Source of the DNA: Macrostomum lignano
Taxonomy: Eukaryota
Reading direction: 5' to 3'
Length of the DNA: 64,000 nucleotides
Assembly: GCA_002269645.1 (NCBI GenBank)
Contig: NIVC01000896.1
Span: forward strand, 279,487 to 343,486
Below, piece after piece: positions 1 to 64,000 of the stretch. Made by a program: the position numbers and the translations under genes. The notes below the pieces were generated by a model that did no database searches, was not told the DNA's origin, and saw only the letters and a program-made list of their open reading frames with translations. How positions within the stretch are numbered: the stretch's first letter is position 1; the number at the start of each line of letters is the position of its first letter.

Positions 1-1379
1 CTGCAACGGCAGCACCGCAGCCCAGCAGCACAGCAGCCCAGCAGTCATAGCAGTACCCCACAGCAACAATCGGCCCAGTCAGCCTACCCCCCAGCTAGCT
101 CTTGGGGTCTCGCCTTTTGGCCCCCGCATTAGACCAACCATTGCCACACGCTGCAGCAAATTTTAGGTTAGCACCGCTGCTGCTAGCCTAATGTCCCCAG
201 CCTCTGTGCAGATGCAGAACCTTCAACCTGGCTCATGGCGGCAACTAACTGTCAATTGCTTTGGGTGTGGTCCAGCTGTGCGCCCTTGCTCATTTTTTTC
301 AACATGCATTTTAATTCTTCAATTTTTATTAAGGTATATACTCAGCATGATCCTGACTATGGGCTATACTTAGCAATAAGTTACAAGTTTCTATCCCAAG
401 ACTAATGGTCAACTTTCCTTAGATCTTAGCCCCAAACAACCTAAGTCATATTAGCTCTCAAGATTTAATCACATACCAACCTCAAACCCATAGAATATCT
501 TATATATAAACTGATATTAGTATATTGTTATTAATGATATTAAAAATGAATTCATTAAATTAATTCATGAATTGATTTAAGCAATTGTTCAAACTGATAT
601 CCTAGCTTCAAGCATCCTAATAGCATGTCATTGCTTAGCATTTGTCATTTGGCAGACCATTGCAAATTCATAAGAACTAAAAAAACTAAGAATAGCAGCC
701 CTCATCTAACAATTGCATCATCCACAGTTGATATGAAAAATGCTGACATAGTGTGAATTGCATCACTTAAGGCTAAGATCTGAGAAAATTTGACCATTGG
801 CTTTGGAGTAGAAAATTTAACATGTTACTAAGTTTATATTGACTAGTAGTTATGCAGAATATGAATGTATATTATTATATCTTTTTTTTTTACATTGATA
901 TTCTATATATATTTGTTTAAGTAAATATCAAATCTAGATTTTTATAGATAACTCATTCTTTAAGTGTCTAGTATTTTATAAAAGTAGTTCAATACATGTA
1001 TAAATTGCACTTAATGCAAGTTTAAAAATAGGACAAATAGACAAAATATTCAGAATCAAATCAAATATTCAGAAAAAAAGTTAAGAGTAAAATTTTGACT
1101 TTTTTGACTTATAAATGAAGAGAAAGAATTAGGGATAATTTTGCTCTAAAGAAAGGCAGATAGATAAGAGGTCTAACAGTTGAGCACCCAGTTTTAAGAT
1201 TTGAGTAGGCTTTAGTAGGAGTGGAGGACTTAAATGTTTTAGTTTGAAGAGTTAAGAATGTTAGAGGTTGTGGGCTTGTGGCTCATAAAGGTTTCTTGTG
1301 TCATAATCTCGCCATGGCAGGCTAAAATTCAAGATATGATAAATAGCCATACAGCCTGTGCGTACCCCTCCCACCTCAG

Positions 1380-2488
1380 CTTGGCCCCATTGTGACCATC
1401 GCCGAGAACAATGAGCGGCTTTTGTCTCACTCTGACCGGCTGACCTTCTATGTACACCTTGGCGATGCCTGTCACAGGACTGGCGAGCATCAGAAAGCGC
1501 TGCGCTATCTGGGCCAAGCTCTGCAACTTCGTCGGTGCACTTCTAGACTGCGCGGCCTGCCAACCGAAGCGGATATCCGGTGGCGATCCTACCTGTGCTA
1601 TGCTGCTCAGCGGCTTCATGCTGAGGCCTGCAGGGAGCTGGCCTGCGTCCCAGAGAAAGCCAGGACGCCTGCAATGCATCTGGCGCTTGGACAGAGCTAT
1701 CTGAGATCTGGCGAGGAGAAACTTGCACAGACTGCTTTCAAGGTGATTTAAGATGGCATCGGTTATACATTTTTTTAATTAAGAGAGGTTGAAGATTCGA
1801 ACACGGAATGTCTTTTTGAAGATTCGAACTCGGGATCTCACTTAAAAGATTCGAACTCGGGATGTCTTTTTGAAGATTCGAACTCAGGATCTCACTTTGA
1901 AGATTCAAACTCGTGATCTCTTCAAAATAAATAAAACTCGGATGATCTCAGAAACTCAAAGTTACACTTTTTAAAATGTCATTAAAAAATTCAAGCCTGA
2001 AATCTCTTTCCAAATTCGAAACCCGCAGTGCTGCGTGAAAGCTACAGGCGGCCTGTCAATGGAAGCGATCAAAGGCCTCCTGGCCTGTCGAACTCCCCTA
2101 TCCGAAGTGCTGCAGCTGCTGGCCAACTGTGGATGCCTCACCCAGCGAGCCGCCAGCGCCACTGGGCCTCTTGAGCAGCTGCTTGCTCGCTACTTTGACG
2201 CCTCCGTCCAAGCGGCCGGTCGAGCATTCCGACCAGCCATCGAAGCTCTGGTAGCTCTGGACGGCAACGATCTCATGACTGGCGACTCCAATCTCTTGGC
2301 TACCCTTGGCGAGGCGTTCTATCAATGCGGTGACTACACTGAGGCTGAACGGATTCTGACTCGATTGCACAGTCTGGATAGCAACTGGCTGAGGCATATT
2401 GACTCTCTGGCTGAACTGCTGCACAGGCATGCTAATAAGACTAGGCAGTTGGAGTGTCTGGCTGCCAGTCTCATGCAGGTGAGAGAGG

Positions 2489-2572
<84 letters not shown>

Positions 2573-5500
2573 GATAGAGAATCTCAGCAATTACCCCCCA
2601 TACTTGACATTTCAGCTATTCCACCGTAAGCTTGACATCCCAGCAATTTCCCTCAAGACTTGGCATCTCAGCAATTCTCCCCAAGCCTTGACATCTCAGC
2701 AATTCCCCCCAAGACTTGACATCTCAGCAATTCCCCCAAGCCTTGACATCTCAGCAATTCCCCCAAGCCTTGACATCTCAGCAATTCCCCCTAAGACTTG
2801 ACATCTCAGCAATTCCCCCAAGACTTGACATCTCAGCAATCCACCCAAGACTTGACATCTCAGCAATTCCCCCAAGACTTGACATCTCAGCAATTCCCCC
2901 AAGACTTGACATCTCAGCAATCCACCCAAGACTTGACATCTCAGCAATCCACCCAAGACTTGACATCTCAGCAATTCCCCCAAGACTTGACATCTCAGCA
3001 ATTCCCCCCAAGACTTGACATCTCAGCAATTCCCCCAAGACTTGACATCTCAGCAATTCCCCCAAGACTTGACATCTCAGCAATTCCCCCAAGACTTGAC
3101 ATCTCAGCAATTCCCCCAAGACTTGACATCTCAGCAATTCCCCCCAAGACTTGACATCTCAGCAATTCCCCCCAAGACTTGACATCTCAGCAATTCCCCC
3201 CAAGCCTTGACATCTCAGCAATTCCCCCCAAGCCTTGACATCTCAGCAATTCCCCCTAAGACTTGACATCTCAGCAATTCCCCCCAAGACTTGACATCTC
3301 AGCAATTCCCCCCAAGACTTGACATCTCAGCAATTCCCCCCAAGACTTGACATCTCAGCAATTCCCCCCAAGACTTGACATCTCAGCAATCCACCCAAGA
3401 CTTGACATCTCAGCAATCCACCCAAGACTTGACATCTCAGCAATTCCCCCCAAGACTTGACATCTCAGCAATTCCCCCCCAAGACTTGACATCTCAGCAA
3501 TTCCCCCCAAGACTTGACATCTCAGCAATTCCCCCCAAGACTTGACATCTCAGCAATTCCCCCAAGACTTGACATCTCAGCAATTCCCCCCAAGACTTGA
3601 CATCTCAGCAATTCCCCCAAGACTTGACATCTCAGCAATTCCCCCAAGACTTGACATCTCAGCAATTCCCCCCAAGCCTTGACATCTCAGCAATTCCCCC
3701 AAGCCTTGACATCTCAGCAATTCCCCTAAGACTTGACATCTCAGCAATTCCCCCCAAGACTTGACATCTCAGCAATTCCCCCAAGACTTGACATCTCAGC
3801 AATTCCCCCAAGACTTGACATCTCAGCAATTCCCCCCAAGACTTGACATCTCAGCAATTCCCCCAAGACTTGACATCTCAGCAATTCCCCCCCCCCAAGA
3901 CTTGACATCTCAGCAATTCCCCCCAAGACTTGACATCTCAGCAATCCCCAAGCCTGTACAGTGTATTGTTATGCATATTCTAACGTGTTAAGACCTCTAT
4001 CGGACTAAGACTTCAAAGCTTTCGATTTTCAATCGCCGATATGTAGCATAAATAGTTTTAATATATCTTTCAGGTGTCTGAGCACAGGCCTGAGCCTTAC
4101 GTAGTCTATGGCTACCTGAACCACAGCAACAAACGGTCCAGCAAGGCAATGTTCTTCGCCCAGAAAGCCCTGACCATCAGCCCGAACTCCGTGCACGCCC
4201 TCATCGTGTGCGGTTATGTAAGCATTAGAAATGGCAAAGAGCGCGATGCTCTGTCCTACTTCACCGAGGCCAGGAAGCTGGCGCCTAACAGCTTTGAAGT
4301 GCAGCACGGTATTGTGTGGACTTATATTAATCGGCACAAGTATAGGAATGCTATTGCTAAAGCTGAACTGCTGGTTAAACAGCTGGGTGAGTGTTTATTC
4401 AATCATAGTTGAGAATCGCCACTCAATCAACCATCATCAAGAATCGCCACTGAATCAATCATCATCAAGAATCGCCACTGAATCAATCATCATCAAGAAT
4501 CGCCACTCAATCAATCATCATCAAGAATCGCCACTCAATCAACCATCATCAAGAATCGCCACTCAATCAACCATCATCAAGAATCGCCACTCAATCAACC
4601 ACCATCAAGAATCGCCACTCAATCAATCATCATCAAGAATCGCCACTCAATCAATCATCATCAAGAATCGCCACTCAATCAATCATCATCAAGAATCGCC
4701 ACTCAATCAACCATCATCAAGAATCGCCACTCAATCAACCATTATCAAGAATCGCCACTCAATCAACCACCATCAAGAATCGCCACTCAATCAATCATCA
4801 TCAAGAATCGCCACTCAATCAATCATCATCAAGAATCGCCACTCAATCAACCATCATCAAGAATCGCCACTCAATCAACCACCATCAAGAATCGCCACTC
4901 AATCAATCATCATCAAGAATCGCCACTCAATCAATCATCATCAAGAATCGCCACTCAATCAACCATCATCAAGAATCGCCACTCAATCAACCACCATCAA
5001 GAATCGCCACTCAATCAATCATCATCAAGAATCGCCACTCAATCAATCATCATCAAGAATCGCCACTCAATCAACCATCATCAAGAATCGCCACTCAACC
5101 AACCATCATCAAGAATCGCCACTCAATCAACCATCATCAAGAATCGCCACTCAACCAACCATCATCAAGAATCGCCACTCAACCAACCATCATCAAGAAT
5201 CGCCACTCAATCAATCATCATCAAGAATCGCCACTCAATCAATCATCATCAAGAATCGCCACTCAATCAACCATCATCAAGAATCGCCACTCAATCAATC
5301 ATCATCAAGAATCGCCACTCAATCAATCATCATCAAGAATCGCCACTCAATCAACCATCATCAAGAATCGCCACTCAATCAATCATCATCAAGAATCGCC
5401 ACTCAAGTGACTCAACCAACCATCATCAAGAATCGCCACTCAATCAACCATCATCAAGAATCGCCACTCAATCAACCATCATCAAGAATCGCCACTCAAT

Positions 5501-6485
5501 CAACCATCATCAAGAATCGCCACTCAATCAACCATCATCAAGAATCGCCATTCAAGGAAAGTTTAACCTAAAATTACTTACAGTAGGTAAGAAAAACTTA
5601 ACATCCAAAATGATTGCCAGGCCGAAACCCTCGAACTCTGGGCATCTACGGCCTCGCCACATCCTACGAGAACAAGGACAAAGCCATCGAGATCCTCGCC
5701 GACGCCTTCGCCATGTTCAACGGTCGCGGCTGCCTGCCTGAGTGCGTCTCTGTGCTGGCTGAGTTGTACATGGAGAAGAAGCGCTACCCAGAGGCCAAGG
5801 CTCTGCTGGTGCAGAAGATTGAGCAGGTAAGTAGATGTCCTATCTCCCCATCACAGTGAAGATAATCCAGCATCCATCCTCCCCATCACAGGATAATCCA
5901 GCATCAATCCTCCCCATCACAGGATAATCAGCGTCCATCCTCCCCATCACAGGATAATCCAGCATCCATCCTCCCCATCACCGGATAATCCAGCATCCAT
6001 CCTCCCCATCACCGGATAATCCAGCATCCATCCTCCCCATCACCGGATAATCCAGCATCCATCCACCCCATCACAGGATAATCCAGCATCCATCCTCCCC
6101 ATCACAGGATAATCCAACCTCTATACTCCCTAGCAGTTAGTATTCTAAATGATCTCCCAATCAAAGTTGAGGCCCTCCAGAATCTTCCTAGTAACTGTAC
6201 TTCAGCGCTTAAGTATCCCAATTATCCCAAATGTGTATGTACCTGTCGCAGGAGCCAGCTGGTGAGACCACAGCGGAGCTGCACCGCCTGCTTGGCGACT
6301 GTCACTCCCGATGCGGCCAGCAGCAGGAGGCGCTGGTGCACTACGAGATCGCAATCAGATTGGACAGCAAAAATCGTAAAGCTCACGAAGGCGCGGTTGC
6401 TATGCGATCCGTGCTCAATTTGGACTCGCGAACGGCCGGCACTCATCAGCATCAAATGGATCACTCGGATGAGTTCTCTGATTGA
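1380..6485 (+). CDS. ANAPC7: Anaphase-promoting complex subunit 7 (TPR protein); first exon not located
   Basis: Exons 1380-1742, 2029-2478, 4074-4386, 5621-5826 and 6252-6485 have AG/GT boundaries and compatible phases. The spliced protein follows APC7 order: TIAENNERLLS..YVHLGDA, MEAIKGLL, SEHRPEPYVV..KAMFFAQKALTISPNSVHALI, ELHRLLGDC..AIRLDSKNRKAHEG. Confidence 0.85.
2481..2580. repeat. (GA)n microsatellite at the start of an ANAPC7 intron
   Basis: About 100 bp of GA repeats directly after the donor at 2479. Confidence 0.95.
2580..3950. repeat. ~27-bp satellite (GACTTGACATCTCAGCAATTCCCCCAA)n
   Basis: About 50 tandem units with a variable C-run. It generates spurious QDLTSQQFP/RLDISAIPP ORFs. 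Confidence 0.95.
4410..5555. repeat. 28-bp satellite (AAGAATCGCCACTCAATCAACCATCATC)n
   Basis: About 40 tandem units inside an ANAPC7 intron. It explains the 446-aa pseudo-ORF. Confidence 0.95.
5850..6115. repeat. ~31-bp minisatellite (ATCCTCCCCATCACAGGATAATCCAGCATCC)n
   Basis: About 8 tandem units in the last ANAPC7 intron. Confidence 0.9.
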
Positions 6486-6659
6486 GTTGGAATTCTAAAA
6501 TTTAATTTACTCATTGCTGCATTTTTAATTTCCATTTTTGTGCAAGTTTCTTGAACGTCTAAGGGCTTTTATTTTTTGCAAATTTTTATTGGCTTGTTCT
6601 TAATCAATACGGCAATTTATCAGTTAGTTCATCGGAGAAGTTATTGCGTTTATGTGGTA

Positions 6660-6912
6660 TTTACTCAAAAAATGAGTCGTAGTCCCAAATTCACGATCTA
6701 GCCCCATCATGAATATTTTCTCTGGCTACAACTACTGACAGTAGTGTAAAAGCATATCTGCCCTATTACAGTAGTATTTACTCAAAAAATTAGTCGAAGT
6801 CCCAAATTCACGATCTAGCCCCATCATGAATATTTTCTCTGGCTACAACTACTGACAGTAGTGTAAAAGCATATCTGCCCTATTACAGTAGTATTTACTC
6901 AAAAAATTAGTC
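6660..6912. repeat. ~120-bp direct tandem duplication
   Basis: TTTACTCAAAAAAT..AGTCCCAAATTCACGATCTAGCCCC..CAGTAGTA occurs twice in succession. Confidence 0.85.
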
Positions 6913-7299
6913 GCCCCCAGCTGCAACGAATAAAGTGAAACACGGCCAAAATTATGAGCAGTCAAAGCCAAAAAAATAGGCGATAAAAACTTTCTAAATG
7001 ACCTGACAGTGATTTCGTTCTGTGTATAATAATCATGGCGTGATTAAATTAAATTACTTATTCGTTAGTATTTACATACAACAGTCCCTGTATATTATTA
7101 ATCTTTATTCGCCAATACAAATAAATAAACAAAACAAATCGTTGCCTATTTGGCATCTTTTGTTGCTACTAAAAACATTTCGTTCTCTTTTTGTAACTTT
7201 TTTGGACCAGAAATGTTGCAAGCATCAAGCAGTGAGGACCTACACTTGAAAGAGAACTTCAAAAGCAACATTGCACTTGCGGGTTGCACATGATTTAGG

Positions 7300-7375
7300 C
7301 CAGGGAGGGGTTGGCAAACTCTGGCCCGAGGCCACACGCGGCCCGCCAAGCCTCTATTCGGCCCTCGGGTCCTTG
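7300..7375 (+). mobile_element. hAT (Charlie-like) terminal fragment
   Basis: GGGTTGGCAAACTCTGGCCCGAGGCCACACGCGGCCCG resembles the typical CAGGGGTTGGCAAAC..GGCCCGCGGGCC hAT end. The partner end was not found. Confidence 0.4.
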
Positions 7376-8099
7376 GAAACTTCACAATAGCAAATAGCTC
7401 GGTTCAATGTTTGTGTCTCTACTCAGTCTCTGCTCTCTTCTATCTGCTCACCGTTCTCTCCTCTCAGCCAATCTAGCGCTTTTCGAGTATTTACGAGTAG
7501 AAAAGAAACTACGCTCGCACTTTGGTTAAGTTTTTGTAACCACCGCGTACACTGAAAGAGAACTTCAGTTTCGCAAGCAATGCACGTACTTTAGGCAGCA
7601 GTAACAGTTAAAGAAATGCTCATTACTTCAAAGAGGCTCTTATGATTAGTGTACGATTATAAACTAAATAGCGAACTGCTTTTGTTGCGGCATAGTTATA
7701 ATGCAAGAAATTTCTTTTCACCCAGCCTTGCCCCCTACGAAATTCATTGCTACCTCTACCTTGCTGAACCCCTACGGTAGAATTCCCTACTAGCTAGTAA
7801 AACCTTGAAATTACCACGTCAATCGTCTACCACCTGTGAAGTCTCGCGTAGCGAAATTGCGCCAGCCGGATTTTAAAACTCTCGCAGCACATAGGGCTCG
7901 CGGCCCGGTTGCCTACTCCCAAATAATTTGGATATTTCCACGCGTTCCCCGTAGTTGAATTTCCGCCGAAACATTATCGCCGATAAAAATACATATATTT
8001 GTCTTTCAGTGCAACGAGAAAGAGCAATTGTACGTAAGTTATAGTAATAATATTTATATTTCACAGTTTTATGCAACAATAAGCGGGTAATATCCAGTA

Positions 8100-10400
8100 A
8101 GAGAAATGATTAGATTGGATGACACAGAGGTCTCCATCAGAGAGATCAGTCCTCAGACAAGCCTGGAGATGGTTGGCAGCGAGGATAGCCGCTCTAGGGT
8201 GGCTGTTCCCCGAGCCACACACATAAAAATCAGATTAGCTAGAAGGGATGCTGCGCAACTTACCGTTGCGCATCCAGGGTTCCTGGATCAGAATGAGGTC
8301 TGGCCTGTACAGCTCAGCAATCTTCATCAGATTTACTGACGCAGATACGCAATGCTGTAAATTTATTTGCAGACAGAATGTCGCTCCTTTGGCAGCGTGG
8401 AGCTTAGTCATACTGCATTAAATGCAATAGCTGGCTAGAGCCCGGGCCATCAAGGAGACTTGGACAGCAAATCGTCCTCGTCCCAGGCCGTTGGGGCCTG
8501 ACTGGGAGATGGGAGTTGGTCGATGTCCATGGCCTCCTCACCCCAACCAGCCCCCCCCCCCTCCTCCCAGCAGAGTCTTCGGGCTCCGATGACAGAATAA
8601 AGGAAGCTTCCTCATCTGCATCTTTGCCTTCAGACCCCACCAGGGTGGCCGAGGAGAGCCCGGATTCCGAAGACCCGGCCTCGTCCTCAACTCCTTCTCC
8701 GGCTCGCAGGTTCGGTTCCCGGGGCTTGGCCGGAGCCGTCACCTCGGTCGCCGAATTGCTGCTAGCAGAGGGGCGAGACGCAGCTTTGGCTTTGGGATCG
8801 GCTTGCGCCTTTCCTTGGGCCTTAGACTGCGCCCCGCTCTTGCCGGAGATGCCGGAGTTGGCATTAGCCTTCCCTTTAGCAGACTTTCCTCGGCGCATCT
8901 TGAGCTTGAGGGCACCCAGCTGGAAAGAGGATCCGTTAGGGTACCGACTCGCCCAAGCGTTGGAGAGGCTTAGGACAATTGATTTACCCGTCTCCCCCCT
9001 GCGGACATTGCGGTGATTCACCATTCCACTAGCAGGGAGGTCGGGGTTCAGGCGCAGTAGGACCCGGCGAATAACGTGTGGTCCAGCTGCGGTGCTCTTT
9101 GCAGGGACAAAAACCACACATAGGGTATTGTCTTTGGACGCTGGCCTTCGCGAAGAAAAAGGGCTCCGCCGAGGTCAGCATCCAAGGAGACCGTCGGCAG
9201 CCGCTGGAGCAGCTGCTGAGCGTCCTCCTCACTGCTAGGAGCAATAAGAACGAAAGTGCTTCGCAGCACCATCCGCTCAATGCCGATGGAGATTCCCTCC
9301 TCGACAGTCAGCTCAATCAGATAGGAGTCAATAGCACTCCACACTTTTTGAAGCTGATCACTGGTCTAGTCCTGGTCGCGACCTTGGATGATCACTCCCG
9401 GGATTTTGGCCTTGGCCTTCGCGGCAAAGGTAGCTCCCGAAGGAACCTCCTTGTTGGCAGTGGCCATTTGTTGCGCCGTGGTTTCGGCCTCAGCAGCCGC
9501 AGCAGCATCTTTAGGGAGCGCCGCCGCTGAACTACCTGAGCTTCCACCGGCCGGCCCGTCTGGTTGCCTTGGGACGCCAGTCGCTTCAGCGTCCATGGTG
9601 GACGCCGCCGCTTTGGCCCCGCAGCTCCCTTCTTGGCCTGCCTTTTGGCGCGTTGCTTAGCGCGTTTGCGCTCAAGCCGAGCCCGCTGAGCTTCGTCGTA
9701 TCTGCCAGATTTGGCCGGTCCTTTAGGCTCAGAGCTCGCGGTTCCCTTAGATACACCAGCAGAGCTGGCAGGTCTTGGGGTACTTTGAGTTTGGTAGCTC
9801 TGGTCGGATCTGCCGGCAGAGCCAGCCAGTCCTTCCTTTGCCACGGTTGAATCAGTCGGTTGGGATCTGCCAGCAGGGCCGGCCGGTTCTTCGGACTGAG
9901 GTTAGGGTTTAGAAGGGTCCCCGTCCCTAGAATTAGCTTGGTTATCCATAGTCGGCTCAAAGGCCATGATAAAGGTTGGTGCAGTGGGCTACCCTCGAAG
10001 GGGCGCGGTACCCACCCGGCCGCTCCACCTGACCGGGCAGTAGGCCAAAAGAACCCTCAAGGCTGGCCCGACACCAGGAGGGGGACCGCTTGCGACCGGA
10101 CTACTCCCGGCCTTCCAGCCCATCGGCACGGTCAAACACCTTAGGCATTAGAGGGTACGTTGAGCAGTACCATGGCCTGCGGACTGGCGAGCCAGACCCG
10201 CATACCCAAGTTCGGCAAAAGCCACTGGATGGGTCTCCAGCGCCGGAGCCCAGTCAGTCCGGGTCTGCCTTGAACACTCGTGGGGACGAGTACCCTGGGT
10301 CGACTTGCGAGACAGCGTGGGGGGGGGTCTGCGGCTGCCAGCGGAAAATAGAGGGTGCAGACCTCCCAACGGCCTTTACCTATATAATATTACCTAGATA
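8100..10400 (-). mobile_element. R1/LOA-type non-LTR retrotransposon, 3' truncated (ORF1 plus start of the APE endonuclease)
   Basis: A basic ORF1 can be rebuilt across about 3 frameshifts (9844 to 8404). ORF2 starts at 8411, overlapping the ORF1 stop (ATGACTAA), and reads LQINLQHC..DLILIQEPW..HPRAAIL. It ends near 8105. The 5' boundary is approximate. Confidence 0.75.
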
Positions 10401-10992
10401 GGGGCAGGCGTGGAGCATCGCAGACCTTAGCCCATAGGCCTGGTCTGTCTCATACTTCACTGGTATGCTTAATACGCCCGTGCGAGCAGTAGCGATATCA
10501 GAATATTCTAGAATTGTTTAACTTTTAGAATACGGTAGAATTTTCTGAAAATAAGCAAGGTACAAATAAGGAAATTACGGTACAATGGCGCTACAAACCA
10601 TCTATGGGTTTTACTTGTAGTACATGTATCCATGGTTGATCCATGTACTAGCGTATCTAGCTCGAATTCTATGGTTTAAATTGCACACTAATTATCTAAT
10701 TTAAACATCCATTGTCTCATGCTGTGCGCTCAGTATTCAACGCTTAGGAATCATTATTTAAGGCTATTAAAAATGCATTCATGAGACAATGTGTTTGTGC
10801 ATATGGTTTTGTCATAGACAAAGATTAATTTTTCACGAGTGGCTTCGCAGCCCTGACATGAGCTTCGGCACTCATGAAAAATTAATCATTGCTAAGAATT
10901 CGGCTAAGCAACTACGACAACTATTGTTTGAAATTAACCGCTTTCAAGGAATTTCCGGCTGAGCCACCACCGTTCGGTCTGTCCTAACCTAA

Positions 10993-13900
10993 ATGAGCGA
11001 GGTTACCGATGCAAGAAATTCCATTAAACCGTCAAGTAAGTTTTCTTTTGAATGATGATTGATGAATGTAGTTCAAAATCCCATAGAAGAGTTTTTACTT
11101 TGTTACAATTTTGTATGACTGCATTTTTCTTGAGTTGATGAGTTTTGTAGTAGTTAATCATGATTATGAAGTAGTAGTAGTAAACTAGTCGAATTACAGA
11201 GGGAGCTGTCGAAAGTATTGTCGAGAAACTGCGAGCTATATTCAATATATTTATCTATTAGAGCCAGCACAAAGCCAAGAGAGACAAGCGACAAACCAGT
11301 CCAATAGCTTAGGGGGAAATTCAAAACGTTTTTAATCCTTTGAAACTTTAATTTTAAGATTTAAACAAAACAATGAAACTTAATCTGATTAACAGGTCAA
11401 CCAGTGCGTGCAGATATACAACTAATTAGTAGATGAATTATTAGTACCAATAATTACTCTTTTTAAAAACGATGTACAAGAACTCAAACCGTCACAACCT
11501 GTCGAATATTTACTTCTAAAATTAGGCCCAGGGGATAAAAGGTTAACACTACCGCAATGTTGTTTTTAATATTGCTTTCAGATCTTCCTGAAAGTAGTTC
11601 TGCCTATGACTTCAAATTTGAAGATGGACTATGTAAGTTTTACAGTCAAGTTTTGCTAAAACTTTTCTTCCCAAACGAACAAATATAAGCGATGTACAGC
11701 TTTTACACTGCGGAGACTGTGGCATTTTCAATTAGAATCCTGTATTTCTGCTTTGCTCAGAGCAGCGACCCTTATTACTCAAGTGTGAAAGTGAGCTCTG
11801 CTTGTTCAACACAAGGAAATATAACTTAACTAAGCTACAATAGCAATGAAAACATGCTGGTCTCTTGAATAGCCAACTATGAAAAACCCTATGCCAAATA
11901 ATGATATTTAAGGTTACCGAAGATTGGCACTGTTCTTCGACGCTGGCGGTGAGTCTGTGACAGATGAGTACGCCGACTTTCTGAAAGAGTGCAGTTTTAA
12001 CGTAAAGAGGAGCCTGGAACAGCAGTATGAAAGCAAACTGGACTCGTGTCTACCCGACTCCGTGAACAATTCCGAGGTCCAGCAGCTAATTGTAGTCGTG
12101 ATAGCTGGCAATGCTTTCATGAATGACGTCTTAGATTTCATGACAACGGATAAATTTCCCAACTGCCAAAACAGATGTTTATTATTTTGTCGCGCTGGTG
12201 AAGAAAGCCCGGATGACATGAAACTTGCGAGGGAATTTTCGAATGCGAATTTTAAATACAAGTGTACAACTATCGCTTACATCGTTGCTAAGGAACTTGA
12301 AAGCATACAGCGCTTCTATAAAAACTTTCTGGATGACTGCAAGTGCAAGTGGGAAACTACAAGTATATTTTCTATCCTGGAGACGCCATCAATCGCTTAC
12401 GAGTCCCTGTCTTTGTATCATAAGAAAGGAAATATTGGTGGTGATTTCCTGCGCGACATTTTCAAATTTATCAGGGAACCCAAGAGCAACCTTGATGAAG
12501 TTGATGCCTTACTAGCAGCATCACAGCAGACTGTTCAAGACAAACCGACTGATTGGATGCGCAAGAATGCCTCAATAATCTATCCTAATCGGCGCAATCC
12601 GAAAAAGCCTCGAGCGTTGGTCATCGTCAACTATGATTTAGAAGACTCCCTATACTTGGCTCTGCAAGTGGACTGCATCGGAGTTATGCGTATGCTAAAA
12701 AATCTTGGCTACATTGTAACAAACACGCAAACCCGCTCCAATGATGCCTTGGAAATAAGAATCAAGCTTTTTTCAGGAGATACTGAACACGGTGACTCCT
12801 GCATCCTTGTCGTGCTGTCCCAGACGCAGCAGCAGCTGAGCAGCATCACTGTCATGAATCTGTACAAAAGCTTGGCTATTGGCAAAAAGCTCGCGGCCAA
12901 GCCCCGACTCTTTATTCTGCACGAGTGGGATGTCCCAACACTGCAGACAGACTTTGTTACTGATGGTTTCAGCAGCGATACTTATGAGATCGTTAAAGAT
13001 GCTGTGGACGGTTTGCAGGCCTATTTTCGCAAGCATGATTCAACCATCAAAGTTCATCCACACAGCGGCATGGTGTTCGGTCGATCAGTTAGTAGCGATG
13101 TGACAAGAGCAGAGGGCAGCGCTTTTATTCAGACACTGTGCGAAACTTTCAGCCAGTATGGGCGCACAGAGGACGTGGCCTCCATGATTACCATAATTAA
13201 TGAGCACCAACGACTAGATGAATCTGTGCCAATGTGGTTTATTCAGACTGGCAAGCTCTTTTATCTCACGGGAACAGACGGAATCCAGGGTAAGAGCACT
13301 TTTTTAGCTCAATTCATGTATACTTTTCAATTCGAACTTAGCAAAAGTGACTTCAGTTTCGGCAACACGATAAATTATGACTGTCACTGTAACTGTCAAA
13401 GTGACTTAAAACTATTTGTGATCAATGTTATTGTAGGTCTGCAGCTCATCGTGTGCTTGCGCTACTGCCGACATTTTTTCGGTGATAGTGTGCAAAATTG
13501 TTGGTGCAAATTTTGGCCTCATGGTTCCTCCTCGTCGCCTTAAAAACAACGCGATCTTGAATGACAAGTCTGTGAATGACCGCGTTGGCCGTGGATCCCT
13601 TTATGCCGAGGTCCTTTGCTAGTCGTCTTCAGTCTCTCCCTGTTGTTTTCGAAATTAATCACTTTTTCCAAAGTCGAAATTGAAAATTTATAACTATGCA
13701 GAATTCATTATTGCATAATCATTTGCACTATTTTGCTTTTAGCTACCGGTCAGGAAGTTTCACAACAAAGTCTAGAGAAGAAATCTGAAGAACATAAATA
13801 CACTAGAATTGGTGAGTAGCATTATAAAATATCGAGACAGACATCTCAGAGATCTCATTCATTTATCTCAGCCATATGAAGCTATTGGCAAAATCTTTGC

Positions 13901-15626
13901 AATGACTACCTCTTCTCATTTCTGGTTGTATCTGTTCCGTTTTGCTGCCTTTAAATTGTTGCGATGTCCAAACATATTTTTATCCTATCAAGAATTATTT
14001 GATCTAAAAACCTTCTGATAAGTACATGTAGTTTAGAGAGATACGCTTGAGTTATAAACATTATTAGATTCATGAATTAAAGAACACCTGTGCCTGTATG
14101 AGCCAATAAAACTCGCTAATCTCAGCAAAGCTCAGCCGTACTTGCACTTTTTAATTTCAGATCGAACAGGATTTGCGATGATTCTCACCGAAGGACAGTT
14201 TGATGGGGCCAGCAACTATCAGATGTTTCTGGAGTATGCAGCCTTCAAAGTGCTCTTCGATTACACGGATGGCAATTCGAGCTCAATCAAGACAGCCATC
14301 AGGCTTCCAAAAGAAACTGAAGGAAATGTTGTCCTTTATCTAATTGTACGCACACATCGCAACGACAACGTCTTGCAAGAAATAGTCGATGAACTTTCTA
14401 AACAGCAATCGTCTCAAAAGTGCAGCAGTAGCATTTTGCTTATCTTCTGCGAAGTGTACGAGTCTGAAGAGAATTTCGCGAACACTCAGATGCCCAAGGA
14501 GCTACCCGAGAAGTTTAGCCTTGTCAGAGTTGGCGGGAGTCGGTGCGGCGTGACAGAGTTTCTGGACTCCCTGCTGGAATCTCCCACGGAGAACATCTCT
14601 CTCAATGGCAGCCTTGTGGTTGGTAGAGATTTTCATTCCACTTCAGTCATCGGTGAGCTAAACGGCATAATGCACTGCAAAGTCAATGACGAAAATCCAG
14701 GCTGGAGGAAGAGAATCACTTGGCTTGAAAACTTTTGTAAACAAGAGAGTTTAAAAAATCCGACTTCAACTGACGTTAGTGACGACACGCAGACAAGACC
14801 AGCAATAAGAGGTTCTCTCCGATTAGAGAGTTTTAGAAGTGAATGGAATGCACCTGGATTAGACACTCAAGAGTGCAAGGCTGTAGCACTCATCGTTCAC
14901 AACGTTGTCTTCCAGAAAAAGGAACTATCTACTCGGTTCGGAAGTCAACACGACTGCCAGCGAATGGCTGACACTTTGCTCAGGCTTGGCTACTCAGTGA
15001 GCATCAGGTCGAATCTCACCAAAGTAGAAATCGAAAGCGAATTAGACATGTTTTGCAGTGACGCACGACACGGCAGCTCAGTCGTAGTGGCTTCCATGTC
15101 TCACGGATGTCTCGGTGAAGTAGTTGGTTTCGACGGCGAATCAGCAAAGGAAAGTAAAATTCTAAAGAGAATTTCCAAAGGAAAAAACACCAGTGGAAAG
15201 CAGCAATTGGTCATCTTTCAGAACTGTCGAGACCCTGGTCGATTGCCTAAATCAGAGCTGTCGTTCTTTCCTGGCATGATCGTCGCTCACTCGACTTCGC
15301 CGGATGAAAGCAGCTACCGAATGACAGACAGAGGCAGTCGGTTCATCCAGTGTCTGTGCACTGTTCTCGACCTGTTCGCCGACAAGTGCGACATTGCATC
15401 AATGGTTCCTATCGTTAATTATGTGGTGCAAAACGCCACTTTTCATCTGGGCATCAGCCAGCTGCCCTGGTGGTCTGTACAGACAAGCAAGAAATTTTGG
15501 ATTCGAGTCAATGAGCCTCCTCAAAGCAGTCTTGAATCGCACCATCGAACCGATTCTGATAGGAAGCAAACAACAAATGACTGCAGGGCTCAGGTGACGG
15601 AACTTCTTCAAAAAATGCGGTTGTAA
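10993..15626 (+). CDS. Multi-caspase-domain protein 1 (~1001 aa): degenerate fold, pseudocaspase, degenerate fold, active caspase
   Basis: Predicted exons 10993-11035, 11582-11632, 11913-13289, 13743-13811 and 14161-15626 are all joined by phase-1 GT-AG introns and give an open frame. The last domain has SMSHG and FQNCR; the second has VLSQT and ILHEW instead. The two 5' exons are less certain. Confidence 0.75.
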
Positions 15627-15949
15627 TAATCTACGCAGAGGAAGTTCATCAATTTGAATATTTGTGGCGACTGAATAGATTTAATTGCTTATATTGTAGC
15701 TACCAGTGACTACTCTAATCCTTACTTTTTTTCTTAGCGGTTCAAGGTCTTTTAAGTTTCTATGAGAGTGGTAAATATGATTTTAATAGTCAATCTACGA
15801 GCGCAATATTCAGACCATTCAAAAAATTTACTATTGACAACTATTAGGACAATGATAGATAGCATGTTTATAGGCGTTTGTAAATTTGTTTTACTTTTTA
15901 GCAAAAAATTAAATTAATAAATTGCAAGTTAGCTTCTTAGTTAAAGGCA

Positions 15950-16285
15950 GGAGGCTGTTTACCCTGGTGCACTTTAAATAACATTGTCACACAGCCCGGC
16001 GAGAGGCATTACTGCCCATTCCGCCAACTCCCCTGAGCAGGCACACAAGCGCGCGGATATGTATACAGTCATCCGCAAAGGCACACACTCACACATGGGT
16101 GTACAATGGCTTGGATTTAATAATTTATATCGCTTAGGCATGTACACTTCACTGTGTCTTGAGGTTGGCCCTTGAGGCCGTTACTTGCACGAGAGCAGAC
16201 CCAAGCTGCTGACTGCACTTGGAATCGAGTATGGGCCGCTGGCACATCAGAACGCCGCGTTAGGGCACAAGGCTACGGCCCCTAT
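15950..16285 (-). mobile_element. Putative tRNA-derived SINE
   Basis: The minus strand begins GGGCCGTAGCCTTGTGCC (A-box-like), followed by ACTCGATTCC (B-box-like), and ends in a GGGTAAACAGCC-type tail. No target-site duplication confirmed. Confidence 0.4.
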
Positions 16286-17352
16286 AATAAATTACTACGT
16301 AGTATAATAAAATATTTAATATAAAAGAAGCGTGTTTCCATAAGTGCTTCGATGGAACAAATTTGTTTTTATTGTTTTAATGAAAGACGTTAGACTGACC
16401 ATTCTAAACAGTTTAGCTAGGCTAAGTTAAAATAGCAGCAGAATTGCTCTCGCTAAAACTAACCGATGCCGAACTTTTGACTGAGAAAACTGTTAGCCAG
16501 GTGTATCTTTTCATTATTAAAACTAATTATAAATGATTTAAAAAGTTTTTTTTCCAAATTTTATCTTCCACTATTCTAGATATTCGTAAATTTCGCTTTA
16601 AGCTTCTCAAAAAATGAATTCAAACATCCTAAATTGATGACCATATGGTGTGGAATCGTCAGACATGAAAAAAATTATTAAAGAAAGCATAAAGCATTAG
16701 AGTATGAGTACATGTTTGAGTTGTATTTTATGAAATCGATCTTTTTGAATGTATCTAAATCACAAACTGCGACTGGCCCTCGATCGTAGTGCATCACTGA
16801 GTTATATTTTTCTCTAACTCTGATTCAGTTATTTATAGTAAACATAAAACTAACAGGCTCGTAAATTGCTGCTTCCTAATTCAATTGTTTATTCAAATAT
16901 GAACGATTATCTAATCAAGTACAACAACTCAGTTCAAATAAATCAAAGGAAACTAAGAGTTTTCTGCTTGCCATCGAATTTCTGCTTTTGTGTTATTTTG
17001 ACAAACGTTTAGTATAACTTAGCTAGTTAATATATAGGTGTATCTACAAGTTTATAGGAGTACGACCGTATATAGTAGTATATATAGGAGTATATTAAGC
17101 CATTTTTCTCTAATCGATTGCAAGCAGGCAAGATATACACGGTTACTAGCTTAGCTAGTATATATATACGCTATATATACGCTAAATATATTATCCTATA
17201 TAGAATTGGTTTTAGATTACAATGCAGCTTTATTGTATATATATTAACTTTTCATTCAAAACTTCAAAATTCACCTTTTCTGATTACAGAGACAAAGTGC
17301 TACATAACTAAACCTTATCTGGTATTCGAAGAAACGATCGAACTCAGTATCG

Positions 17353-20300
17353 ATGGCTGATTTTTCTGACATATTTGAGACCGAAAGCCCAGCTACTAGT
17401 GAGTGCGAACCTAAAATAAAAAAATTAGCAAATAAATTAGAAACAAACATAGGCTGATTCATGACGTAGCGTGTTCGAGATGTAGTTAGCGATTAATTAA
17501 TTATTAGTTATTTACTAATTAGTTAGCTAGTTTAATTATTAGTAGTGTTGACACGCAGGGTACGAGACAAAACGCCGAGTTGAGGAGAGTACAAAAACGA
17601 GCGCGAGGCAACAATTTAAATTGGCGGGGAAATCCGATTCATTTAAACCCAAGATGTCTATCAAAAAAGTAATAATAACTTGGACTTAATTAAATAAAAC
17701 TTAAAGTACATTTTTTAATAAATAAATTACATTAAATTATTAGCTGGGGAACCTGCCAATTAATCAACTACAATAATTTTAAGTAATAAAAACTCAGATA
17801 GAAACTAACAATTTAAGATGCTAACAACGTCGTCACAGATTGATTCCTCTCAGTAATTTTTCCCACATTTAAATTTTCAGTATTGAACGAAATTTCAACA
17901 GCTGCAGGTCTATTAGTTGTTGTTTAAAACCATTTCTTTATATCTTAAATACTTTAATAAGCCGTATATGCTTCAAAATTGCAGAATCAACCGAAACACG
18001 CCGTGCAACTCGCAGTGAATTTGGTAAGATTGATTTGGGGCTTGTGCATCAAAATTGGCCGAGAATGGGTTTTTTGTGCGATTCACACCCCTGATGACCA
18101 CTACTCGAGGTGCAGAGAGTGTACAGGTTTGACGATTAGAAACTCTAGGGCTGCTGTTCAGTATTGGCGCGCTTGCGTGTGCTCAGGAGGCAGAAAATTT
18201 TTTTAGGGCCTTGGGCAGGGGGTGACATGAATATCCTACTAAATATTATAAGAAACATACAATTATTTACGAAGATTTTTTTTAGAATAATTTTTGTTTT
18301 AAATTGCAAAAAAAACTTACAGGCACCATTCAAGATGTACAGGCAGGATCGAAGCTTCCCAGCTGGCAGGGAACATTCGGTGAGCACTTCTCAAGGACAC
18401 ATTAAGTAGACTTTTTTAATTGTCCTTTGCACTTCAACTATACAAATAGCTTTGTAAAACTTTTACAATTGCAGCTCATCAAAGGCTACTGCTAGTATTC
18501 GCTGATGAGACTACAGCAAAGATGGAAAACTACATTGAATTTATGAGCACTCGTTGCGGCTTTTACACTGCGAAGCTCGCCCTGAACAGTCACCTTGCCG
18601 AATCCGAGACCCTGTCTCGAGCACCAGTCAGGCAGATTGTCTGCCTAGTAATTTTCTCCGCTTCGCAGCCACAGCGCTACATGAAGGACTACCTAGATTT
18701 TCTAAACCAATTTGACGAATCCGTGGATCAGCTACTGCTGTACTGCAACTTGTCCGAGACAGAGACCCAAATCGATCAGGATCTGCGAAATCAATTCTGC
18801 AGCAGTGCTTTTCCTTATCGAAAGTCTAGCATTGCTTACACTTTCGGAACTTCCTATGGAGTCGGACGATTTTTTGATAAATTTAAGAACGATTGCAACT
18901 TGAAATGGAATCGTACTGTTGGCCTTTGTGACGTCCTGGAATCACTTGATATGGACCAGTCGTCTGAACTTTACATTAAAAAGCCTAGAAGCGAAAAGTG
19001 CTTCTTCCCACGCGAAATATTTTACCCTTGCAGCTCACAAGAACTGATCAAAATAGCCGGCATTGAGTCCTTCACCAACCGAGTTGACCCGGATACTCTG
19101 GCGTTATACGGTGATTTTATATATCTGAACAGCCGCATACAAAAGCCGCAGGCCTTGATCGTTCTAAACATCAAACTAGAGAGCGGCAAGACAAACAAGT
19201 CAATGCACGCAGACTGGAGGCGCCTTCTTTGGCTGCTTGATAAGCTCCAGTTCGAGGTCAAAGACGTTCAAACAGACGCGTCAAGCTGCAGTCAGCTTGA
19301 AGAATGCGTGAAGACTTTTGCTGATTCTGAGTTGCACGGTGACTCTTGCTGTCTGGTTGTGCTCTCCGAAGGCTGGCTAGCAAACAGCTGCATTGGCAAC
19401 ATCAGTAAGAGCATGGCCTTCGGAAAGCTTATCAAGGGTAAGCCGAGGCTGATCATCATTCAGGAGTACCAACCGAAGTCCTCAGAAGCATCGGATGCTG
19501 CGCCGAAGTCGCTCCCCCAATTCCTGCCTGACGCAGTGGAAGCGATGCGATTGCAGTTCAGAAACGACAAGCCTGAGGTCAGAGTCCATCCGCTAAGCGG
19601 AACCGTCTGGTGTCAGTCCGAAGCGTCGGACACCGAAAGCGACAATGCGACACCGCTGATTGGATCCATCTGCGAGACTTTCATCAATCACTCAGCCATC
19701 GAGGATTTGGTTTCGATGATTTCAATCATCAACGAGAGACTGCAGGACGCCCCACCCACTTGGTGTGTGCAGACTGCCAAACTTTTCTATGTTGGAAATA
19801 CTGAGTTCACAGGGAGCGGAAGCGCTAGTAAGTTTATTTATGTCTTTAAAAATGAAGGAGATTGTTTATTTCAAGTTTACTGTCAATATTAATCTTCAAT
19901 TTCAGGCAAGGCTCAATCCGAAAATACCCCTGAAAATCCTGCACCTGCAACCGATCCGTTAGCGAATTTGCAGACAATGCAAGGCTTAGCAGCAGAGTCG
20001 GACAGGCTGCGTCCCATTCTCGATCAAAACAGTAAGTATGAACTAAAAATTTGAGACAAAAATCGATTTGGAGGTCCCAAAATTTTTGAAGCTATAAACT
20101 TAATGAATTTCAGATCGCCCTGGAGTAGCACTGATTCTCACTGAAGGCTTGTTCGACAAAGTCCGAGATTATCAAATGTTTCTGGATTTTGCCGGCTTTC
20201 AAGTAATCTCGGAACGAATCGACGGTATTGGCGCTTCTTTGAGAGAAATTGTGACTTCATCGGTTGCTCAAAGCCCGCTAGCAGTTGTGCTGATCGTTAA

Positions 20301-21546
20301 GAAGCACCAGGTCGGAGCCGGCGTAGATGATGTAATTGCGTGCATGTCGGAGACTGCAACCAAGCACGGAAACAGTTCCCTACTCATCTACTTTGAGATA
20401 CTAGATACTGGTGAGCCGCCTTCTGAGATTCGCTTACCGAATGAACTGCCAGAGAAGTTCAGCACAGTTTGCTACCAGGGCACTCGAGACCGAATCGATC
20501 TCTGCCTTGACTTATTTCTAAAAACGCCGAGAAAGAAACCTAAAAACTGTCCAATTGTTGGTTATAACTTTGAGAAGCTACGTTACAGGAAAAAAGAGCC
20601 AAAAATGATGTACCGATCCAGCGATGGAAATCCTGGCTGGAAGCTGGCGCTCAAATGGCCAGAGGGCCGAAATATCAGGGGTGACGACATCATGAAACAG
20701 GACTTATTCCGCACAGCCAGTATGCGAAAGAAATGGTTCCCAAAGAAACCTATTCTACAGAATGTCACTATGCAGAGCAGGGCTCTAATCGTTCAGAATG
20801 TTGTCTTCAAATCCAGTGAGATCAGATTTGGCACTCAGAACGACTGTCAGAGGCTGACGGACTGCCTTACAGGCTTGGGGTTTCGAGTGTCAATCAGAAC
20901 GAACCTCACGGCGGTTGAAATCTTGCAAACTGTGCAGCTCTTTGCTGGTGCCAACGACCACGGCCGCTCCTGCGTCTTGGCAATCATGTCCCACGGATAT
21001 CTGGGAAAAATTTTGGGATGCGACGAAAGGACTGTGAAAGAAGCAGATATTCTTGATCAGCTGAGCAAAGGCAGTGGGCTTCAGGGTAGATCAAAGTTTG
21101 TTGTGTTTCAAGCGTGCAGGCCATTGGAAGAACCACATTCCAGCAGCTCAGCAGAGCGATTGATTAGACCCTATCCCGACATGGTGATTGCTCACTGCAC
21201 CTCCCCAGAGGAGTTCGGTTATCGAAATCACTTCGAAGGCAGCTGGTTCGTGCAGAGCCTGTGCTCCGTGCTGAATGAATGCGGAGCCGATGCGGACATC
21301 CTATCAGTGATAACTGTGGTGAACTACATGGTTCTGACCTGCTTCAATCGGTCCGACTGTAAAGATGAGCGGACTCAGCAGCCGTGGTGGCTGCTGCAAA
21401 CGAGAGGCGCTTTTGTGCTTGGCAGCGGCACACCAATGGAAGAAATGGGCGACACCAATCTTATTTCAGCTGCAGACGCTGGGAGCCGAAAGTGTCGTGC
21501 AACAAGCATTTGGAAAAATTTGAAGGCCTTTTTTGCGAGGTCGTGA
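17353..21546 (+). CDS. Multi-caspase-domain protein 2 (~985 aa), paralog of protein 1
   Basis: Predicted exons 17353-17398, 18475-19827, 19906-20031 and 20114-21546 are all joined by phase-1 introns. The final domain has AIMSHG and FQACR; the second domain has VLSEG and IQEYQ. Confidence 0.78.
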
Positions 21547-23429
21547 ACTCGTGATTTTTGCGTTGCGTGCTAATAATTTATTGGAAGTTTCATTAGATCC
21601 TTGTGTTATTATTGAGAACCTTGCTTACTTGATTCTTAAATCCTGATTTGATTGCGTGAGCCAGATATCTTTTCTCTGGCCTTGTTATTTGTCAGCGTTG
21701 AATCTGACTGCTTATGCTTTGAGTCTTGATATGAAGATTGTGGAAATTATGGACCAATTGTTATCTGATCTTTATCGTTATCTGATTGTCGGGATTTTTT
21801 TACATTTGTTACATTTTTCTGTACCGGGTTATTAACCCTAGTGTAATCCCCATCATCTTCGATAGCCCTCTGCCAACATGTGCGCAGGGAGCGGATTTTT
21901 GTCACACTTTGCATAATGGTTTCGACATTATTAAGTAATAAAGAAAGATAATGACGTCTACTAACTTGGCAGAAATTGTAAGGCAGCTCTAAAAATATTC
22001 AAAATAGAACATAGAAACATAGAAACGAAGACGCAGTGGAGAACAAAAGCATTTAATAACTTTGACAAAGACCTCTAAGTTAGAGAACAACTCTGTCTAC
22101 GGAAATACTCTAGAAAAAGAGCGGAAAAGGGCAAATATGAAGCTTTCTGTGTAATCGGAGTGTGCTGTCTGCTGTCATTCAGATGAATATGTAAAAATCT
22201 ACCGTCAAGGAATTCTAAAAATTTAAGTGTGCTTTATTGGCGGCTGTAGGTCGCGTACGTACAAAGCGTGTTAGGGGTGCGGGGTGTAGTGTGAGCATCT
22301 TTTGCGATAGCCTTGTATTCTATTAGTTAGGTTTTGCATTATTGTTATTGAATTGTTATTTTGCTTTAGTTTAGTCATACGTTTTGATGTACTTTTTTCT
22401 TGTTAGTTAGAATCTAAATTTGTAAACAGGCTAGAAGTCAGACGCCAGTTTTGTGACTCAGCAGAGGGTTGAGTTTTCTGCGAACCCCAGCTTTGCGCGG
22501 CCAGCCAATCAGAACCGGCCTGGACCCTGGCACGCGGCAAGTTCCAATTCTACCCGGCGCCGCGGGCACAGTGCAATTCGGCTTAAGCAAGCGGCCGGCC
22601 AGACGACCACCACCCGGCTTTAGGGGGTTTTGAGGGGTTGTGACTCTGACTATATATGAAAGTGTGTTTGGCAATCAGATCTCGCCTTTCTCTTTCCTGC
22701 TCCGTCCCCGGTTTTAGTTTGTGTTCCAGCTTCCCGGCCGGTGACCTGTTTCCCTTTGGTTCGCGCTTTGAGGCGTTTTGATTTCGTCACCCCGGTCCAT
22801 ACTTTGTTCCCTTGCCCAACCGCTTCAGTCTTGTGGCGTAACGTCTATGGCAAATTTCTGTCTGAAGTCGCCGCTGTCAAGCGCGGTTAAATAGAGACTG
22901 TCGGATCTGATCAAGTACGCGGCCTCGACCCAGAGGGCCTCAGTGTCACACTGAAGGGCAGTGCCGATAGAATTTAGTCGGTACTCCGTTGAACGGTCGG
23001 TTCGGCAGGGCTCTCGTTCGAGAGTAGGTTCTGGTTTAGGCCAGGGGTTAGGAGTCTTCTCCGTGGTCGTGTTCAGTTCTTCTTCCTCTTCTTCTTCAGC
23101 TGAGATCTGCTTGCCAGTTGCGTAATCTAATTATTATTATTAACCGTTATCGTCGTTTTGTCAACTCTAGTTATCTGCGCCGCTTTGAATTTGAATCTTG
23201 TAACTATTGAATGTGTCAAATTAAACCGTCGATCAAGTTTAGCTATTCTCATTAGGATTTTCACTCTCTAAATCTTTCGGTTCGTGTTCCCTCGTGTTCT
23301 TTCTTTTCTTGTACTGTACCTGCGGCTATTGGAGAAAGACTGGTAGAACTCGCCGACCGGCGATAGGCGATTAGGGCCAATAGCTTTAAAATCTCCGAAC
23401 GCTCCAAGTAGGTTTGTCTAGGGCCTAAT

Positions 23430-24700
23430 TAATTGCTCACCGTGCATGCTATATACATTTATTGTATTTATCACAGGGGTGATGTCGGCGTTGGAGGGTT
23501 GTCGCGTGTCGGCTAGCTTATTGAAACACCCAACTTGTGCTTTGGTTGCGGTGTCGCACGACGGCTTAATTTTTTTCGACAGCCAACCGCAGCCTCAGCC
23601 ACCGCCCCTCACCCGCCACTGCTTGACGACGGGGTCAGGACCTATGCGATGAGATCGAAGCGACCAAGGAACGCATCAGGCTACTGAGGCTCCAAAAGGA
23701 GGAAGCGGTTACACCCGAGCTCAACGCAAGACGCCATGGCACGAAGACTTGTGGTAAGCCTGCTTTTTTGCTGGTTGGGGCGCATCTCATTCAGCCTTTG
23801 AGAATATTCCCCTGCTGGCGCAAGACGCTGACCTCACCAAGAGAGGGCCACATTTGATTCCTGACTCTGTCGAAGACTCCGGAAGTGTCAGCAAGGACAA
23901 CAAAAAAGGAACAAATACCAAACAGCAGCCGCTGGAGCAGATTAGCATCGGCGAGTGGATAAGTGCGAATGCGAGAATTCTCCAGTCGCTGATTGAATCT
24001 GACGGGATGATTGAATGGGAAGCGCGCGCTGCTCCAAGGCTGCATGAGTACCGTGCCTACAATTGCCAGTTAGGCGAGCTGCTGAATAGTGGCTTTGACA
24101 TCAGTACTCTGTGATGACAGCTTCCGGAGGCTCCAGCATGCAACTAGTCGTCACTGAAACAACGAGTCGTTGCAGCTGCTCTCACGACGCTTTCTTGCTC
24201 CGAATGGACTCAACGCCATAGACAGCAGCTTGCAACGCAGAAAGCAGCCGTAGAATAGGAGGAATCGTCAAATCTGTCTGCTCTTCAACAACGACACTGG
24301 CTGTAAGTTCGTTGAGGAATGCAAATTTTAGCATGTTTGCGTCATCTGCAAAAAGAACCATCCGGGCCCGGATCAAAATCTATGATAACCGGATTCCCGC
24401 CATTGTAAATAGTTCATAAATCCGCGTTTTCATTCCTGAAAATTTTCCTATTATACATCCAGTTGTGGTGACATGCGCTTTTCTGAATGGTCGAAGTATC
24501 TCAACGAGTTTCTCTTAAATGGAATTAGTGCCGGGTTTTTTATCACTGATTCTGTGTAAGCTTTAAGCCTAACTACTCATACAACTCTGCGCTCGCACAC
24601 CGAGAGCTCCTTGATAAGTAAATTATAGAAAAGCTAAGAAGAGGCCCTTCTGTTATACATTCCACAAAGCCTACGAAGCTTTTCTACTCTGCGTTAGCGC
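23430..24700 (+). mobile_element. Decayed DIRS/Ngaro tyrosine-recombinase retrotransposon (gag plus RT N-terminus)
   Basis: EWISANARIL..YNCQLGELL and DDSFRRLQH resemble DIRS gag. ICLLFNNDTGCKFVEECKF*HVCVICKKNHP is a zinc finger. EFLLNGISAGF and ELLDK*IIEKLRRG..KP resemble the RT lead-in. Stops and frameshifts are present. Confidence 0.6.
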
Positions 24701-25883
24701 TGACATGTCTAGCTGAGTGACTCATCCACACTCGCTGAGCTCCCTTGTTCGCATTGCGGCACTTCCTGCAGTTTGTAAGGCCCAGGCGATACCTGTAGTG
24801 AGCGCACAGACCGGAGCTGGTGTTGAACACCTCACGGCCTCGTAGTCGGAGAGATTCTCGCGGCTCCACTGCCACATCTGCCCAAAGTCGTCGGCGGTTT
24901 CGGTCACGTGATGCAGGACTGCAGCCAGCAGCAGCAGCAGAGCGACTTGATGAGCGGATTGGAGCTGTATTTTCTGTGTACGTGGAATGACGGGTTGGAG
25001 CTGCCTTTGCGCTGGTAGAGGGCGGAGGGAGAGGGCGGATGTAGAGGGCGAAACCCCGCTCCTAGTCTACAGACTTACCAGATACGAGAGTAGTTGATCT
25101 TGCCGTGATCTCTCAGAATTTTCAAAACTTAGTCCTCAATCGCACCCATCACGCAACATTGGGAGCCCAATATAAATCTCAGAGTTTGAATTATGCAGTA
25201 GCTGCGGTCGCCATGGAAACAAGGTAGCTCTGACGTTCAACAGAGGATGCCTCTCTCCGAGGTGGTGGAGATGGGCCTTGCAGCTGACTGCAGCTCACCG
25301 CATGCAGATCGGGGCTGCATTGGAGGGATCCGGGCGCGGCTTAAAGGCGAAGGCGCAGCTGATGGCGGCAGAGCCGCTGCAGTTGCTCCGGGCAGCCGCA
25401 TGGCGGGGCTTGACTTTGCATGCGGGCTGCGGGAGCGCCGGCCCGGAGCTGCCGGCATCGGCATCTGGCGGCAGGGGCTGCAGGACTGGGGCTTTGAGGG
25501 TCGACAGAGAGGATGCGGATAAATGGGGGCCAATTAATTTGTCAAAATCACCAAAATCAACTCCTTTCAAAGTCTTCCAAAACTCAATGAGGATAGAAAT
25601 TTATCTCTCCCTATGCTGGAAAGAGCAAATGTACGTAAGTTATAGTAATATTACTAGCAATCTAGTGCCCCCTTCGGGGCGCCCAATAAGCATAGAGCAA
25701 AAATTATTCATGGTAAAAAATTAAAAGGCACATTCCTTCTTCAGTTTAAAAAATTACCTTATTCAAGTAAAATTGTCGGGGGCAAAGATGTTTGCTGTGA
25801 ATCTCTTTTTTCTAAAAGAAACAAAGACAACAAAATAAAGCTTTCACAAAGATAAGAGACATTCCCCCTAAAAGAAAACATCC

Positions 25884-25986
25884 CCACGACAGCAAGCATC
25901 CCGCAGATAGCAAGCATCCCCCAAATAGCAAGCATCCCCGAGATAGCAAGCATCCCCCAGATAGCAAGCATCCCCCAGATAGCAAG
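25884..25986. repeat. ~18-bp minisatellite (AGCAAGCATCCCCCAGAT)n
   Basis: About 5 units. The reverse-complement motif recurs near 41435 and 43685. Confidence 0.85.
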
Positions 25987-26049
25987 TAGCTAGTGCAAAT
26001 ATTTCCTCCGCTAATGCAATAATCGCTTTCTCAGGTAGCGCAATGATCC

Positions 26050-26990
26050 ATGTCTCAGTCAGCGCAATAATCCTCTTCTCATCTAGTGCAAAAATCGATG
26101 TGTCAGGTAGTGCAATAGTCCCTTTCTAAGCTAATGCGATAATCCTCGTTTTGTCAAGTGCAGCAATCCTTGGCTTATCAAGTGCAATAATCCTTGGTTT
26201 ATCAAGTGCAATAATCCTTGGTTTATTAATTGCAATAATCCTCGGCTTATCAAGTGCAATAATTTATGGTTTATCAAGTGCAATCTTCCTTGGTTTATCA
26301 AGTGCAATAATCCTTGTCTTATCGTGCAATAATCCTTGGATTATCAAGTGCAATGATAATTTGCTTATAAAGTGCAATAATCCTTGGTTTACCAAGTGCA
26401 ATAATCTATGGTTTATCAAGTGCAATAATCCTCGGCTTATCAAGTGCAATAATCCTTGGTTTATCAAGTGCAATCTTCCTTGGTTTATCAAGTGCAATAA
26501 TCCTTGTCTTATCGTGCAATAATCCTTGGATTATCAAGTGCAATGATAATTTGCTTATAAAGTGCAATAATCCTTGGTTTACCAAGTGCAATAATCTATG
26601 GTTTATCAAGTGCAATAATCCTCGGCTTATCAAGTGCAATAATCCTTGGTTTATCAAGTGCAATAATCCTTGGTTTATCAAGTGCAATAATCTATCGCTT
26701 ATCAAGTGCAATTATCCTTGGTTTATCAAGTGCAATAATCCTTGGTTTATCAAGTGCAATAATCCTTGGTTTATCAAGTGCAATAATCCTTGGTTTATCA
26801 AGTGCAGTAATTCTTGGCTTATCAAGTGCAATAATCCTTGGTTTATCAAGTGCAATAATCTATCTCTTATCAAGTGCAATTATCCTTGGTTTATCAAGTG
26901 CAATAATCTATCGCTAATCAAGTGCAATGATCCTTTGCTTATTAAGTGCATGGTTAATAACCTTACTATAATTATCCAATAACCTTACTA
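26050..26990. repeat. 24-bp satellite (TTATCAAGTGCAATAATCCTTGGT)n
   Basis: About 35-40 units. It generates the FIKCNNPW pseudo-ORFs. Confidence 0.95.
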
Positions 26991-27589
26991 TAATTATCCA
27001 AAATGTTGATTTCCAATAATTAAAATTACTTTTTCTCATTTTGGCAAAATAAATTGCGATGAGTCAGAACTTGCATCAGACAAAAAAGTTTCTTTTTCAA
27101 CTCAAAACCCTTTCTCAATCAACAATCCTTGCCTATCCTTTCAATCACAAATTCTTAGTGCATATGTCATTGGCCTGAGCATATTCTGGTCTGTAGCAGG
27201 AACTCAATATGCCAATCCCTGACGGTCTTAGACTCCTGTATTAGCCGAACTCAAAGAATAAAACCTTTAATAAATACGCTGGTATTTTCTATTAGCAGAA
27301 ATCAACATCACTTGTGTGTACTATTTCATTATCTGAATTAAATGAGCTACTTCAGCCGTACTACTTGACGATCTGACAATCGCTCAAAAACCTAACCCCC
27401 TCCTTCCAACAATTCAGCCATCCCCCATGAGCCCCCATCAGCAATTCCCCCAGCAGGCCTTGACATGTCAGAAATTCCCTTAGTAAGCATTGACATCGCA
27501 GCAATTCCCCCAGTAAGCCTTGACATCACAGAAATTCCTCCAGTAAGCCTTGCATCTCAGCAATTCCCCCAGTAAGCCTTGGCACCTCA

Positions 27590-30500
27590 GAACAACAACA
27601 ACAACAACAGAGTACGCTGCCAGTTCACAAAAGCAGCGTCAGATGGCGCGCTTCAAAGCTTGGGCGCGAACAAAAGCCGCACCGCCGGCAGAGTCCGGGG
27701 CGCCGGCGTCAGCCAGCAGACAGTCGACGTAGCGCCGAGTCCTCGCCTGTCCCCGCCGGTAGGGTGCCTGCAACGTAAGTAGCAGCACCTCCTGCACCGG
27801 CTCCGGACAGTAGGCCTCGGCGCGGATGACGTGGCCTGCCAGCTGGAGTCGCCGACGGCGCAGCAGATCGCTAGGACGGGCCAGGCCGGCGCGATGATAG
27901 AGCGCCGTGTTGGTGACTCGCTCGTTGCCGATCTTGAAGGCGGCGCGCAGCAGGCCAGCGTGCGCCGCGTCGACTTGAGCCTCGAGCGAGTCTGTCAGCG
28001 TCCAGGTCTCGGCGTTGTATAACAGGACGGTCTCGATCACCGCCTGGAACAGCGCCGCCCTCTGGCGGTCCGGTAGGGCCTCGGACTGCAGGACTGACCT
28101 TATAGAACGAAAGGCAGCCCAAGCAAGTCCTCGGCGACGCCGCAGATCCTCGCGGACGTCGGGAACCAGACCGCCGAGGTAGACGAACTGCTGACATCTT
28201 GGAAGCTCACTCGCCTGTCCGTCAGCGCCTCGGCAGAAGATTGCAGCCTCGGTGTCGTCCGGCACGCATAGCACGACGGTCTTCTGCGTGTTGACCACCA
28301 GGCCGACGCTCGCCGCAACGGCAACCAGCCTATCCAGCTGTCGTTGGGCGCCCTCGACGGTCGAGGACAGCAGGGCGAGGTCATCGGCGTAGCCAAGCAC
28401 GCTGAGCCGTCTCTCCGGTTGGCGTCGACCCACGCGTCGCCGCAGCAGGAGGCCGTCGTCGTTGGAAGGCAGAGCAGTCCGTAGCACCCAGTCAAGCACC
28501 AGAATAAATAGGAACGGCGCTAGCGTATCTCCCTGGAGCACCCCGGAGGATGTCTCGAAGAAATCCGATAGGCCGTCCGGTGTTGAGACAGCAGCCGTCG
28601 TGCCGTGGTACAGCGCCATGACAGCAGAAATCAGCAGCTCTGGCACGTTGTACGCACGGAGCACCTCTGGGAGCGCGTCCCTCACGACCGAGTCGAAAGC
28701 CTTCCTGAAATCGACGAAGATCAGGATCAGGGTCAACTGGCGGATGCGCGCCTCCTCGATGACTCGTCGAAGAGCCAGGATCTGCGTCACTGTGCCGCGA
28801 TGGGGCCGGAATCCGTTCTGCTCAGGTCGCAGGTACGGGTCCAGCACAGGCTGTAACCGCGATAGCAGCATGCGGTTGAACAGCTTCGCGGCGCAGGACT
28901 GTAGGCAGATGCCTCGATGCTCCTCGAGCTTGGTGGTGCCCGGCTTCTTTGGAATGGCGACGATGTGCGCCGTGGTCCATTCGTTTGGCGCCACCTCACC
29001 GAAAAGCACGCGGTTCATCACTCTGGCGACCTCAGTGGCCACGCAGTGGATCCGCAGCGCCTCGGTGGGCACCTCGTCCGGACCAAGCGCTTTGCCGCCC
29101 GGCGTCTGCCAAGCGAACTTCACAACGTCGGCTGTGCTGACTGGGGCAACATTGAAGCTCTCCTCCGCCGGCAACGGCGTCTCCGGCGGCAGCCTCAGAT
29201 TTTCTGGAAGCGGAGGGGCGGCGCGTTGACAATGGCGGCGAAGAACTCGCGCAGCTCGTTCCTGCGCTCATCCGGAGTGTCGCCTGCCAGGTTGAGCGCA
29301 ATGCGCCGCTTTCGCCCCGTCAGAGTGTTGATGGCGGACCAGGCCACGCGCCCTCTGGCATCGGGCCCTGCGGCAGAGACGGCTTGGATGGCGTCATCGA
29401 CAGTGGACTGCTGCCGCTGCAGGTAGACAGCCGCCAGAGCCTCCTCCGCCTCGCGAGTTGGCCGCCCACTCAGACGGAGCCTCTCCAGATCTTCCCTCGC
29501 TTCGTCGATCGCGGGGTCGTCCTGCCAGACCGGCTGCCCGCGCTGGGCTGGTCGCATCAGCGGGACTGCTTGCTCCGCAGCGGCTCGAACTGCAGCGCTC
29601 ACCTCCGCGTACTCGGCTCCTCCACGCTTGTCGCCCAGCGCAGTGACAAAGGCACCGGCAAAGCGACGTCGCGTCTCGGCGTCCCTGAGCGCGCGGTAGT
29701 AGCGCCGCGGTGGCCGCTTTGGCGGACGGTAGAGCGGGTCCCGAAGCCGAAGGTCGCAGATGAGCAGCCGATGGTCGGACCGCAGAGCCAGCGGCGTAAT
29801 GGTGTGGCAGTTGGTGACGCGGCGGCGCTCACGAAAGCGCACAAGCACGTGGTCGAGCTGTGCCAGCCTCCGCGTAGCGTTCCGGCCACGCGCGTTCCGC
29901 CGCCTCCGCTTGCAGCCCACGAAGGTCGCGAGCCTGCCCGGCGACTTGCGGAATCTGGTGTTGGCCGACACCATGTCCTGTCTCTCCAGGAAGTCCTCTA
30001 GCGCTCCGGTGTTGCCGTTCTCGCGCGCTGTCACAAACAGCGATCGCTCGGACCTACGCAGAACTGCGTTCAGGTCTCCGAGAATGACCACTGTGTCACG
30101 TTGCGCCATCTCCTCCACCCGCACCGAGAGTTGCTCGAAGAAGGCCTGAGCCTCATCGGAGCGGGTAGCAGGCGGCGCATACGCGCAGAACAGGCGGGTG
30201 TTCCGGCCGCGAAGCCGGACGTCGACCCGAAGCAGCCGAGAAGACAGGGAGATGCAGCGACAGCTCTGCTGCAGCCTCGGTCCGATCAGCGCTCCAACTC
30301 CTCCACGGCCTCGCTCATCCGCTGAGGTGTACCAGAGTGTCCAACCGGCGCCCAGGTCCTCACAGTGAAGTCCGGGGTCGGCTCTGATAGACACCTCCTG
30401 TAGTGCGATGACATCACAGCTGAGGTCGAGCGCTAGCCTCGCCAGCAGCCCTCTCCGCCATGTGGCCTTGAGAGTGCGGCAGTTCAGCGTCCCGACCCGA

Positions 30501-31023
30501 AGCGTGCCCTCTGGTACGGCTGGGGCTCGATGCTGGTGAGCCTCATGGTCCCCGGCGCCACCCGGAAGATCCAATTGGGCCAGCGCAGCAGCAGCTCGGC
30601 GGGCGGCGCCACGTTGCCGACCTCGCCAGTTTCGATCGCGACAGCGTTCAACTCGCCGACGCGCGCTCCGCTGCCCTCGCTTGGTCCTGCCGCATTTGGC
30701 CGCCGCAGCAGTTAAGCGCGGCTCTCCACTCTCACCACGAGGAGGTAGCGGCATTTATCTGCACCGTGGTGCAAATAAATTAAGACTGCAAATAAATTAA
30801 GACTGCAAATAAATTAAGACTGCAAATAAATTAAGACTGCAAATAAATTAAGACTGCAAATAAATTAAGACTGCAAATAAATTAAGACTGCAAATAAATT
30901 AAGACTGCAAATAAATTAAGACTGCAAATAAATTAAGACTGCAAATAAATTAAGACTGCAAATAAATTAAGACTGCAAATAAATTAAGACTGCAAATAAA
31001 TTAAGACTGCAAATAAATTAAGA
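27590..31023 (-). mobile_element. RTE-clade LINE, near full length (APE endonuclease plus RT)
   Basis: Endonuclease ORF 30754-29195 (VGTLNCRTL, ALQEV, AYAP, LGDLNA, LDHVL, SDHRLL) and RT ORF 29174-27639 (FVDFRKAFDS, GVLQGDTLAP, YADD) are separated by one missing C at ~29215. It has a (TTG)n 3' tail at 27590-27609 and a candidate TSD CACCTCAG on both sides. Confidence 0.9.
30772..31023. repeat. 17-bp tandem array (TAAGACTGCAAATAAAT)n at the RTE 5' end
   Basis: About 15 essentially identical units lie between the RTE 5' region and the TSD. Confidence 0.95.
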
Positions 31024-31904
31024 CACCTCAGCAATTCCCCCAGTAAGCCTTGGCATCTCAGAAATTCCCCAGTAAGCCATGGCATCTCAGCAATTCCCCC
31101 AGTAAGCCTTGGCATCTCAGAAATTCCCCAAGTAAGCCTTGGCATCTCAGCAATTCCCCCAGTAAGCCTGACATCTCATCATAAGCCTCATAAGCCTCAT
31201 AAGCCTTGAAATCTATATTTCGCCGAAAGCTTGGCCCTGTAAGCAATTCCCCGAAGAGCCAAAGCATTTATCTCTAAGTAATTCACCCCATGAGCCTTTA
31301 ATCTTAGCAATTCCACCAGGAATCCTTTATGGCTGATACGACGATTGTTATATAATTGAACCCAATCCTAACCATAACCTGCAGCCGAGTCACAGCCCAA
31401 GAATTTCAGCAATTCCACCATGAGCTTCTGAAGTCTAAAACTTTCCCCAATGAGCCTTAAAATTTAGCGACTAACCTATCTTGGCAATTCCACATGAGTC
31501 TTATGGTTGAAAACTAACCCTAACCCTGCCAAGTCACAGCGTTTCAGTAAGTCCCACCATGAACCATGGTATTTCAACAATTACCCTTGACAATTCTTGA
31601 ATTTCAGCTATTCCCTTATGAGCCTTTGAGATCTCAGTTAGTCTTATGTGAACCTTAGAATCTCAGCAATACCCAAAAAGCCACAGTCTACAGCATTACA
31701 AGGATCCCCGTGAGCGTTGACATTTCAGTGATTCCATAATGAGCCTTGATATCTCAGAAATTTCTCAGAAACTCATAATTGAGCCACAAAATTTAGGCAA
31801 TATCCCCAAGTCTTGCAATCACAGCAATTCCCCCCTAGCCTTGAGCCACAGTATAATCCAGATATCCCCCATGAGCTGTGACATTCCCCAATGAAGCCAG
31901 CAGC

Positions 31905-32170
31905 CAGAATAATTTTATTGCTCCCCCCCCTTTAAATGGGGCCCAGTGAGTTGTCTTATCAGTTGGCTCTGGCGCAATCAACTAAAATTGGCTGTGAAGT
32001 TTCTCGCTGATGAAATTTGCATTGAAAAAGCCTATTTAAAACAGTTTTTCGAATATTTAATCCCTTTAGCATTGAAGCAGATACAAGAAATTTTAACCAT
32101 ACAATCCCAGGCTGATTACAAATCTTTTGACGAAAACGCGATCAAAATCGGTGAAGAATTGCAATCTCTA
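31905..32170 (-). repeat. Diverged inverted copy of the 1.13-kb repeat family at 37081-41005
   Basis: TTATCAGTTGGCTCTGGCGCAATC..AAAATTGGCTGTGAAGTTTCTCGCTG is the reverse complement of sequence near 38970-39025. Confidence 0.75.
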
Positions 32171-34631
32171 GAGCGTTATGGACAAGCATAGAAATAATAG
32201 AGATTGATGGAGCTGTGCCTATGCCTTCAGCAGTTTAGCAGCATTGTCTGCAGTTAAGCAATTTCTTACTTTAAATGGAGCTAGGCAACACCCATTGATG
32301 AGATCAGCAACACTTAAAGCAGTTTTACAAATCAAATTTGCTTAGTGGTTTGTGCCGATTAGCAAAAATAATAAATTGTGCACAGTTGAGTGAAATCTAT
32401 AAATAGCAATTGCCTACGATGCGGCCATTGTCTTAGTTCAATCAAATACACAGCAGTACACAGAGTACACAGTTCAGAGTATCAGAACTCAAGGAATCTA
32501 GTAAAGTGAGCCTAGGCTTGAGTTCCTCAAGGAACTCAAGGAATCAGAGTCACAGAGTACACAGAAATACACAGCAGTAATCTGAAACCTAATGAGATGG
32601 TCGAAATGGCAGCCTTCAGTTATCTTGTTTGCAGTCTAAAACTTTCTTTAAAATAAAGCATTTATGCCCTCATTGGCCTAGAATCGTTCCCTCAGCAAAC
32701 TGCAATAATTTACTCCGCAGTCCACAGTAATCCTCCTAAAAAGTCTATCACTATCCTCCAAGCATTCGGCAGTTCTGCAGTTCTGCACCTCTGCAGTTTG
32801 CAGCGAAACTCTCATAAGTCTGGAGGAACTATCTCAGAGCAGTTTGCAGTTTGTCCCCGTTGCAGTTCCATTTGCAGCCTACAACTGTTCCTTTAACAAT
32901 TCTCATTCATCCTCTCAGCAGTCTGCAGTTCTTCTCTCGGCAAGCTCCTCAGTATCCTCAGTCTTCTAAGCAATAATCCTTCCAATAATCTAAAAATTTG
33001 CCCAGCATTTAGTACGTCTCTCTAATCGATTTTCGATACATATCGGCAGTCTTTTGCGAAACTCAGCATTTGTCAATACCTTCAGCAGTTTAGCTATTTA
33101 GCAGCATCGTCTGCAATTTATTAGCAATTTCATACTTTCATGGAGCTTCAGTGGGCAATACCCATTGGTGGGATCAGTAAGTAATACACGAAGCACACGA
33201 AACCATTTTTTACAAATCAAATTTGCTTAGCAACTCGATTTTATTACTCTGTCACAATTTGCCATTGACCAGCCATCACTCCCGGTGAGCACTTTACCAC
33301 TTCTTACCGGCTAGTGTTTACCAAACATCCCACCGCTGCCACCATTTGATGGGTTTTGACCTTCCGGCCCCCTTGTGGGGAAGCCTTTAGGCCTCAGGTC
33401 TCAGAAATAAATCAATTAGAGTCCTGGCCCCCCACTCCTGTCAGATGGTCAGCCCCATGGTAGCTTGATCGTGTGGCGAGCAGTCTAGGTCCTATAGCTA
33501 AGAGAAGGGACAGCGAGAGAAAAGCAGGGAGAAATTAGTTAACCCGCAGATTAGCTAACTCGCTGCCACCAGCCCGTACGTCCTGGCTCACCACACCGGG
33601 ACTCTCGAAATCGGGCTTCCGACTAGAAGGGGCTTTGCACTTACCTGCCAACTAGCATCTTTTGCTGTCAATCTCGAAGTCATAGCCGATGATAAGGGAC
33701 ACTGCTGGGACTAGATCGCATTGGCCATGCAGGTACAGAGGGGACTTGTACAGGGGATTCTTGCAGTGGCGAGTCTATGGGGTAGCTACATGTACTATTA
33801 CATTGCTAAATACGAAGAATTGTACTTTTGGCCTTTAACGCGCCAACTAGCCTCTCGTAGCGCTGATGATAGACTAACTCGAACTTCAGAGACCGCATGA
33901 TTCATCACCCGAGCCGCTTGGCTAACCTAGAGTGCACAGAGTACATCTCTAGCGCCGATTTTGCACTGTTGGCAATTTTGCTCACTGGTTTGATAGATTG
34001 ATCGATTAAGAACTGCCTTGCCATTGGTCCACTGTGACCGGCGCCTACTAGCTTAGCTACTCATCTGAGCCATCGGCGAAAAAAGAAATAAAACCGATAA
34101 AAATAACTGTTTGATTTAACCTTCTCCTTAAATCACTTCACACCTCAGATTGAATTGGAGTTTCAGACTACTAGCAGTATTATTGAATGACTTCTGCCTC
34201 AGCAACAGCACTACTGAACAAAATGAGCAAAAGTGTGCGCCTAATCCAGCTACTGAAACAGGGGACAGATAGGGAATCACCCAATCAAGCAAGTCTAGGC
34301 AGCCTCTCACCCAACCAATCAGAAACTCAACAGCCGGAGACCAGGTAATCCACAGTGACCGAATCGGCTTAGTGCTTCGCAGCTGTAGACCCGGGATGAT
34401 GCTGATGTCACAATCTTTGCTGATAGCTAGCAGGTGATGCTCTTAACTTTGATGTTCACTGCTGATGACCGGGGAGAATCGTCCTTGATGATGATGGGGG
34501 AAGTCGCAATCCGGGGATCAAGAAACGACGGTCGCGCTCCGGGATGTCTCAAGCCAGGCTAAGGTCCCAGGAGGTGCAGGTCCGAGCGGGCCAGCGTCAA
34601 ACATGATGGCAGCGCGCGGCAAGTTTTTGTT

Positions 34632-36314
34632 GTGGATGAAGGCAACATTGCCGAATACCAAAGAATGCCGGACGACAAAATATATAAACTGATTGATAAG
34701 CCGACAGAGCTAAGAAATGCTGAAGAGCGTCTTGAAAAGTTGAAGAATAAACGTGAAAAACTTATGACTCAGAGCGAATATACAGCAAAACATCAGGCGT
34801 CTGTTCAGGACAAGGAACAGGAGTCAACAATGAATCGCCTAAGAGACAGTGATAGGGAAAAACTATCCCAGTGCAACAAAGACATTTCGAAATTGCAAAG
34901 TGATATCGAAAAGCTAAAGAGTAACTTCACCAAGCAGCAGAGACGGGAAGCCTTTGAAAAGGGTCTGTCGCGGCGTTTTCAAGCAAAAAACAATGAATTT
35001 GAAAAGCAAAAAGCCAGGCGAAATCAATTGGAAAAGGAGGTTGCCGATCTTGAAAACAAAGCAAAGCGCTGGCTAGAAGCCAGATTAAGGAATCCTTCAG
35101 TCCGAACCAAGAGTCTGGACTTCGCTATCAAAAAGATTGGTCTAGAAGCTGCTATTGGCGCTTTCGTAGATGCAGTTTTGTCCGGCGTGATCTCCTGCGA
35201 CGAGGAAGTCCGCCGGTACCTCGCAGGGGAGATCAGCAGCTCCGAGTGCGCCATCAGGATAGCCAGAAGCGCGGGGTTCGGCGCTGTCAGAGGCGGCGTC
35301 ATCAGAGCTGTTGTCACATCCCCTAATGTTTTGGGACAAATCTGCAAAAGCGTTGGCTACACCACGATTGGCAAGGCCTTAACCGGGTTCGGAAGACTTT
35401 TGGGCCCAGCAATGCTTGTCGGAACAACCATCTACTCTAGGCATCAAATTCTTAAGGCTTACCGTCGCAGTCTACTGAGCAAAGCGGAGAGGGACAAGCA
35501 ACTGGCAAGACTCGGCGGCACTGTGGCAGCAACTACTGGAGGTGAGGCTGGCTGGCTTTAAAAATTGATTTGTTTGGCTAGTTAGCGAGACGACAGTCGA
35601 GCCACAGTCAGTGATGCGATAAGTAGTTATGTCCATTCCGCAGGCTGCACCCTGAGCACACAATTATGTACGCAGACACGTACTCATACATGCAGGTCTG
35701 GCTTTCTATAGTCGTCAGGCATGTGGACATGTAGACTCAGTCTCATTTAATCTGAGTGTGAAGGAGTATTTTAGGGTGCAAATCGTACAAGCCCGGGGTC
35801 AACTTATTGGGGGCATGAGTATACTATCGAGCATTATCTCTTATAGTTTGACGCTATATGTAACTCTTGAGCTTCCTTTGGGAATTTGTGTTAGATTAAA
35901 ATTCTATTTAAAATTTGGCATTAATGTTTTTTTGACATTTTTGCAGGAACGATTCTAGCTTTGATGGTGATCGGTGGCCCATATGTGCTACTCGTAGATG
36001 CTGGCATCGTTATTTTTTCCGTCCTTGCTGACCACTACTTGGGCGACAAATTTTGGAGCATGTTTTTCGAAGAAGACCAAGCAGAATCAGAGGCACTGAA
36101 AATGAAGCAGTTGGCTCAGTTGGAAGAAATTGTTACTGAAGCTGCTTACCAGCTATTAAATGTGAACAAGTACTGCTCTGATGAAGAACTGCAGGAAGCC
36201 TACAGAGCCGCCCAGTTGAAAAATCACCCAGACAAAGGAGGCGATAAAGATATCTTCATCGCCGTGCAGCTGGCTCACGAAGTGATTATGCAACAAAGAG
36301 ACCGCGATAGCTAA
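34632..36314 (+). CDS. Coiled-coil, glycine-rich hydrophobic, C-terminal J-domain protein; 5' end unresolved
   Basis: An exon ending at 35541 (GGAG|gtgagg) joins in phase 1 to exon 35947-36314. The J-domain reads AYQLLNV..ELQEAYRAAQLKNHPDKGGD. The frame is open from 34563. Confidence 0.65.
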
Positions 36315-37290
36315 ATAAAAACATTGATCGAGAAATGTCACAAAATAATTTATTTTATACACAAGGAAATTTGAATTTTTTAACGATTAGATGCACTCAG
36401 CAACATTGAAAAGTCGCCACTCTATGCGCCAGTGAGCAATTTCTCTTGATCATGGTAGCTTTCATCCGTCCAACCGTCGCACACCGCTCCACCACTTCAT
36501 TCCTCAACTCAAGTCTGCCGCGTGGGGTAGCTACGCGCGTAAGTTGCGTCACTCGCAAGATTGAGAGACTTTACCTGCACTCTCAACAGGGGCGACCACA
36601 GACGGAATCTTGTGTGATGGCGACTTTTCGATGTTGCTGAGTATACATCGATTTTTTTCTATAACCTGCTGTGCGATTTTTTTAAATTTTGTTTTACCTC
36701 TCTGGTGCTGGTGCTTATATATTCAAGCTCAATGACGATAACAAAATTAATAACTGAAATTTTGTTTTTTTTGACAGCACTTTCTTTAGTTAACATGGAT
36801 TTTATTGATTTTTTTAGATTTAGTGTCTAAAACTTATTAATTCATACTGATTGTTTTTCAGTTTCATTTTTTGTTTTGATGCTTGTATACTCTTGATATT
36901 TAGCTAGCCAATTCGCGTTAATCTACTTTTCGGACTTCAGTTCCACAGCTTCTATCAGATTCTCAATACATGGCTCTAAAGCTGAATTAACGTTGCAAGG
37001 AATATTTTACTCTTTCTACTGTATGAAGCATAACAAATTTTTAAGTTCTAACTAAAGATTGAAATTCCCATATCTAATATATCTAAAGTAGCAACCCCCC
37101 CTCCACCGGCCCTGTCTGTCTGTGGGTATGTAACAGGTTATCTCCCAAAAGGCTCAACCGATTTTCTCCGTTTCTTCGCCAAAAGATGTCAAATGTGCCC
37201 GGGACGTTACATGTAATTTTATTAAGCTCTAGCTCAATGCTAAGGGGATTAAATATTCGAAAAACTGTTTTAAATGGCCTTTTTAGTGTA

Positions 37291-38947
37291 CAGTCATGCA
37301 CAAAAGTAAGTACACCCCAAGCAAAAATTGAGAAAAACTGTTAAAATTTCTGAACCGTCAGCTGTATTACAACAAAACTGCATCACAATGATCCTTATTG
37401 ACTGGCATTTATTTTGACACATCAAGCTTTGAAAAACTCTTTGTGGCTACGGAGCTATGGCAAAAAATGCTCAAACACACCTGTGCAAAAGTAAGTACAC
37501 CCTGTCTTAATACTTTGTAGCTCCACCTCGTGCAGCCACCACAGCCAAGAGCCGCTTGCGGTAGCCATTCACCAGCGCAGCGCACCTCTCAGCGGGCACT
37601 TTCTGCCACTCCTCGATGCAGAATTCGGCCAATTCCCGCAGATTCTTCGGCTTCCTCGCGTGAACCATCTTCTTGAGATCCGTCCACAGCATCTCGATCG
37701 GATTCAGGTCAGGGCTCTGGCTTGGCCACTCCATGACTTTGATGCGCCTCTGCTGCAGCCATCGCCGAGTTGCAGCGCTCGTGTGCTTGGGGTCATTGTC
37801 CTGCTGCAGTGTCCAAGCTCGTCCAAGACCGAGGTCATGCACTGATGGCTGCAGGTTTTCATCAAGGATCTGCTGATACACAGCCGAATTCATCTTCTCG
37901 GTGATGTGCATCAGCCTGCCGGTGCCAGCAGCTGCAAAGCAGCCCCACAGCATGATGCTGCCGCCTCCGTGCTTGACTGTCGGCTTCAGGTGTTTCTGCT
38001 CAAATGCGGTGTTCGGCTTGCGCCACACGCGCTGCTTCTCATTCCTGCCGAACAGCTCAATCTTGGTTTCATCAGTCCAAAGCACTGACTGCCAGTAGCT
38101 GTCTGGCTTGCTCAGCATCGCATTAGCAAACTGCAGCCTGGCATCGCGATGTCGCTGCTGCAGCAGAGGCTTTTTTCTTGGAATGCAGCTGCGGAGGCCC
38201 GCGCGGTTCAGGGCTCGGCGAACAGTAGTCCTGTGCGGCAATAAGCCAGCTGCATTCAGCATCTGCTGCAGCTCGCCTGATGTTGCATTCGGGTTTTGGC
38301 TGACCTCTTGCGTGAGTTTGCGCAGCGCGCGAGCTGAAATTTTACTCGGCCGGCCACTGCGAGGCAGAGATGCTGTGGTGCCGTGCTGCTTGTACTTTGC
38401 GATGATGCGCCTAACCGTTGATACATGCACATTGAAGGCAGTCGATATCCGCTTGTAGCCATCGCCACTATCGTGAGCTGCTACAATGCGATTTCTTAAC
38501 TGAACTGACAGCTCCTGGCCTCTTGGCATTGTCCTGGCGTGTATCAAGTCAATGACGAAGCGGCTGCATTGCACATAAGCTTTATAGTAGCATGAAAACC
38601 AGTAGCTGAGCCGATTGAGGGCAGGGGCAAGCAGGACTAAAGTTGCTGGTGACGTAACAGGCAGTGAGGCGGCTGGCAATGTACTTATGGTGGCTCGCAT
38701 CTGCACAGAGGAGGTTATACTGGTAGTAAAGGGCAGGGTGTACTTACTTTTGCACAGGTGTGTTTGAGCATTTTTTGCCATAGCTCCGTAGCCACAAAGA
38801 GTTTTTCAAAGCTTGATGTGTCAAAATAAATGCCAGTCAATAAGGATCATTGTGATGCAGTTTTGTTGTAATACAGCTGACGGTTCAGAAATTTTTACCG
38901 TTTTTCTCAATTTTTGCTTGGGGTGTACTTACTTTTGTGCATGACTG
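37291..38947 (-). mobile_element. Intact Tc1 transposon with long IR/DR-type terminal inverted repeats
   Basis: TA target duplication at both ends. TIRs of ~210 bp (CAGTCATGCACAAAAGTAAGTACACC) each contain inner and outer CAAAAGTAAGTACACC direct repeats. Total length 1657 bp. Confidence 0.95.
37507..38529 (-). CDS. Tc1 DD34E transposase, 340 aa
   Basis: Uninterrupted ORF from MPRGQELS, with GRPSK, WTDETK, QQDNDPKH and SPDLNPIE motifs. Confidence 0.93.
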   Translation of the reverse strand: MPRGQELSVQLRNRIVAAHDSGDGYKRISTAFNVHVSTVRRIIAKYKQHGTTASLPRSGRPSKISARALRKLTQEVSQNPNATSGELQQMLNAAGLLPHRTTVRRALNRAGLRSCIPRKKPLLQQRHRDARLQFANAMLSKPDSYWQSVLWTDETKIELFGRNEKQRVWRKPNTAFEQKHLKPTVKHGGGSIMLWGCFAAAGTGRLMHITEKMNSAVYQQILDENLQPSVHDLGLGRAWTLQQDNDPKHTSAATRRWLQQRRIKVMEWPSQSPDLNPIEMLWTDLKKMVHARKPKNLRELAEFCIEEWQKVPAERCAALVNGYRKRLLAVVAARGGATKY

Positions 38948-41168
38948 TATTTTTTTATCAGCCTGCGCGCAGCGAGAAACTTCACAGCCAATTTTAATGA
39001 TTGCGCCAGAGCCAACTGATAAGAAAATTCACTTTGCCCCACTGCCCAGATAATTACTCTATTTAACTTGCGTAACCAATTAAGGGGGGGGGGTATAATA
39101 AAAATTCTGGATGCTTCCAATATACTAAAAATCAAAACTATGTACCTACCTACCTACCTACCTATCTACCTATCTATAGGAACCTTCGTTTAACTTGACA
39201 TTGCGTGGTCGGAATTTCGTGGGGTTTGCTGCATTCGATGCGTATTGATGGTGCGCTGGTACACAAAATTTTGCTAAGAAATCGCTTCATTTTTTAGGGA
39301 TTAAATATTCGAAAAACTCGATTTTTGTCCCGTTTTTTTTTTAGTTTAAACAGTTTTTTTTCCGATTAAGAAGCGTTCTGACTGCCGATGGAATTGTATT
39401 GCATCATAACTCAGTGCCAACTATAGCATTGGTTCTCTACACTCGCGTGGAGAGCTACAAGCGTTGAAAGGTTGCGCAACACATTTTAGTTATTGAAATT
39501 GAGGGGCGGGTGTCGCTATTCAATTTGGCTTGGTTGTGAATTTCAATGCATCAACTTGCAGGCCTCTCACAGTAGCTGGCGCTGAATGTACACCTTATGA
39601 ATTTGAATGCTTTAAAGCAGGAATGTTGAATCGTTGTTTGTGCTTCGAGTTTTTCACTTTCAGAAGAGAGCCTTGTATTGCTGAAAAGAGCTAGGAACGC
39701 TGAGTTCGGGAATATAATTCATTTGCTGAGATTCGAAAAATGAAAAACACAGCATTAAAAAGAAAATTTCTATACTTTTTACTTAAAATGCTCATTGTAC
39801 ATCTCCAGTATCGCAAACCCCTACTTTATCACAACTCCACAATTCAAGCCAGCGCCATTTGATTTTTGATTTAGATCTAAAGTAGCAACCCCCCCTCCAC
39901 CGGCCCTGTCTGTCTGTGGGTATGTAACAGGTTATCTCCCAAAAGGCTCAACCGATTTTCTCCGTTTCTTCGCCAAAAGATGTCAAATGTGCCCGGGACG
40001 TTACATGTAATTTTATTAAGCTCTAGCTCAATGCTAAGGGGATTAAATATTCGAAAAACTGTTTTAAATGGCCTTTTTAGTGTATTTTTTTATCAGCCTG
40101 CGCGCAGCGAGAAACTTCACAGCCAATTTTAATGATTGCGCCAGAGCCAACTGATAAGAAAATTCACTTTGCCCCACTGCCCAGATAATTACTCTATTTA
40201 ACTTGCGTAACCAATTAAGGGGGGGTATAATAAAAATTCTGGATGCTTCCAATATACTAAAAATCAAAACTATGTACCTACCTACCTACCTACCTATCTA
40301 CCTATCTATAGGAACCTTCGTTTAACTTGACATTGCGTGGTCGGAATTTCGTGGGGTTTGCTGCATTCGATGCGTATTGATGGTGCGCTGGTACACAAAA
40401 TTTTGCTAAGAAATCGCTTCATTTTTTAGGGATTAAATATTCGAAAAACTCGATTTTTGTCCCGTTTTTTTTTTAGTTTAAACAGTTTTTTTCCGATTAA
40501 GAAGCGTTCTGACTGCCGATGGAATTGTATTGCATCATAACTCAGTGCCAACTATAGCATTGGTTCTCTACACTCGCGTGGAGAGCTACAAGCGTTGAAA
40601 GGTTGCGCAACACATTTTAGTTATTGAAATTGAGGGGCGGGTGTCGCTATTCAATTTGGCTTGGTTGTGAATTTCAATGCATCAACTTGCAGGCCTCTCA
40701 CAGTAGCTGGCGCTGAATGTACACCTTATGAATTTGAATGCTTTAAAGCAGGAATGTTGAATCGTTGTTTGTGCTTCGAGTTTTTCACTTTCAGAAGAGA
40801 GCCTTGTATTGCTGAAAAGAGCTAGGAACGCTGAGTTCGGGAATATAATTCATTTGCTGAGATTCGAAAAATGAAAAACACAGCATTAAAAAGAAAATTT
40901 CTATACTTTTTACTTAAAATGCTCATTGTACATCTCCAGTATCGCAAACCCCTACTTTATCACAACTCCACAATTCAAGCCAGCGCCATTTGATTTAGAT
41001 TTAGATTGCGTAACCATATTGTTCACTTTAATAGTTGAAACTGATATTGCCTGCCTGAGAAATTGATTATGTTATAACTTGCTTCGAGTGATTTCTACTC
41101 TATGCTTGGAGTTTTCAGTGTTGAATTATATATGTGCTACAATTCATGTTATCAAAACGATAATAAGT

Positions 41169-41220
41169 TAGCCTAGAGGTGAACAGACTGAACTGCTAAT
41201 GCAGCGACGTGGGTTCGAAT
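41169..41220 (+). pseudogene. tRNA-like fragment or SINE head
   Basis: A-box TAGCCTAGAGG and B-box GGTTCGAAT sit at tRNA spacing, but no acceptor stem can be formed. Confidence 0.35.
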
Positions 41221-41439
41221 TTTTAGAGTAAAAGTTTTTTATTAAAAAATTTTAACTTGAAAAAAACGTCCGGTAAATCAAGTAAAAGAGAAGAAGCTAC
41301 AAGCGTTCATGTAGTAGATTCAAATTTTTTATTAAACTTTGAATTTTGAAAAGGATTATTGCACTAGATAAGAAACTAATTATTGTACTAGCTGAGTAAA
41401 TTGTTTCACTGTCTTGCTTGGGTTACTTTCTATCAGGGG

Positions 41440-42200
41440 ATGCTTGCTATCAAAAGGACGCTTGCTCTTAGGGCATGCTTGATCGGGTGAGATTGCTAAG
41501 ATGTCAAGACATACTGGGGAATTATTCAGATATGCAGGCTTACTGGGGAATTACTGAGATTTCAAGCCTTAAAGGGACTTGCTGAGATGCCAAAGAAATT
41601 GCTGAGGTTTAAAGGCGTGGGGGAATTTCTGAGATGTCAGGCATTTGGACGGGGAGAAATTGCTAAGTTGTGAAGACCTACTGAGGAAATCACTGAGCCT
41701 TGACACCTCAGTTCATTCTCTCTTAAGCTTTGACATCTCAGCAATTCGCTCTCAAGGCTGAAGAGGGACTTTCTGAGATGCCAAGGCTTGGTGGGGGGAT
41801 TGCTGAGATGTTAAGGCTTGGGGGGATTTCTGAGATATAAAGGCTTAATAAGGGAACTGCTGGCGTCGGGGGGGGGAATTTCTAAAATGTCAAGGCTTGG
41901 GGGAATCGCTGAGATGTTAGGTTTTGGACGGGGAGAAATTGCTAAGATGTCAAGACTTACTGGGGGAATCACTGAGATATAAAGGCTTACTTGGAGGACT
42001 GCTGAGATGCCAAGGCTTACTGGGGGAATCACTGAGATATAAAGGCTTACTTGGAGGACTGCTGAGATGTCAAGTCTTGGCGGGGAAATTCCTAAAATTT
42101 CAAGTCTTGAGAGCGAATTGCTGAGATGTCAAAGCTTAAGAGAGAATTACTGAGGTCTCTAGGTTTGGGGGGAATTGTTGAGATGTCAAGTCTTGGGGGG
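41440..42200. repeat. Degenerate 27-bp satellite block, mostly reverse orientation
   Basis: Repeated GCTGAGATGTCAAG and GGGGGAATT units from the same family as 2580-3950. Confidence 0.85.
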
Positions 42201-44230
42201 GAATTCTGTGGATTGGGGATTCCTTCCATGAGGGCTGCTTCTAATGGATATCTTTAGATAGGTGATTCATTGGGAAATTACATCGATGCGGGGTTCTTTC
42301 GATGGAGGTTTCTTTGAATGGGGGATTCTATAGATGAAAGATTCTTTCGATAAAGGGATCCTTTGAATATGATGGGATTGTTTGGACGGGGATTCTTTAG
42401 ATGAGGGGATTCTTTAGCCCAGGATTTTATTGATGGGGGATTATTTGGACGGGGGATTCTTTGGATTCTTTGGATGGAGATTTTTTGGAGTATGATTCTT
42501 TGGATTATTTGGACGGGGTTCTTTAGATGAGGGGACTCTTTGGCCAATGCTTCTTTTGATGGAGGTTTATTGAGATGAGTGTATCTTTGCATTATTTTGA
42601 TCGGGATTCTGTGGATGGGGATTATTTGGATTGGGATTCTTTGGAGGGGGATTTTTCGGATATGGATGGAGGTCGGGGATTCTTTGGATATGAATCGATG
42701 GGGTGATTCTTTGTATAGGGATGGATGTGGGGATAGGGATGGATCGGGGGATAGGGATGGATGTGGGGATAGGGATGGATGGGGGGATAGGGATGGATCG
42801 GGGGGGTTCTTTGGATAGGGATGGATGGGGGATTCTTTGGATATGGATGGATGGGGGGATAGGGATGGATCGGGGGGATTCTTTGGATAGGGATGGATGG
42901 GGGATTCTTTGGATATGGATGGATGGGGGATTCTTAGGATAGGGATGGATGGGGGGATATGGATGGATCTGGGGAATTCTTTGGATAGGGATGGATGGGG
43001 GATTCTTTGGATATGGATGGATGGGGGATTCTTTGGATATGGATGGATGGGGGATTCTTTGGATATGGATGGATGGGGGATTCTTTGGAAATGGATGGAT
43101 GGGGGATTCTTTGGATATGGATGGATGGGGGATTCTTTGGATATGGATGGATGGGGGATTCTTTGGATATGGATGGATGGGGGTTCTTTGGATATGGATG
43201 GATGGGGGGTTCTTTGGATATGGATGGATGGGGGATTCTTTGGATATGGATGGATGGGGGATTCTTTGGCTAGGGGATTCTGTCGATGGGGGATTCATTG
43301 GAAGGGGAATTCTTCGGATCGGGGATTCTATCGATGGGGGTTCTTTGGATGGGGATTCTCTGCATGTAATATTCTATGGATGGGCAATTTTTCAGATAGG
43401 AGGAAGGAGGATTCATTCAATGGGGAATTCTTCGGATCGGGAATTCTATCGATGGGAGGTTTTTTTTGGATGGGGGCTTTTTGCATGTGAGATTCTTTGT
43501 ATCGTGGATTCTATGGGTGGTGGATTCTTTGAATGGGGGATTCTTTAAATTTGAGATTCAGTTGGGTGAAATTTTATTGCGTGGGAAAACTGTGGTTGGA
43601 GTTTGGACGGAAAGCCCCAACGGGGGTTGGAATTGGCTAGCTGAGGAAATTGTTTCACTAATCTTGGTGGGGGTACTTTCTATCAGGGGATGCTTGCTCG
43701 GAAGAGAATTCTAAGATTTCAAGATTTACAGGGGATTTATTGAAATGCACGTATAAAATCTTACCTATTGGAATTAATGAGATGTGAAGGCTTAAGAGGG
43801 ACTTGCTGAGATTATTTAGATGGGAGATCTATGGATTATTTAGATGGGAGATCTATGGATTATTTAGATGGGAGATCTATGGATTATTTAGATGGGAGAT
43901 CTATGGTTTATTTAGATGGGGATTATGATGTGAATTATTTGGATGGGGATTTACTGGGGGGGATTCTTTGGATTTGGATGGATGGAGGATTCTTTATATT
44001 TGGATTCTGTGGATGAAGGATTCTTTGGATGGGGATTCTTTAGATAGGGGGCTTCTGTAGATCGGGGATTTCTTGAGTAGGGGATTCACTGAATGGGAAT
44101 TATTCGGATCGGTGATTCTATCGATGGGGGTTCTTTGGATGGGGATTCTTTGCATCGGGGATTTTGGGGATGGGGAAAACTGTGGTTGGAGTTTGGACGG
44201 AAAGCCCCAACGGGGGTTGGGATTGGCTAG
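42200..44230. repeat. GGAT-rich satellite (GGGGATTCTTTGGATATGGATGGATG)n with a 24-bp sub-array at 43808-43925
   Basis: Strongly strand-asymmetric tandem repeats. They explain the Gly/Trp- and Pro/His-rich pseudo-ORFs. Confidence 0.9.
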
Positions 44231-45017
44231 TAGCTACTATAAATAATATACTAACTCATCTGATGATGAGTTAGTAAAAAAATTGTTCTGGCACTGGAGC
44301 AGTTTTAGCTATTTTTGGTTCTATTTACGAACTTTCTGTCGAAAAACCGCACAAAAATGATTTATTTTCCTTTTTTATCGCCGTTGATCGTGCAAATTCA
44401 GGATCATAAAATTCACGGTATTTAAGCTACGCTCGTATTTATAGTGTTGCTACAATACGAATTCAATTAGCAGTTAGGTTTCAGTTGGGTTTAAACATTG
44501 CTTGCATCGGAAATTTATCTTGTACACTTTTTATCCAGATGCTTTAAATGCAACGCAGCTTAGCGTCATTGAACTGTTTTGTTTTGCTATCAAATTCAAT
44601 TTGCTGTCTTATGCCATCATCTGATAAAAGCTGCAAAGAAACAAAAGAATATTAAAACAGAGTTAAAGCAATTTTTTGCTTGACTTTGTGTCAATTTTGC
44701 TTTTTGAAAGATACTACTGAGTAGGGAGTGGCTAATGAGCTAATTTTTTCAAACATAACTTTTTTGGTTTGCCAAAGACACTGCAAATGCGATGCGGAAA
44801 ACGTCATAGAGAGGGCAATTTTGTTTAGTAGTTAAGGGAATTTTCTGGAAGTCGTTGGATCTGAGCCAATCAGCAAAATGATTCCTGGGGAGAGAGCTAC
44901 GTCTGCACCGAGTACGGCAGCATAAAAAAGCGACAAAAAACCATCCATGCTGCATCAATTTCTTGAGGTAAATTCCAAACTCATTGCCACGCTGACGTTT
45001 AAAAAAGGTGCATAACT

Positions 45018-45848
45018 ATGCCGACGTCGAAAAAACTGATCATAGACTCCTGTAGAGCTTGCTTCGCTTCTATTCTGTCACTTGCCGCCGTTGCTGTCTT
45101 GGTGACGCCACCGCCTGCTGCCGAGGGACGCCCGGCCAATTTCACCTACTTAGGATGCTACATTGATTCGGTAGCTTTTGGAGCCAGAGACCTCGGCGGG
45201 CTGTTCCGTGTGTCGTACTTCGGTAGCGGAGAACATTCCATGTACGAATCCCATGGCGCGGCCTACAGCTGGTCAACCATGACTATTGAAAAGTGCAGCG
45301 CAATCTGCTCACTTGGAGGCTTCAAATATTTTGGTGTGCAGTACTATTGCTGCTGCTTCTGTTCGAACTCCTACGGCCGATACGGAATGGCTGCCAGCGA
45401 GAGCCGGTGCAACACGACATGCAGTGGAAATCACTCGCAGATATGTGGCGGCTTTGGAAGGAACTCAGTTTACGCCCTGACATATCCAAGTGGGTTCATT
45501 TCTACTAAGCCAACAATACGATTGGATCCATATTAGAATTTTTTAATTGTTAAGTATTGTTAATTTGATATCTCTGAAAAATCCTTTTCAGAAAGTCCAA
45601 AGTGCATCGGCTTTAAAAAGGCTCCAAGAAACTACATCGCCATTAGGGCACCCACATCCTACACCGACCCGCTCTACTGGACTGACCACGTGATGAGCAG
45701 CCTGGATTGCACGGCCAGGTGCAAAGCTGGTCAGTGCGAGGCTGTGCTGTTTGATGAGCGTCGACGGGCCTGTCACCTGTTGAGGTATCCGCTGATTCCT
45801 GATCCGGATCTGTATAACACGACCGGAGAGTTCTACGTTCGAGTGTGA
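45018..45848 (+). CDS. Secreted WSC-domain plus PAN/apple-like protein
   Basis: Exons 45018-45489 and 45592-45848 join in phase 1. A hydrophobic leader precedes the WSC domain (YLGCY..MTIEKC..C..FGVQY..CFC..C..C.G..ICGG). Exon 2 has the pattern C..RC...CEAVLFD...ACHL. Confidence 0.8.
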
Positions 45849-46924
45849 AGAACAAACATACGATAATTAATATTATTATTCGATCTTTTTGATAAAAAAT
45901 AAACCATGATGTGCTCTCACGGCGAGGCAATTGGCAGTTAAAGTTGAATTTGGCAGTTGGGACTATTGCGGAATTCGGTTCCTACATTGCTGATAATGCA
46001 GGATAGAGAAAACTCAGATTCATGTGTTCTTTATTTATTGTCGATCCAAAAACCTAGGTTTAGTCAATACGCGAATCTACGAGCTCAGTATATGAAGACA
46101 TTCACAATTCTGAAATAATTTATAAAGATCCTTCTTTGCCCCGACAGCAGCTCTACTGCAGTAGTCAAGTCTCTCCTATTTTTTCACCGCACCTCTCTGT
46201 TGGGGGAATATCTATTGTTTCCTTGTTCAAAGCATTTTCATCTCCTGCCTCAAAAATTGTTCCGCCCACCTGTCAGTTTCATTTTACAAGCTCCTAGACC
46301 AAGCTGTTTCTTGCCTGTCTTTTCACCTCTCATCCTTCTTGCCTCATTGTAAGAAGCAATGAGCACCCCTTCAAGTCTGGATTCTATGCAGTCTTGATGT
46401 AGTCTGCAATGGCATGAAAGCATTTTCATTTCATTGCATAGTACTCGTATATGCGTATAAGGGGCTGAGAATTTGGCAGAAGTCAAGGTTGAAACGTGGT
46501 GCGCTCATACGCTCGTACCACCCGGCTGCAACCATGCAACCATGACAATGCATGATTTTCTTGCTTCTTAACAAAAATTTCTAGATTGTCAAATAGCAGA
46601 ATTTTGTATGAAAGTCTATTGTTGCATGCCATCATTCAGGTAAAAAAATAATGGGAGCAAAACGGTTCTGAAAATTGCCAATCGCATTATATTTGAAGCA
46701 ATTGATACTTGCATTGCAGGGACATACCTGCTAGCTCGATCGTACTTGTTTGTTAGCCAGAAAAAAACTTTTTCACTGGTCTTAAGGCCAGTTATCTGTC
46801 ACCTATCGCATTCTGAATAGGTCCAAAGCCGTTTGAGATCTTTGTTGACCAATTAGGACACATTTGATTTGTTACTTCATTCCGATGCTAATGCAAGATT
46901 ATATACAAGGCTTAAGACAAAGGG

Positions 46925-47360
46925 GATGTCAACTTAAGCACCAGAATGGAGCCCGAAGTTCAGCTCCGGCCCAAACCGACTGCAATCGATAACTTGTCGG
47001 CCTAGACGACTAGAATCGCCGAGACATCCCATCCGGCTCCCTTCCTTGGGGTCCCAGGGGATAAAGGGGATAAAATGGGGATCTCATGTCAACTTAAGGC
47101 TCTGGAATGGAGCCCGAAGTTCAGCTCCGGCCCAAACCGACTGCAATCGATAACTTGTCGGCCCAGATGACTAGCATCGCCGAGACATCCCATCCGGCTC
47201 CCTTCCTTGGGGTCCCAGGGGATAAAGGGGATAAAATGGGGATCTCATGTCAACTTAAGGCTCTGGAATGGAGCCCGAAGTTCAGCTCCGGCCCAAACCG
47301 ACTGCAATCGATAACTTGTCGGCCTAGACGACTAGAATCGCCGAGATATCCCATCCGGTT
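46925..47360. repeat. ~160-bp tandem repeat, ~2.7 copies
   Basis: CAACTTAAG starts units at 46930, 47090 and 47251. Confidence 0.9.
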
Positions 47361-47666
47361 TCAAGTGACGAAGCTCTATTCAATTCGAATATCGCATTAG
47401 CGGGTGTATTTTATTTCAGCTATTATATATTGTTTGCATTGTAATATTTCCGTCGTTTATTTTTTCCGAATTTTAGAAAATGTTTTCGCGGTTTTGATTT
47501 GACCACTTTAGGCGAGAGATTTTAGATACTGTGCGTCAAGTATTTGTAGCAATATTTTAAGTGATATATTTTAAGTGATATATTAATGAAGTTTTGGTCA
47601 GTTTTTCTTTCTTAGTTTTATGACAGGTGCAGATTTGTTGCAGATTGCGTTTTATACTTGCTAGTA

Positions 47667-49505
47667 ATGTCCGATTTTACTTGCTCTTAATGTGGTCATC
47701 AATTCAGCAAAGCAGCCAATTTGAACCGACATCTCGAAACGACTAGATGTGGTCGCTGCTCATCTGAATCGTCTGGAGCCTTCGCGCCTCCGAGAAACGC
47801 ACGAGAGGCGCTTCAGTTTCTTGCGGTCGGTGGTAAGTATGTGAAAGTTTTTTTGAACCCAAACCTTTTTCCACGAACCGCAAATGAGAAGGAGTTCAAA
47901 CGTATTTGCGGTCTTAGTTATAGTGATTTCGATAGCTTCTCAGAAATGTTACCAGAAGTATCTCGCCTTCGTATTTTGACAAAGCCGTCTCGAATATTTT
48001 TGTACCTGAAGAAGCTTCGCCAAGGTTGCAGCTTTCAATCATTAGCTTTCAATTTCAACATTTCTGCCCAAAGAGCATGCGACATTTTTAGGGAGATTGC
48101 CAAGGAGCAGTACCTACGGGATCCATATCAACCGAGGTCGATAGCGTCGACTCCGATTCAGACTCTGCTTGAGGAAAATGTAGTACGCGATCAATTTATT
48201 CTCGGTGTATTTCACACACTACTCAAAGGCAAGAAGCTTGTTCTTCTAGTGGGTGATCATACTTACTTTTATCTCCCTAAGAGCAGCTCACACCACACGA
48301 AAATTCGAACTTACTTTTCCGGCAAGAAAATGAATGTGAACAAAAAATGGCGGTTGTCAACAGTAGAGGAAAAGTTATCTACACCGCTCCCCTTACCGCC
48401 GCTATCTCGCCAACAATGGGCGATGGGAATTTGACTGCAATGCAAGTTGACATGGAGGCTGAAGGACTAATAGAGCCCACTTTGTTGCGCATTCTATGCT
48501 CTGTACAGAAAGATTATCACGGTATTGGCATTTTCGACAAAGGTTACAGCCACCAGCTTTGTTCACCAACTTCGGTTAACTTCCGCGACTTTATAGAGAC
48601 TAATAGTAAAGGCTGCACGACGCTTCTATTTCCGACCAGTCCAGGTGACCGAGTTCTAAACGAGCAGTTTGAATTTGTAAATAATGAGGCTCCTGTTGGT
48701 GACCGATCAATACCAGGAAAGCTTACATCAATCGAAGCAAATACAAGTCGCTGGGCTACGCTTTTCCGTTATCTCGTAGAATGTAGCTTTGCTGCAATCA
48801 AGCAAGACAAATGCATAAATGAGCGACAGGAGCCGTACCAATGGCTACATGCCCCAGAGTTTACCGAACGCAGCCGGTTCGGTGTTGTTATTGAAAACCC
48901 CATGGCAAAATTCAACCGTTCGCATCCAGGATTTCAAGCTACAAGGAGTCTGCCGCCGTCATGGTCAGATTGCTCCATGTTCGAATATGGACGGAACTTT
49001 GCTAAACGTCTTTTCATTGCGAATGAGCTAGACGAAATTGAGCAACTTGAGTACAATTGCGATTTGACTCGAATACCAACGAGTTCTACCCGAAAATGGA
49101 CAGCAGTGGATCCCCTGGACCCTGAAAGTTCAGGGTTCCCCAGCGTTGACGAAAGAAATCTGGAAGAGCTTAGCATCGGCCCATACCACGTTCTTCAGTC
49201 AAAACGCTACATCGAAAACGTCAGAGTTCATGAGGTGCTCAGTAGCTACGCTGGAGACTCGTGGCGCGATTTCGAATTGTTGATTTCTGAACTGCCAAGC
49301 CATTTAAAATGCTGGAAGTTTCATCAGCGAGCGCCACCAAAGGGGTGGAGCAGTAAGTTTGGAGAATGGAGGCCATCTTGGATATATTTAGCCGTTCTTC
49401 ATTCCCGTCATCGGTCAAAAACTTACCGAGTTGTCCTTCGTGTTTGCGAAACTGCAAGCGGTAACCGATTCGGATTTCGTGACTCATGGCTGCTGCGTCT
49501 GCATG
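47667..49505 (+). mobile_element. ISL2EU/Harbinger-like DDE transposase, disrupted and cut off by the Polinton
   Basis: N-terminal C2H2 finger (C.*CGHQF..NL.RH, stop at 47688), HTH (LRQGCSFQSLAFNFNIS), GDHTYFYLPKSS..FSGKK, IFDKGY and RYLVECSF. Frameshift near 48340. The reading frame runs into AGTAGT at 49506. Confidence 0.65.
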
Positions 49506-49830
49506 AGTAGTATAGAAAAAGACGCTTCTAGACCCAGAGCACTTTTTTAATGACCGTTTTAAGGGTCTAGAGGGGGGACACGGGGGGTAAATAAAAAAAC
49601 ACATCTAAACACCCTTAACACATCTAATCACCCATAATCACCCCTAACAATAAAAATCACTTCCCAACACTTCCAAACACTCCCCAACACCCCCCTCGCG
49701 TCCCCCCTCTTAAGACCTTACAAACGGTCATTAAAATAAGGTCTGATCTAGAAGCGTCTTTTTCTATACTACTACTCTATAACCCCTTGCCCGCGCCGCA
49801 GGCGCGAAGGGTCTTTTTCTGTTACTAAAA

Positions 49831-50145
49831 ATGACCCGAGTTTACACCTTTTCTGTTAGTGATACTTTTGAGACTGTTGCTAAAAATGCAGAGATAATAA
49901 AACAACATATTTTGAATGGAATAATTGATGAAGTTTATTTAAAATATGACGACAAGCACGACCTAAAACTTTATCCATTAGAGCTAGATGAGATGTATGA
50001 TTTAGAACAAGAGGGTGAGTTAATATTTCAACTTGGAGATTATTTAAATTCGGATGATTGGGAGGTTAGATCAACAGATTCCGAATCAACAAATAGTTCA
50101 TATGAAACCAGTGATTCAGAGAATGAAAGTGAAATTTTTATGTGA
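49831..50145 (+). CDS. Small acidic viral hypothetical protein
   Basis: 104-aa ORF with an AAAATG start and a D/E/S-rich tail. Confidence 0.55.
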   Translation: MTRVYTFSVSDTFETVAKNAEIIKQHILNGIIDEVYLKYDDKHDLKLYPLELDEMYDLEQEGELIFQLGDYLNSDDWEVRSTDSESTNSSYETSDSENESEIFM

Positions 50146-50161
50146 AAAAAATATTTAAAAA

Positions 50162-50386
50162 ATGAACTATTATTCTATAACAGAAACGACATTTATTGTG
50201 AAAAATATATATAAAAAAATGAAGGTAAACTATTCCTACATCGGAAATGTGCCGATTAATGAACTTAATGAAAATTTAAGTTTGATAACAGTTGAACAAA
50301 TGTCAATAATAATATTAGTAACAATTATAGTAATAATATTGTTTTTGTTTGTTATAAAAAATTTACTACCATGTTGTCTTAAGTAA
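50162..50386 (+). CDS. Small viral membrane protein
   Basis: 74 aa with a single hydrophobic segment (IIILVTIIVIILFLFVI) and an AAAATG start. Confidence 0.55.
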   Translation: MNYYSITETTFIVKNIYKKMKVNYSYIGNVPINELNENLSLITVEQMSIIILVTIIVIILFLFVIKNLLPCCLK

Positions 50387-50396
50387 CTGTTTGAAC

Positions 50397-52007
50397 TTAG
50401 TTCGCAGACATTATCTGGTTCTCATAAAAAGAACCCAATATTTCTTCACCATCCTTATCAGCAATTATATAGGTTGTAGGGTTTGTATTTAAAACTTTAC
50501 TGATGGTAAATTTCTCACTTATTTTCCAATATCCTTTTCTTCCCTTTTCAAACTTATCTTTCCATTTATAGATATAAACAGAATCACCAACCTTAAAACC
50601 TATAGTTTTCTTTTTTTCAAAATCTCCAAAAGTAACCCTAACGTTTTCAGGATTGTTATAAGCTTGTTGAGGAGTCATCTTTATCGCCGAATGATATGAA
50701 TTATTATAATCTTTCACTACGTCTGGTAATATTTTTACCCATTTTTGGTTACCATTAAGACTAAACTGAAACCACAATTTCTTACCTAAAGTTCTATTAA
50801 ATCTTTCTATTAATGCGTTTTTACTCTCTCCATAAATAGAATAAATTTTATTAATATACTCCCCATTCGCGTCCTTTTTCCTTTCTTGTCCTTTTTCAAA
50901 ATGATATAATTTATACATATGAGGATTGTAAAATTCTTTTCCTTCGTCAACACACAACCTTTCACTTTTTTCTCCAAGACTTCTAAAAGCAGCAGCAACA
51001 TCCTCTCCCTTTTTGGATTTTAAAGGAACAGCCCACGCGTATCGAGTAAAACCATCTAATATGGTTAAGATATATTTATATCCTCTTTCGTTCGGCATCG
51101 ACATTAAATCAGCATACCAAATTTCATTCTTTTTGAAGTTCATGATTTTTCTATAAAATTTAGGTTTTCGATATTCTTTATGAAGAATCTTTGCCTCATC
51201 AGAACTTAACCCGCCGCCACTTAACAACAAACACTCAACACAATTATTTCCATGTTGATTATAATTAATTCCTAAACCAAATTTAACTTTAGACTGCAAG
51301 ATCTTTTTAACCATCCACCTAGTTAATTTTTGACCTACCGATAATCCCTGCAAGTTATCTAATCCTTGAATCATTTTTTGATCGGCTTCATGTTTTAATC
51401 TTAATGCTTCCTCGGGTGTGTTCTTATCAGCATCTCTGTATGCTAAGTCATGATAGTATGCTAACCAATCAATTCCATTTATGGGAATTGAATCGGCTTT
51501 TGGGGTGTCATCAGGATTTAATCTCAAATCTAAGCGAGTGCCGGGTAGTTTACCCTCAATCTTTCGAAAGAGGCTGGAGCACACCTTAAGCGGCGATAAT
51601 TACCGCCCATCTCCGTCTGCTCTCTGAACCTTCTCCTTATATTTAAAATACTTAGGAGCTTGGCTGCGCATTGCCACCGTGTCTTCAAGCTTTTTACCTT
51701 TGGGAAGAGGAGTTACCTCTGTTCCTTCAAAAGATTTCTCAATTGAAGTGGTACTTGAAGCAGTATGACGGGTTTCACGCAATTTGGAGATGTCGCCACA
51801 AATAGTGACTAGCAAGGACATTGCCTTCCTCACTCAGGCCACGGGTTAACCTGTGAAGTTCATTGATGGTAGGTGTAGTTCCCCTGTATATTTACCAGTA
51901 GTAAAGATTGGTGGTAAGCTTGTTAATCCTTTTTGAACATCTAACAATCCTCCTTCAAACACTATTTGATCGTTCCGAAGGAACGCGAACTTCGTTCGGT
52001 TGCTCAT
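50397..52007 (-). CDS. PLA2-like domain fused to a retroviral-type integrase (~435 aa), split by a group I intron
   Basis: Exon 1 (52007-51849) ends GELHLPSMNFTG. Exon 2 (51545-50397) starts PGTRLDLRL and contains IDWLAYYHDLAY (PLA2 HD) and the integrase D-D-E motifs WYADL, LCVDEGKEF and LIERFNRTL. Confidence 0.85.
51546..51848 (-). ncRNA. Group I intron ribozyme, subgroup IC1, 303 nt, no ORF
   Basis: Core motifs P AAAUUGCGUGAAA, Q CAAUGCGCAGCCAAG, R GUUCAGAGAGCAGA and S CUUAAGGUGUGCUCC occur in order. Helices: P1 with U-G at the splice site, P3 CAUCUCC/GGAGAUG, P7 GAGCA/UGCUC, P8, P9 with a GAAA loop, and P5abc. Confidence 0.9.
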
Positions 52008-52557
52008 TTTTAATAGCCATAAAAATACATGATAGCACCAATTGTTTTGCAAACTCTTCAATGGTTGGTTGTTGAACTTTTTTATAGCGATTATCTACGC
52101 TAGTTAAGTATCTTTTATTTCTCCAATTTTCAGACTTTTTAATCTGATCATCGTCTTTGTAACTAAATGAAGAAGCAGGAATGAAATGATCAATATCTAA
52201 CTTTCCAGTATAATTTTTTGGAACATAATAATTTCTTGTGAAATTTAACCAATCAAAAAAGAATTCTTTTGTGCAACCAAGATATGAGATATAGTCCTTG
52301 TCATTAAAATTTTTCAACGCCCAATTTATTCTATTTCTAATTAAAACAATATGTTTGTAATTATCATCAGTGTGATACTTATTTTTTCTATATTCATTCC
52401 ATTTATCTTTATTGTTTTTTATCCAAATAGCAGATGAGGTATTATGACAAGATCGACAATCATTTCTAAATTTTTTTGAATCATTTCTCCAAAAATAAAA
52501 TTCTTTCGTCATCGGTTTTTCTTGTTTACACTTAGTACAAATCTTATTAGTTTCCAT
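51955..52557 (-). CDS. HNH-family endonuclease with an N-terminal CxxC/CxxC zinc module
   Basis: CTKC..CRSC, then YLGCTKEFF..LDIDHFIPASSF..ENWRN..SVDN, a pattern typical of phage and giant-virus HNH nucleases. Confidence 0.7.
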   Translation of the reverse strand: METNKICTKCKQEKPMTKEFYFWRNDSKKFRNDCRSCHNTSSAIWIKNNKDKWNEYRKNKYHTDDNYKHIVLIRNRINWALKNFNDKDYISYLGCTKEFFFDWLNFTRNYYVPKNYTGKLDIDHFIPASSFSYKDDDQIKKSENWRNKRYLTSVDNRYKKVQQPTIEEFAKQLVLSCIFMAIKNEQPNEVRVPSERSNSV

Positions 52558-52582
52558 TTTATAAAAAATAAATTTAACAATT

Positions 52583-53251
52583 AAACTCCAGTATGTCCAG
52601 CAGCTTTCGCAGCAGCTAAAACAAGTTTTCGCGGTGTTTTAAATCCATCACCAACAGCTGGTTTGTTATTTATAGAATTAACAATCCATTTATACAAGCT
52701 GGTATTTTTAACAGCTCCTCCTAACTCATCATAAAAAATTCTAGCACTTATTAATTCATCCCTAGTATATAAATCGGGTTAAATTTTACCCTAGGGTTCG
52801 TAATAATATTAAATGCTCCGCCCAATTCTCTATATAGTTCATTTCGATCTTTAACAACGTTACCAATTCGATAATTACCACCACCTAAATCTGTCACAGC
52901 AATACTAGTTGGTGCAGGTCTCGGATATTGATCAACTCCACCCCTAATCTCTTCACGTCTAATTTCTGCAACTCTAAATATTGCTTGATCAGTCTCATAA
53001 GCAGGCGGCTCATCCAAAATTTCATCCTCTTTTGGCTCCGTATTTTTAGCAATTTTTTCCAGAAGATCTTTATCTGTTTTTTCTAGTTCACTAATTTTCC
53101 CAGTAATAGGATTAACAAAAGGAGCAGCAAATCTTTCACCCGCTAATTGTATTCCTAACTTTCTTTTTTGTAAATTTCTAACAAAATCAGAATATCTTTG
53201 CTTCTCTTTATAAATCGCTAACTCTCCATCAACGTCCATAAATTGACTCAT
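52583..53251 (-). CDS. Polinton hypothetical protein (one frameshift)
   Basis: 166-aa ORF with an AAAATG start. A 1-nt shift near 52775 extends it to a stop at ~52583. Confidence 0.5.
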
Positions 53252-53285
53252 TTTTTAACATAAAAAACTTTTTTAACTTAAAAAA

Positions 53286-54758
53286 ATGGCTGAAACAAAA
53301 ACTATGTGGAGTGATAAATTTCATTTCAAAAAGCACCGACAGTATATTAATGAGGTCAGAGCAAGAGATTTAAATTATACCCTACCAACAAGTGATAATT
53401 CAAATAACTTTACTACTGGAACGGTAACTTTTGACATCGGCGCAACCAACACTATATTGGATATGAAAAATGCGTTTTTCCGCGTTAGATGGTTGTATAC
53501 TAGAAATGATGGAACTGCTCTTGCAGCCGGAGATATCGCAGATCGATCCGGAATAATAATAGAAAATGATTGGTTTTATAAATGTTTTTCCCAAGCTCAA
53601 CTAACTGTTAATGGTGCTGAGGTTGAGACATCATCAAACCCCGCAGAGATTAATGGAGTTTTGAAACATTTAAATTATACTTATTTATCAAAACAAGTTG
53701 GTGATAATGTTGGGTGGATGCCGGATAAAGGTAACGGTCAAGCAGTAGTTTTCCCTAATGTACAAAACGCAGCCGGTGCAGATACTGCAGCGCTAATTGT
53801 TTACCTTAATACAAACATAGTTCCAGTTGTAACCACTATGACTAATACAAAAGATATTAATACTGGTTTTATAGATCGTCAGAATAAATTCCCAGTCGCG
53901 GTTTTAACCACAGCAACAGCATATGAGCAGGACTTTTCAATCTTTCCACTATTTGGGTTCTTCTCACCAAATCGGGTATGGAAAGGATTAAAATTTGGGA
54001 TACAGTTGCAAATATCTGGTGGATATCAGCCTAGGATACTTTATGGAACCTCAATTTCAACCGATATAGCAGTTCGTATAGATTCAATTCAATTAGTCGT
54101 ACCAACTATTGAGGTAACAGCCCCACTTTTAAAACACATCGATAATCAGTTAACGCATGATCAGGAAATATTTTATTTGAATCGTCGACATTTTATGCGA
54201 ACCATTAATAACAATCAGGATTCATTCCAGTGGCAAATACTGACATCAAAACGTCGGGTGAGATATATTTTTGTTTGGTTTAAGATAACAAATAGAAGGA
54301 GTAAAAGAGCAAATGGGGATTTATATTGGCTTCAATCCGGTGCCATAGCAGCACAAGCAGCCACCGCAACAGACAATGCGGCTGCAGCTATTAACGAGTT
54401 TAATGTTCAGAATATCCGCCTGCAGGTTGATGATCAATATTATCCGGTTAAAGATCCTCTTAATCTAAATATTGCAAATAATAATGTTAATGATTTTATA
54501 AAATATTATCAAGATTATGCCAAAAATGAAGCGTATGCCGTCCCTCAGTACACACCCACAGAGTTTCTAAACATCCATCCAGTGGTTGTTTATGATCTAA
54601 CGGCACAGAAAGAAAACGTAGCCAATATTGGACTTAATTATATGTTAGAGATTAATAAAACCGGTAATCAGGCACTTGACGCCCACGTATTGTTTCTAGA
54701 GGAATATATGTCAATTGCTAAAGCTGATGGCACGATTGTTAGGGACGCGCCGCTGTAA
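53286..54758 (+). CDS. Major capsid protein (double jelly-roll, Polinton type)
   Basis: 490 aa, beta-rich, with the motif TVTFDI..LDMKNAFFRV..CFSQAQLTVNGAEVE. It lies next to the ATPase and penton genes. Confidence 0.8.
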   Translation: MAETKTMWSDKFHFKKHRQYINEVRARDLNYTLPTSDNSNNFTTGTVTFDIGATNTILDMKNAFFRVRWLYTRNDGTALAAGDIADRSGIIIENDWFYKCFSQAQLTVNGAEVETSSNPAEINGVLKHLNYTYLSKQVGDNVGWMPDKGNGQAVVFPNVQNAAGADTAALIVYLNTNIVPVVTTMTNTKDINTGFIDRQNKFPVAVLTTATAYEQDFSIFPLFGFFSPNRVWKGLKFGIQLQISGGYQPRILYGTSISTDIAVRIDSIQLVVPTIEVTAPLLKHIDNQLTHDQEIFYLNRRHFMRTINNNQDSFQWQILTSKRRVRYIFVWFKITNRRSKRANGDLYWLQSGAIAAQAATATDNAAAAINEFNVQNIRLQVDDQYYPVKDPLNLNIANNNVNDFIKYYQDYAKNEAYAVPQYTPTEFLNIHPVVVYDLTAQKENVANIGLNYMLEINKTGNQALDAHVLFLEEYMSIAKADGTIVRDAPL

Positions 54759-54807
54759 GCGGCGCAGGTCTCCGACCGTCGCCCCTATTTAAATTATTTC
54801 TTTAAAA

Positions 54808-55558
54808 ATGGTAAAGGCAAAACACGATAAGATATTTCCAAATGATCCTTTTCTTTGTTTAGTAATTGGTGGGTCGGGTAAAGGAAAAACACACTTTGTT
54901 TATGACCTGTTAACAACAGATGGAATGTTAGACTATAATAATTTAATAATTTATACTAATAAACCTAGAATAAAATATTATGAATTTCTTAAACATGGAT
55001 TAAAAAACAAATTAAAAAAAGATGTCTTGTTTAGAATGTTAAGAGCATATGAGCAATATGAGGATGATGACGAACCGCGATTTAATCTAGCAGACATTGA
55101 GGATTTATGTAAAACAATGGCACAACAGCCAGAAAACATCACCGATCGCCCCGAAGGGTCGCGGACTTCGTCCGATCGCGCCCAACTGTTAGAGTATCAA
55201 CCCGATTAGCCTATGATCAAATTCCAAAACATGATAAAACACTAATTATTTTTGATGATTGTATTAATGACGGTGATCAAGAATTGCAAAAGGAAATTTT
55301 TGTTAGTGGTAGAGGAGATGGAATTGGAGCTTTTTATCTAACACAGTCTTTAGAGAATTAGAATCGATTATAAAAAAGAATGCAAGTTGTTGTGTAATGT
55401 TTGATTTAGATAATTATGATTTACAAAATATTCACGCGAGATTTAATCCCGGATTGGATGCAAAACCATTTAAAAGTATGTGTAAAAAAATTTGGGATGA
55501 TAGCCAATACAAACATATTTATATCAATCCGAGGTTAGAAAGGAAAATCGAATCTTAA
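54808..55558 (+). CDS. A32/FtsK-like packaging ATPase (two frameshifts)
   Basis: Walker A GGSGKGKT. In the shifted frame come Walker B LIIFDD and VSGR..FYLTQS. Shifts near 55170 and 55348. Confidence 0.85.
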
Positions 55559-55610
55559 CAAATTTGATAAAAGAAGATAATGAGGAAGAAGAATAATTCC
55601 CACTATAAAA

Positions 55611-56396
55611 ATGACTACAAATTTAAATACTATAAAACAATTGGTAGATCGAACTAATTCAAAATTTAGTACAACATTACAGTTTATAATGACAACCAGC
55701 GAGCAACGGATTCAATTGCGCGATCCATTACAACTTGATCAAAGCCTAAGTTATCAAATAGGTTTAATACTATTTTCGGTTTTCAACATGCCTCAATTAA
55801 TTAATGCAACAAATAATCAATTTAGATATTCTAAAGATTCCGGAGCCAATTGGACAACATTTAGCGTTAACCCAGGAGCGTATAGCTATACTGATTTGAA
55901 TGCTTATATAGAAGGAGAATTAACAACTAATGGTGATTGGGTAGCAGGAGCAATTGTTATAGGTGTTGATTTACCGTCTGGCAGATTCACACTATCACTA
56001 GGATCCGGATATCAGGTTGATTTCACAATTGCAAATTCACTCAGAACCATACTTGGATTTAATTCCCGAATAGTTACCACATCAAGCACCGGTGATACAG
56101 TTGGAAATATAGAGGGTGGAGTAAATACAATTAATATAACAACCGACATATCAAACGGTGGTTATATAACAGACGATAACGGAGTTTTGGTTCAACGTGG
56201 AATTATTTATTCAATCCCATTTCTTGCTGTTCCAATTGGAGAGAAAATGATTGTATCACCTCAAACCCCAATATATTACCCATTAAATCAATATAATGTT
56301 CAATCAATTTATATTAGGATTGTAGATGAAAGCGATAGATTAATAAGTTTTGGTGGGCAGTCAATAACAGTGATTTTACGTATAAAACAGGTTTAG
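55611..56396 (+). CDS. Minor capsid (penton) protein
   Basis: 261 aa with NSLRTILGF, SPQTPIYYPL and IRIVDESDRLISFGGQSITVILRIK, typical of the Polinton single jelly-roll mCP. Confidence 0.85.
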   Translation: MTTNLNTIKQLVDRTNSKFSTTLQFIMTTSEQRIQLRDPLQLDQSLSYQIGLILFSVFNMPQLINATNNQFRYSKDSGANWTTFSVNPGAYSYTDLNAYIEGELTTNGDWVAGAIVIGVDLPSGRFTLSLGSGYQVDFTIANSLRTILGFNSRIVTTSSTGDTVGNIEGGVNTINITTDISNGGYITDDNGVLVQRGIIYSIPFLAVPIGEKMIVSPQTPIYYPLNQYNVQSIYIRIVDESDRLISFGGQSITVILRIKQV

Positions 56397-56406
56397 TACT
56401 GTAAAA

Positions 56407-56616
56407 ATGGGTAATCGAACAACATGTTCGCGTGCAAAGCACGATAATAATAATAATTTAATAAAAAAACAATCAGAAAAAGTTAAAAAAGCTGAAGATA
56501 ATTACGAACTAGAACTAGCAAAATTAAGGCAGTTACAAGCTGATAAAATAAGAAAGGAATTGTTAAAACCCACACCTACGAAACTAACTAAAACCAAGAG
56601 TTTTTCAGGAACATAA
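56407..56616 (+). CDS. Small basic viral protein starting MGNRTT
   Basis: 69-aa ORF with an AAAATG start, tightly packed between the penton and protease genes. Confidence 0.55.
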   Translation: MGNRTTCSRAKHDNNNNLIKKQSEKVKKAEDNYELELAKLRQLQADKIRKELLKPTPTKLTKTKSFSGT

Positions 56617-56617
56617 A

Positions 56618-57058
56618 ATGACCATGACGTGGGATGATTTTAAACAAAGATATGGAACAGACACAACAAGCAATATCGAATTAACAAATTGGGCGAGGCA
56701 GTTAAAAATAAAACCATTCAGATGTGTTATGCGAGATGAGATCAAAGACTTACCACAATATGGATGTTTCATTGTTAATATTGAAACAACAAAAGAAAAT
56801 GGTGTTCATTGGTCAGCAGTTTATTCAAAACCAAAACTTGTTTATTTTTTTGATTCATACGCGCTTCCTCCGTTACAGGAAATAAAAGACAAATTTAATC
56901 ATACTAAAAATCGTTTATGTGGAGATCATCACGAACAATTTCAAACCTTTGATAAAAGTTATTGCGGGCAAGCGGCGTTGTATTTTTTATATCGACTTTC
57001 GAATGAAGCTCGTGTAAACCCCGAAGTATTTAAGACTATTTTAGACTCTATAAAATAG
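56618..57058 (+). CDS. Adenain-like cysteine protease
   Basis: Catalytic H-D-Q-C set in GVHWSAV, FFDSY and QFQ..SYCG. Confidence 0.9.
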   Translation: MTMTWDDFKQRYGTDTTSNIELTNWARQLKIKPFRCVMRDEIKDLPQYGCFIVNIETTKENGVHWSAVYSKPKLVYFFDSYALPPLQEIKDKFNHTKNRLCGDHHEQFQTFDKSYCGQAALYFLYRLSNEARVNPEVFKTILDSIK

Positions 57059-57068
57059 ACAGTAAAAA

Positions 57069-59120
57069 ATGTTATTTTCTGGAACACCCTCATGGAACGG
57101 AACAACAAGTAGTGGTGGTGGTGGCACATCTGGTGGAATAAGTGTTACATTTGGAGATAATCGATATATTAATGAGGATGAAGGTTATAAAAAAACTGAA
57201 ATTGATAATAAATTAAATTTAAAAAGAAATGTTGCAGATTCCTATACCAAAACTCAAATAGATGATTCACTAAATCTGAAACGGAACGTAGCCGATTCCT
57301 ATACCAAAACCGAAGTTGATAATTCATTAAATTTAAAACGCAATACAGCCGATTCCTATACCAAAACAGAGGTTGATAATTCATTAAATTTAAAACGCAA
57401 TACAGCCGATTCTTATACCAAAACCGAAGTTGATAATTCATTAAATTTGAAACGGAACGTAGCCGATTCTTATACCAAAACCGAAGTTGATAATGGATTA
57501 AATTTAAAAAGAGATGTAACTGATTCTTATTCTCGAACTGATTCTGATTCACGTTATGTTCAAACCACCGCAACCGGAAACCTAGATATGAGCAACAACC
57601 GAATTATAAATGTTTCAATTACAACTAGTGATTCAGTGGTTGATAAGAACTATGTCGATAATCAAGTTGCCACTCGTAGTGGTAATATTAATATGAATAA
57701 TTTTAAATTAACAAATTTATTATTTGGAACAGAGAACGCAGACTCGATAACTCTAGGCCAAGTAAACGAGCGAGCTAATGCAACCGACGCCGATATTTTT
57801 ACCACGCCGCTTACATCAAATACTTCAAATCCTGATGTTGTTCTTACAGCATCTGAAAATGGCAACACAGCTTTTCGAGTTGGAGATGGAAGCCTTGCGA
57901 CACAATGGTCACCAAATACCGGAACCACAACCAATATGGAAATTCAATTTGAATTTTTAGGTTATAATAGAAGAATATTTGAATTAAGAATTACAGGCAG
58001 TGAAACAATTGAGATACCCTCGGGGTGGTCGGTTCGCGCAAAAAATGTTGCTACCGATTCATGGACGACATTAACTACGTCGGGATCACCAGTTCAAGCA
58101 ACATCATTTGCTCTATCTAATTTAACGACTAATTTTTGGAAATATTATAGCGTATTCTTCCCAACTGGTGGTACCGGTACACAACCTATCGAGGTTCGTC
58201 AAATACAATTATTTGAACACCGTGTTGAAATTCAAGATCTTAATTGGCCAACTCAAATACTTTCTGCAGTTCCGCGAGCGTACGTAGATCAGCTAGCTAC
58301 TCCAACATCAAATGGTAGAATGTCTGGAAGCGATAAAAATAAATTGGATGGAATACCTGCTATTGATGCGGCCTTGTTCGAACCAGTAATTTGCAATTGG
58401 TCTGGATATCAAAATCCAACAACCGCCGGAGATATATATCCAGTCGGTTCTTTAATTGGTGACGCTTCTTATATCGATTATCAAAATGGAGCTAGAATTA
58501 CTCGTGAAACCGCAGTGTAAGTGGGCTTTACAATTAATTTCACACATTTTCAAAATATATCTGCGTCTTTCTTTTTCCGAGTTGCTAATGCTACAGGAGA
58601 TGGTGCAGATGCGGTTTGGTTTTATGCATACTGTCACCAACGTCCAACATCGGAATTTGGACTGGATTATCAACCGACGCCGGATTGATAGTTTTTGCAA
58701 GTGAGTGGCATGATAGGTTTGGAGTTGTTTGGAGTAATAAAAAATCAGACGGATCTACGGTTCGTAACGATGTTAGTAGTGATGCGGATCAAACTGTAGC
58801 CTATGCTAATATTGATAACGGCGATTGGCATTTTTTGAATTAATATTTTAAATCAAAGGGTTTGGTACCGATTACAGTCATACAATGTTGCTGGTGATTC
58901 TTTTACCCTCATTGGACAGAACGTTTTCACATATGATAGTGGAACTTGGGGAACTTTAGATAAATCTGGAACCCTTATGGGTTTTGGTGCTCGAACTGGT
59001 GGAGCGGATGCTGCACATTTTATTCGTGGTGCGTTGTATGTGGTAGTACGTCGTTTGGTTATGTTTTTCCCTCTACTGCTTATTTGGAAAAACCTCCTAC
59101 TCAAATATAAAATATTTATA
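57069..59120 (+). CDS. Fibre/spike-like protein with 19-aa repeats, a discoidin-like domain and a frameshifted LamG-like C-terminal part
   Basis: Six units of LNLKRNxADSYTKTEVDNS, then GNLDMSNNRIINV and GDGSLATQWS..PSGWSV. Broken frames beyond 58520 include DNGDWHF. The region after 58520 may be a separate gene. Confidence 0.6.
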
Positions 59121-59122
59121 TA

Positions 59123-60428
59123 CGAGGGACACTCCAAAAGTTTTGCAATTCAACCACTTGCGCAAGTCGCACAATCTTCAAAATCAACCCTCTGTACAAT
59201 AAACATGTACATAGTCCCCACCTCAATTTTTTAGTAATTTCATACATATATGCCTGCTCAGCCCCCAGTCAAAGTCAGTGACTCCTTAACCTGTACTGCT
59301 GCGGCCATGGAATTTGAATCGTGAGCAGAATCGGCTACTAATTTGGTACTGCCACAAGCGAAAGCTCACGGCGCTTGAGACTCATGCCGAGCTACTAGCA
59401 ACATTGGAGGCTCAAGCACCGTCATATGCTACGGTTACACGCTGGTACCGCGAGTTCCAGGCCGGCAGGACCAGCTTTTCTGACGACCCCCGGCCCGGGA
59501 GACCTCCGACAGCAGCGACGGAGGAAAACATCGCTGCAGTGCAGGAGCTGATCCATCAGGATCCGCGAATCACCACGGACACGTTAGCTATGAATGTTGG
59601 CATCGGATCGGCAGCGGTCGATACGATTCTACACGATCACCTCAGAGTCAGGAAGCTTTGTGCCCGATGGATACCCCACATCCTGACAGATGCTCAGAAA
59701 CAGGCCCGCATGGAGTTCTGTCAGTTTCTCATCGATCGATATGAGCACGGGAGCCATCAGCGCCGCTCTGAAGTCATCACTGGTGATGAGACGTTTCTCT
59801 ATCATTTTGACGTCGAGACAAAGCGCAGCAGTGCAGAGTGGGTGCCGGAAGGTGGGCAACGACCCCTGAAAGCAAGGCGGTCCCGGTCCCAGGGCAAGCG
59901 ATGTTTGCCATCTTCTTCGACTCACAAGGCGTGGTGGCGATGGCGAAGCTGGAGGGTCAAGCTACAGTCACTGCTCGATGGTAACTGAAGAGTGCTTGCC
60001 TGTCGTGATCGACAGCGTGACCCAGAGGGCACCAAGGACGGAATGCGAGGGCGGAAGCTTCACCATGACAACGCCCCCGCCCACACACGGCTGCTGCAAC
60101 TCGAGCGTTCCTGGACCAAGAGGGCATTGCAACGTACCACACCGCCCTACTCACCAGACCTCGCCCCCTGCGACTTCTGGCTCTTTCCAGAAATCAAAAA
60201 GTCGCTTAGGGGTGCAGGTTTCAGTCCGACGAGGAGCTGGAGCAGGCGGCGAAGGAGGCGACTGACGGCATCCCAATTGAAGAGTTCCAGGGCCTCATGA
60301 ACAAGTGGCTCGGAAGAGCGCACAAGTGTTTGCAGTTCCGCGGGAGCCTACTTTGAAGGATTGTAATAGAAAAGTTTAGCAGAATTAACTTTAAATAGTC
60401 GAATTGCAAAACTTTTGGAGTATCCCTC
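59123..60428 (+). mobile_element. Mariner (DD34D) transposon with a frameshifted transposase, inserted in the Polinton
   Basis: TIRs GAGGGACACTCCAAAAGTTTTGCAATTC / GAATTGCAAAACTTTTGGAGTATCCCTC with TA flanks. Motifs WIPHILT, ITGDET, HHDNAPAH and YSPDLAPCDFWLF. Confidence 0.9.
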
Positions 60429-60443
60429 TAAAATTTGTATAAA

Positions 60444-60770
60444 ATGGCTTTTAGTAGAACTCCATCGATGCGGCAAAATAATGTTATTATTCCTATTCCT
60501 AAACAAGAATCAAATATAAAAACATTCAAATCTCATACCAAATTTTTATTTAGTACTGTAAATGTTCAGGATAATAAGAAGCTTCAAGAATTAATTAAGT
60601 TATTAAAAAATCATATTATACTTCAAGAGTTTTGGAAAATAGGATTTAAATGGGAGAAAAAAGAAAGAATCACTCCAATACAATACCTATTGAGCTCCGG
60701 GCAAATACCCAAAGAGCGCGGGGAATTCATTTTGGTGCTATTAAAAATAGACGAGAATGTCGGTATCTGA
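60444..60770 (+). CDS. Viral hypothetical protein
   Basis: 109 aa from an AAAATG start. Confidence 0.5.
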   Translation: MAFSRTPSMRQNNVIIPIPKQESNIKTFKSHTKFLFSTVNVQDNKKLQELIKLLKNHIILQEFWKIGFKWEKKERITPIQYLLSSGQIPKERGEFILVLLKIDENVGI

Positions 60771-61400
60771 AGCAGATAAATGGGAACGCGACCGGTTCAA
60801 CCAACGTAAAGGTCAGATGTTAAGTAATGTTGATCGAATAAACTATGATTATGATTTATATGCTAAAAAAGTAAGAAGAGTTTCAAACCATATAAGAAAT
60901 ATGGACTTTTTCAATATTGGATTTGGAAGCTTATCAATGTTATGTGTAATCGTTTTAGGTATTTTACAATCTATTCCAACTCTTAATTTATCTCAATTAT
61001 TTTTAGGTATTTCAATTGGCTCAATATCAGGTTTTGAATTGATCAGAACTTATCAATACTTTTAGCAATTAAATTATATCTTAAAAAAAGAAAGGAAAAA
61101 TATAAATCATTAAGAGATTGCCAAGCAATATAAAAATCATTATATTTATATGTGCAAAAAATATTGGATGACGGAGAGATAACGATTCATGAATTATCAA
61201 CCGCGGTTGAGTTATATGAAAAATATTTAAAAGATAGAAATAGAATTTTAGATGTTGAAACTTTTACCGATATGGAATTAAAAGAGTTGAGACTCGATAA
61301 ACCCAAAGCTCCACCTATAGAAACATTAGGTATTTACGAACCTGAAACTATTGCTACTGGGGCACAAAGCCCGCGGTCAGGAAGTGCTGTAGAACTTTCA
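60757..61400 (+). CDS. Two-TM Polinton membrane protein (GasderminX-like), frameshifted
   Basis: Two hydrophobic segments, then in a shifted frame KILDDGEITIHEL..YEKY, which resembles the LxDGxIxxxE..KY motif I recall from this family. Confidence 0.5.
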
Positions 61401-62828
61401 TGTTGTTTAGTTTTTCTAATGCATATGTTATATATTCTTTCCCAAAGTGGTAACTCTCTTCTGATCCTAGGTTTAAATTTTTTATCAATACATAAAAATT
61501 CTAATGACTTTTTCAATAACATTTCGTTAGGTATGTTACCAATCCTTATAAACTTTGTATTCTCTCGAATAAGAAAATTGAAATAATATCCAACTAAAAT
61601 TAAAATCCTTTCGGAGTCTTTCGAACTTAATCCCTTTCCTTTATTTAAATGGAAAAAGTTATTATATAAATAAACATTATTTCCGGAATTAAAATTGGAT
61701 CAGAAATGTCTCTTGTAAGATTTCTTAAAATTGTGTTTTAAAATAGTAATATGAGTTTTCAATCTTTTTTGTTTTTTCAAATTGATATATTTTAGAACAT
61801 GAATAACACATATGATATATATTCTCCGTTTGCTGTTTGCCCTCTGTGCATAGTCACATTACATTTATTACAAACATAAATGTCTTTCATTTTTTTGTTA
61901 TTTTTTTAGATTAAAAATGGAAGCTGGTTCAAAACCGATTCTAATGTGATTAATTATCTCACACCCAATATGTTGGAGAATAAAGAATATAATATTATAT
62001 GTTTGAGACAGGTTAAATTTATTGGGCTTCAATCAATATTTTTACAATTAGATGGGCAAAAATTTTATGTCTAAGCGGAGATGATGTTAAAAATTTTCCT
62101 GTTTTAGTTATTAATAAACCTAAAGCGTTTGTTATGAAATACTGCAACGAGGGTGGATTGCAATTTAAACTAAAACAAACAAATAATAAAAAGAGTGATA
62201 GGACTGTAAAATTGGCGGCTGTTTGGGAGGATGACGACGAAGACTAAATTTTTTATAAGAAAATGGATACGATAAAAATCCTTATCACTAAAGAGCGTGA
62301 ACTTAATGATATTAATAAAAAAAAAATATAATTATATCTCAGAAATATCATGAGTATGGGGACGATATGTTTCCCATCCGATATGAAATAGATAAAAGAA
62401 AACGTTTTTTAATCTGCAGATTGCTTTATGCTGAAAATAGTAATTGAAATTGAAATAGATAGGTTGGTTAGAAAAATAAAAAAACTTAGGAAAAAAATAA
62501 AGGATTGTTTAAGTTACCCTGACGACTGCGAGGAAATTGGCCTTCAATAATATATGAAATCGAAATGGATATTTATGCTAAACAATTACATGCTTTAGTT
62601 TTTTTACGAAGGGTCGCGACGATAAGTAATTTTTCTGTTAATCTCTTCCAGTTATTCAAGACTTTTTCCTTATTTAATTTTTTAAGTTCTTTTGGAAATG
62701 TTGAATAATAATTATCTATATCTTTTTCATATTCTAGAAATGTATTATATTCACAATCACATTCGATTCACAATCACAATCGTAATAATAATTATTTATT
62801 GCCGCTTTGTATTCATTATATTTACTTA

Positions 62829-64000
62829 TTATATCTTCTTTTTGTTTTTTATTTTTATCATATTTTTTATCTCTTCTTTTAAACCATATGGATATGTTTT
62901 AATTTTATCATCTAAATATCTTTTATCATCAAATGGACTTAATGTTTTTTTATCTGTCTCGATGACAAACATCTGATGCTTATCTGAATTTAATCGATAT
63001 TGTGGAGCATGATAATTTTCAATTGTATTAAGGTAATCTAAAAGTACGTTTTTATAATCATCAAATGTTATCTTTTTTACTGCTGCTCTTGATACCCCTT
63101 TTATTTTTTTTACCTCTCCCTCCTGTCCTAAAACCTTAAATGCATAGCATTTTGATCTTATTGCTATAAACTCGGTTATGATTTTGCTATTTAATTCATC
63201 TTTCATTTTAAGTACAACTTTTTTATTTTGATCTGATTTTAAAGGATGGTTATCCGGATAGTCGGAGGTATCCAATGTATCCTTAATTTTTTCCATATCT
63301 TTATAGACATCGAACCTTTGGTTCGCGGACTGCCCGTCCATCTGTTTCAACCTTAAATACCAAACTGTCGGTGTCTGCATATATTGGATAGTTATCTGGC
63401 CATGTTTTTTTATAACATCATAATAGTATTCATACATTACCAGCTTTGCAAAATCTAAAAACAACCATTCAATAAATATTGGTTTAAGAAATTTTGTTGT
63501 TTTATTTCTCATATGAATACCCATAAAGTTATCATCAAATTTTATAAAGTCTTTAAAGTTAGGTTTTGAGAAATATTTCTTTGCTTTATCAATATCCTTT
63601 TCTAAATGGAATTGGGTTCTATCTCTAATATTTTCAACCGTTTTTCCATAAAAAGCATTATTCATTAATTTCCAATAATCTTTCTCAAAATTTGTTTTTG
63701 ACATCTGTCTCTGATTTGAATTAAATCAATTATATTTAGCTAACCAATCTTCCTCAATAAACGATATTGTTCGATGTACTTTGTACACTTTTAATCCCTG
63801 TTTTCATAAAATTGTAGAAGCTTTATAATGCACTACATAGTTTTTCTTATCATGTAAATTTAATATTAATTTTTTTTGTGCTAGATGTTTTGCATTATCT
63901 ACTTTAGATAATCTTTTTGTGTTTGTGATAAATCATCTTCATTAACTGAACAATGCTCTGGAGCTAAAGGTATTTATATGTTTTTTGCTTTTGCTTCCCG
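62829..64000 (-). CDS. Protein-primed DNA polymerase B, C-terminal part (frameshifted; N-terminus outside the window)
   Basis: KLMNNAFYGK, YADTDS in a shifted frame, IAIRSKCY, KIKGV and LSPFDDKRY. Upstream fragments read KLILNLHDKKNYVVHY. Confidence 0.92.

What the first reader, a model, noticed from the sequence alone, without database searches (positions are those of the whole stretch)
10993..21546. Two tandem genes each encoding four caspase-like folds in one chain
Seen: the ORF track shows four ORFs, but phase-compatible introns join them into two ~1000-aa proteins. Domains 2 and 4 are clear caspase folds. Domains 1 and 3 retain the skeleton: RxGxAxIL, YxxFLxxxxFxV (EYADFLKECSFNV, NYQMFLEYAAFKV, NYIEFMSTRCGF, DYQMFLDFAGFQV), a VVxI strand and IAY. 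No DED or CARD prodomain is evident. Established: animal caspases have one catalytic domain per chain and act as dimers. Inference: an (A-B)x2 internal duplication producing a covalently pre-assembled caspase multimer, an architecture I do not recognise.
Basis: partly seen in the sequence, partly recalled or inferred. Interest (0 to 1): 0.82.

Follow-up and report, generated by a model that had tools for sequence, protein, structure and literature searches.

The report
Flatworm caspases with four caspase folds
Two neighbouring genes of the flatworm Macrostomum lignano each encode a roughly 1000-residue protein made of four caspase-like domains, only the last of which can cut. This extends the known two-domain 'pseudo-caspase plus caspase' design to four domains, but it rests on prediction and has not been tested.

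Summary
The window is the Macrostomum lignano assembly GCA_002269645.1, scaffold NIVC01000896.1. The four ORFs splice through phase-1 GT-AG introns into two tandem genes of 1001 aa and 1017 aa. My six-exon model of gene 2 is identical to the transcript-derived NCBI protein BOX15_Mlig020397g1. For gene 1, the single-chain reading rests on models of an 87%-identical homeologue.

Each chain reads A-B*-A'-B:
- B (domain 4) keeps every catalytic and Asp-pocket residue of caspase-3.
- B* (domain 2) is a Pfam caspase domain that has lost all of them.
- A and A' (domains 1 and 3) match no Pfam family. AlphaFold2 models (pLDDT about 70) find c-FLIP, drICE, CED-3, caspase-3/7 and MALT1 as best PDB matches. 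Their profile aligns in register with caspase domains (P = 1.4e-4); a TIR identity was tested and rejected.

The A-B duplication is older than the gene duplication. The A module was found only in M. lignano among 1.84 billion representative proteins.

Two-domain precedents exist (coral caspase-X, mammalian caspase-16), so this is a new variant of a known kind. Each chain has one active site, not four. The mechanism is inferred: pseudo-domains act in cis as dimer partners or regulators, with conserved Asp sites in the linkers.

The parts
10993..15626 (+). Gene 1: five exons (10993-11035, 11582-11632, 11913-13289, 13743-13811, 14161-15626), 1001 aa, architecture A-B*-A'-B.
   Evidence: All sites are GT-AG and all introns phase 1. 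It is 87% identical over 100% of its length to P0001. Splice sites are conserved in the homeologous locus L002. NCBI annotates only a 318-aa fragment here, at 14670-15626.
11913..12490 (+). Gene 1 domain 1 (A): a degenerate caspase-like fold. It has no catalytic His but keeps LLFCRAG (12179-12199) on the active-site strand.
   Evidence: The AF2 model has pLDDT 70.3 and pTM 0.71. Foldseek's best hits are c-FLIP 3h13, drICE, CED-3 and caspases 3, 4, 6 and 7. hhalign results are.
12494..12505 (+). DEVD|A motif (aa 226-229) in the domain 1 to domain 2 linker; a candidate caspase cleavage site.
   Evidence: The motif is conserved in the homeologue P0001/P0014. That it is cleaved is an inference.
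12551..13289 (+). Gene 1 domain 2 (B*): a pseudo-caspase. The catalytic His is replaced by Gln (LSQTQ, 12815-12829) and the catalytic Cys by Trp (LHEWD, 12917-12931). It begins at a conserved Asp (KPTD|W).
   Evidence: Pfam PF00656, E = 4e-9. Residue table.
13743..13811 (+). Gene 1 linker exon (23 aa). Its 3' end (KYTRI) supplies the N-terminal peptide of domain 3.
   Evidence: It is retained, with an in-frame 33-nt insertion, in the homeologue. One older model (P0002) skips it in frame.
14161..14819 (+). Gene 1 domain 3 (A'): a degenerate caspase-like fold. It has a His at the catalytic-His column (VRTHRND, 14346-14366) and a Cys on the active-site strand (LIFCEV, 14439-14456), but no Asp pocket.
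   Evidence: The AF2 model has pLDDT 68.2, with the core at 75-90. Foldseek's best hits are MALT1, caspase-3/7, drICE and CED-3. hhalign result.
14820..15626 (+). Gene 1 domain 4 (B): a catalytically intact caspase with H828 (SMSHG, 15093-15107), C869 (FQNCRD, 15216-15233), R772 and R900, plus a C-terminal tail.
   Evidence: Pfam E = 6e-31. Best PDB sequence match is caspase-3, E = 4e-14. Residue table. Ka/Ks is 0.25.
17353..21546 (+). Gene 2: six exons (17353-17398, 17985-18023, 18323-18379, 18475-19827, 19906-20031, 20114-21546), 1017 aa, same architecture as gene 1.
   Evidence: The translation is identical to P0004 = BOX15_Mlig020397g1. It is called as one gene in GCA_002269645.1.
18475..19091 (+). 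Gene 2 domain 1 (A) and its linker (LLYCNLS at 18735-18755).
   Evidence: Aligns with gene 1 domain 1. The A profile hits P0004 in 2 stretches.
19092..19827 (+). Gene 2 domain 2 (B*): a pseudo-caspase (LSEGW at 19362-19376, IQEYQ at 19458-19472).
   Evidence: Pfam E = 5e-5. Residue table.
19906..20031 (+). Gene 2 linker exon (42 aa), flanked by introns of 78 and 82 nt that contain no poly(A) signal.
   Evidence: It is part of the transcript-derived NCBI product.
20114..20718 (+). Gene 2 domain 3 (A') and its linker. It has a His at the catalytic-His column (VKKHQVG) but Phe in place of the Cys (LLIYFEI).
20719..21546 (+). Gene 2 domain 4 (B): a catalytically intact caspase with H834 (IMSHG, 20983-20997) and C875 (FQACRP, 21106-21123).
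   Evidence: Pfam E = 2e-34. Residue table.

Best explanation
**Shown**
- These are two tandemly duplicated genes of Macrostomum lignano.
- Each encodes a single chain of about 1000 aa made of four caspase-hemoglobinase-type domains in the order A-B*-A'-B.
- The chain arose by an internal duplication of an A-B unit, and that duplication predates the gene duplication.
- B (domain 4) is a complete Asp-specific caspase: it keeps His, Cys, the oxyanion Gly and the R64/Q161/R207 pocket in caspase-3 numbering.
- B* (domain 2) is a recognisable caspase domain with all catalytic and pocket residues replaced.
- A and A' are far more degenerate caspase-like domains and are restricted to this lineage.

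**Inferred**
- The protein works as a self-contained caspase. One or more pseudo-domains pack against the single active domain in cis, taking the place of the second subunit of a caspase dimer. The models for this are c-FLIP with procaspase-8, and the intramolecular pairing proposed for coral caspase-X and mammalian caspase-16.
- That pairing would tune activity, either damping or licensing it, without CARD or DED adaptors.
- The catalytic domain's intersubunit loop is short (17-22 aa, against 30 in caspase-3) and the motif scans found no candidate cleavage motif in it. Control by loop cleavage therefore looks unlikely.
- Every A-to-B linker carries a conserved Asp at the position of the caspase-3 prodomain site Asp28. 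Gene 1 also has DEVD|A between domains 1 and 2. Processing at the linkers is the likely switch.
For: **One chain**
- The gene 2 model equals the transcript-derived NCBI protein (method in PMC5730564).
- Homeologue models P0001 and PAA47018.1 read across the D2-linker-D3 join of gene 1.
- A third paralogue, PAA73902.1, is also a fused chain running from a truncated D1 through D4.
- All splice sites are conserved in L002, the large exons are better conserved than most introns, and the exon indels in gene 1 exons 1, 3 and 4 are in frame.
- The 78- and 82-nt introns of gene 2 contain no poly(A) signal.

**Domains**
- Pfam hits on D2 and D4; residue table.
- AF2 and Foldseek for D1 and D3.
- hhalign of A against B gives P = 1.4e-4 in register, with the A-domain C-R on caspase C163-R164. 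The reversed control gives P = 0.26.

**Order of duplications:**

**Selection:** Ka/Ks against the homeologue is 0.25 for gene 1 D4 and 0.57-0.73 for gene 1 D1-D3.

**Linker Asp and DEVD:**

**Precedents for cis pairing:** PMC4715348 and PMC12198278.
Against: - No inter-domain geometry was computed, because both AF2 jobs went on single domains.
- The A-domain models are only moderately confident (pLDDT 68-70). They rest on a 9-sequence alignment from one species.
- TM-scores are 0.5-0.6, and generic alpha/beta folds appear not far below the caspases in the domain 3 list.
- Neither Pfam nor a profile search of PDB sequences recognises A as a caspase.
- Ka/Ks of 0.57-0.73 for gene 1 D1-D3 shows weak constraint.
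- The gene 1 linker exon is no better conserved than its flanking introns.
- NCBI annotates only a 318-aa fragment for gene 1.
- Intron 4 of gene 1 contains AATAAA and ATTAAA hexamers.
- No protein-level, activity or expression data were found.
Confidence: 0.6

Rival explanations
1. The locus yields separate two-domain proteins (A-B* and A'-B). They would arise by intron retention or polyadenylation after domain 2 plus spliced-leader trans-splicing at the linker or domain 3 acceptor. The 1000-aa ORFs would then be precursor or polycistronic artefacts.
For: - About 7% of M. lignano transcripts are polycistronic precursors, and trans-splicing is common (PMC5730564).
- Stand-alone A-B proteins exist, for example P0010 at 580 aa with an active B domain.
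- The gene 2 linker exon has an in-frame Met.
- Gene 1 is annotated only as a 318-aa fragment.
- AATAAA and ATTAAA hexamers lie 55-85 nt upstream of the domain 3 acceptor of gene 1.
- If the introns are retained, the ORFs stop after 84 and 21 extra codons.
Against: - The annotation pipeline cuts transcripts at mapped trans-splice and poly(A) sites, yet it leaves gene 2 as one 1017-aa gene.
- No stop codon ends domain 2 before its donor site in gene 1, gene 2, the homeologues or paralogue P0009.
- All junctions are phase 1, and the frame survives a 33-nt indel.
- Gene 2 introns 4 and 5 are 78 and 82 nt long with no poly(A) hexamer.
- About 0.4 such hexamers are expected by chance in gene 1 intron 4 (my estimate from base composition).
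Confidence: 0.15
2. Domains 1 and 3 are not caspase-derived. They would be another flavodoxin-like alpha/beta module such as TIR, which shares the first five beta/alpha elements with caspases. The chains would then hold two caspase folds, not four.
For: - UniProt names one family member (A0A1I8IZE5, P0019) a 'TIR domain-containing protein'.
- Pfam finds no caspase match in the A domains.
- The hhalign probability is only 8-53%.
- The models are of moderate confidence.
- PurE, B12-binding and Rossmann-type folds appear in the Foldseek lists.
Against: - The top 8 Foldseek hits for D1, and 12 of the top 14 for D3, are caspases or paracaspase, aligned over the full length at TM 0.5-0.6.
- The only TIR hit is at rank 46, with E = 0.09 and TM 0.36.
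- hhalign of A against a TIR alignment gives P = 0.13-0.33 over 15-18 columns. Against caspase domains it gives P = 1.4e-4 over 83 columns in the correct register.
- The models have the caspase-specific C-terminal alpha-alpha-beta-6 elements.
- The motifs LALIxTE, LLFCR and K-Y-x-x-x-D-R-x-G match the caspase beta-1 strand, active-site strand and N-peptide.
Confidence: 0.15
3. The three pseudo-domains are functionally inert. Together they form an oversized prodomain that is clipped off at the conserved Asp sites, and only domain 4 matters, dimerising in trans like an ordinary effector caspase.
For: - Ka/Ks is 0.57-0.73 for gene 1 D1-D3, against 0.25 for D4.
- A conserved Asp sits at the caspase-3 D28-equivalent position before every B-type domain, and gene 1 has a DEVD site.
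- Domain 4 is most similar to effector caspase-3.
- Paralogue P0005 does without A'.
Against: - The A and B* modules have stayed open and alignable across at least four paralogue lineages at 20-35% identity, with conserved core motifs. That is longer than inert sequence would be expected to survive.
- Ka/Ks is still below 1.
- In coral caspase-X, the tested precedent, the inactive domain measurably damps activity (PMC4715348).
Confidence: 0.25

Closest known systems
Coral caspase-X (Acropora millepora; Moya et al. 2016, PMC4715348)
   Same: One polypeptide carries an N-terminal caspase domain lacking His and Cys, followed by a typical active caspase domain. There is no CARD or DED. It is a lineage-restricted, multi-copy family. 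The inactive domain is proposed to pair with the active one in cis through beta-6, like c-FLIP with caspase-8.
   Different: Caspase-X has two domains, not four. It is an independent origin: the A-domain profile finds nothing outside M. lignano. Caspase-X has cDNA and cell-death assay support, and nothing comparable exists here. A four-domain A. digitifera prediction mentioned in that paper was described as atypical and carries an additional glycosyl-transferase domain.
Mammalian caspase-16 (Eckhart et al. 2025, PMC12198278)
   Same: Its prodomain is a duplicated caspase domain that lost the catalytic site, while the C-terminal domain keeps it. It arose by exon duplication. The chain has a single active site and cis dimerisation is proposed.
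   Different: It has two domains. It belongs to the vertebrate caspase-14/15/16 clade. [quoted passage not shown]
c-FLIP(L) / procaspase-8 heterodimer (PDB 3H11, 3H13)
   Same: A pseudo-caspase acts as the dimer partner of one active caspase. The c-FLIP protease-like domain is the best structural match of the domain 1 model.
   Different: c-FLIP acts in trans and is recruited by tandem DEDs. No DED is present here, and flatworms are reported to lack FADD (PMC11463336).
Effector caspases 3/7, drICE, CED-3 (MEROPS C14A)
   Same: Domain 4 has all the catalytic and S1 residues, and its best PDB sequence match is caspase-3.
   Different: Domain 4 has a much shorter intersubunit loop with no candidate cleavage motif found in it. 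It is preceded by about 750 residues of pseudo-caspase domains instead of a short prodomain.
Separase (pseudo-protease domain plus active protease domain)
   Same: Two caspase-type folds lie in one chain, one of them inactive and supporting the active one. The C. elegans separase chain appears among the Foldseek hits at rank 26.
   Different: It belongs to a different clan member family (C50), with a large helical N-terminal region and securin regulation. No sequence relationship was detected.

Membership tests
Caspase (Peptidase C14A), domain 4 | Sequence match to Pfam PF00656 above the gathering score | tested here: met
   108 and 120 bits against a cut-off of 21.4.
Caspase (Peptidase C14A), domain 4 | Catalytic His-Cys dyad in SHG and QxCR motifs | tested here: met
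   SMSHG and FQNCRD in gene 1; IMSHG and FQACRP in gene 2.
Caspase (Peptidase C14A), domain 4 | Asp-specific S1 pocket (R64, Q161, R207 in caspase-3 numbering) | tested here: met
   All three residues are present in g1_D4 and g2_D4.
Caspase (Peptidase C14A), domain 4 | Proteolytic activity after Asp; activation by dimerisation or linker cleavage | not testable with these tools
   Needs recombinant enzyme. The intersubunit loop is short (17-22 aa) and the motif scans found no candidate cleavage motif in it.
Pseudo-caspase, domain 2 | Caspase-domain sequence match with the dyad and pocket residues lost | tested here: met
   PF00656 at E = 4e-9 and 5e-5. The catalytic His is replaced by Gln or Glu, the Cys by Trp or Tyr, and R64 and R207 are lost.
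Caspase-hemoglobinase fold, domains 1 and 3 | Sequence-profile match to caspase families | tested here: inconclusive
   No Pfam hit and no PDB-sequence hit. hhalign against the family's caspase domains plus caspase-3 gives P = 1.4e-4 at 53% probability, in register; the reversed control gives P = 0.26.
Caspase-hemoglobinase fold, domains 1 and 3 | Predicted 3D fold superposes on solved caspases better than on other folds | tested here: met
   D1: c-FLIP, drICE, CED-3 and caspases, E from 1e-4, TM 0.49-0.59. D3: MALT1 and caspases, E from 6e-4, TM up to 0.50 by query and 0.61 by target. Model confidence is moderate (pLDDT 68-70).
Tandem pseudo-caspase/caspase chain (caspase-X or caspase-16 type) | Inactive caspase-like domain or domains N-terminal to one active caspase domain in one polypeptide | tested here: met
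   Gene 2 equals a transcript-derived 1017-aa product.
Tandem pseudo-caspase/caspase chain (caspase-X or caspase-16 type) | Common descent with caspase-X or caspase-16 | tested here: not met
   The A-domain profile finds only M. lignano proteins among 1.84 billion representatives. The resemblance is one of design, not orthology.
Tandem pseudo-caspase/caspase chain (caspase-X or caspase-16 type) | Intramolecular pairing of the inactive and active domains through beta-6 | not testable with these tools
Initiator caspases and c-FLIP | CARD or DED prodomain | tested here: not met
   No CARD or DED hit in any ORF or full-length protein.
TIR domain (rival identity for domains 1 and 3) | Profile or structural match to TIR domains | tested here: not met
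   No Pfam TIR hit. hhalign P = 0.13-0.33. The only Foldseek TIR hit is at rank 46 with E = 0.09.
Paracaspase (MALT1-like) | Death domain and Ig domains; specificity not directed at Asp | tested here: not met
   No such domains were found. Domain 4 has the caspase R/Q/R Asp pocket. MALT1 appears only as a fold match for D3.

The most novel reading that the evidence does not exclude
A single polypeptide carries a complete, pre-wired caspase assembly. Three pseudo-caspase domains, two so degenerate that sequence methods miss them, serve as built-in dimer partner and regulators for one active domain. Activation then needs no CARD, DED or FADD-type platform and is switched by cleavage at conserved Asp sites in the linkers. 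This would be a lineage-specific reinvention of caspase control in a flatworm group reported to lack the extrinsic-pathway adaptors.
Probability: 0.3. Interest if true: 0.75.

Novelty: new variant of a known kind. Interest (0 to 1): 0.6.

Why it matters
Caspases need a second caspase-fold subunit to be active, and how that partner is supplied is the core of their regulation.

- **Known solutions.** Trans solutions are homodimers and c-FLIP with caspase-8. Two cis solutions have been described, coral caspase-X and mammalian caspase-16, and caspase-16 was called unique among known caspases in 2025.
- **What would be new.** A verified four-fold chain with a single active site would be the most extreme cis arrangement known. 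It would show that the design arose independently at least three times.
- **A natural series of architectures.** M. lignano carries A-B, A-B*-B and A-B*-A'-B paralogues, so the contribution of each pseudo-domain can be dissected in one organism.
- **A tractable organism.** The literature read here reports a transgenesis method (PMC5730564) and RNAi knockdowns (PMC12732829) in M. lignano.
- **A practical correction.** Public annotation under-describes these genes. Gene 1 is called as a 318-aa fragment, and the A domains are unannotated or labelled TIR.

Tried and rejected
1. **Pfam on the A domains.** Scans of the ORFs and of all nine A-domain sequences at E up to 10 gave no caspase, TIR or other meaningful family.
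2. **A-domain profile against PDB sequences.** It returned only chance hits to phage portal proteins.
3. **TIR identity for the A domains.** This was prompted by a UniProt name. It was rejected on hhalign and Foldseek results.
4. **Word-indexed homology searches.** They returned only M. lignano proteins, so the alignments for structure prediction stayed shallow at 9 rows.
5. **First exhaustive-search submission.** It was repeated with single-exon pieces.
6. **First gene 2 model.** It lacked one 57-nt exon, and my first guess at that exon's borders was off by 2 nt. It was corrected against P0004.
7. **Expression or function data.** Searching by Mlig gene ID found nothing in full texts or in the supplements of one paper.
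8. **Four independent genes.** This was rejected as the main reading but kept as a rival at 0.15.
9. **Gene 1 as a pseudogene.** This was rejected: all 1001 codons are open, and domain 4 has Ka/Ks 0.25.

Full report
**Where the window comes from**

Window 7353-31546 is 100% identical to Macrostomum lignano assembly GCA_002269645.1, scaffold NIVC01000896.1, positions 286839-311032. By arithmetic, the window is the last 64 kb of that 343,486-bp scaffold.

**Checking the observation**

Reading the DNA and assembling the exons confirmed the joins. Each one has a consensus GT donor and a pyrimidine-rich AG acceptor, and all introns are phase 1.

- **Gene 1** has exons 10993-11035, 11582-11632, 11913-13289, 13743-13811 and 14161-15626, and encodes 1001 aa.
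- **Gene 2** needed one extra 57-nt exon (18323-18379). With it, the six-exon model encodes 1017 aa and is identical to NCBI BOX15_Mlig020397g1 (P0004).

**Is it really one chain?**

NCBI models for this assembly are transcript-derived. They come from StringTie/TACO transcripts cut at experimentally mapped trans-splice and poly(A) sites, with ORFs called by TransDecoder (PMC5730564). The gene 2 joins therefore have RNA-level support.

Gene 1 is weaker. NCBI calls only a 318-aa fragment there, at 14670-15626. The fused reading of gene 1 rests on its 87%-identical homeologue:
- UniRef A0A1I8J0J1 (1016 aa) covers 100% of my model.
- The transcript-derived PAA47018.1 (660 aa) reads straight through D2, the linker exon and D3.

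The homeologous locus L002 has the same tandem gene pair. All GT/AG sites are conserved there. The large exons are 93-99% identical, against 81-91% for all but one short intron. Indels in gene 1 exons 1, 3 and 4 are 6, 9 and 33 nt. Gene 2 introns 4 and 5 are 78 and 82 nt long and contain no poly(A) hexamer. Gene 1 intron 4 contains two such hexamers, about what chance would give.

**Architecture**

Each half of each chain is an A-B unit, and the units align end to end. Between the two genes, AB1 is 30% identical to AB1 and AB2 is 36% identical to AB2, while AB1 and AB2 are only about 22% identical. The internal duplication is therefore older than the tandem gene duplication. Each A-B unit sits in one large exon entered through a phase-1 intron at the homologous position, just before beta-1 of the A domain. 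That fits exon duplication, or fusion of two tandem genes.

**B-type domains (2 and 4)**

Pfam PF00656 hits all four B-type domains. Aligned with caspase-3:
- Domain 4 of both genes keeps R64, H121, G122, Q161, C163, R164 and R207. It is a complete Asp-specific caspase, and its best PDB sequence match is caspase-3.
- Domain 2 has lost every catalytic and pocket residue, so it is a pseudo-caspase.

Each chain therefore has exactly one competent active site.

**A-type domains (1 and 3)**

Sequence methods largely fail on these. Pfam finds nothing, and a profile search of PDB sequences finds nothing relevant.

Structure prediction gives a clearer answer. AlphaFold2 on a 9-row alignment gave these models:
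- **Domain 1:** pLDDT 70.3, pTM 0.71. The element order is beta-alpha repeats ending in alpha-alpha-beta, as in a caspase domain.
- **Domain 3:** pLDDT 68.2, pTM 0.70, with the core at 75-90.

Foldseek against the PDB then gave these matches:
- **Domain 1:** the c-FLIP protease-like domain ranks first (3h13, E = 1.1e-4, TM 0.57, aligned over the full length). drICE, CED-3, caspases 3, 4, 6 and 7 and MALT1 follow. Unrelated alpha/beta folds trail at TM about 0.3.
- **Domain 3:** MALT1, caspase-3/7, drICE, CED-3 and caspase-8 fill 12 of the top 14 places, with TM up to 0.50 by query and 0.61 by target.

Profile-profile comparison agrees. Eleven A domains against ten family B domains plus caspase-3 give P = 1.4e-4 at 53% probability, over 83 columns in the correct register. 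The conserved A-domain 'LLFCR' falls on caspase 'IIQACR'. A reversed-sequence control gives P = 0.26. D3-type domains also carry a His at the catalytic-His column.

UniProt labels one family member as TIR-containing. I tested that rival: hhalign against TIR domains gives P = 0.13-0.33, and the only TIR structure hit is at rank 46. I reject it.

I conclude that A and A' are highly degenerate caspase-derived domains, with moderate confidence.

**Family and distribution**

An exhaustive HMM search with the A profile over 1.84 billion representative proteins found 7 proteins, all from M. lignano. The family contains a series of architectures:

| Protein | Length | Architecture |
|---|---|---|
| PAA82799.1 | 580 aa | A-B, with an active B |
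| PAA86652.1 | 691 aa | A-B*-B |
| PAA69179.1 | 611 aa | A-B*, then the start of another unit |
| Genes 1 and 2 | 1001 and 1017 aa | A-B*-A'-B |
| PAA73902.1 | 838 aa, N-truncated | partial D1, then B*-A'-B |

**Selection**

Ka/Ks against the homeologue for gene 1 is 0.57 (D1), 0.63 (D2), 0.73 (D3) and 0.25 (D4). The active domain is clearly constrained. The pseudo-domains are constrained only weakly over this short timescale, although they have persisted across paralogues that are only 20-35% identical.

**Mechanism (inferred)**

- Domain 4 has a short intersubunit loop (17-22 aa, against 30 in caspase-3), and the motif scans found no candidate cleavage motif in it. Activation by loop cleavage therefore looks unlikely.
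- Every A-to-B linker has a conserved Asp. It aligns with the caspase-3 prodomain site Asp28 for most units, and lies within two or three columns of it for the D4-type units.
- Gene 1 has DEVD|A at aa 226-229, conserved in its homeologue.
- By analogy with c-FLIP and caspase-8, and with the cis models proposed for coral caspase-X (where the inactive domain damps killing; PMC4715348) and for caspase-16 (PMC12198278), I propose the following. The pseudo-domains act in cis as dimer partner or regulator of domain 4, and linker cleavage acts as the switch.
- No inter-domain geometry could be computed here.

**Novelty**

The proteins are in public databases as hypothetical or 'caspase p20 domain-containing' entries. 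A survey of lophotrochozoan caspases reports no unusual M. lignano caspase other than one with a kinase-like prodomain (PMC11463336). I found no verified report of a chain with more than two caspase folds. The nearest is one atypical four-domain coral gene prediction.

I class this as a new variant of a known kind: tandem pseudo-caspase plus caspase, of independent origin. It is interesting to specialists, but it rests on moderate-confidence models and has no functional data.

Noticed in passing
window 14670-15626 (NCBI gene call) versus 10993-15626: The public annotation of this scaffold calls gene 1 only as a 318-aa single-exon fragment (domain 4). The sequence supports an intact 1001-aa, five-exon gene.
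   Followed up: yes
P0019 = UniRef100_A0A1I8IZE5 (M. lignano, gene-2-like): UniProt names this member a 'TIR domain-containing protein'. The label presumably comes from a borderline profile match to an A domain. TIR identity was not supported by hhalign, Pfam or Foldseek.
   Followed up: yes
L002 (NIVC01003259.1, reversed), about 15800-19800: Relative to the window, the homeologous copy of gene 2 has three separate 1-nt deletions in the large exon and one in-frame stop. It is annotated only as a 150-aa fragment. It is either a decaying copy or carries residual long-read indel errors.
   Followed up: partly
window 27639-30754 (- strand): Two adjacent ORFs carry an endonuclease/exonuclease/phosphatase domain and a reverse transcriptase domain, so this is a non-LTR retrotransposon in a GC-rich (0.65) stretch. 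It is flanked on both sides by arrays of a roughly 30-nt unit (27438-27592 and 31027-31178). Those arrays are related to the 27-nt minisatellite at 2581-3949, and a reverse-complement copy lies at 41940-42078.
   Followed up: partly
window 37507-38781 (- strand): An apparently intact 424-aa Tc1/mariner-type transposase with Sleeping Beauty-like HTH domains and a DDE_3 domain.
   Followed up: no
window 50397-51584 (- strand): An ORF with an integrase core (rve) domain at borderline score. It is probably a remnant of an LTR or retrovirus-like element in an AT-rich region.
   Followed up: no
window 2581-3949, 4412-5555, 26135-26950, 42646-43269: Large minisatellite arrays: 27 nt x 50, 28 nt x 40, 24 nt x 34, and a 26-nt G-rich array. 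They explain the extreme GC-skew blocks. The 446-aa ORF at 4231-5571 runs through the 28-nt array and is probably a product of the repeat rather than a gene.
   Followed up: partly
window 8400-10400: A GC-rich (0.56) stretch just upstream of gene 1 with many overlapping low-complexity ORFs on both strands. Its nature was not determined.
   Followed up: no
P0018 = UniRef100_A0A1I8GZQ7 (1821 aa), P0006 (1101 aa): Older-assembly gene models in this family are much longer or are mosaics. They are probably read-through merges of adjacent paralogues, so domain counts taken from those entries would be unreliable.
   Followed up: no

Follow-up and report, generated by a model that had tools for sequence, protein, structure and literature searches.

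An optional group I intron interrupts a predicted PLA2-integrase fusion gene in a Polinton-type element of Macrostomum lignano

The window analysed here, a 64,000-nt stretch of contig NIVC01000896.1 from Macrostomum lignano, contains a Polinton-type element whose PLA2-integrase gene is interrupted by a group I intron. The account that we regard as probable, by a modest measure, is that a natural fusion of PLA2 and integrase is split by an optional, selfish group I intron, that the spread of this intron was aided by a nuclease of the GGNCC type, and that splicing levies a fixed toll on the gene rather than serving as a regulated switch. The main interest of the locus is the intron, with its nuclease, its target and a majority form ending in A, in animal chromosomal DNA.

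The element spans 49506 to the end of the window, where the contig also ends, and its right end lies beyond it. Apart from the PLA2-integrase gene, its features were as follows:

49506..49773: left terminus of the element, containing an internal inverted repeat (27 nt, perfect); also found in the intron-less copy L100
51955..52557, minus strand: upstream ORF of 200 aa, endonuclease VII/HNH-like (phrog_1035, E 7e-8), overlapping exon 1 by 53 nt
53286..58520, plus strand: Polinton morphogenesis block, with capsid-sized ORFs and an A32-like ATPase fragment
56618-57058, plus strand: cysteine-protease-like ORF with H/D/Q/C motifs
~59123-60437: GC-richer mariner-like insertion, absent from L100, holding all 7 GGNCC words to the right of 49400

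Among the Polinton/adintovirus markers, the integrase is clear and the ATPase fragment weak (PF04665, E 0.0054, below the cut-off), and the PolB, capsid and protease labels are assumed by us from motifs and position only. The ORF at 56618-57058, which we take from its H/D/Q/C motifs to be a cysteine protease, had no match in the libraries and none among solved structures. AAA directly precedes the ATG at 12 of the 15 listed gene starts (49831-60444), versus 35 of the 437 ATGs in the element. Three different nucleases occupy the position preceding the PLA2-integrase gene, depending on the element: the endonuclease VII/HNH-like ORF in the window, an Eco47II-like ORF in loci L051-L068, and an ORF in L108 (2223-2564) that is presumably GIY-YIG-like, judging by motif. 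At the left end of the element, the terminus recurs in inverted orientation 214 nt further in, as a perfect match of 27 nt. The left flank is host DNA, containing an RT, a Tc1-type transposase and, at 11912-21546, four long single-frame ORFs with caspase domains (PF00656) arranged in tandem.

The interrupted gene lies on the minus strand and is laid out as listed here:

51849..52007, minus strand: exon 1, 53 codons, the last of which encodes a Gly of the PLA2 Ca-binding loop
51546..51848, minus strand: group I intron, 303 nt, without an ORF, IC-like by inspection (P5abc present), last base A
51576..51624, minus strand: the two P7 strands (51624-51618 and 51581-51576), with the guanosine-binding G-C pair kept
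51270..51545, minus strand: PLA2 part of exon 2, with the remainder of the loop and the HD motif at 51452
51374, minus strand: in-frame ATG inside the PLA2 part of exon 2, directly preceded by AAA
51290-51270, minus strand: K-x-K-F-G-x-G motif closing the PLA2 part of exon 2; stand-alone PLA2 proteins end with it
51190..51269, minus strand: linker, variable in length among homologues, with a second Gly-rich motif at 51224
50397..51189, minus strand: rve integrase part of exon 2 (D 51110, D 50948, E 50807), with the stop codon at 50399-50397

Joined at these borders, the exons give a frame of 53 + 382 codons, or 435 aa, which agrees with the first-pass annotation, where a spliced ORF of ~435 aa had been proposed to link the 53-aa exon 1 with the PLA2 HD motif and the DDE integrase; the HD motif and the D/D/E integrase motifs share one open frame on exon 2. 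The first 15-36 residues of exon 1 differ in length between copies. The motifs of a parvovirus-type PLA2, namely the Ca-binding G-x-G loop, HDxxY and a downstream D, are spread over both exons, and in a homologue alignment of 70 rows the key residues are nearly invariant (G in 69, and D, Y and D in 70 each). PF08398 matched the intron-cut domain with E 0.0078 and the intact homologue P0002 with E 7e-8; intact PLA2 homologues exceed the cut-off of this profile. The integrase contains the D-D-E triad and matches PF00665 at the cut-off (E 9.8e-8), and the model of a homologue resembles the foamy virus intasome (E 1e-15). Once the intron is removed, a single gene is predicted to encode both a parvovirus-type PLA2 and an rve integrase. 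The full-length protein requires exact removal of the intron, and the proposal that only splicing restores an intact Ca-binding loop was upheld.

Both intron borders were set exactly by three intron-less sister copies (L021-L023). One of these natural copies, L021, is 94.8% identical to the window over exon 2 and beyond; because its alignment breaks at 51850 and resumes at 51545, the insertion comprises 51848-51546, or 303 nt. The match to RF00028 (Rfam) covers 51858-51555 with 62.1 bits (E 2.5e-15; gathering score 50), and an Rfam scan of the whole window at the gathering score missed the intron. P1-P9 and P9.0 were all found, P9.0 adjoining the terminal A. When the structure drawn on the window copy was applied to 26 related, aligned copies representing three intron types, 96.9% of cells were paired and both partners had changed in 22 of 66 pairs (no more than 5 in slid controls), including all four P2 pairs and four of the six in P7; because the 26 rows are related, this covariation shows the structure and not present activity. 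Three P7 pairs are changed on both sides between the window and its sister intron. The G-binding G-C pair in P7 is present in 25 of the 26 rows, and the U-G pair at the 5' splice site in P1 in all 26 and, by inspection, in L108. On this pairing pattern, 51848-51546 is a genuine group I intron of the predicted self-splicing type. Two other routes of removal were considered and rejected. The intron starts with TA and ends with TA, unlike a spliceosomal intron, and by inspection a nearby GT used with the nearest AG gives a stop. A 3' site at G 51555, where the Rfam match ends, would keep the frame but add three residues to the loop; it also falls in the P9 stem and conflicts with the intron-less copies. 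Contigs from four runs presumed to be RNA covered the intron and showed no 51545/51849 joint; since the runs could instead be DNA and rare forms are lost from contigs, this result speaks neither for nor against splicing.

When the PLA2 portion of a homologue lacking the intron was used to search the genome (764 Mb), it recovered L021-L023, which belong to the same family as the window copy and have open PLA2-integrase frames of 431-432 aa; 17 loci of a second family are intron-less as well. In total, four intron versions occupy the one site: the 303-nt form, a form of ~880 nt with an ORF, a third type of ~320 nt, and a 302-nt form in L108. An RF00028 scan of the genome scored 28 candidates, all above the cut-off and all before the same PLA2 position in the second family, where the introns with a placed exon 1 (n = 27) are 836-895 nt long, end in G and mostly bear an ORF. 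The ~320-nt type (L051-L054, L063 and L064) has the same 5' site and the same P1, P2 and P5abc as the window intron, with a different core that RF00028 missed, and its 3' junction restores the usual loop by no simple reading. L108, an unrelated viral contig from IMG/VR that is 36% identical in protein, has a group I intron inserted at that same site, with G as its last base (RF00028, 52 bits). No ORF is present in the 303-nt window intron, and the ~880-nt sister version contains an endonuclease-like ORF. The intron is likely an optional, mobile passenger with gain and loss of its nuclease. One family-2 locus (L035:721-1596) contains an intron-started exon 1 and, ~600 nt further on, another copy of the gene start that lacks the intron.

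The codon that follows exon 1 is TAA, as the first-pass annotation had noted in proposing that splicing efficiency could act as a switch on integration. Unspliced RNA would stop at codon 54, ten other ATGs precede the next in-frame start able to reach the integrase, and the terminal A, the only intron feature that could throttle output, might lower it; moreover, intron retention is proposed as a form of regulation for the coral intron ND5-717 in the available text of PMC6545197. Nevertheless, a selected switch on integration, with PLA2 and integrase acting as one coupled polypeptide, is very improbable in our judgement. Both the intron and the fusion are optional, the fused gene occurs without the intron in this genome and in most homologues, and, apart from the ribozyme, the search for regulatory RNA elements found none. 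Additionally, an early in-frame stop appears to be generic to these introns: of 39 family copies, 29 have TAA and one has TAG as the first intron codon, the remaining 9 having their first stop at codon 5-6, and the first stop falls at codon 5 in all 27 family-2 introns, at codon 9 in all six of the third type and at codon 4 in L108, so that none of the three other versions begins with TAA. By itself, the idea of a switch on integration adds little.

The last base of the window intron, at 51546, a feature that the first-pass annotation does not mention, is A rather than G, as in 28 of 39 family copies, a sample biased to window-like copies; the other 11 end in G. A terminal G is near universal in group I introns and required for the second splicing step, according to the available text of PMC6545197, and in the window the G-binding pair is unchanged. 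These points, together with the existence of G-ending and intron-less copies and the AAA upstream of the internal ATG at 51374, a context shared with most genes of the element, would fit an A-ending intron that no longer splices, with PLA2 supplied in trans and integrase made from ATG 51374 or from other copies. We consider this distinctly unlikely, given that the 28 A-ending copies have varied exons, that the P9.0 pairing beside the terminal A is kept, and that coral ND5-717 also ends in A yet splices in vivo at reduced efficiency, with >70% of precursors unspliced (PMC6545197, same portion). It is further opposed by the low pN/pS of A-only variants, which was 0.14 in exon 1 (7 synonymous, 3 nonsynonymous), 0.18 in the PLA2 codons that precede the internal ATG (7 synonymous, 5 nonsynonymous) and 0.17 in the integrase; codons readable only after splicing thus held 14 synonymous and 8 nonsynonymous variants. 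The exons of A-ending copies look to be under purifying selection, which would lend indirect support to splicing. These counts are small and the copies are mosaic, A- and G-ending copies sharing haplotype blocks, and the signal is weakened because the selected variants may stem from unsampled G-ending or intron-less copies.

The fusion itself is widespread among relatives. PF08398 and PF00665 were found in one protein in 82 of 120 homologues, most of them without the intron, and by pattern matching the tail of the loop, HD and the two later integrase motifs were kept in 57 of 120, in both cases among the matches listed (1159 in all). The 20 closest loci, window included, comprised 12 with fully open exon-2 frames and 8 broken at scattered places; a stop common to sister copies between PLA2 and integrase, which would have spoken against a fused protein, was not present. 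By contrast, the 22 viral loci with this integrase included only one in-frame fusion, two with a tandem out-of-frame PLA2, seven with PLA2 elsewhere and 12 with none within 3-kb flanks. Hence the fusion is real, old and independent of the intron, yet not universal.

The position of the joint points to two genes brought together. The motif K-x-K-(L/F)-G-x-G is nearly invariant (its positions kept in 70, 68, 70 and 64 of 70 rows), and 70 of the 81 short PLA2 homologues that carry it end at most 15 residues past it; these 81 derive from 120 short homologues, the other 39 lacking the strict pattern, and some may be fragments or frameshifted fusions. Four stand-alone integrases begin a few residues before the first integrase helix. 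Since the joint coincides with the natural C-terminus of stand-alone PLA2, the fusion reads as a PLA2X gene tethered to an integrase gene. The distance from the motif to the first catalytic Asp ranges from 26 to 91 residues (47 rows measured), and the model of the intron-less P0122 (pTM 0.58) consists of two confident parts, with pLDDT <50 at residues 119-137; the linker is variable among homologues and, in this model, of low confidence and unstructured. The P0122 model matches foamy virus integrase, and the fold matches listed for the fusion are all integrases; the best match of the PLA2 module among solved structures was a parvovirus capsid, at E 2.3.

We take the Gly-rich motif at 51224 to fit the adenovirus protease consensus, which K-x-K-F-G-x-G presumably fits only in its G-x-G part. 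The fused protein is probably a precursor that is cut apart after packaging. Under our preferred account, the PLA2X module would carry the integrase into the particle, the cysteine protease of the element would cut at the Gly-x-Gly motifs, and membrane escape and integration would then be performed by separate pieces. The functional coupling of both activities in one polypeptide, as first suggested, is doubtful in view of the single in-frame fusion among the viral loci, the location of the joint and the nature of the linker. Many short PLA2 homologues (P0160-P0279; L117:3290-3460; L119:3240-3420) terminate in a run of A-rich Lys codons directly behind the G-x-G motif, and some have tails that resemble the integrase start in another frame, which might reflect programmed frameshifting or homopolymer decay; in L117 and L119, the two out-of-frame tandem cases, no clear slippery site with a strong stem was found, and L119 has its own ATG.

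The ORF in the ~880-nt sister intron matches Pfam RE_Eco47II (E 4.6e-7, above the cut-off), its start is likewise preceded by AAA, and its best fold match is EcoO109I (Z 9.8, rmsd 4.2, 163 residues aligned; next row 6.7), an enzyme whose site is RGGNCCY. Eco47II-type systems recognise GGNCC, according to the available portion of PMC12376442. The intron ORF has 17 homologues, and in 11 of them the frame continues into the same ribozyme-core reading. In 9 of the 20 loci L051-L070 the nuclease is also free-standing, directly ahead of exon 1, and many intron copies, including the window copy in its visible part, have none of this nuclease nearby. In the PLA2 loop, the intron lies between the two codons of a Gly-Pro pair, and such a pair always spells GGNCC; intron-less alleles carry GGNCC at the site, and the intron-bearing junction does not. 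GGNCC is thus inferred to be the target of the intron, where cutting is predicted. A distant Eco47II-like ORF adjoins an ORF that we label C5-methyltransferase-like from motifs on a metagenome contig (L099:2881-4425); this contig, whose gene content gives a giant-virus-like impression, may be where the intron nuclease came from. The idea of collaborative homing driven by the HNH-like ORF upstream was considered too, and is weakened by the presence of that ORF in the intron-less L021-L023.

GGNCC is scarce throughout the element, with 0 occurrences in 12.9 kb versus 14.2 expected from dinucleotides, the 7 occurrences to the right of 49400 being those in the 1.3-kb transposon insert. The intron-less L100 has a single GGNCC in 9.7 kb, at the insertion site; L106 has 2, and L107, L103 and L108 have 0 each (L103 versus 13 CCNGG), all of these elements being relatives and not independent. 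The depletion is modest by a stricter measure: counts as low as that observed arose in 19 of 1000 shuffles with protein and codon use fixed, CTNAG was as low as GGNCC (22 of 1000) among 16 patterns compared, and CCNGG is low in the window too (4 versus 14.2). Gly-Pro pairs are absent from the element versus 5.4 expected.

Under our preferred account, the Eco47II-like nuclease would cut at or around the GGNCC that is obligatory in the Gly-Pro pair of the PLA2 loop. The site is absent from intron-bearing copies, and either the intron would be copied in by repair or such copies would simply survive. The window copy, with its ORF-less intron and no such nuclease in the visible part, would need the nuclease in trans, and its A-ending intron would splice nonetheless, probably less efficiently. 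In favour of this account are the coexisting intron-less and intron-bearing alleles, and the nuclease ORFs that lie within the sister intron and next to some of the family copies. Against it, intron-less copies persist and are themselves poor in GGNCC, and an enzyme that cuts at five bases would be expected to damage a nuclear genome, which calls for a longer site or a different compartment.

The loss of GGNCC and Gly-Pro across the whole element exceeds what homing alone needs. This, the free-standing nuclease genes beside the fusion gene and the restriction-modification-like pair in L099 suggest a different role, in which the element would turn the nuclease on competitor or helper DNA and would retain the intron for removing the only GGNCC that cannot be recoded, as self-protection without methylation. 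Such a role is possible and somewhat unlikely: intron-less copies retain the site, many intron copies have no such nuclease nearby, the depletion is modest under the codon-preserving null, and most of the predictions are in common with homing. The extended version, a methylation-free restriction system of an animal Polinton in which a GGNCC cutter has purged its word, an A-ending intron hides the copy in the PLA2 loop and slow splicing caps precursor supply, is a conjecture that we regard as unlikely. We continue to favour an optional intron spread with the aid of its nuclease.

Natural A-ending, G-ending, ORF-bearing and intron-less alleles within one genome constitute a ready test series that bears on ribozyme splicing from animal mRNA, the dispensability of the terminal G, and the passage from restriction enzyme to homing enzyme; the widespread PLA2-integrase fusion suggests how Polintons might load integrase into particles. 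Literature searches found no description of a PLA2-integrase fusion and no group I intron in animal Polintons, although supplements of PMC8502044 (gene maps, Fig. S2) and PMC12220804 (Tables S11-12) could show either.

Several known systems resemble parts of this one. Parvovirus-type PLA2 with a pX-like C-terminal end, in an element that also encodes an rve integrase, an ATPase and a protease, is known from adintovirus PLA2X (PMC8502044) and Spodoptera Maverick CAP/INT (PMC5803895); in the available parts of both sources, PLA2 and integrase are separate genes and no fusion or intron is mentioned. Restriction-enzyme folds inside group I introns are known from the PD-(D/E)xK homing endonucleases I-Ssp6803I and I-Bth0305I, which differ in belonging to other families and to bacterial or phage hosts, and in the accessible text Eco47II appears only as a type II restriction enzyme (PMC3424549). 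The hexacoral ND5-717 intron likewise ends in A and not G, but is mitochondrial, obligatory and giant, and it splices, whereas the intron described here is nuclear-integrated, optional, polymorphic for A/G and known from sequence (PMC6545197, in part).

Further parallels are the RF00028 introns of protist Polinton-like viruses from Rhodomonas lacustris, Paulinella micropora and Desmodesmus armatus, where group I introns of ~300-380 nt also interrupt a protein gene carried by an integrated element of Polinton type; in the available portion of that source the hosts are protists only, the host ORF is unannotated and no nuclease is named, whereas here the host is an animal, the site is a PLA2 catalytic loop, and an Eco47II-like ORF and a terminal A are present (PMC12220804). 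As in nuclear group I introns generally, the ribozyme intron lies in chromosomal DNA; according to the available text of one review, such introns occur only in rRNA genes of microbial eukaryotes (PMC3679873), and animal group I introns are mostly mitochondrial, from placozoans, corals and sponges, in the accessible part of a 2025 database (PMC11835236). A group I intron in a protein gene, present in many chromosomal copies of an animal genome, departs from both descriptions.

Follow-up and report, generated by a model that had tools for sequence, protein, structure and literature searches.

The locus considered here lies in a window of 64,000 nucleotides of the Macrostomum lignano assembly (contig NIVC01000896.1, positions 279,487 to 343,486). 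It places a free-standing HNH-type nuclease gene beside an ORF-less group I-type intron, and raises the question of whether the two form a homing pair, as in the collaborative homing described previously (PMC3984707, PMC11296320, PMC6083498), or whether the intron has another partner. The intron interrupts a PLA2-integrase gene in an element with Polinton/adintovirus-like hallmarks, namely an rve integrase, an A32-like ATPase and a double jelly-roll capsid protein (Table 1). ORFs labelled as polymerase and protease by their motifs had no Pfam hit. The window copy, a member of family A, is decayed: the frames of the upstream gene, the ATPase and the polymerase are broken, and a mariner element is inserted in it. 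A second family of copies, family B, encodes a PLA2 that is about 55% identical to that of family A.

Several other features of the element and its surroundings were recorded. Six 57-nt tandem repeats lie within a 483-aa, likely fibre, gene (57129-57584), and the window also includes four tandem caspase-domain ORFs (11924-21546). Together with an ASC-type channel gene in the DNA flanking the Polinton, the caspase genes point to an animal host. Palindromic insertions of about 30-33 nt recur in Polinton genes and in the intron in both families (in the window at 51969-52002, 55141-55185 and 63301-63340, and in the intron of locus L035); no match to them was found in a third family, D. Polymerase ORFs of families A and B carry an Endonuclease_7 domain (L096, L104 and L108), and HNH domains in Polinton polymerases have been described (10.1101/2023.08.22.554363).

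Table 1. Features of the Polinton locus, in positions of the window
Feature	Position	Strand	Remarks
PLA2-integrase exon 2	50397..51545	-	remaining PLA2 domain and rve integrase; internal ATG at 51374
ORF-less group I-type intron	51546..51848	-	303 nt, between GGN and CCN (Gly and Pro); terminal A; conserved core helices, U.G pair in P1
PLA2-integrase exon 1	51849..52007	-	ends in Gly codon GGT; junction from intron-less alleles
HNH-type (beta-beta-alpha-metal) nuclease gene	51955..52557	-	200 aa, N-terminal CxxC..CxxC; free-standing, in an exchangeable one-gene slot
Palindromic insertion	51969..52002		about 33 nt, where HNH and exon 1 overlap; makes the HNH tail longer
Upstream slot-bounding gene	52579..53251	-	222-227 aa in most sister copies; frame stops at 166 aa here
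Likely major capsid protein gene	53286..54758	+	23% match to a family B gene that matches Pfam DJR-like_dom
Polinton body	49200..64000		runs to contig end; GGNCC absent but for 7 sites within the inserted mariner (59124-60428)

The intron and its ends

The intron ends were set by comparison with natural intron-less alleles. Scored against the RF00028 covariance model, the intron reached 62.1 bits (E 5.7e-15; cut-off 50); a whole-window scan at the gathering threshold had missed it. P1 has a U.G pair at the 5' splice site, and the core helices P3, P4, P7, P8 and P9.0 are present (helices named from the Rfam alignment). The intron contains no nuclease ORF, as had been claimed, and a 73-aa frame crosses its ribozyme core. 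Of 69 family A loci, 53, the window copy among them, have A as the terminal base and the other 16 have G; G also ends all six readable family B introns and that of L153, an independent metagenome contig. The window intron thus lacks the canonical terminal G and is an A-ending variant, not a canonical group I member. Despite the terminal A, the G-binding pair in P7 is unchanged, and P9.0 supports the register. Across 51 distinct intron sequences, 37 of which end in A, helix cells are paired in 255/255 cases in P1, 356/356 in P2, 355/357 in P3 and 255/255 in P7, with two-sided changes in P2 and P3. Because so many family A introns end in A, they may splice poorly; an A-ending intron has a precedent in Coxiella. 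No spliced joint was found in the contigs of seven distinct runs, presumed to be RNA, and one joint in presumed-RNA contigs was rejected as splicing, as it carries the letters of an intron-less DNA allele. Translation continued past the 5' splice site meets an in-frame stop.

A second, different intron type occupies the same 5' site in other copies and occurs with either of the two nucleases described below (L003, L004, L055-L059, L061, L062, L134 and L147-L151). Its 3' junction alters the Pro-Gly codons, and it did not reach E 0.01. One copy (L296:2317-9053) carries an insertion of about 6.7 kb within its intron.

Two nucleases in one gene slot

The original prediction held that an HNH-like ORF, on the same strand, overlaps the start of the intron-containing gene and ends about 110 bp from the intron site. 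All of this is real: the ORF overlaps exon 1 from its ATG (52007) by 53 nt, 106 nt separate its end from the insertion site (between 51849 and 51848), and the D-H ... N ... N residues of HNH enzymes are present as D123, H124, N147 and N156, the catalytic roles of which are presumed from the beta-beta-alpha-metal fold. All 81 members of an HNH-family alignment share H124, N147, N156 and K159, and nearly all have D123. A Pfam scan of the window HNH gave no HNH match, PHROG endonuclease matches were weak (best 7e-8), and PF01844 was matched, weakly, by 6 of the 81 relatives. The structure model has a mean pLDDT of 55, with values below 50 across the catalytic half, and was too poor for a fold search; sequence searches against solved structures gave no useful match. 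Among nine copies, dN was lower than dS in the catalytic half in all 36 pairs, and this half is, judged by its codons, under purifying selection. The N-terminal half, probably the DNA-binding one, is far more variable (dN up to 0.66). Residues 1-90 fall into about five exchangeable types joined to one conserved catalytic half.

The family is not rare, since a profile search returned 17,451 relatives; a word-based protein search gave no matches. The nearest Atlas clusters are viral, and 131 matches were found in the genome assembly (764 Mb). Of at least 122 viral loci with an intron core motif, 80 were retrieved, and 79 were left once a duplicate had been dropped. In 16 of the 79 an HNH-family ORF lies at a distance of up to 3.3 kb, with none beyond it, and in four of these 16 the ORF ends no more than 85 nt from the motif. 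The HNH of P0028 reads into the intron core common to Polinton introns (84.6 bits). In L205 and L191, giant-virus capsid genes are split by group I introns with HNH ORFs inside them, L191 having three Rfam intron hits; these nucleases belong to the same HNH family (hhalign probability 100) and their introns have a related core, the difference being that the window HNH is free-standing. As the family is tied to group I introns, the HNH is a credible homing-type nuclease.

Co-occurrence was assessed by comparing 109 HNH loci (131 matches, of which 22 were second pieces of a locus) with 150 scored of 516 PLA2 candidates. HNH lies upstream of PLA2 at 99 loci, 96 of which have an intron-sized gap (50 checked directly) and three of which are intron-less. 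These three keep an intact junction, two of them alongside full-length HNH frames, contrary to the expectation that carriers of the nuclease would lack its intact target. The junction of one reads GGC, and this copy is not a simple processed intron allele, because the exon of the intron allele ends in T. At 36 of 40 family A loci without HNH, another gene, of 161-171 aa where intact, fills the slot, and the intron is present in all 36; the remaining four, truncated or rearranged, were left out. Within family A, intron-less copies make up 3/99 with HNH and 0/36 with the other gene, a difference that does not reach significance (Fisher p 0.56). Carriers of the two genes share exon haplotypes, none of the flank haplotypes marks HNH carriers alone, and slot gene, intron type and flanks are found in many combinations. 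These counts indicate that HNH is neither required for the intron nor strictly barred from intact junctions. An assembly search found no intron-less allele with the window's own exon letters, and four further intron-less PLA2 hits considered as controls were dropped as relics (three PLA2 fragments and one interrupted gene).

The other slot gene encodes an Eco47II/EcoO109I-like nuclease. Pfam RE_Eco47II is matched by L074 at 26.2 bits (cut-off 25.9) and by L035 at 20.6 bits, below the cut-off. D65, E76 and K78 are invariant, and the nuclease has both the PD-(D/E)xK motif and the fold, the class of which is described in PMC3424549: its model (pLDDT 89) has EcoO109I as the best full-length match (Z 9.9, rmsd 3.6 over 165 residues). 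EcoO109I cuts RG^GNCCY (PMC3089450), and the Eco47II system has been linked to GGNCC (PMC10305163); by analogy, the nuclease of the sister copies is predicted to cut GGNCC. In family B, the intron at this site measures about 800-900 nt in 11 loci and contains a homologue that is 60-69% identical; another 20 alleles are intron-less. L153 likewise has the nuclease inside the intron, and an intron read-through tail is found on 12 of 16 metagenome homologues (5 of these 12 helped to build the profile). The nuclease is nearby in none of 23 intron-less alleles, of which 20 are family B alleles that are without it trivially, as it lies inside the missing intron. The nuclease tree gave no direction of movement and a plasmid search no match; among the other outside-locus scans, L153 was the sole informative contig, L297 being a capsid-gene locus with neither nuclease. 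A methyltransferase scan of 44 ORFs at E 0.001, which covered nearly all of one family A copy and part of family B, found none.

Depletion of GGNCC

The element itself is depleted of the predicted target. Observed and expected GGNCC counts are 0/7.1, 1/8.7, 2/9.8 and 0/5.8 in family A, and 0/11.1 and 1/4.4 in family B, with 1/4.6 and 2/4.4 in further copies. In all six element sets, GGNCC has the lowest observed/expected ratio of 526-528 words; p-values on such counts overstate independence, because the copies are related (two depleted families and one control family). Host DNA has 97 sites where 91.5 are expected, and family D, from the same genome, is not depleted (9/8.7 and 20/17.0). In the stretches of family D that were read, the PLA2 Gly-Pro is uninterrupted, with no Eco47II-like nuclease or intron. 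Low GC as the cause was rejected, the expectations being Markov-corrected and family D not being depleted. No other word is at zero; CANTG, CCNGG and CTNAG stand at about half in family A, which we do not take to mark an HNH target. In the host DNA of the window (1-49000), GATC is depleted (141 versus 235 expected).

The depletion extends to the proteins. Gly-Pro codons always read GGNCC, and Gly-Pro occurs twice in 17,044 aa of five copies, both times at the PLA2 site, where 30.5 occurrences are expected and Pro-Gly occurs 25 times. In intron-less copies the PLA2 junction is the only GGNCC or one of two, and the intron splits precisely this sequence, between GGN and CC: the Gly-Pro codons of PLA2 are the one conserved GGNCC of the lineage. 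At L075 (runs X4 and X5, from one study), an intron-less family B allele has a changed Pro codon and has lost the GGNCC. The proposed pairing of HNH and intron is supported only in part; both a predicted target matching the junction and a genome-wide footprint belong to the Eco47II-like nuclease and not to HNH.

Partner of the intron and related systems

The explanation that we favor, at a probability of roughly 0.6, is that the GGNCC cutter is the intron's partner and immunity target in a form of restriction without methylation, and that HNH is an exchangeable second nuclease with another target. The element would protect itself through loss of GGNCC sites, and the intron would hide, in DNA, the one GGNCC fixed by protein function while being spliced from RNA. 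Intron-less kin would be cut once, at the junction, and then repaired from the intron allele, so that a five-base cutter could act as a single-site homing enzyme because the intron-less rival has essentially one GGNCC. Such a cutter would also cut host or foreign viral DNA, often, and should be toxic to the host, whose DNA retains GGNCC. HNH-bearing copies would keep the intron as protection from sister copies. Against this explanation stand the expected host toxicity, the terminal A of most family A introns, the intron-less contrast within family A, which alone is not significant, and the score of L035 below the Pfam cut-off.

Collaborative homing by HNH, as originally proposed, would mean that the intron-less PLA2 junction is cut or nicked by HNH as well, two unrelated nucleases having converged on a single site while competing for the slot. 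It is still a candidate because the HNH family is intron-encoded elsewhere, as in the viral loci, the capsid-gene introns and the P0028 read-through, and the adjacency, the catalytic residues, the selection on the catalytic half and the intron-sized gaps at 96 of 99 loci all fit it. We consider it unlikely nonetheless: HNH copies occur with intact junctions, the intron persists without HNH, its flanks are not specific to HNH carriers, a search for an intron locus of P0028 found none, and the probable DNA-binding half diverges although the junction codons are fixed. The window HNH is likely not the main partner of the intron and shares only a gene slot with the restriction-like enzyme.

Homing might also be dispensed with altogether, the slot nucleases degrading host or co-infecting viral DNA in the lytic phase as a weapon and the intron spreading by survival selection and ordinary recombination. 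Five-base sites occur far too often to suit a classical homing enzyme, GGNCC is retained in host DNA and family D, and slot gene, intron type and flanks are combined in many ways. However, family B, L153 and, to judge by read-through tails, most metagenome homologues have the nuclease inside the intron, which is the layout of a mobile intron; the purging and masking of GGNCC is a step common to this account and to the explanation favored above. We regard a weapon without homing as improbable. A relic is more improbable still. Here the A-ending intron would no longer splice, PLA2 would be lost, the integrase would start at the internal ATG and HNH would be a neutral passenger, in keeping with the terminal A beside an unchanged P7 pair, the in-frame stop, the altered Pro-Gly codons of the second intron type and the decay of the window copy. 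Yet the helices are kept, A-ending introns included, with two-sided changes in P2 and P3, and most scored family A copies show 89-100% identity across the stretch of exon 2 that belongs to PLA2.

The closest known arrangement is F-CphI with the ORF-less psbA intron of cyanophage S-PM2 (PMC3984707, PMC6083498), where a free-standing nuclease likewise adjoins an ORF-less intron. The present system differs in that the virus is eukaryotic and integrated, two unrelated nucleases use the slot, and the probable partner resembles a restriction enzyme and has a short predicted site. F-CphI and its DHHRN relatives have DHDH flanked by CX2-4C and CX2C (PMC6083498), whereas the window HNH reads DHF, without the second His and the following CX2C; by the motif given there, it is not an F-CphI-family enzyme. 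Protist Polinton-like viruses carry RF00028 introns of about 300-380 nt together with HNH and GIY-YIG homing-type genes (PMC12220804). Sections 12 and 16 of that paper place these introns in Rhodomonas, Paulinella and Desmodesmus only and contain no PLA2 site, Eco47II-like partner or site loss; its tables S11-S12 list introns and may bear on host range.

Eco47II (PF09553) and EcoO109I (PDB 1WTD/1WTE) resemble the Polinton nuclease in motif and fold, with a GGNCC-centred target predicted here; the Polinton enzyme, of 167 aa, differs in lying in or beside an intron and in having no cognate methyltransferase among the ORFs searched, protection apparently coming from site loss. On those ORFs, it does not qualify as a type II restriction-modification system, which calls for a cognate methyltransferase. 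Viral restriction enzymes are known from the restriction-modification systems of chloroviruses, which, in contrast to what is proposed for this Polinton, methylate their own DNA. I-Ssp6803I is an intron-encoded homing enzyme of PD-(D/E)xK restriction fold that reads a long site. No account of the present system in an animal Polinton was found in literature searches that covered few subscription papers.

Taken as a whole, the locus may represent methylase-free restriction in an animal virus, in which GGNCC and Gly-Pro are purged, an intron masks the site that cannot be recoded, the cutter serves as a homing enzyme against kin and a shredder of other DNA, the nuclease shifts between intron-encoded and free-standing states, an HNH of intron stock competes for the slot, and a terminal A is used in the splicing of most introns; we advance this full picture tentatively, at a little under even odds. 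It would be a variation on intron homing in which the means of self-protection may be new. Attention shifts accordingly from HNH alone to both slot nucleases, and nature provides, in the A-ending alleles, a test of the rules for 3' splice sites. Free-standing, intron-encoded and intron-less states coexist in a single genome, so that the route proposed to link collaborative homing with composite mobile introns can be tested directly. Through an integrating virus, group I introns have been placed in the chromosomes of the likely animal host.

What the first reader, a model, noticed from the sequence alone, without database searches (positions are those of the whole stretch)
51546..51848. Group I (IC1) ribozyme intron inside a protein-coding gene of an animal endogenous Polinton-like virus
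Seen (minus strand): the 303-nt insert folds into a complete IC1 architecture. P1 pairs exon ACAGGU with GCCUG (51839-51835) and has the U-G pair at the splice site. P2.1 is GUCAC/GUGGC and P3 is CAUCUCC (51792-51786)/GGAGAUG (51614-51608). P4 is UGCGUG/UGCGCA. P5abc is complete, with CUUCAAG/CUUGAAG, an A-rich bulge, a GAAA L5b loop and P5c AGAGG/CCUCU. P6, P7, P8 GGCGGUA/UAUCGCC and P9 (GAAA loop) are also present. Removing the insert joins NFTG to PGT in frame. Established: nuclear group I introns are essentially confined to rDNA, animal examples come from mitochondria of corals, sponges and placozoans, and viral ones from phages, chloroviruses and giant viruses. Inference: this ribozyme sits in an mRNA encoded in an animal chromosome and entered with a virus. 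I cannot check whether Polinton group I introns have been reported recently.
Basis: partly seen in the sequence, partly recalled or inferred. Interest (0 to 1): 0.96.

Follow-up and report, generated by a model that had tools for sequence, protein, structure and literature searches.

The report
Group I intron in flatworm Polinton integrase
A real self-splicing-type (group I) intron interrupts the integrase gene of a decayed virus-like Polinton sitting in what is probably a flatworm chromosome. It belongs to a mobile intron family shared with other Polinton-like elements and giant viruses, but this copy looks like a fossil, not a working ribozyme.

Summary
The 303-nt insert (51546-51848, minus strand) is a genuine group I intron. 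It scores 62.1 bits on Rfam RF00028 (threshold 50) over the full model. Eight related introns give strong covariation: 94.6% of cells paired and 38 of 72 pairs with compensatory changes.

It splits the Gly|Pro codons of the calcium-loop motif (NFTG|PGT) in a phospholipase-A2-like + rve integrase gene. More than 100 homologs read that motif without interruption.

Six relatives from metagenomes carry a related intron at exactly this site. Some hold an HNH or a restriction-enzyme-like ORF in the P2.1 loop. The closest relative has neither intron nor ORF. In the window an HNH homolog is free-standing just upstream. Related introns sit in giant-virus capsid and RNA-polymerase genes.

The host is probably Macrostomum, on one 97% protein match.

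All six relatives end in G and the window copy does not. The element also has two frameshifted genes and a mariner insertion, so the copy is probably inactive.

Group I introns in Polinton-like viruses of protists were catalogued in 2025. This is therefore a new member of a known kind in an unusual host context.

The parts
51546..51848 (-). Group I intron, ORF-less, 303 nt
   Evidence: RF00028 62.1 bits, above the gathering score of 50. The 5' bound comes from the P1 U.G pair in the covariance-model alignment. The 3' bound comes from intron-less homologs reading NFTG|PGT and from six relatives with an intron at the same codon boundary.
51554..51792 (-). Catalytic core P3-P9, including the P3/P7 pseudoknot. 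P5abc is 51683-51760, P7 is 51618-51624/51576-51581, P9 is 51554-51573.
   Evidence: RNAalifold on 8 related introns recovers P3, P4, P5, P5a-c and P6. With P7, P8 and P9 added, 94.6% of cells are paired and 38 of 72 pairs show compensatory change.
51795..51853 (-). P1 (exon CAGGU 51849-51853 with guide GCCUG 51835-51839), a P2 hairpin, and P2.1 (GUCAC 51805-51809 / GUGGC 51795-51799)
   Evidence: Covariance-model alignment. P2.1 covaries and varies in length among relatives (5 bp here; 11, 15 and 18 bp in L001, L004 and L011). In the relatives its loop is where the ORFs sit.
51849..52007 (-). Integrase exon 1 (53 codons, ends ...HLPSMNFTG), open
   Evidence: ORF list and sequence. Aligns with the N-termini of P0001 and P0004.
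50397..51545 (-). Integrase exon 2 (PGTRLDLRLNPDD...HDLAY... then the rve core), open to its stop codon
   Evidence: Pfam rve 9.6e-08 and Phospholip_A2_4 0.0076. 1178 homologs, most with PF08398+PF00665.
51955..52557 (-). Free-standing HNH/endonuclease-VII-like ORF (200 aa), open. It overlaps the start of integrase exon 1 and ends about 105 nt upstream of the intron site.
   Evidence: PHROG 1035 endonuclease VII E=7e-08 and phrog_2255 HNH endonuclease. 34% identity over full length, E=4e-35, to the ORF inside the intron of L005. Absent from the closest relative, L002.
52581..53251 (-). Upstream gene X, homolog of L002 3-554. Broken: at least one frameshift.
   Evidence: tblastn finds the homology split over two frames. 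Sequence.
53286..54758 (+). Major capsid protein (double jelly roll type), open
   Evidence: Homologous to L001 3595-4851, which hits PF21738 DJR-like_dom at 7.4e-12, and to the L004 capsid protein.
54808..55558 (+). Packaging ATPase (A32-like). Broken: at least one frameshift.
   Evidence: Weak Pox_A32 hit with a Walker A motif. Homology to the L004/L005 ATPases lies in two frames.
59124..60428 (.). Mariner-like transposon inserted into the element (36-nt terminal inverted repeats, degenerate transposase)
   Evidence: Inverted repeat I2. ORFs and a GC jump.
62829..63704 (-). C-terminal 291 codons of a protein-primed DNA polymerase B. The gene runs off the window, and only this part is open here.
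   Evidence: 40-50% identity to the C-termini of 1100-1400-aa proteins. One of four scanned hits PF03175 DNA_pol_B_2 at 3e-25, and three of four carry PF02945 Endonuclease_7.
49506..64000 (.). Polinton-type element: low-GC block. The left edge is approximate, at a 268-nt palindrome. The right end lies beyond the window.
   Evidence: GC profile, palindrome I6/I1, gene content as listed above.

Best explanation
This is an ORF-less group I intron with a Tetrahymena-like (IC1-like) P4-P6 domain. It is inserted between the Gly and Pro codons of the PLA2 calcium-loop motif in the PLA2-like + rve integrase gene of a Polinton. The Polinton is integrated in an invertebrate chromosome, probably Macrostomum.

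The intron belongs to a site-specific mobile family. Related introns occupy the same codon boundary in at least six other Polinton-like integrase genes. Some of those carry a homing-type endonuclease ORF in the P2.1 loop. More distant relatives sit in giant-virus capsid and RNA-polymerase genes.

In a working ancestor (inferred), the RNA would fold on itself, and exogenous G would attack after the U of the P1 U.G pair. The intron's terminal G would then direct exon ligation and restore ...NFTGPGT.... Spread to intron-less integrase alleles would be driven by the endonuclease, which here is a free-standing HNH gene next to the intron site.

The copy in the window is most likely a fossil. It lacks the terminal G, and the surrounding element carries frameshifts and a transposon insertion.
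For: Identity:
- RF00028 62.1 bits, above the gathering score of 50, over the full model.
- RNAalifold finds P3-P6 with 25 of 51 pairs compensatory.
- The full structure shows 94.6% of cells paired and 38 of 72 pairs compensatory. None of 500 shuffles reached this, and slid controls gave 35-46%.
- The window copy has its own compensatory pairs, so it evolved under selection for structure.

Host gene and junction:
- Pfam rve plus PLA2-like.
- Every listed homolog whose called protein spans the site reads G|P without interruption.

Same-site relatives:
- L001 (65.3 bits), L003, L004, L005, L011 and L016.

Presence/absence:
- The closest relative, L002 (74% aa identity on exon 2), has no intron and no HNH.

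Endonucleases:
- Window HNH versus the L005 intron ORF, E=4e-35.
- PHROG endonuclease VII/HNH hits.
- L001 intron ORF with a weak RE_Eco47II hit.

Giant-virus kinship:
- The same P5abc core occurs in L006-L008 (NCLDV-type capsid N-terminus) and in L010 (RNA polymerase largest subunit, after the DFDGD motif), at 101-105 bits for L009-L011.
- HNH relatives occur in a giant-virus MAG.

Decay:
- Six of six relatives end in G and the window does not.
- The G-C pair at the expected G-binding position of P7 is unchanged.
- ATPase and gene X each have at least one frameshift.
- There is a mariner insertion.
Against: - No transcript or splicing evidence of any kind is available.
- The non-G terminus could be an assembly error.
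- An in-frame G nine nucleotides upstream could serve as a substitute splice site.
- Both integrase exons and the HNH ORF are still open, which is unexpected for an old fossil.
- The host assignment rests on one 61-aa match at 97% identity.
- The right end of the element, and so its terminal repeats, lie outside the window.
- Endonuclease activity and target site are inferred only.
- The IC1 subgroup was not tested against subgroup models.
Confidence: 0.8

Rival explanations
1. The intron is still a working ribozyme in this copy. Either the non-G terminus is a sequencing or assembly error, or exon ligation uses the in-frame G nine nucleotides upstream and gives an integrase with three extra residues in the calcium loop.
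For: Only one helix position is unpaired in the window alone, and several pairs are kept by lineage-specific compensatory changes. Both integrase exons and the HNH ORF are open. The nine nucleotides differ from L001 mostly at what would be third codon positions.
Against: No homolog among the 120 inspected has the three extra residues. Intron-less relatives of the L001 lineage (P0004) lack them too. The guide-sequence pairing test does not favour the upstream site (-2.7 against -3.3 kcal/mol). Other genes of the element are frameshifted and a mariner has inserted.
Confidence: 0.13
2. The insert is removed, if at all, by the host spliceosome at GT-AG sites, or is simply retained. The group I fold is irrelevant to present-day expression.
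For: The element sits in a nuclear genome with a spliceosome.
Against: That GT-AG junction would delete the conserved GPGTRL residues, which every homolog spanning the site keeps. The covariance-model score and the covariation show the sequence evolved as a group I ribozyme. No branch-site or transcript evidence exists.
Confidence: 0.04
3. The element is not in an animal chromosome. The contig is chimeric, or it comes from a protist or food organism sequenced alongside.
For: The host assignment rests on one short match. The nearest relatives are all metagenomic, and the intron family is shared with giant viruses of protists.
Against: The element is on the same 64-kb sequence as the caspase-domain genes, one of which matches Macrostomum at 97%, together with a LINE, a Tc1-like transposon and minisatellites. 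A mariner with intact terminal repeats has inserted into the element. The PolB relatives are of the HNH-bearing type that PMC10748475 reports from nematodes, oomycetes and molluscs.
Confidence: 0.06

Closest known systems
RF00028 group I introns catalogued in Polinton-like viruses of protists (Paulinella micropora, Desmodesmus armatus, Rhodomonas lacustris; PMC12220804, 2025)
   Same: The same RNA family, found by the same covariance model, inside genes of integrated Polinton-like elements. HNH and GIY-YIG homing endonuclease genes were noted in the same elements.
   Different: Those hosts are protists. In Rhodomonas the introns sit in a gene of about 50 aa upstream of the capsid gene, and no homing enzyme was linked to them. 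Here the host is apparently an animal. The target is the PLA2 motif of the integrase. The same site is occupied in several lineages, with three endonuclease arrangements.
Group I introns of giant viruses (Nucleocytoviricota) in capsid and RNA-polymerase genes
   Same: The P5abc core is shared: a 33-nt pattern matched exactly, with 56-74% identity over the intron core. Insertion is at highly conserved motifs. HNH relatives occur in a giant-virus MAG.
   Different: The target genes differ. The window intron scores lower on RF00028 (62 against 101-105 bits) and has its own P7 sequence, kept paired by compensatory change.
Collaborative homing in phages: a free-standing homing endonuclease next to an ORF-less group I intron (Zeng et al. 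2009; Bonocora and Shub 2009, as summarised in PMC11296320)
   Same: An ORF-less intron, with an HNH-type endonuclease gene immediately beside the interrupted gene. Relatives carry the homologous ORF inside the intron. This is the series of stages proposed for how mobile introns arise.
   Different: Cleavage of the intron-less allele is shown for the phage cases and is only inferred here. Here the setting is a eukaryotic virus-like element.
Tetrahymena-type IC1 nuclear rDNA introns
   Same: P2/P2.1, a three-way P5abc with an A-rich bulge and GAAA L5b, conserved J8/7-P7 sequence, and the U.G pair in P1.
   Different: This intron lies in a protein-coding gene, not rDNA. There is no P9.1/P9.2. 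Subgroup membership was not tested with subgroup models. The window copy does not end in G.

Membership tests
Group I intron (Rfam RF00028) | Covariance-model score at or above the curated gathering score over the full model | tested here: met
   62.1 bits against 50, model positions 1-253, E=3e-15. Confirmed. Missed by the whole-window filtered scan.
Group I intron (Rfam RF00028) | Conserved core helices P3-P9 with the P3/P7 pseudoknot, supported by covariation | tested here: met
   94.6% of cells paired, 38 of 72 pairs with compensatory change, 0 of 500 shuffles as high, slid controls 35-46%. RNAalifold independently recovers P3-P6.
Group I intron (Rfam RF00028) | U.G wobble pair at the 5' splice site in P1 | tested here: met
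   Exon CAGGU pairs with GCCUG, and the U aligns to the model's splice-site U. The same is seen in L001 and L011.
Group I intron (Rfam RF00028) | G-binding pair in P7 | tested here: met
   The G-C pair at the expected position of P7 (alignment columns 205/277) is invariant in all 8 sequences, including the window.
Group I intron (Rfam RF00028) | Terminal guanosine at the 3' splice site | tested here: not met
   With the 3' bound set by intron-less homologs, the window intron does not end in G. L001, L003, L004, L005, L011 and L016 all do.
Group I intron (Rfam RF00028) | Self-splicing with guanosine cofactor | not testable with these tools
   No transcript or biochemical data are available.
Subgroup IC1 | P2 and P2.1, a P5abc three-way junction with an A-rich bulge and a GNRA L5b, and assignment by subgroup-specific models | tested here: inconclusive
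   The architectural features are present. No subgroup models were available, and P9.1/P9.2 are absent.
Mobile (homing) group I intron | Presence/absence polymorphism at one precise site in homologous genes | tested here: met
   The same Gly|Pro codon boundary is occupied in the window and six relatives. It is empty in L002, P0004 and over 100 others.
Mobile (homing) group I intron | Intron-encoded homing endonuclease | tested here: not met
   The window intron has no ORF. Relatives have one: HNH in L005, a decayed one in L011, and a PD-(D/E)xK-like one in L001.
Collaborative homing (free-standing endonuclease + ORF-less intron) | Endonuclease gene adjacent to the intron-bearing gene | tested here: met
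   HNH ORF 51955-52557 ends about 105 nt from the intron site. It is homologous to the L005 intron ORF, E=4e-35.
Collaborative homing (free-standing endonuclease + ORF-less intron) | The endonuclease cuts the intron-less allele at or near the insertion site | not testable with these tools
   Inference only.
Polinton/Maverick | Retrovirus-like rve integrase | tested here: met
   PF00665 9.6e-08, 32.7 bits against a cut-off of 32.6. 1178 homologs.
Polinton/Maverick | Protein-primed family B DNA polymerase | tested here: met
   The C-terminal 291-aa ORF is 40-50% identical to the C-termini of long proteins. Of four scanned, P0137 hits PF03175 at 3e-25. The ORF itself has no direct Pfham-style profile hit: no Pfam family at E up to 10, and the gene runs off the window.
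Polinton/Maverick | Double-jelly-roll capsid protein and packaging ATPase | tested here: met
   The capsid protein is homologous to the PF21738-bearing L001 and L004 proteins. ATPase: weak Pox_A32 hit plus homology to the L004/L005 ATPases.
Polinton/Maverick | Terminal inverted repeats and target-site duplication | not testable with these tools
   The right end lies beyond the window. Only a left-edge palindrome is seen.

The most novel reading that the evidence does not exclude
Intron-bearing polintoviruses infect, or recently infected, animals. Other copies in Macrostomum or related invertebrates would then carry a canonical version of this intron that self-splices from nuclear-encoded mRNA. 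That would be the first group I splicing in a metazoan nuclear genome, with an HNH endonuclease still driving the intron between Polinton copies and with gene flow to giant-virus introns.
Probability: 0.2. Interest if true: 0.8.

Novelty: new member of a known kind. Interest (0 to 1): 0.6.

Why it matters
This locus shows that such an intron reached an animal chromosome as a passenger of a Polinton.

The wider result is a site-specific intron family aimed at the PLA2 catalytic-loop codons of Polinton-like integrases. It is seen at three stages:
- an endonuclease ORF inside the intron;
- no ORF;
- a homologous endonuclease gene beside the intron.

The family is related to introns in giant-virus genes. 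This ties Polintons into the same pool of selfish elements as giant viruses and gives a natural series for how mobile introns assemble.

It also gives a practical warning. Default filtered Rfam scans of long sequences can miss such introns.

Tried and rejected
- **Whole-window Rfam scan at gathering threshold.** No hits. Rejected as a negative, because the short-stretch scan scores above threshold.
- **Other Rfam hits in 51300-52100** (glutamine riboswitch, lncRNA pieces, sR60). All far below their thresholds, so treated as chance.
- **A second intron elsewhere in the element.** None at E<=0.1.
- **An alternative 3' splice site nine nucleotides upstream.** It is in frame, but no homolog has the extra residues.
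- **GT-AG splicing.** It would delete conserved residues.
- **P10 guide pairing as an arbiter of the 3' site.** 4-5 bp in the relatives but only about 3 bp in the window, so not decisive.
- **Exact-sequence look-ups** of the window capsid protein and of the Macrostomum protein. Neither is on record.
- **Word-indexed homolog search for the HNH ORF.** Nothing found. Relatives were found instead through PHROGs, direct comparison and viral contigs.
- **PDB sequence searches** for HNH, the L001 ORF, PolB, the putative protease and the capsid protein. Nothing useful.
- **Pfam on the putative protease and penton ORFs.** Nothing found, so those two labels are my reading only.
- **tRNA scan.** None found.
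Full report

Yes. Read on the minus strand, 51546-51848 is a 303-nt insert between ...ACA GGT and CCC GGC ACT....

A whole-window Rfam scan at gathering threshold found nothing. A scan of 51300-52100 gave RF00028 Intron_gpI at 51858..51555 (-): 62.1 bits against a gathering score of 50, E=3e-15, all 253 model positions. A 14.5-kb scan gave the same single hit at E=5.5e-14. The first negative was therefore a filter miss.

The covariance-model alignment places the splice-site U of ACAGGU opposite the G of GGCCUG.

**2. The host gene and the junction.**

- Exon 1 is 51849-52007 and ends ...HLPSMNFTG.
- Exon 2 is 50397-51545 and begins PGTRLDLRLNPDD...HDLAY. It continues into an rve integrase core (PF00665 9.6e-08, PF08398 Phospholip_A2_4 0.0076).
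- A database search with exon 2 found 1178 homologs, most annotated PF08398+PF00665.
- Among the 120 listed, every protein that spans the site reads H(L/I)PG.(N/S)(F/Y).GPGT.L..RL without interruption.
- The closest, P0001 (74% identical over exon 2), reads YNFTGPGTRLELRLNPD. Its DNA (L002) is uninterrupted at ...ACT GGC|CCA GGA....

Removing the 303 nt therefore restores the conserved motif exactly, in frame. The motif is the calcium-binding loop of parvovirus-type PLA2 domains. PLA2 domains in Polintons have been noted before (PMC3671162, PMC8502044).

**3. Related introns at the same site.**

Some database 'proteins' start inside an intron, which led to DNA loci carrying a related intron at exactly the same Gly|Pro codon boundary.

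| Locus | What is there |
|---|---|
| L001 | RF00028 65.3 bits; exon 1 ...YSFTG, then TAACCTTGGCCTGAGTG... |
| L003 | 5'-cut contig |
| L004, L005 | Two contigs from one sample |
| L011 | Found by scanning metagenome contigs for a 33-nt P5abc pattern |
| L016 | Second-closest integrase, 68% identity |

The pattern occurs once in the window and in none of 100 shuffles. Core identity to the window intron is 78% for L001, 74% for L004/L005 and 68.5% for L011. The integrases are 62%, 49% and 38% identical at the protein level.

**4. Structure and covariation.**

I aligned eight intron cores: the window, L001, L004, L005 and L011, plus three from other genes.

- RNAalifold on its own recovered P3, P4, P5, P5a, P5b, P5c, P6 and P6a. 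Of 51 pairs, 25 are kept through changes on both sides.
- I then added P7 (the pseudoknot with P3), P8 and P9 by hand. Now 94.6% of 538 cells form standard pairs and 38 of 72 pairs show compensatory change.
- None of 500 shuffles reaches any observed measure. Sliding the 3' partners by 1-3 columns drops pairing to 35-46%.
- Part of the structure was drawn from these same sequences, which favours it somewhat. The size of the effect, and the independent RNAalifold and Rfam results, make the conclusion safe.

The window copy carries several compensatory pairs of its own, in P4, P5a, P6 and P7. Its lineage therefore evolved under selection for the fold.

P2.1 also covaries. It is 5 bp in the window and 11, 15 and 18 bp in L001, L004 and L011 (read).

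About 5 bp can form.

The architecture resembles IC1: P2, P2.1, and a three-way P5abc with an A-rich stretch and GAAA L5b. I had no subgroup models, so that label stays untested.

**5.

In L001 and L003 the intron ends ...CUG|CCA. In L011 it ends ...CUG|CCA, in L004 and L005 ...AUG|CCC, and in L016 ...GUG|CCA. All six end in the guanosine that the second splicing step requires; that requirement is established group I chemistry.

The window intron, bounded by the same codon boundary, does not end in G. The G-C pair at the expected G-binding position of P7 is unchanged, so nothing suggests a matching change of specificity.

The only in-frame G, given the P1-defined 5' site, lies nine nucleotides upstream. 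Using it would add three residues to the calcium loop. No homolog has them.

Pairing between the guide region and exon 2 (P10) is 4-5 bp in the relatives but weak in the window. It does not discriminate between the two sites.

One further helix position is unpaired in the window alone.

**6. Endonucleases.**

- In L005 the P2.1 loop holds a 239-aa ORF. In L011 it holds a decayed one. In L001 it holds a different 233-aa ORF with an ID...ELK motif and a weak RE_Eco47II hit, E=2.4e-4, below the cut-off.
- L004 is the ORF-less twin of L005.
- The window intron has no ORF. But the 200-aa ORF at 51955-52557 (-) is 34% identical over its whole length to the L005 intron ORF (E=4e-35). It hits PHROG endonuclease VII/HNH families (7e-08).
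- That ORF lies between gene X and the integrase. It overlaps the start of exon 1 and ends about 105 nt from the intron site.
- In L002 only 4 nt separate gene X from the integrase start. The HNH gene is therefore an insertion.
- HNH relatives occur in viral contigs, including a giant-virus MAG where sub-threshold RF00028 hits follow the ORF.

An ORF-less intron beside a free-standing endonuclease, with relatives carrying the ORF inside, is the arrangement known from phages as collaborative homing (Zeng et al. 2009; Bonocora and Shub 2009, as summarised in PMC11296320). Cleavage specificity here is inference.

**7. Wider kin.**

The same P5abc core occurs in other contexts:
- In viral contigs of 100-133 kb, inside an NCLDV-type capsid gene...MGGG|intron|NNLLMQLVAYGAQDIYLTGN (L006-L008).
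- In L010, inside an RNA polymerase largest-subunit gene just after the DFDGD motif.

L009-L011 score 101-105 bits. The family is therefore shared between giant viruses and Polinton-like elements.

**8. The element and its host.**

A low-GC block runs from about 49.5 kb to the window end. It encodes:
- the integrase;
- a double-jelly-roll capsid protein, homologous to PF21738-bearing proteins;
- an A32-like ATPase;
- a repeat-rich fibre-like protein;
- the C-terminal 291 codons of a protein-primed PolB.

The PolB relatives are proteins of 1100-1400 aa. Of four scanned, one hits PF03175 and three carry an Endonuclease_7 domain. That is the HNH-bearing pPolB2 type described from nematodes, oomycetes and molluscs (PMC10748475).

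- Open: both integrase exons, HNH, capsid.
- Gene X: at least one frameshift.
- ATPase: at least one frameshift.
- One mariner-like insertion with 36-nt terminal repeats.
- Polymerase: open only in its last 291 codons within the window. It runs off the end.

The rest of the window holds four caspase-domain ORFs, a LINE, a Tc1-like transposon and many minisatellites. One caspase-domain ORF is 97% identical over 61 residues to a Macrostomum lignano protein. The host is therefore probably this flatworm or a close relative. That rests on one match.

**9. Literature.**

Full-text searches found no report of a group I intron in an animal Polinton or in a Polinton integrase.

They did find a 2025 survey reporting RF00028 hits in Polinton-like viruses of Paulinella (53), Desmodesmus (2) and Rhodomonas (44). 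In Rhodomonas the introns lie in a short gene upstream of the capsid gene (PMC12220804). The category is therefore known. The host, the target gene, the recurrent site and the endonuclease series are new details.

**10. Verdict.**

The finding is a genuine group I intron of a mobile, site-specific family. It was brought into an invertebrate genome by a Polinton. This copy is most likely an inactive fossil.

- Confidence in identity and family: high.
- Confidence in 'fossil': moderate.
- Confidence in host: moderate.

It is a new member of a known kind.

Noticed in passing
window 11924-21546 (+): Four tandem, apparently intron-less ORFs of 456-539 aa, each with a caspase domain (PF00656, E from 5e-05 to 2e-35). 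The last shares a 61-aa stretch at 97% identity with a Macrostomum lignano protein annotated as TIR-domain-containing.
   Followed up: partly
window 1-64000 (method): The Rfam scan of the whole window at gathering threshold returned no hit. Yet the intron scores 62 bits against a threshold of 50 when 0.8-14.5 kb is scanned. The speed filters lose it in the long scan.
   Followed up: yes
window 59124-60428: A mariner-like transposon with 36-nt terminal inverted repeats (89% complementary) and a degenerate transposase, inserted inside the Polinton.
   Followed up: partly
window 49506-49773; L001 about 180-370: A 268-nt palindrome (27-nt perfect outer arms plus 43-nt inner arms) at the left edge of the low-GC element. 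L001 has a comparable palindrome near its end. It could be a terminal structure of this element family or an unrelated foldback insertion.
   Followed up: no
window 57069-58520 (+): A fibre-like ORF with six 57-nt (19-aa) tandem repeats (..NLKRNVADSYTKTEVDNSL..).
   Followed up: no
window 62829-63704 (-); P0122, P0135, P0137: The polymerase C-terminus matches long PolB proteins that carry an Endonuclease_7 (HNH) domain. This is the pPolB2 type reported from nematode, oomycete and mollusc Polintons.
   Followed up: partly
window 2581-5555, 26135-26950, 42646-43269, 46926-47358: Long minisatellite arrays (27-, 28-, 24-, 26- and 161-nt units). They explain the extreme GC skews at 2-6 kb and 42-44 kb.
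   Followed up: no
window 27639-30754 (-), 37507-38781 (-), 47721-49510 (+): A LINE-like pair of ORFs (endonuclease + reverse transcriptase) in a 65% GC stretch. An intact Tc1/Sleeping-Beauty-like transposase. Two overlapping ORFs with no family hit directly left of the Polinton.
   Followed up: partly
L007 (5876 nt), L009 (1195 nt), L012 4591-5488: Dense intron loads in viral and metagenomic contigs. L007 has two RF00028 hits plus a third copy of the P5abc core pattern on the opposite strand, all within 5.9 kb. L009 has two RF00028 hits in 1.2 kb. In the giant-virus MAG locus L012, two sub-threshold hits follow an HNH ORF.
   Followed up: no
L010 362-6203: An RNA polymerase largest-subunit gene split by a group I intron right after the catalytic DFDGD motif. 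The second exon is unusually long (1299 aa) and may also hold an intein-like insert.
   Followed up: no

What the first reader, a model, noticed from the sequence alone, without database searches (positions are those of the whole stretch)
51546..51575. The intron appears to end in omega-A instead of the near-universal omega-G
Seen: the frame-restoring 3' splice site follows ...AAACUA. The CU before this A (51548-51547) can pair with the AG right after P7 (51575-51574) as P9.0. The downstream exon CCCGG partly pairs with the IGS as P10 (4 of 5). The G-binding pair in P7 (G-C next to the bulged A) is unchanged. Established: the terminal G is required for the second splicing step; omega-A is, to my recollection, known from stony-coral mitochondrial ND5 introns. 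Inference: this is a natural variant needing assisted splicing, an inactivating mutation, or a sequence error.
Basis: partly seen in the sequence, partly recalled or inferred. Interest (0 to 1): 0.72.

Follow-up and report, generated by a model that had tools for sequence, protein, structure and literature searches.

The report
Viral-element group I intron ending in A
A self-splicing intron in the integrase gene of a virus-like element buried in a eukaryotic chromosome really ends in A instead of the usual G, but five of its six relatives at the same site end in G and the element is decaying, so it is most likely a recent point mutation, not a new kind of intron.

Summary
Window 51848-51546 (- strand) is a 303-nt group I intron (Rfam RF00028, 62.1 bits, E 5.7e-15). 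It has a U.G 5' splice site, an intact P7 G-binding pair, a 2-bp P9.0 and a 4-of-5 P10. Its last base, 51546, is A.

Removing it joins NFTG|PGTRLD, the calcium-loop motif of a phospholipase-A2-like domain fused to an rve integrase. Twenty uninterrupted homologues read straight across this junction without a gap. No nearby G gives an in-frame product that keeps the motif.

I found six homologous introns at exactly the same codon boundary in related metagenomic elements. Five end in G and one in U, and that one also has a damaged core. Related introns in giant-virus capsid and RNA-polymerase genes appear to end in G too. So A is a derived change in this copy, not a family trait, and the G-binding pair has not changed to match it.

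The element lies in a eukaryotic chromosome. Its packaging ATPase and DNA polymerase are broken and a decayed mariner sits inside it. The best reading is a neutral or disabling G-to-A substitution in a degenerating endogenous copy. A still-functional omega-A intron and a base-call error are not excluded. Interest is modest.

The parts
51849..52007 (-). Exon 1 of the PLA2-like/rve integrase gene (53 codons, ends ...NFTG). The intron begins UAA, so unspliced RNA would give only a 53-aa peptide.
   Evidence: The N-terminus aligns with homologues.
51546..51848 (-). Group I intron, 303 nt, with no ORF. It looks like the Tetrahymena type (IC1): P2, P2.1 and a P5abc extension.
   Evidence: Rfam 62.1 bits; structure and covariation; minimum-energy fold reproduces P2-P9.
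51546..51546 (-). Omega position, the last intron nucleotide. It is A here. At the same alignment column it is G in L001, L002, L009, L010 and L012, and U in L011.
51835..51853 (-). P1 and P10 region. Exon strand 51853-51849 (CAGGU) pairs with the guide sequence at 51839-51835, with U51849.G51839 at the splice site. Intron nt 5-9 (51844-51840) form P10 with exon 2 bases 51545-51541.
   Evidence: Read. P10 covaries: exon +3 C pairs with G in the window, and A pairs with U in L001.
51576..51624 (-). P7 (5' strand 51624-51618, 3' strand 51581-51576), enclosing the P3 3' strand (51614-51608) and P8 (51606-51590). G-binding pair G51622-C51577 lies next to bulged A51623.
   Evidence: P7 is 100% paired in 8 introns, 3 pairs covary, and the G-C pair is invariant.
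51547..51575 (-). P9.0 (A51575-U51547, G51574-C51548) bracketing the P9 hairpin (51573-51554).
   Evidence: P9.0 covaries among sisters: AG/CU, AU/AU in L002, AC/GU in L012.
50397..51545 (-). Exon 2 (PGTRLD... through the rve integrase core to the stop codon). The reading frame is intact.
51955..52557 (-). Free-standing HNH-type endonuclease ORF just upstream, overlapping the first 17 codons of exon 1. It is homologous to the HNH ORF carried inside the sister intron of L009; L010 carries a similar HNH ORF (by eye).
   Evidence: 34% identity over 116 aa, E 1e-14; PHROG endonuclease VII / HNH.

Best explanation
This is a genuine Tetrahymena-type group I intron. It is inserted between the G and P codons of the Y-x-G|P-G calcium loop of the phospholipase-A2-like domain of a polinton-like-virus integrase gene.

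Its ancestor ended in G. This copy has a single G-to-A transition at the omega position and no compensating change in the G-binding pair of P7.

Expected behaviour (inferred from Tetrahymena-type introns):
- Step 1, attack by exogenous G at the U.G site, should proceed.
- Step 2, exon ligation, needs the terminal G docked on the P7 G-C pair. It should be strongly slowed, so little or no PLA2-integrase mRNA is made.
- P9.0 and P10 are intact and could still guide a trickle of correct ligation.

The copy sits in a eukaryotic chromosome and its neighbouring genes are already broken. The change is therefore most likely a neutral or disabling lesion in a degenerating endogenous element, not a selected variant.
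For: - Five of six homologous introns at the identical codon boundary end in G: L001 ...GAACUG|CCAGGU, L002 ...UUAAUG|CCCGGU, L009 and L010 ...CUG|CC, L012 ...AAGUG|CCAGGA. They share one alignment column.
- The closest intron, L001 (78.7% identical core, identical P7 and P9), has G.
- Related introns in a giant-virus capsid gene and an RNA-polymerase gene appear to end in G as well, with splice sites inferred from the reading frame.
- The G-binding G-C pair is invariant and unchanged here.
- A precedent for decay exists in the family. L011 is 94% identical to L009, has lost the ORF, and has omega U plus broken P3 and P7 pairs.
- The element is degenerate. In the ATPase, Walker A, Walker B and the C-terminus lie in three different frames, with a GC-rich insert. 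The polB has two in-frame stops, and two frameshifts put YADTDS out of frame. A mariner with 36-nt terminal repeats and a fragmented transposase lies inside the element.
- The flanks are eukaryotic: a LINE, a Tc1-like element and a Harbinger-like element.
Against: - Apart from omega the intron looks fully functional. All 59 assigned pairs are standard, although 29 paired positions differ from L001. P9.0 and P10 are kept.
- The 435-codon spliced frame has no stop or frameshift. The capsid, penton-like, protease-like and fibre-like ORFs are also open.
- The lesions are concentrated in the ATPase and polB. General decay is therefore slight in this part of the element, and a hit exactly on omega by chance is a priori unlikely.
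- Omega-A introns that splice correctly in vivo exist (PMC6545197).
- No splicing data and no reads were available.
Confidence: 0.6

Rival explanations
1. Functional omega-A variant. The intron still splices at 51849|51545 in vivo, with the 3' site fixed by P9.0 and P10 and perhaps a protein helper, as in the hexacoral ND5-717 intron. The A is tolerated or even useful, for example by suppressing 3'-site hydrolysis and circle formation.
For: - The core is intact: 59 of 59 assigned pairs.
- P9.0 and P10 are kept, and they covary among sisters.
- Both exons form an intact reading frame.
- ND5-717 ends in A yet gives perfectly ligated exons in vivo (PMC6545197). The idea that omega-A prevents 3'-site hydrolysis is proposed in PMC8146996.
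- A second ORF-less sister, L011, has also lost omega-G.
Against: - The A is unique to this copy; five of six same-site sisters have G.
- There is no compensating change at the G-binding pair.
- The other non-G copy, L011, has a damaged core.
- The element's ATPase and polB are dead, so there is little to select for.
Confidence: 0.2
2. Base-call or assembly error. The genome really has G at 51546.
For: It is a single base, and no reads or second assembly could be consulted. The 1-nt frameshifts in the ATPase and polB could hint at imperfect consensus quality.
Against: - Substitution errors are rare in finished consensus sequence, and a hit on this exact base is improbable.
- polB also carries in-frame stop codons, and the element contains a decayed mariner. 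These are real biological decay, not consensus noise.
Confidence: 0.12
3. The 3' splice site is mis-assigned: the intron really ends at a nearby G.
For: G residues lie at 51553-51555 (P9 3' strand) and at 51541-51542 in exon 2. Cryptic 3' sites are known to be used when the terminal G is mutated (my own knowledge of Tetrahymena mutants, not checked here).
Against: - The only in-frame G sites insert GKL into, or delete PGTRLDL from, the invariant calcium loop. The others shift the frame.
- Uninterrupted homologues fix the junction exactly.
- The omega column, P9.0 and P10 line up across seven same-site introns.
Confidence: 0.03

Closest known systems
Tetrahymena-type (IC1-like) self-splicing group I introns, Rfam RF00028
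   Same: - P1-P10 architecture with P2/P2.1 and a P5abc-like extension.
- U.G at the 5' splice site.
- P7 of six pairs with a bulged A next to the G-binding G-C pair.
- 2-bp P9.0 and a P10 (compare PMC10020454).
   Different: The last nucleotide is A, not G. The host gene is a protein-coding viral integrase gene, not rDNA. The subgroup call rests on visual resemblance only; I ran no formal subgroup test.
Hexacoral mitochondrial ND5-717 group I intron (natural omega-A)
   Same: It ends in A while keeping a compact group I core. It is the only well-documented natural omega-A case I could confirm (PMC6545197, PMC8146996).
   Different: ND5-717 is obligatory and vertically inherited. Its omega-A is described as a feature of the hexacoral intron, and it splices in vivo. 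Here the A is confined to one copy among G-ending sisters, the intron family is patchy and mobile, and splicing is untested.
Group I introns reported in polinton-like viruses of protists (PMC12220804)
   Same: That survey found RF00028 hits in endogenous polinton-like viruses of Paulinella, Desmodesmus and Rhodomonas. Some were 309-376 bp introns 'within genes encoding a short ~50 aa protein', which fits exon 1 here (53 codons, with the intron opening on UAA).
   Different: The survey gives no splice sites, host-gene identity or omega state. The link to the PLA2-integrase calcium loop is my inference, and I could not obtain those sequences.
Free-standing homing endonuclease beside an ORF-less intron ('collaborative homing' in phages; Bonocora and Shub 2009, recalled and seen only in a reference list)
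   Same: An ORF-less intron with a related HNH gene lying free just upstream of the interrupted gene.
   Different: No cleavage site or mobility was tested, and this is a eukaryotic virus-like element rather than a phage.

Membership tests
Group I intron (RF00028) | Match to the covariance model above the curated gathering score | tested here: met
   62.1 bits against a gathering score of 50, E 5.7e-15; sister L001 scores 65.3 bits.
Group I intron (RF00028) | Conserved core helices P3-P8, with P7 forming the G-binding site (G-C pair next to a bulged nucleotide) | tested here: met
   59 of 59 assigned pairs are standard in the window. Across 8 introns 90.3% of cells are paired and 37 pairs change on both sides; P7 is 100% paired.
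Group I intron (RF00028) | U.G wobble pair at the 5' splice site in P1 | tested here: met
   U51849.G51839, with four Watson-Crick pairs upstream. The same arrangement is seen in L001, L002, L009 and L011.
Group I intron (RF00028) | Terminal guanosine (omega-G) at the 3' splice site | tested here: not met
   A at 51546. G in five of six same-site sisters.
Group I intron (RF00028) | Self-splicing activity | not testable with these tools
   No transcript data or biochemistry were available.
Natural omega-A introns of the ND5-717 kind | Omega-A conserved across the lineage that carries the intron | tested here: not met
   Only the window copy has A; the sisters have G or U.
Natural omega-A introns of the ND5-717 kind | Correct exon ligation in vivo despite omega-A | not testable with these tools
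   Shown for ND5-717 (PMC6545197); no data for this locus.
PLA2-like + rve integrase of polinton-like viruses | PF08398 and PF00665 domains in one protein, with a Y-x-G-x-G loop and an HD..Y motif | tested here: met
   The spliced product hits PF08398 above its cut-off (29.5 against 23.9 bits, residues 43-127). It hits PF00665 at 32.4 bits, just under the 32.6 cut-off. 1169 homologues were found, most with both domains. H85, D86 and Y89 are invariant.
Mobile intron carrying its own homing endonuclease | Endonuclease ORF inside the intron | tested here: not met
   The window intron is 303 nt with no ORF. Sisters L009 and L010 carry an HNH ORF, and L001 carries a different 233-aa ORF. A related HNH ORF lies free upstream in the window.

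The most novel reading that the evidence does not exclude
Loss of omega-G is not random decay but a recurrent, selected end state of ORF-less introns in this family. It happened independently to A here and to U in L011. One version: an omega-less intron that does step 1 but ligates poorly could hold the PLA2-integrase of an endogenous element silent, or make it depend on a helper factor, for instance one supplied during giant-virus infection. Another version: omega-A blocks 3'-site hydrolysis and circle formation, as proposed for ND5-717.
Probability: 0.08. Interest if true: 0.65.

Novelty: new member of a known kind. Interest (0 to 1): 0.3.

Why it matters
By itself the omega-A is most likely one lesion in a dying endogenous virus copy, and it teaches little that is new about ribozyme chemistry.

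Two things give it some value.
- It is a natural G-to-A change at omega in an otherwise pristine, Tetrahymena-like core, with a G-ending sister only about 21% diverged. That is a clean natural pair for asking how far P9.0 and P10 alone can carry the second step.
- Checking it exposed an uncharacterised intron family that targets one codon boundary in the calcium loop of the PLA2-integrase gene of polinton-like viruses. The family has relatives in giant-virus capsid and RNA-polymerase genes. Every stage of the invasion-decay cycle is visible: copies with an endonuclease, copies without one, a decayed copy, intron-free genes, and a free-standing endonuclease.

This may also explain the 'short ~50 aa protein' genes reported to hold group I introns in Rhodomonas elements. 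They could be exon 1 of the integrase gene.

Tried and rejected
- The whole-window Rfam scan at gathering threshold found nothing. The intron appeared only in a focused scan. No second intron exists in 49500-64000 at E<0.1, and there is no second copy of this intron in the window.
- A protein-guided search of viral contigs gave no relatives.
- A 3'-end pattern scan of viral contigs returned only an RNA-polymerase intron (L016).
- A second protein search, seeded with the intron read-through peptide, found no further intron-bearing gene calls. P0122 looked like a read-through, but it is an uninterrupted, mutated loop.
- The truncated homologues P0021, P0033 and P0036 are cut short for other reasons; their GPG/GAQ junction is uninterrupted.
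- Exact look-ups of two window proteins found no record, so no paralogous copies from the same genome could be examined.
- Alternative G-ending 3' sites were rejected on frame and motif grounds.
- I did not identify the source organism. I judged a further whole-database search not worth its cost.
- The supplement of PMC12220804 held no intron table as text.

Full report
**What is at the coordinates.** On the - strand the window reads ...NFTG codons (AAC UUC ACA GGU) | UAACCCGUGGCCUG ... GUGUGCUCC AG CCUCUUUCGAAAGAUUGAGGG UAAACUA | CCC GGC ACU CGC....
- A focused Rfam scan places a complete group I intron at 51555-51858(-): 62.1 bits, gathering score 50, E 5.7e-15.
- The whole-window scan with fast filters had missed it.
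- It is the only such match in 49500-64000 and the only copy in the window.

**Splice sites.**
- The 5' site follows U51849. This U pairs with G51839 at the end of a P1 made of exon CAGGU and intron GCCUG.
- Removing 51848-51546 (303 nt) joins a 53-codon exon 1 (from ATG 52007) to exon 2 (51545-50397). The result is a 435-aa open frame.
- The product hits the phospholipase-A2-like family PF08398 at residues 43-127, across the junction, above its cut-off. It hits the integrase core PF00665 at 32.4 bits, just under the 32.6 cut-off.
- Of 1169 homologues, most have both domains.
- The closest, P0001 (70% identical), is uninterrupted and reads NFTGPGTRLE.
- In an alignment with 20 uninterrupted homologues the junction has no gap, and G53, T56 and L58 are invariant.
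- The ligation point is therefore fixed independently of any RNA model, and the last intron base is A51546.
- In-frame alternatives after a G would insert GKL (after G51555) or delete PGTRLDL (after G51525). Other nearby Gs shift the frame.

**Structure.** I assigned P3, P4, P5, P5a-c, P6, P6a, P7, P8, P9.0 and P9 on the window sequence.
- All 59 pairs are standard pairs.
- On an alignment of eight related introns, 90.3% of cells pair, against 36-50% when partners are slid by 1-3 columns. 37 pairs change on both sides, and no shuffle out of 500 reaches the observed values.
- The structure was drawn from the window sequence, so the window's own perfect score is partly circular. The covariation across the other seven sequences is not.
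- P7 is G51624, bulged A51623, then GAGCA against UGCUC-C. The G51622-C51577 pair is invariant in all eight, while three other P7 pairs covary.
- P9.0 is A51575-U51547 and G51574-C51548. Among sisters it covaries: AG/CU, AU/AU in L002, AC/GU in L012.
- P10 is 4 of 5 and covaries too: exon +3 C with intron G here, A with U in L001.
- A plain minimum-energy fold recovers P2, P2.1, P3-P6, P8 and P9.

**Sister introns.** Gene calls that began inside an intron, or right after one, led to homologous introns at exactly the same codon boundary.
- L001 ends ...GAGGGAGAACUG|CCAGGU.
- L002 ends ...UUUAAUG|CCCGGU.
- L012 ends ...CUAAGUG|CCAGGA.
- A pattern scan of metagenome contigs added three more: L009 ends ...GUUCUG|CCAGGA, L010 ends ...UUCCUG|CCUGGA, and L011 ends ...AUUCUU|CCAGGA.
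- At the omega column the count is therefore G in five, U in one and A in the window.
- L001 is the closest core (78.7% identical, with identical P7 and P9) and has G.
- The same intron family also sits in a giant-virus capsid gene (L004-L006) and in RNA-polymerase large-subunit genes (L008, L016). Judged from the reading frame, those copies end in G.
- G is the ancestral state, and the A is a single transition on the window's lineage.

**Is it decay or a working variant?** For decay:
- The element is endogenous. The flanks carry a LINE (reverse transcriptase plus endonuclease), a Tc1-like transposase and a Harbinger-like ORF.
- The AT-rich viral part starts near 49.8 kb.
- The packaging ATPase has Walker A, Walker B and its C-terminus in three different frames, with a GC-rich hairpin insert.
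- The polB fragment has two in-frame stops, and two frameshifts put YADTDS out of frame.
- A mariner with 36-nt terminal repeats and a fragmented transposase sits inside the element.
- The family shows a decayed precedent. L011 is 94% identical to L009, has lost the endonuclease ORF, has broken P3 and P7 pairs, and has omega U.
- Nothing has changed at the G-binding pair to accommodate an A.

Against decay:
- The window intron differs from L001 at 29 paired positions yet has no broken pair.
- The spliced frame is intact.
- The capsid gene aligns over its full length with relatives.
- Lesions cluster in the ATPase and polB, so neutral divergence in this part of the element is small, and a hit on one particular base is a priori unlikely.
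- The hexacoral ND5-717 intron shows that omega-A can coexist with accurate splicing in vivo (PMC6545197, PMC8146996).

**Mechanism (inferred).**
[quoted passage not shown] P9.0 and P10 align the 3' site (PMC10020454).
- With A at omega and an unchanged G-C site, step 1 should be normal.
- Ligation should be strongly impaired. This is my recollection of Tetrahymena G414 mutants and of the Been and Perrotta adenosine-site experiments, which I did not check here.
- Unspliced RNA stops at the UAA that opens the intron and gives a 53-aa peptide.

**Probabilities.**
- About 0.6: a neutral or disabling lesion in a degenerating copy.
- About 0.2: a tolerated or functional omega-A intron.
- About 0.12: a base-call error.
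- About 0.03: a mis-assigned 3' site.

**Comparison with what is known.**
- It fails one classical group I feature, omega-G, and meets the others that could be tested.
- It is not of the ND5-717 kind, because the A is not conserved in its lineage.
- Group I introns in polinton-like viruses have been reported only as Rfam hits (PMC12220804).
- That paper's note of introns 'within genes encoding a short ~50 aa protein' fits exon 1 here, so the same insertion site may be widespread and unrecognised.

**Verdict.** The omega-A is derived and most likely a lesion. Interest is modest at 0.3. The intron family and its endonuclease arrangements are the more useful by-product. I neither printed nor assembled the viral element as a whole. 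No step needed referral.

Noticed in passing
window 51955-52557 (-): A free-standing HNH-type endonuclease ORF ends 106 nt upstream of the intron insertion site and overlaps the first 17 codons of exon 1. It is 34% identical over 116 aa (E 1e-14) to the HNH ORF inside the sister intron of L009, and L010 carries a similar one by eye. This looks like an endonuclease gene that has left the intron or never entered it, as in 'collaborative homing'.
   Followed up: partly
window 54808-55560 (+): The A32-type packaging ATPase is broken. A GC-rich hairpin insert at about 55145-55185 is flanked by GATCGC direct repeats and shifts the frame. A second 1-nt frameshift lies near 55350. The insert occurs only once in the window.
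   Followed up: partly
window 62701-64000 (-): The protein-primed-type DNA polymerase B fragment is a pseudogene. It has two in-frame stops upstream of the NAFYGKT motif, and two frameshifts leave YADTDS in a different frame from its flanks. The listed 291-aa ORF stays open through the scrambled stretch only by chance.
   Followed up: partly
window 59124-60428: A mariner-like element with 36-nt terminal inverted repeats (89% complementary) and a transposase split over at least two frames is inserted inside the AT-rich viral element.
   Followed up: partly
L004-L006 (IMG/VR contigs of 132, 5.9 and 101 kb), L008, L016, L007: The same intron family (shared P5abc sequence) interrupts a giant-virus major capsid gene after MGGG, and RNA-polymerase largest-subunit genes at the NADFDGDEMN motif. 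L007 holds two copies and L005 three. This suggests intron exchange between giant viruses and polinton-like viruses.
   Followed up: partly
L011 759-1035; L009 260-1479: L011 is an ORF-less, 94%-identical derivative of the HNH-bearing L009 intron. It has omega U, a base lost from the P7 5' strand and two broken P3 pairs. This is a second, independent loss of omega-G in an ORF-less copy.
   Followed up: partly
L003 1290-1310: In this homologue the codons from ...GFIW to ...GT(RLD) are missing, exactly around the intron site. This may be an imprecise intron loss.
   Followed up: no
L001 776-1477; L013 1469-1948: The L001 sister intron carries a different 233-aa ORF in P2.1 with no PHROG match. 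L013 has an Eco47II-like restriction-endonuclease ORF just upstream of its integrase gene. Several unrelated nuclease genes appear to associate with this locus.
   Followed up: no
window 57069-58520 (+): A fibre-like ORF contains about five tandem 19-aa repeats (ADSYTKTEVDNSLNLKRN...). The underlying DNA repeat also shows up as inverted-repeat matches to 61186-61220.
   Followed up: no
window 49506-49773: A 270-bp hairpin-like inverted repeat (27-nt arms 100% complementary, inner 43-nt arms 77%) lies at the boundary between host-like DNA and the AT-rich element. It could be a terminal structure or a small foldback element.
   Followed up: no
window 11924-21546 (+); 27639-30754 (-); 37507-38781 (-); 42001-44000: The host part of the window holds four tandem single-exon caspase-domain ORFs, a LINE (reverse transcriptase plus endonuclease) and a Tc1-like transposase. 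A 2-kb stretch has extreme GC skew (+0.63). The source organism was not identified.
   Followed up: no
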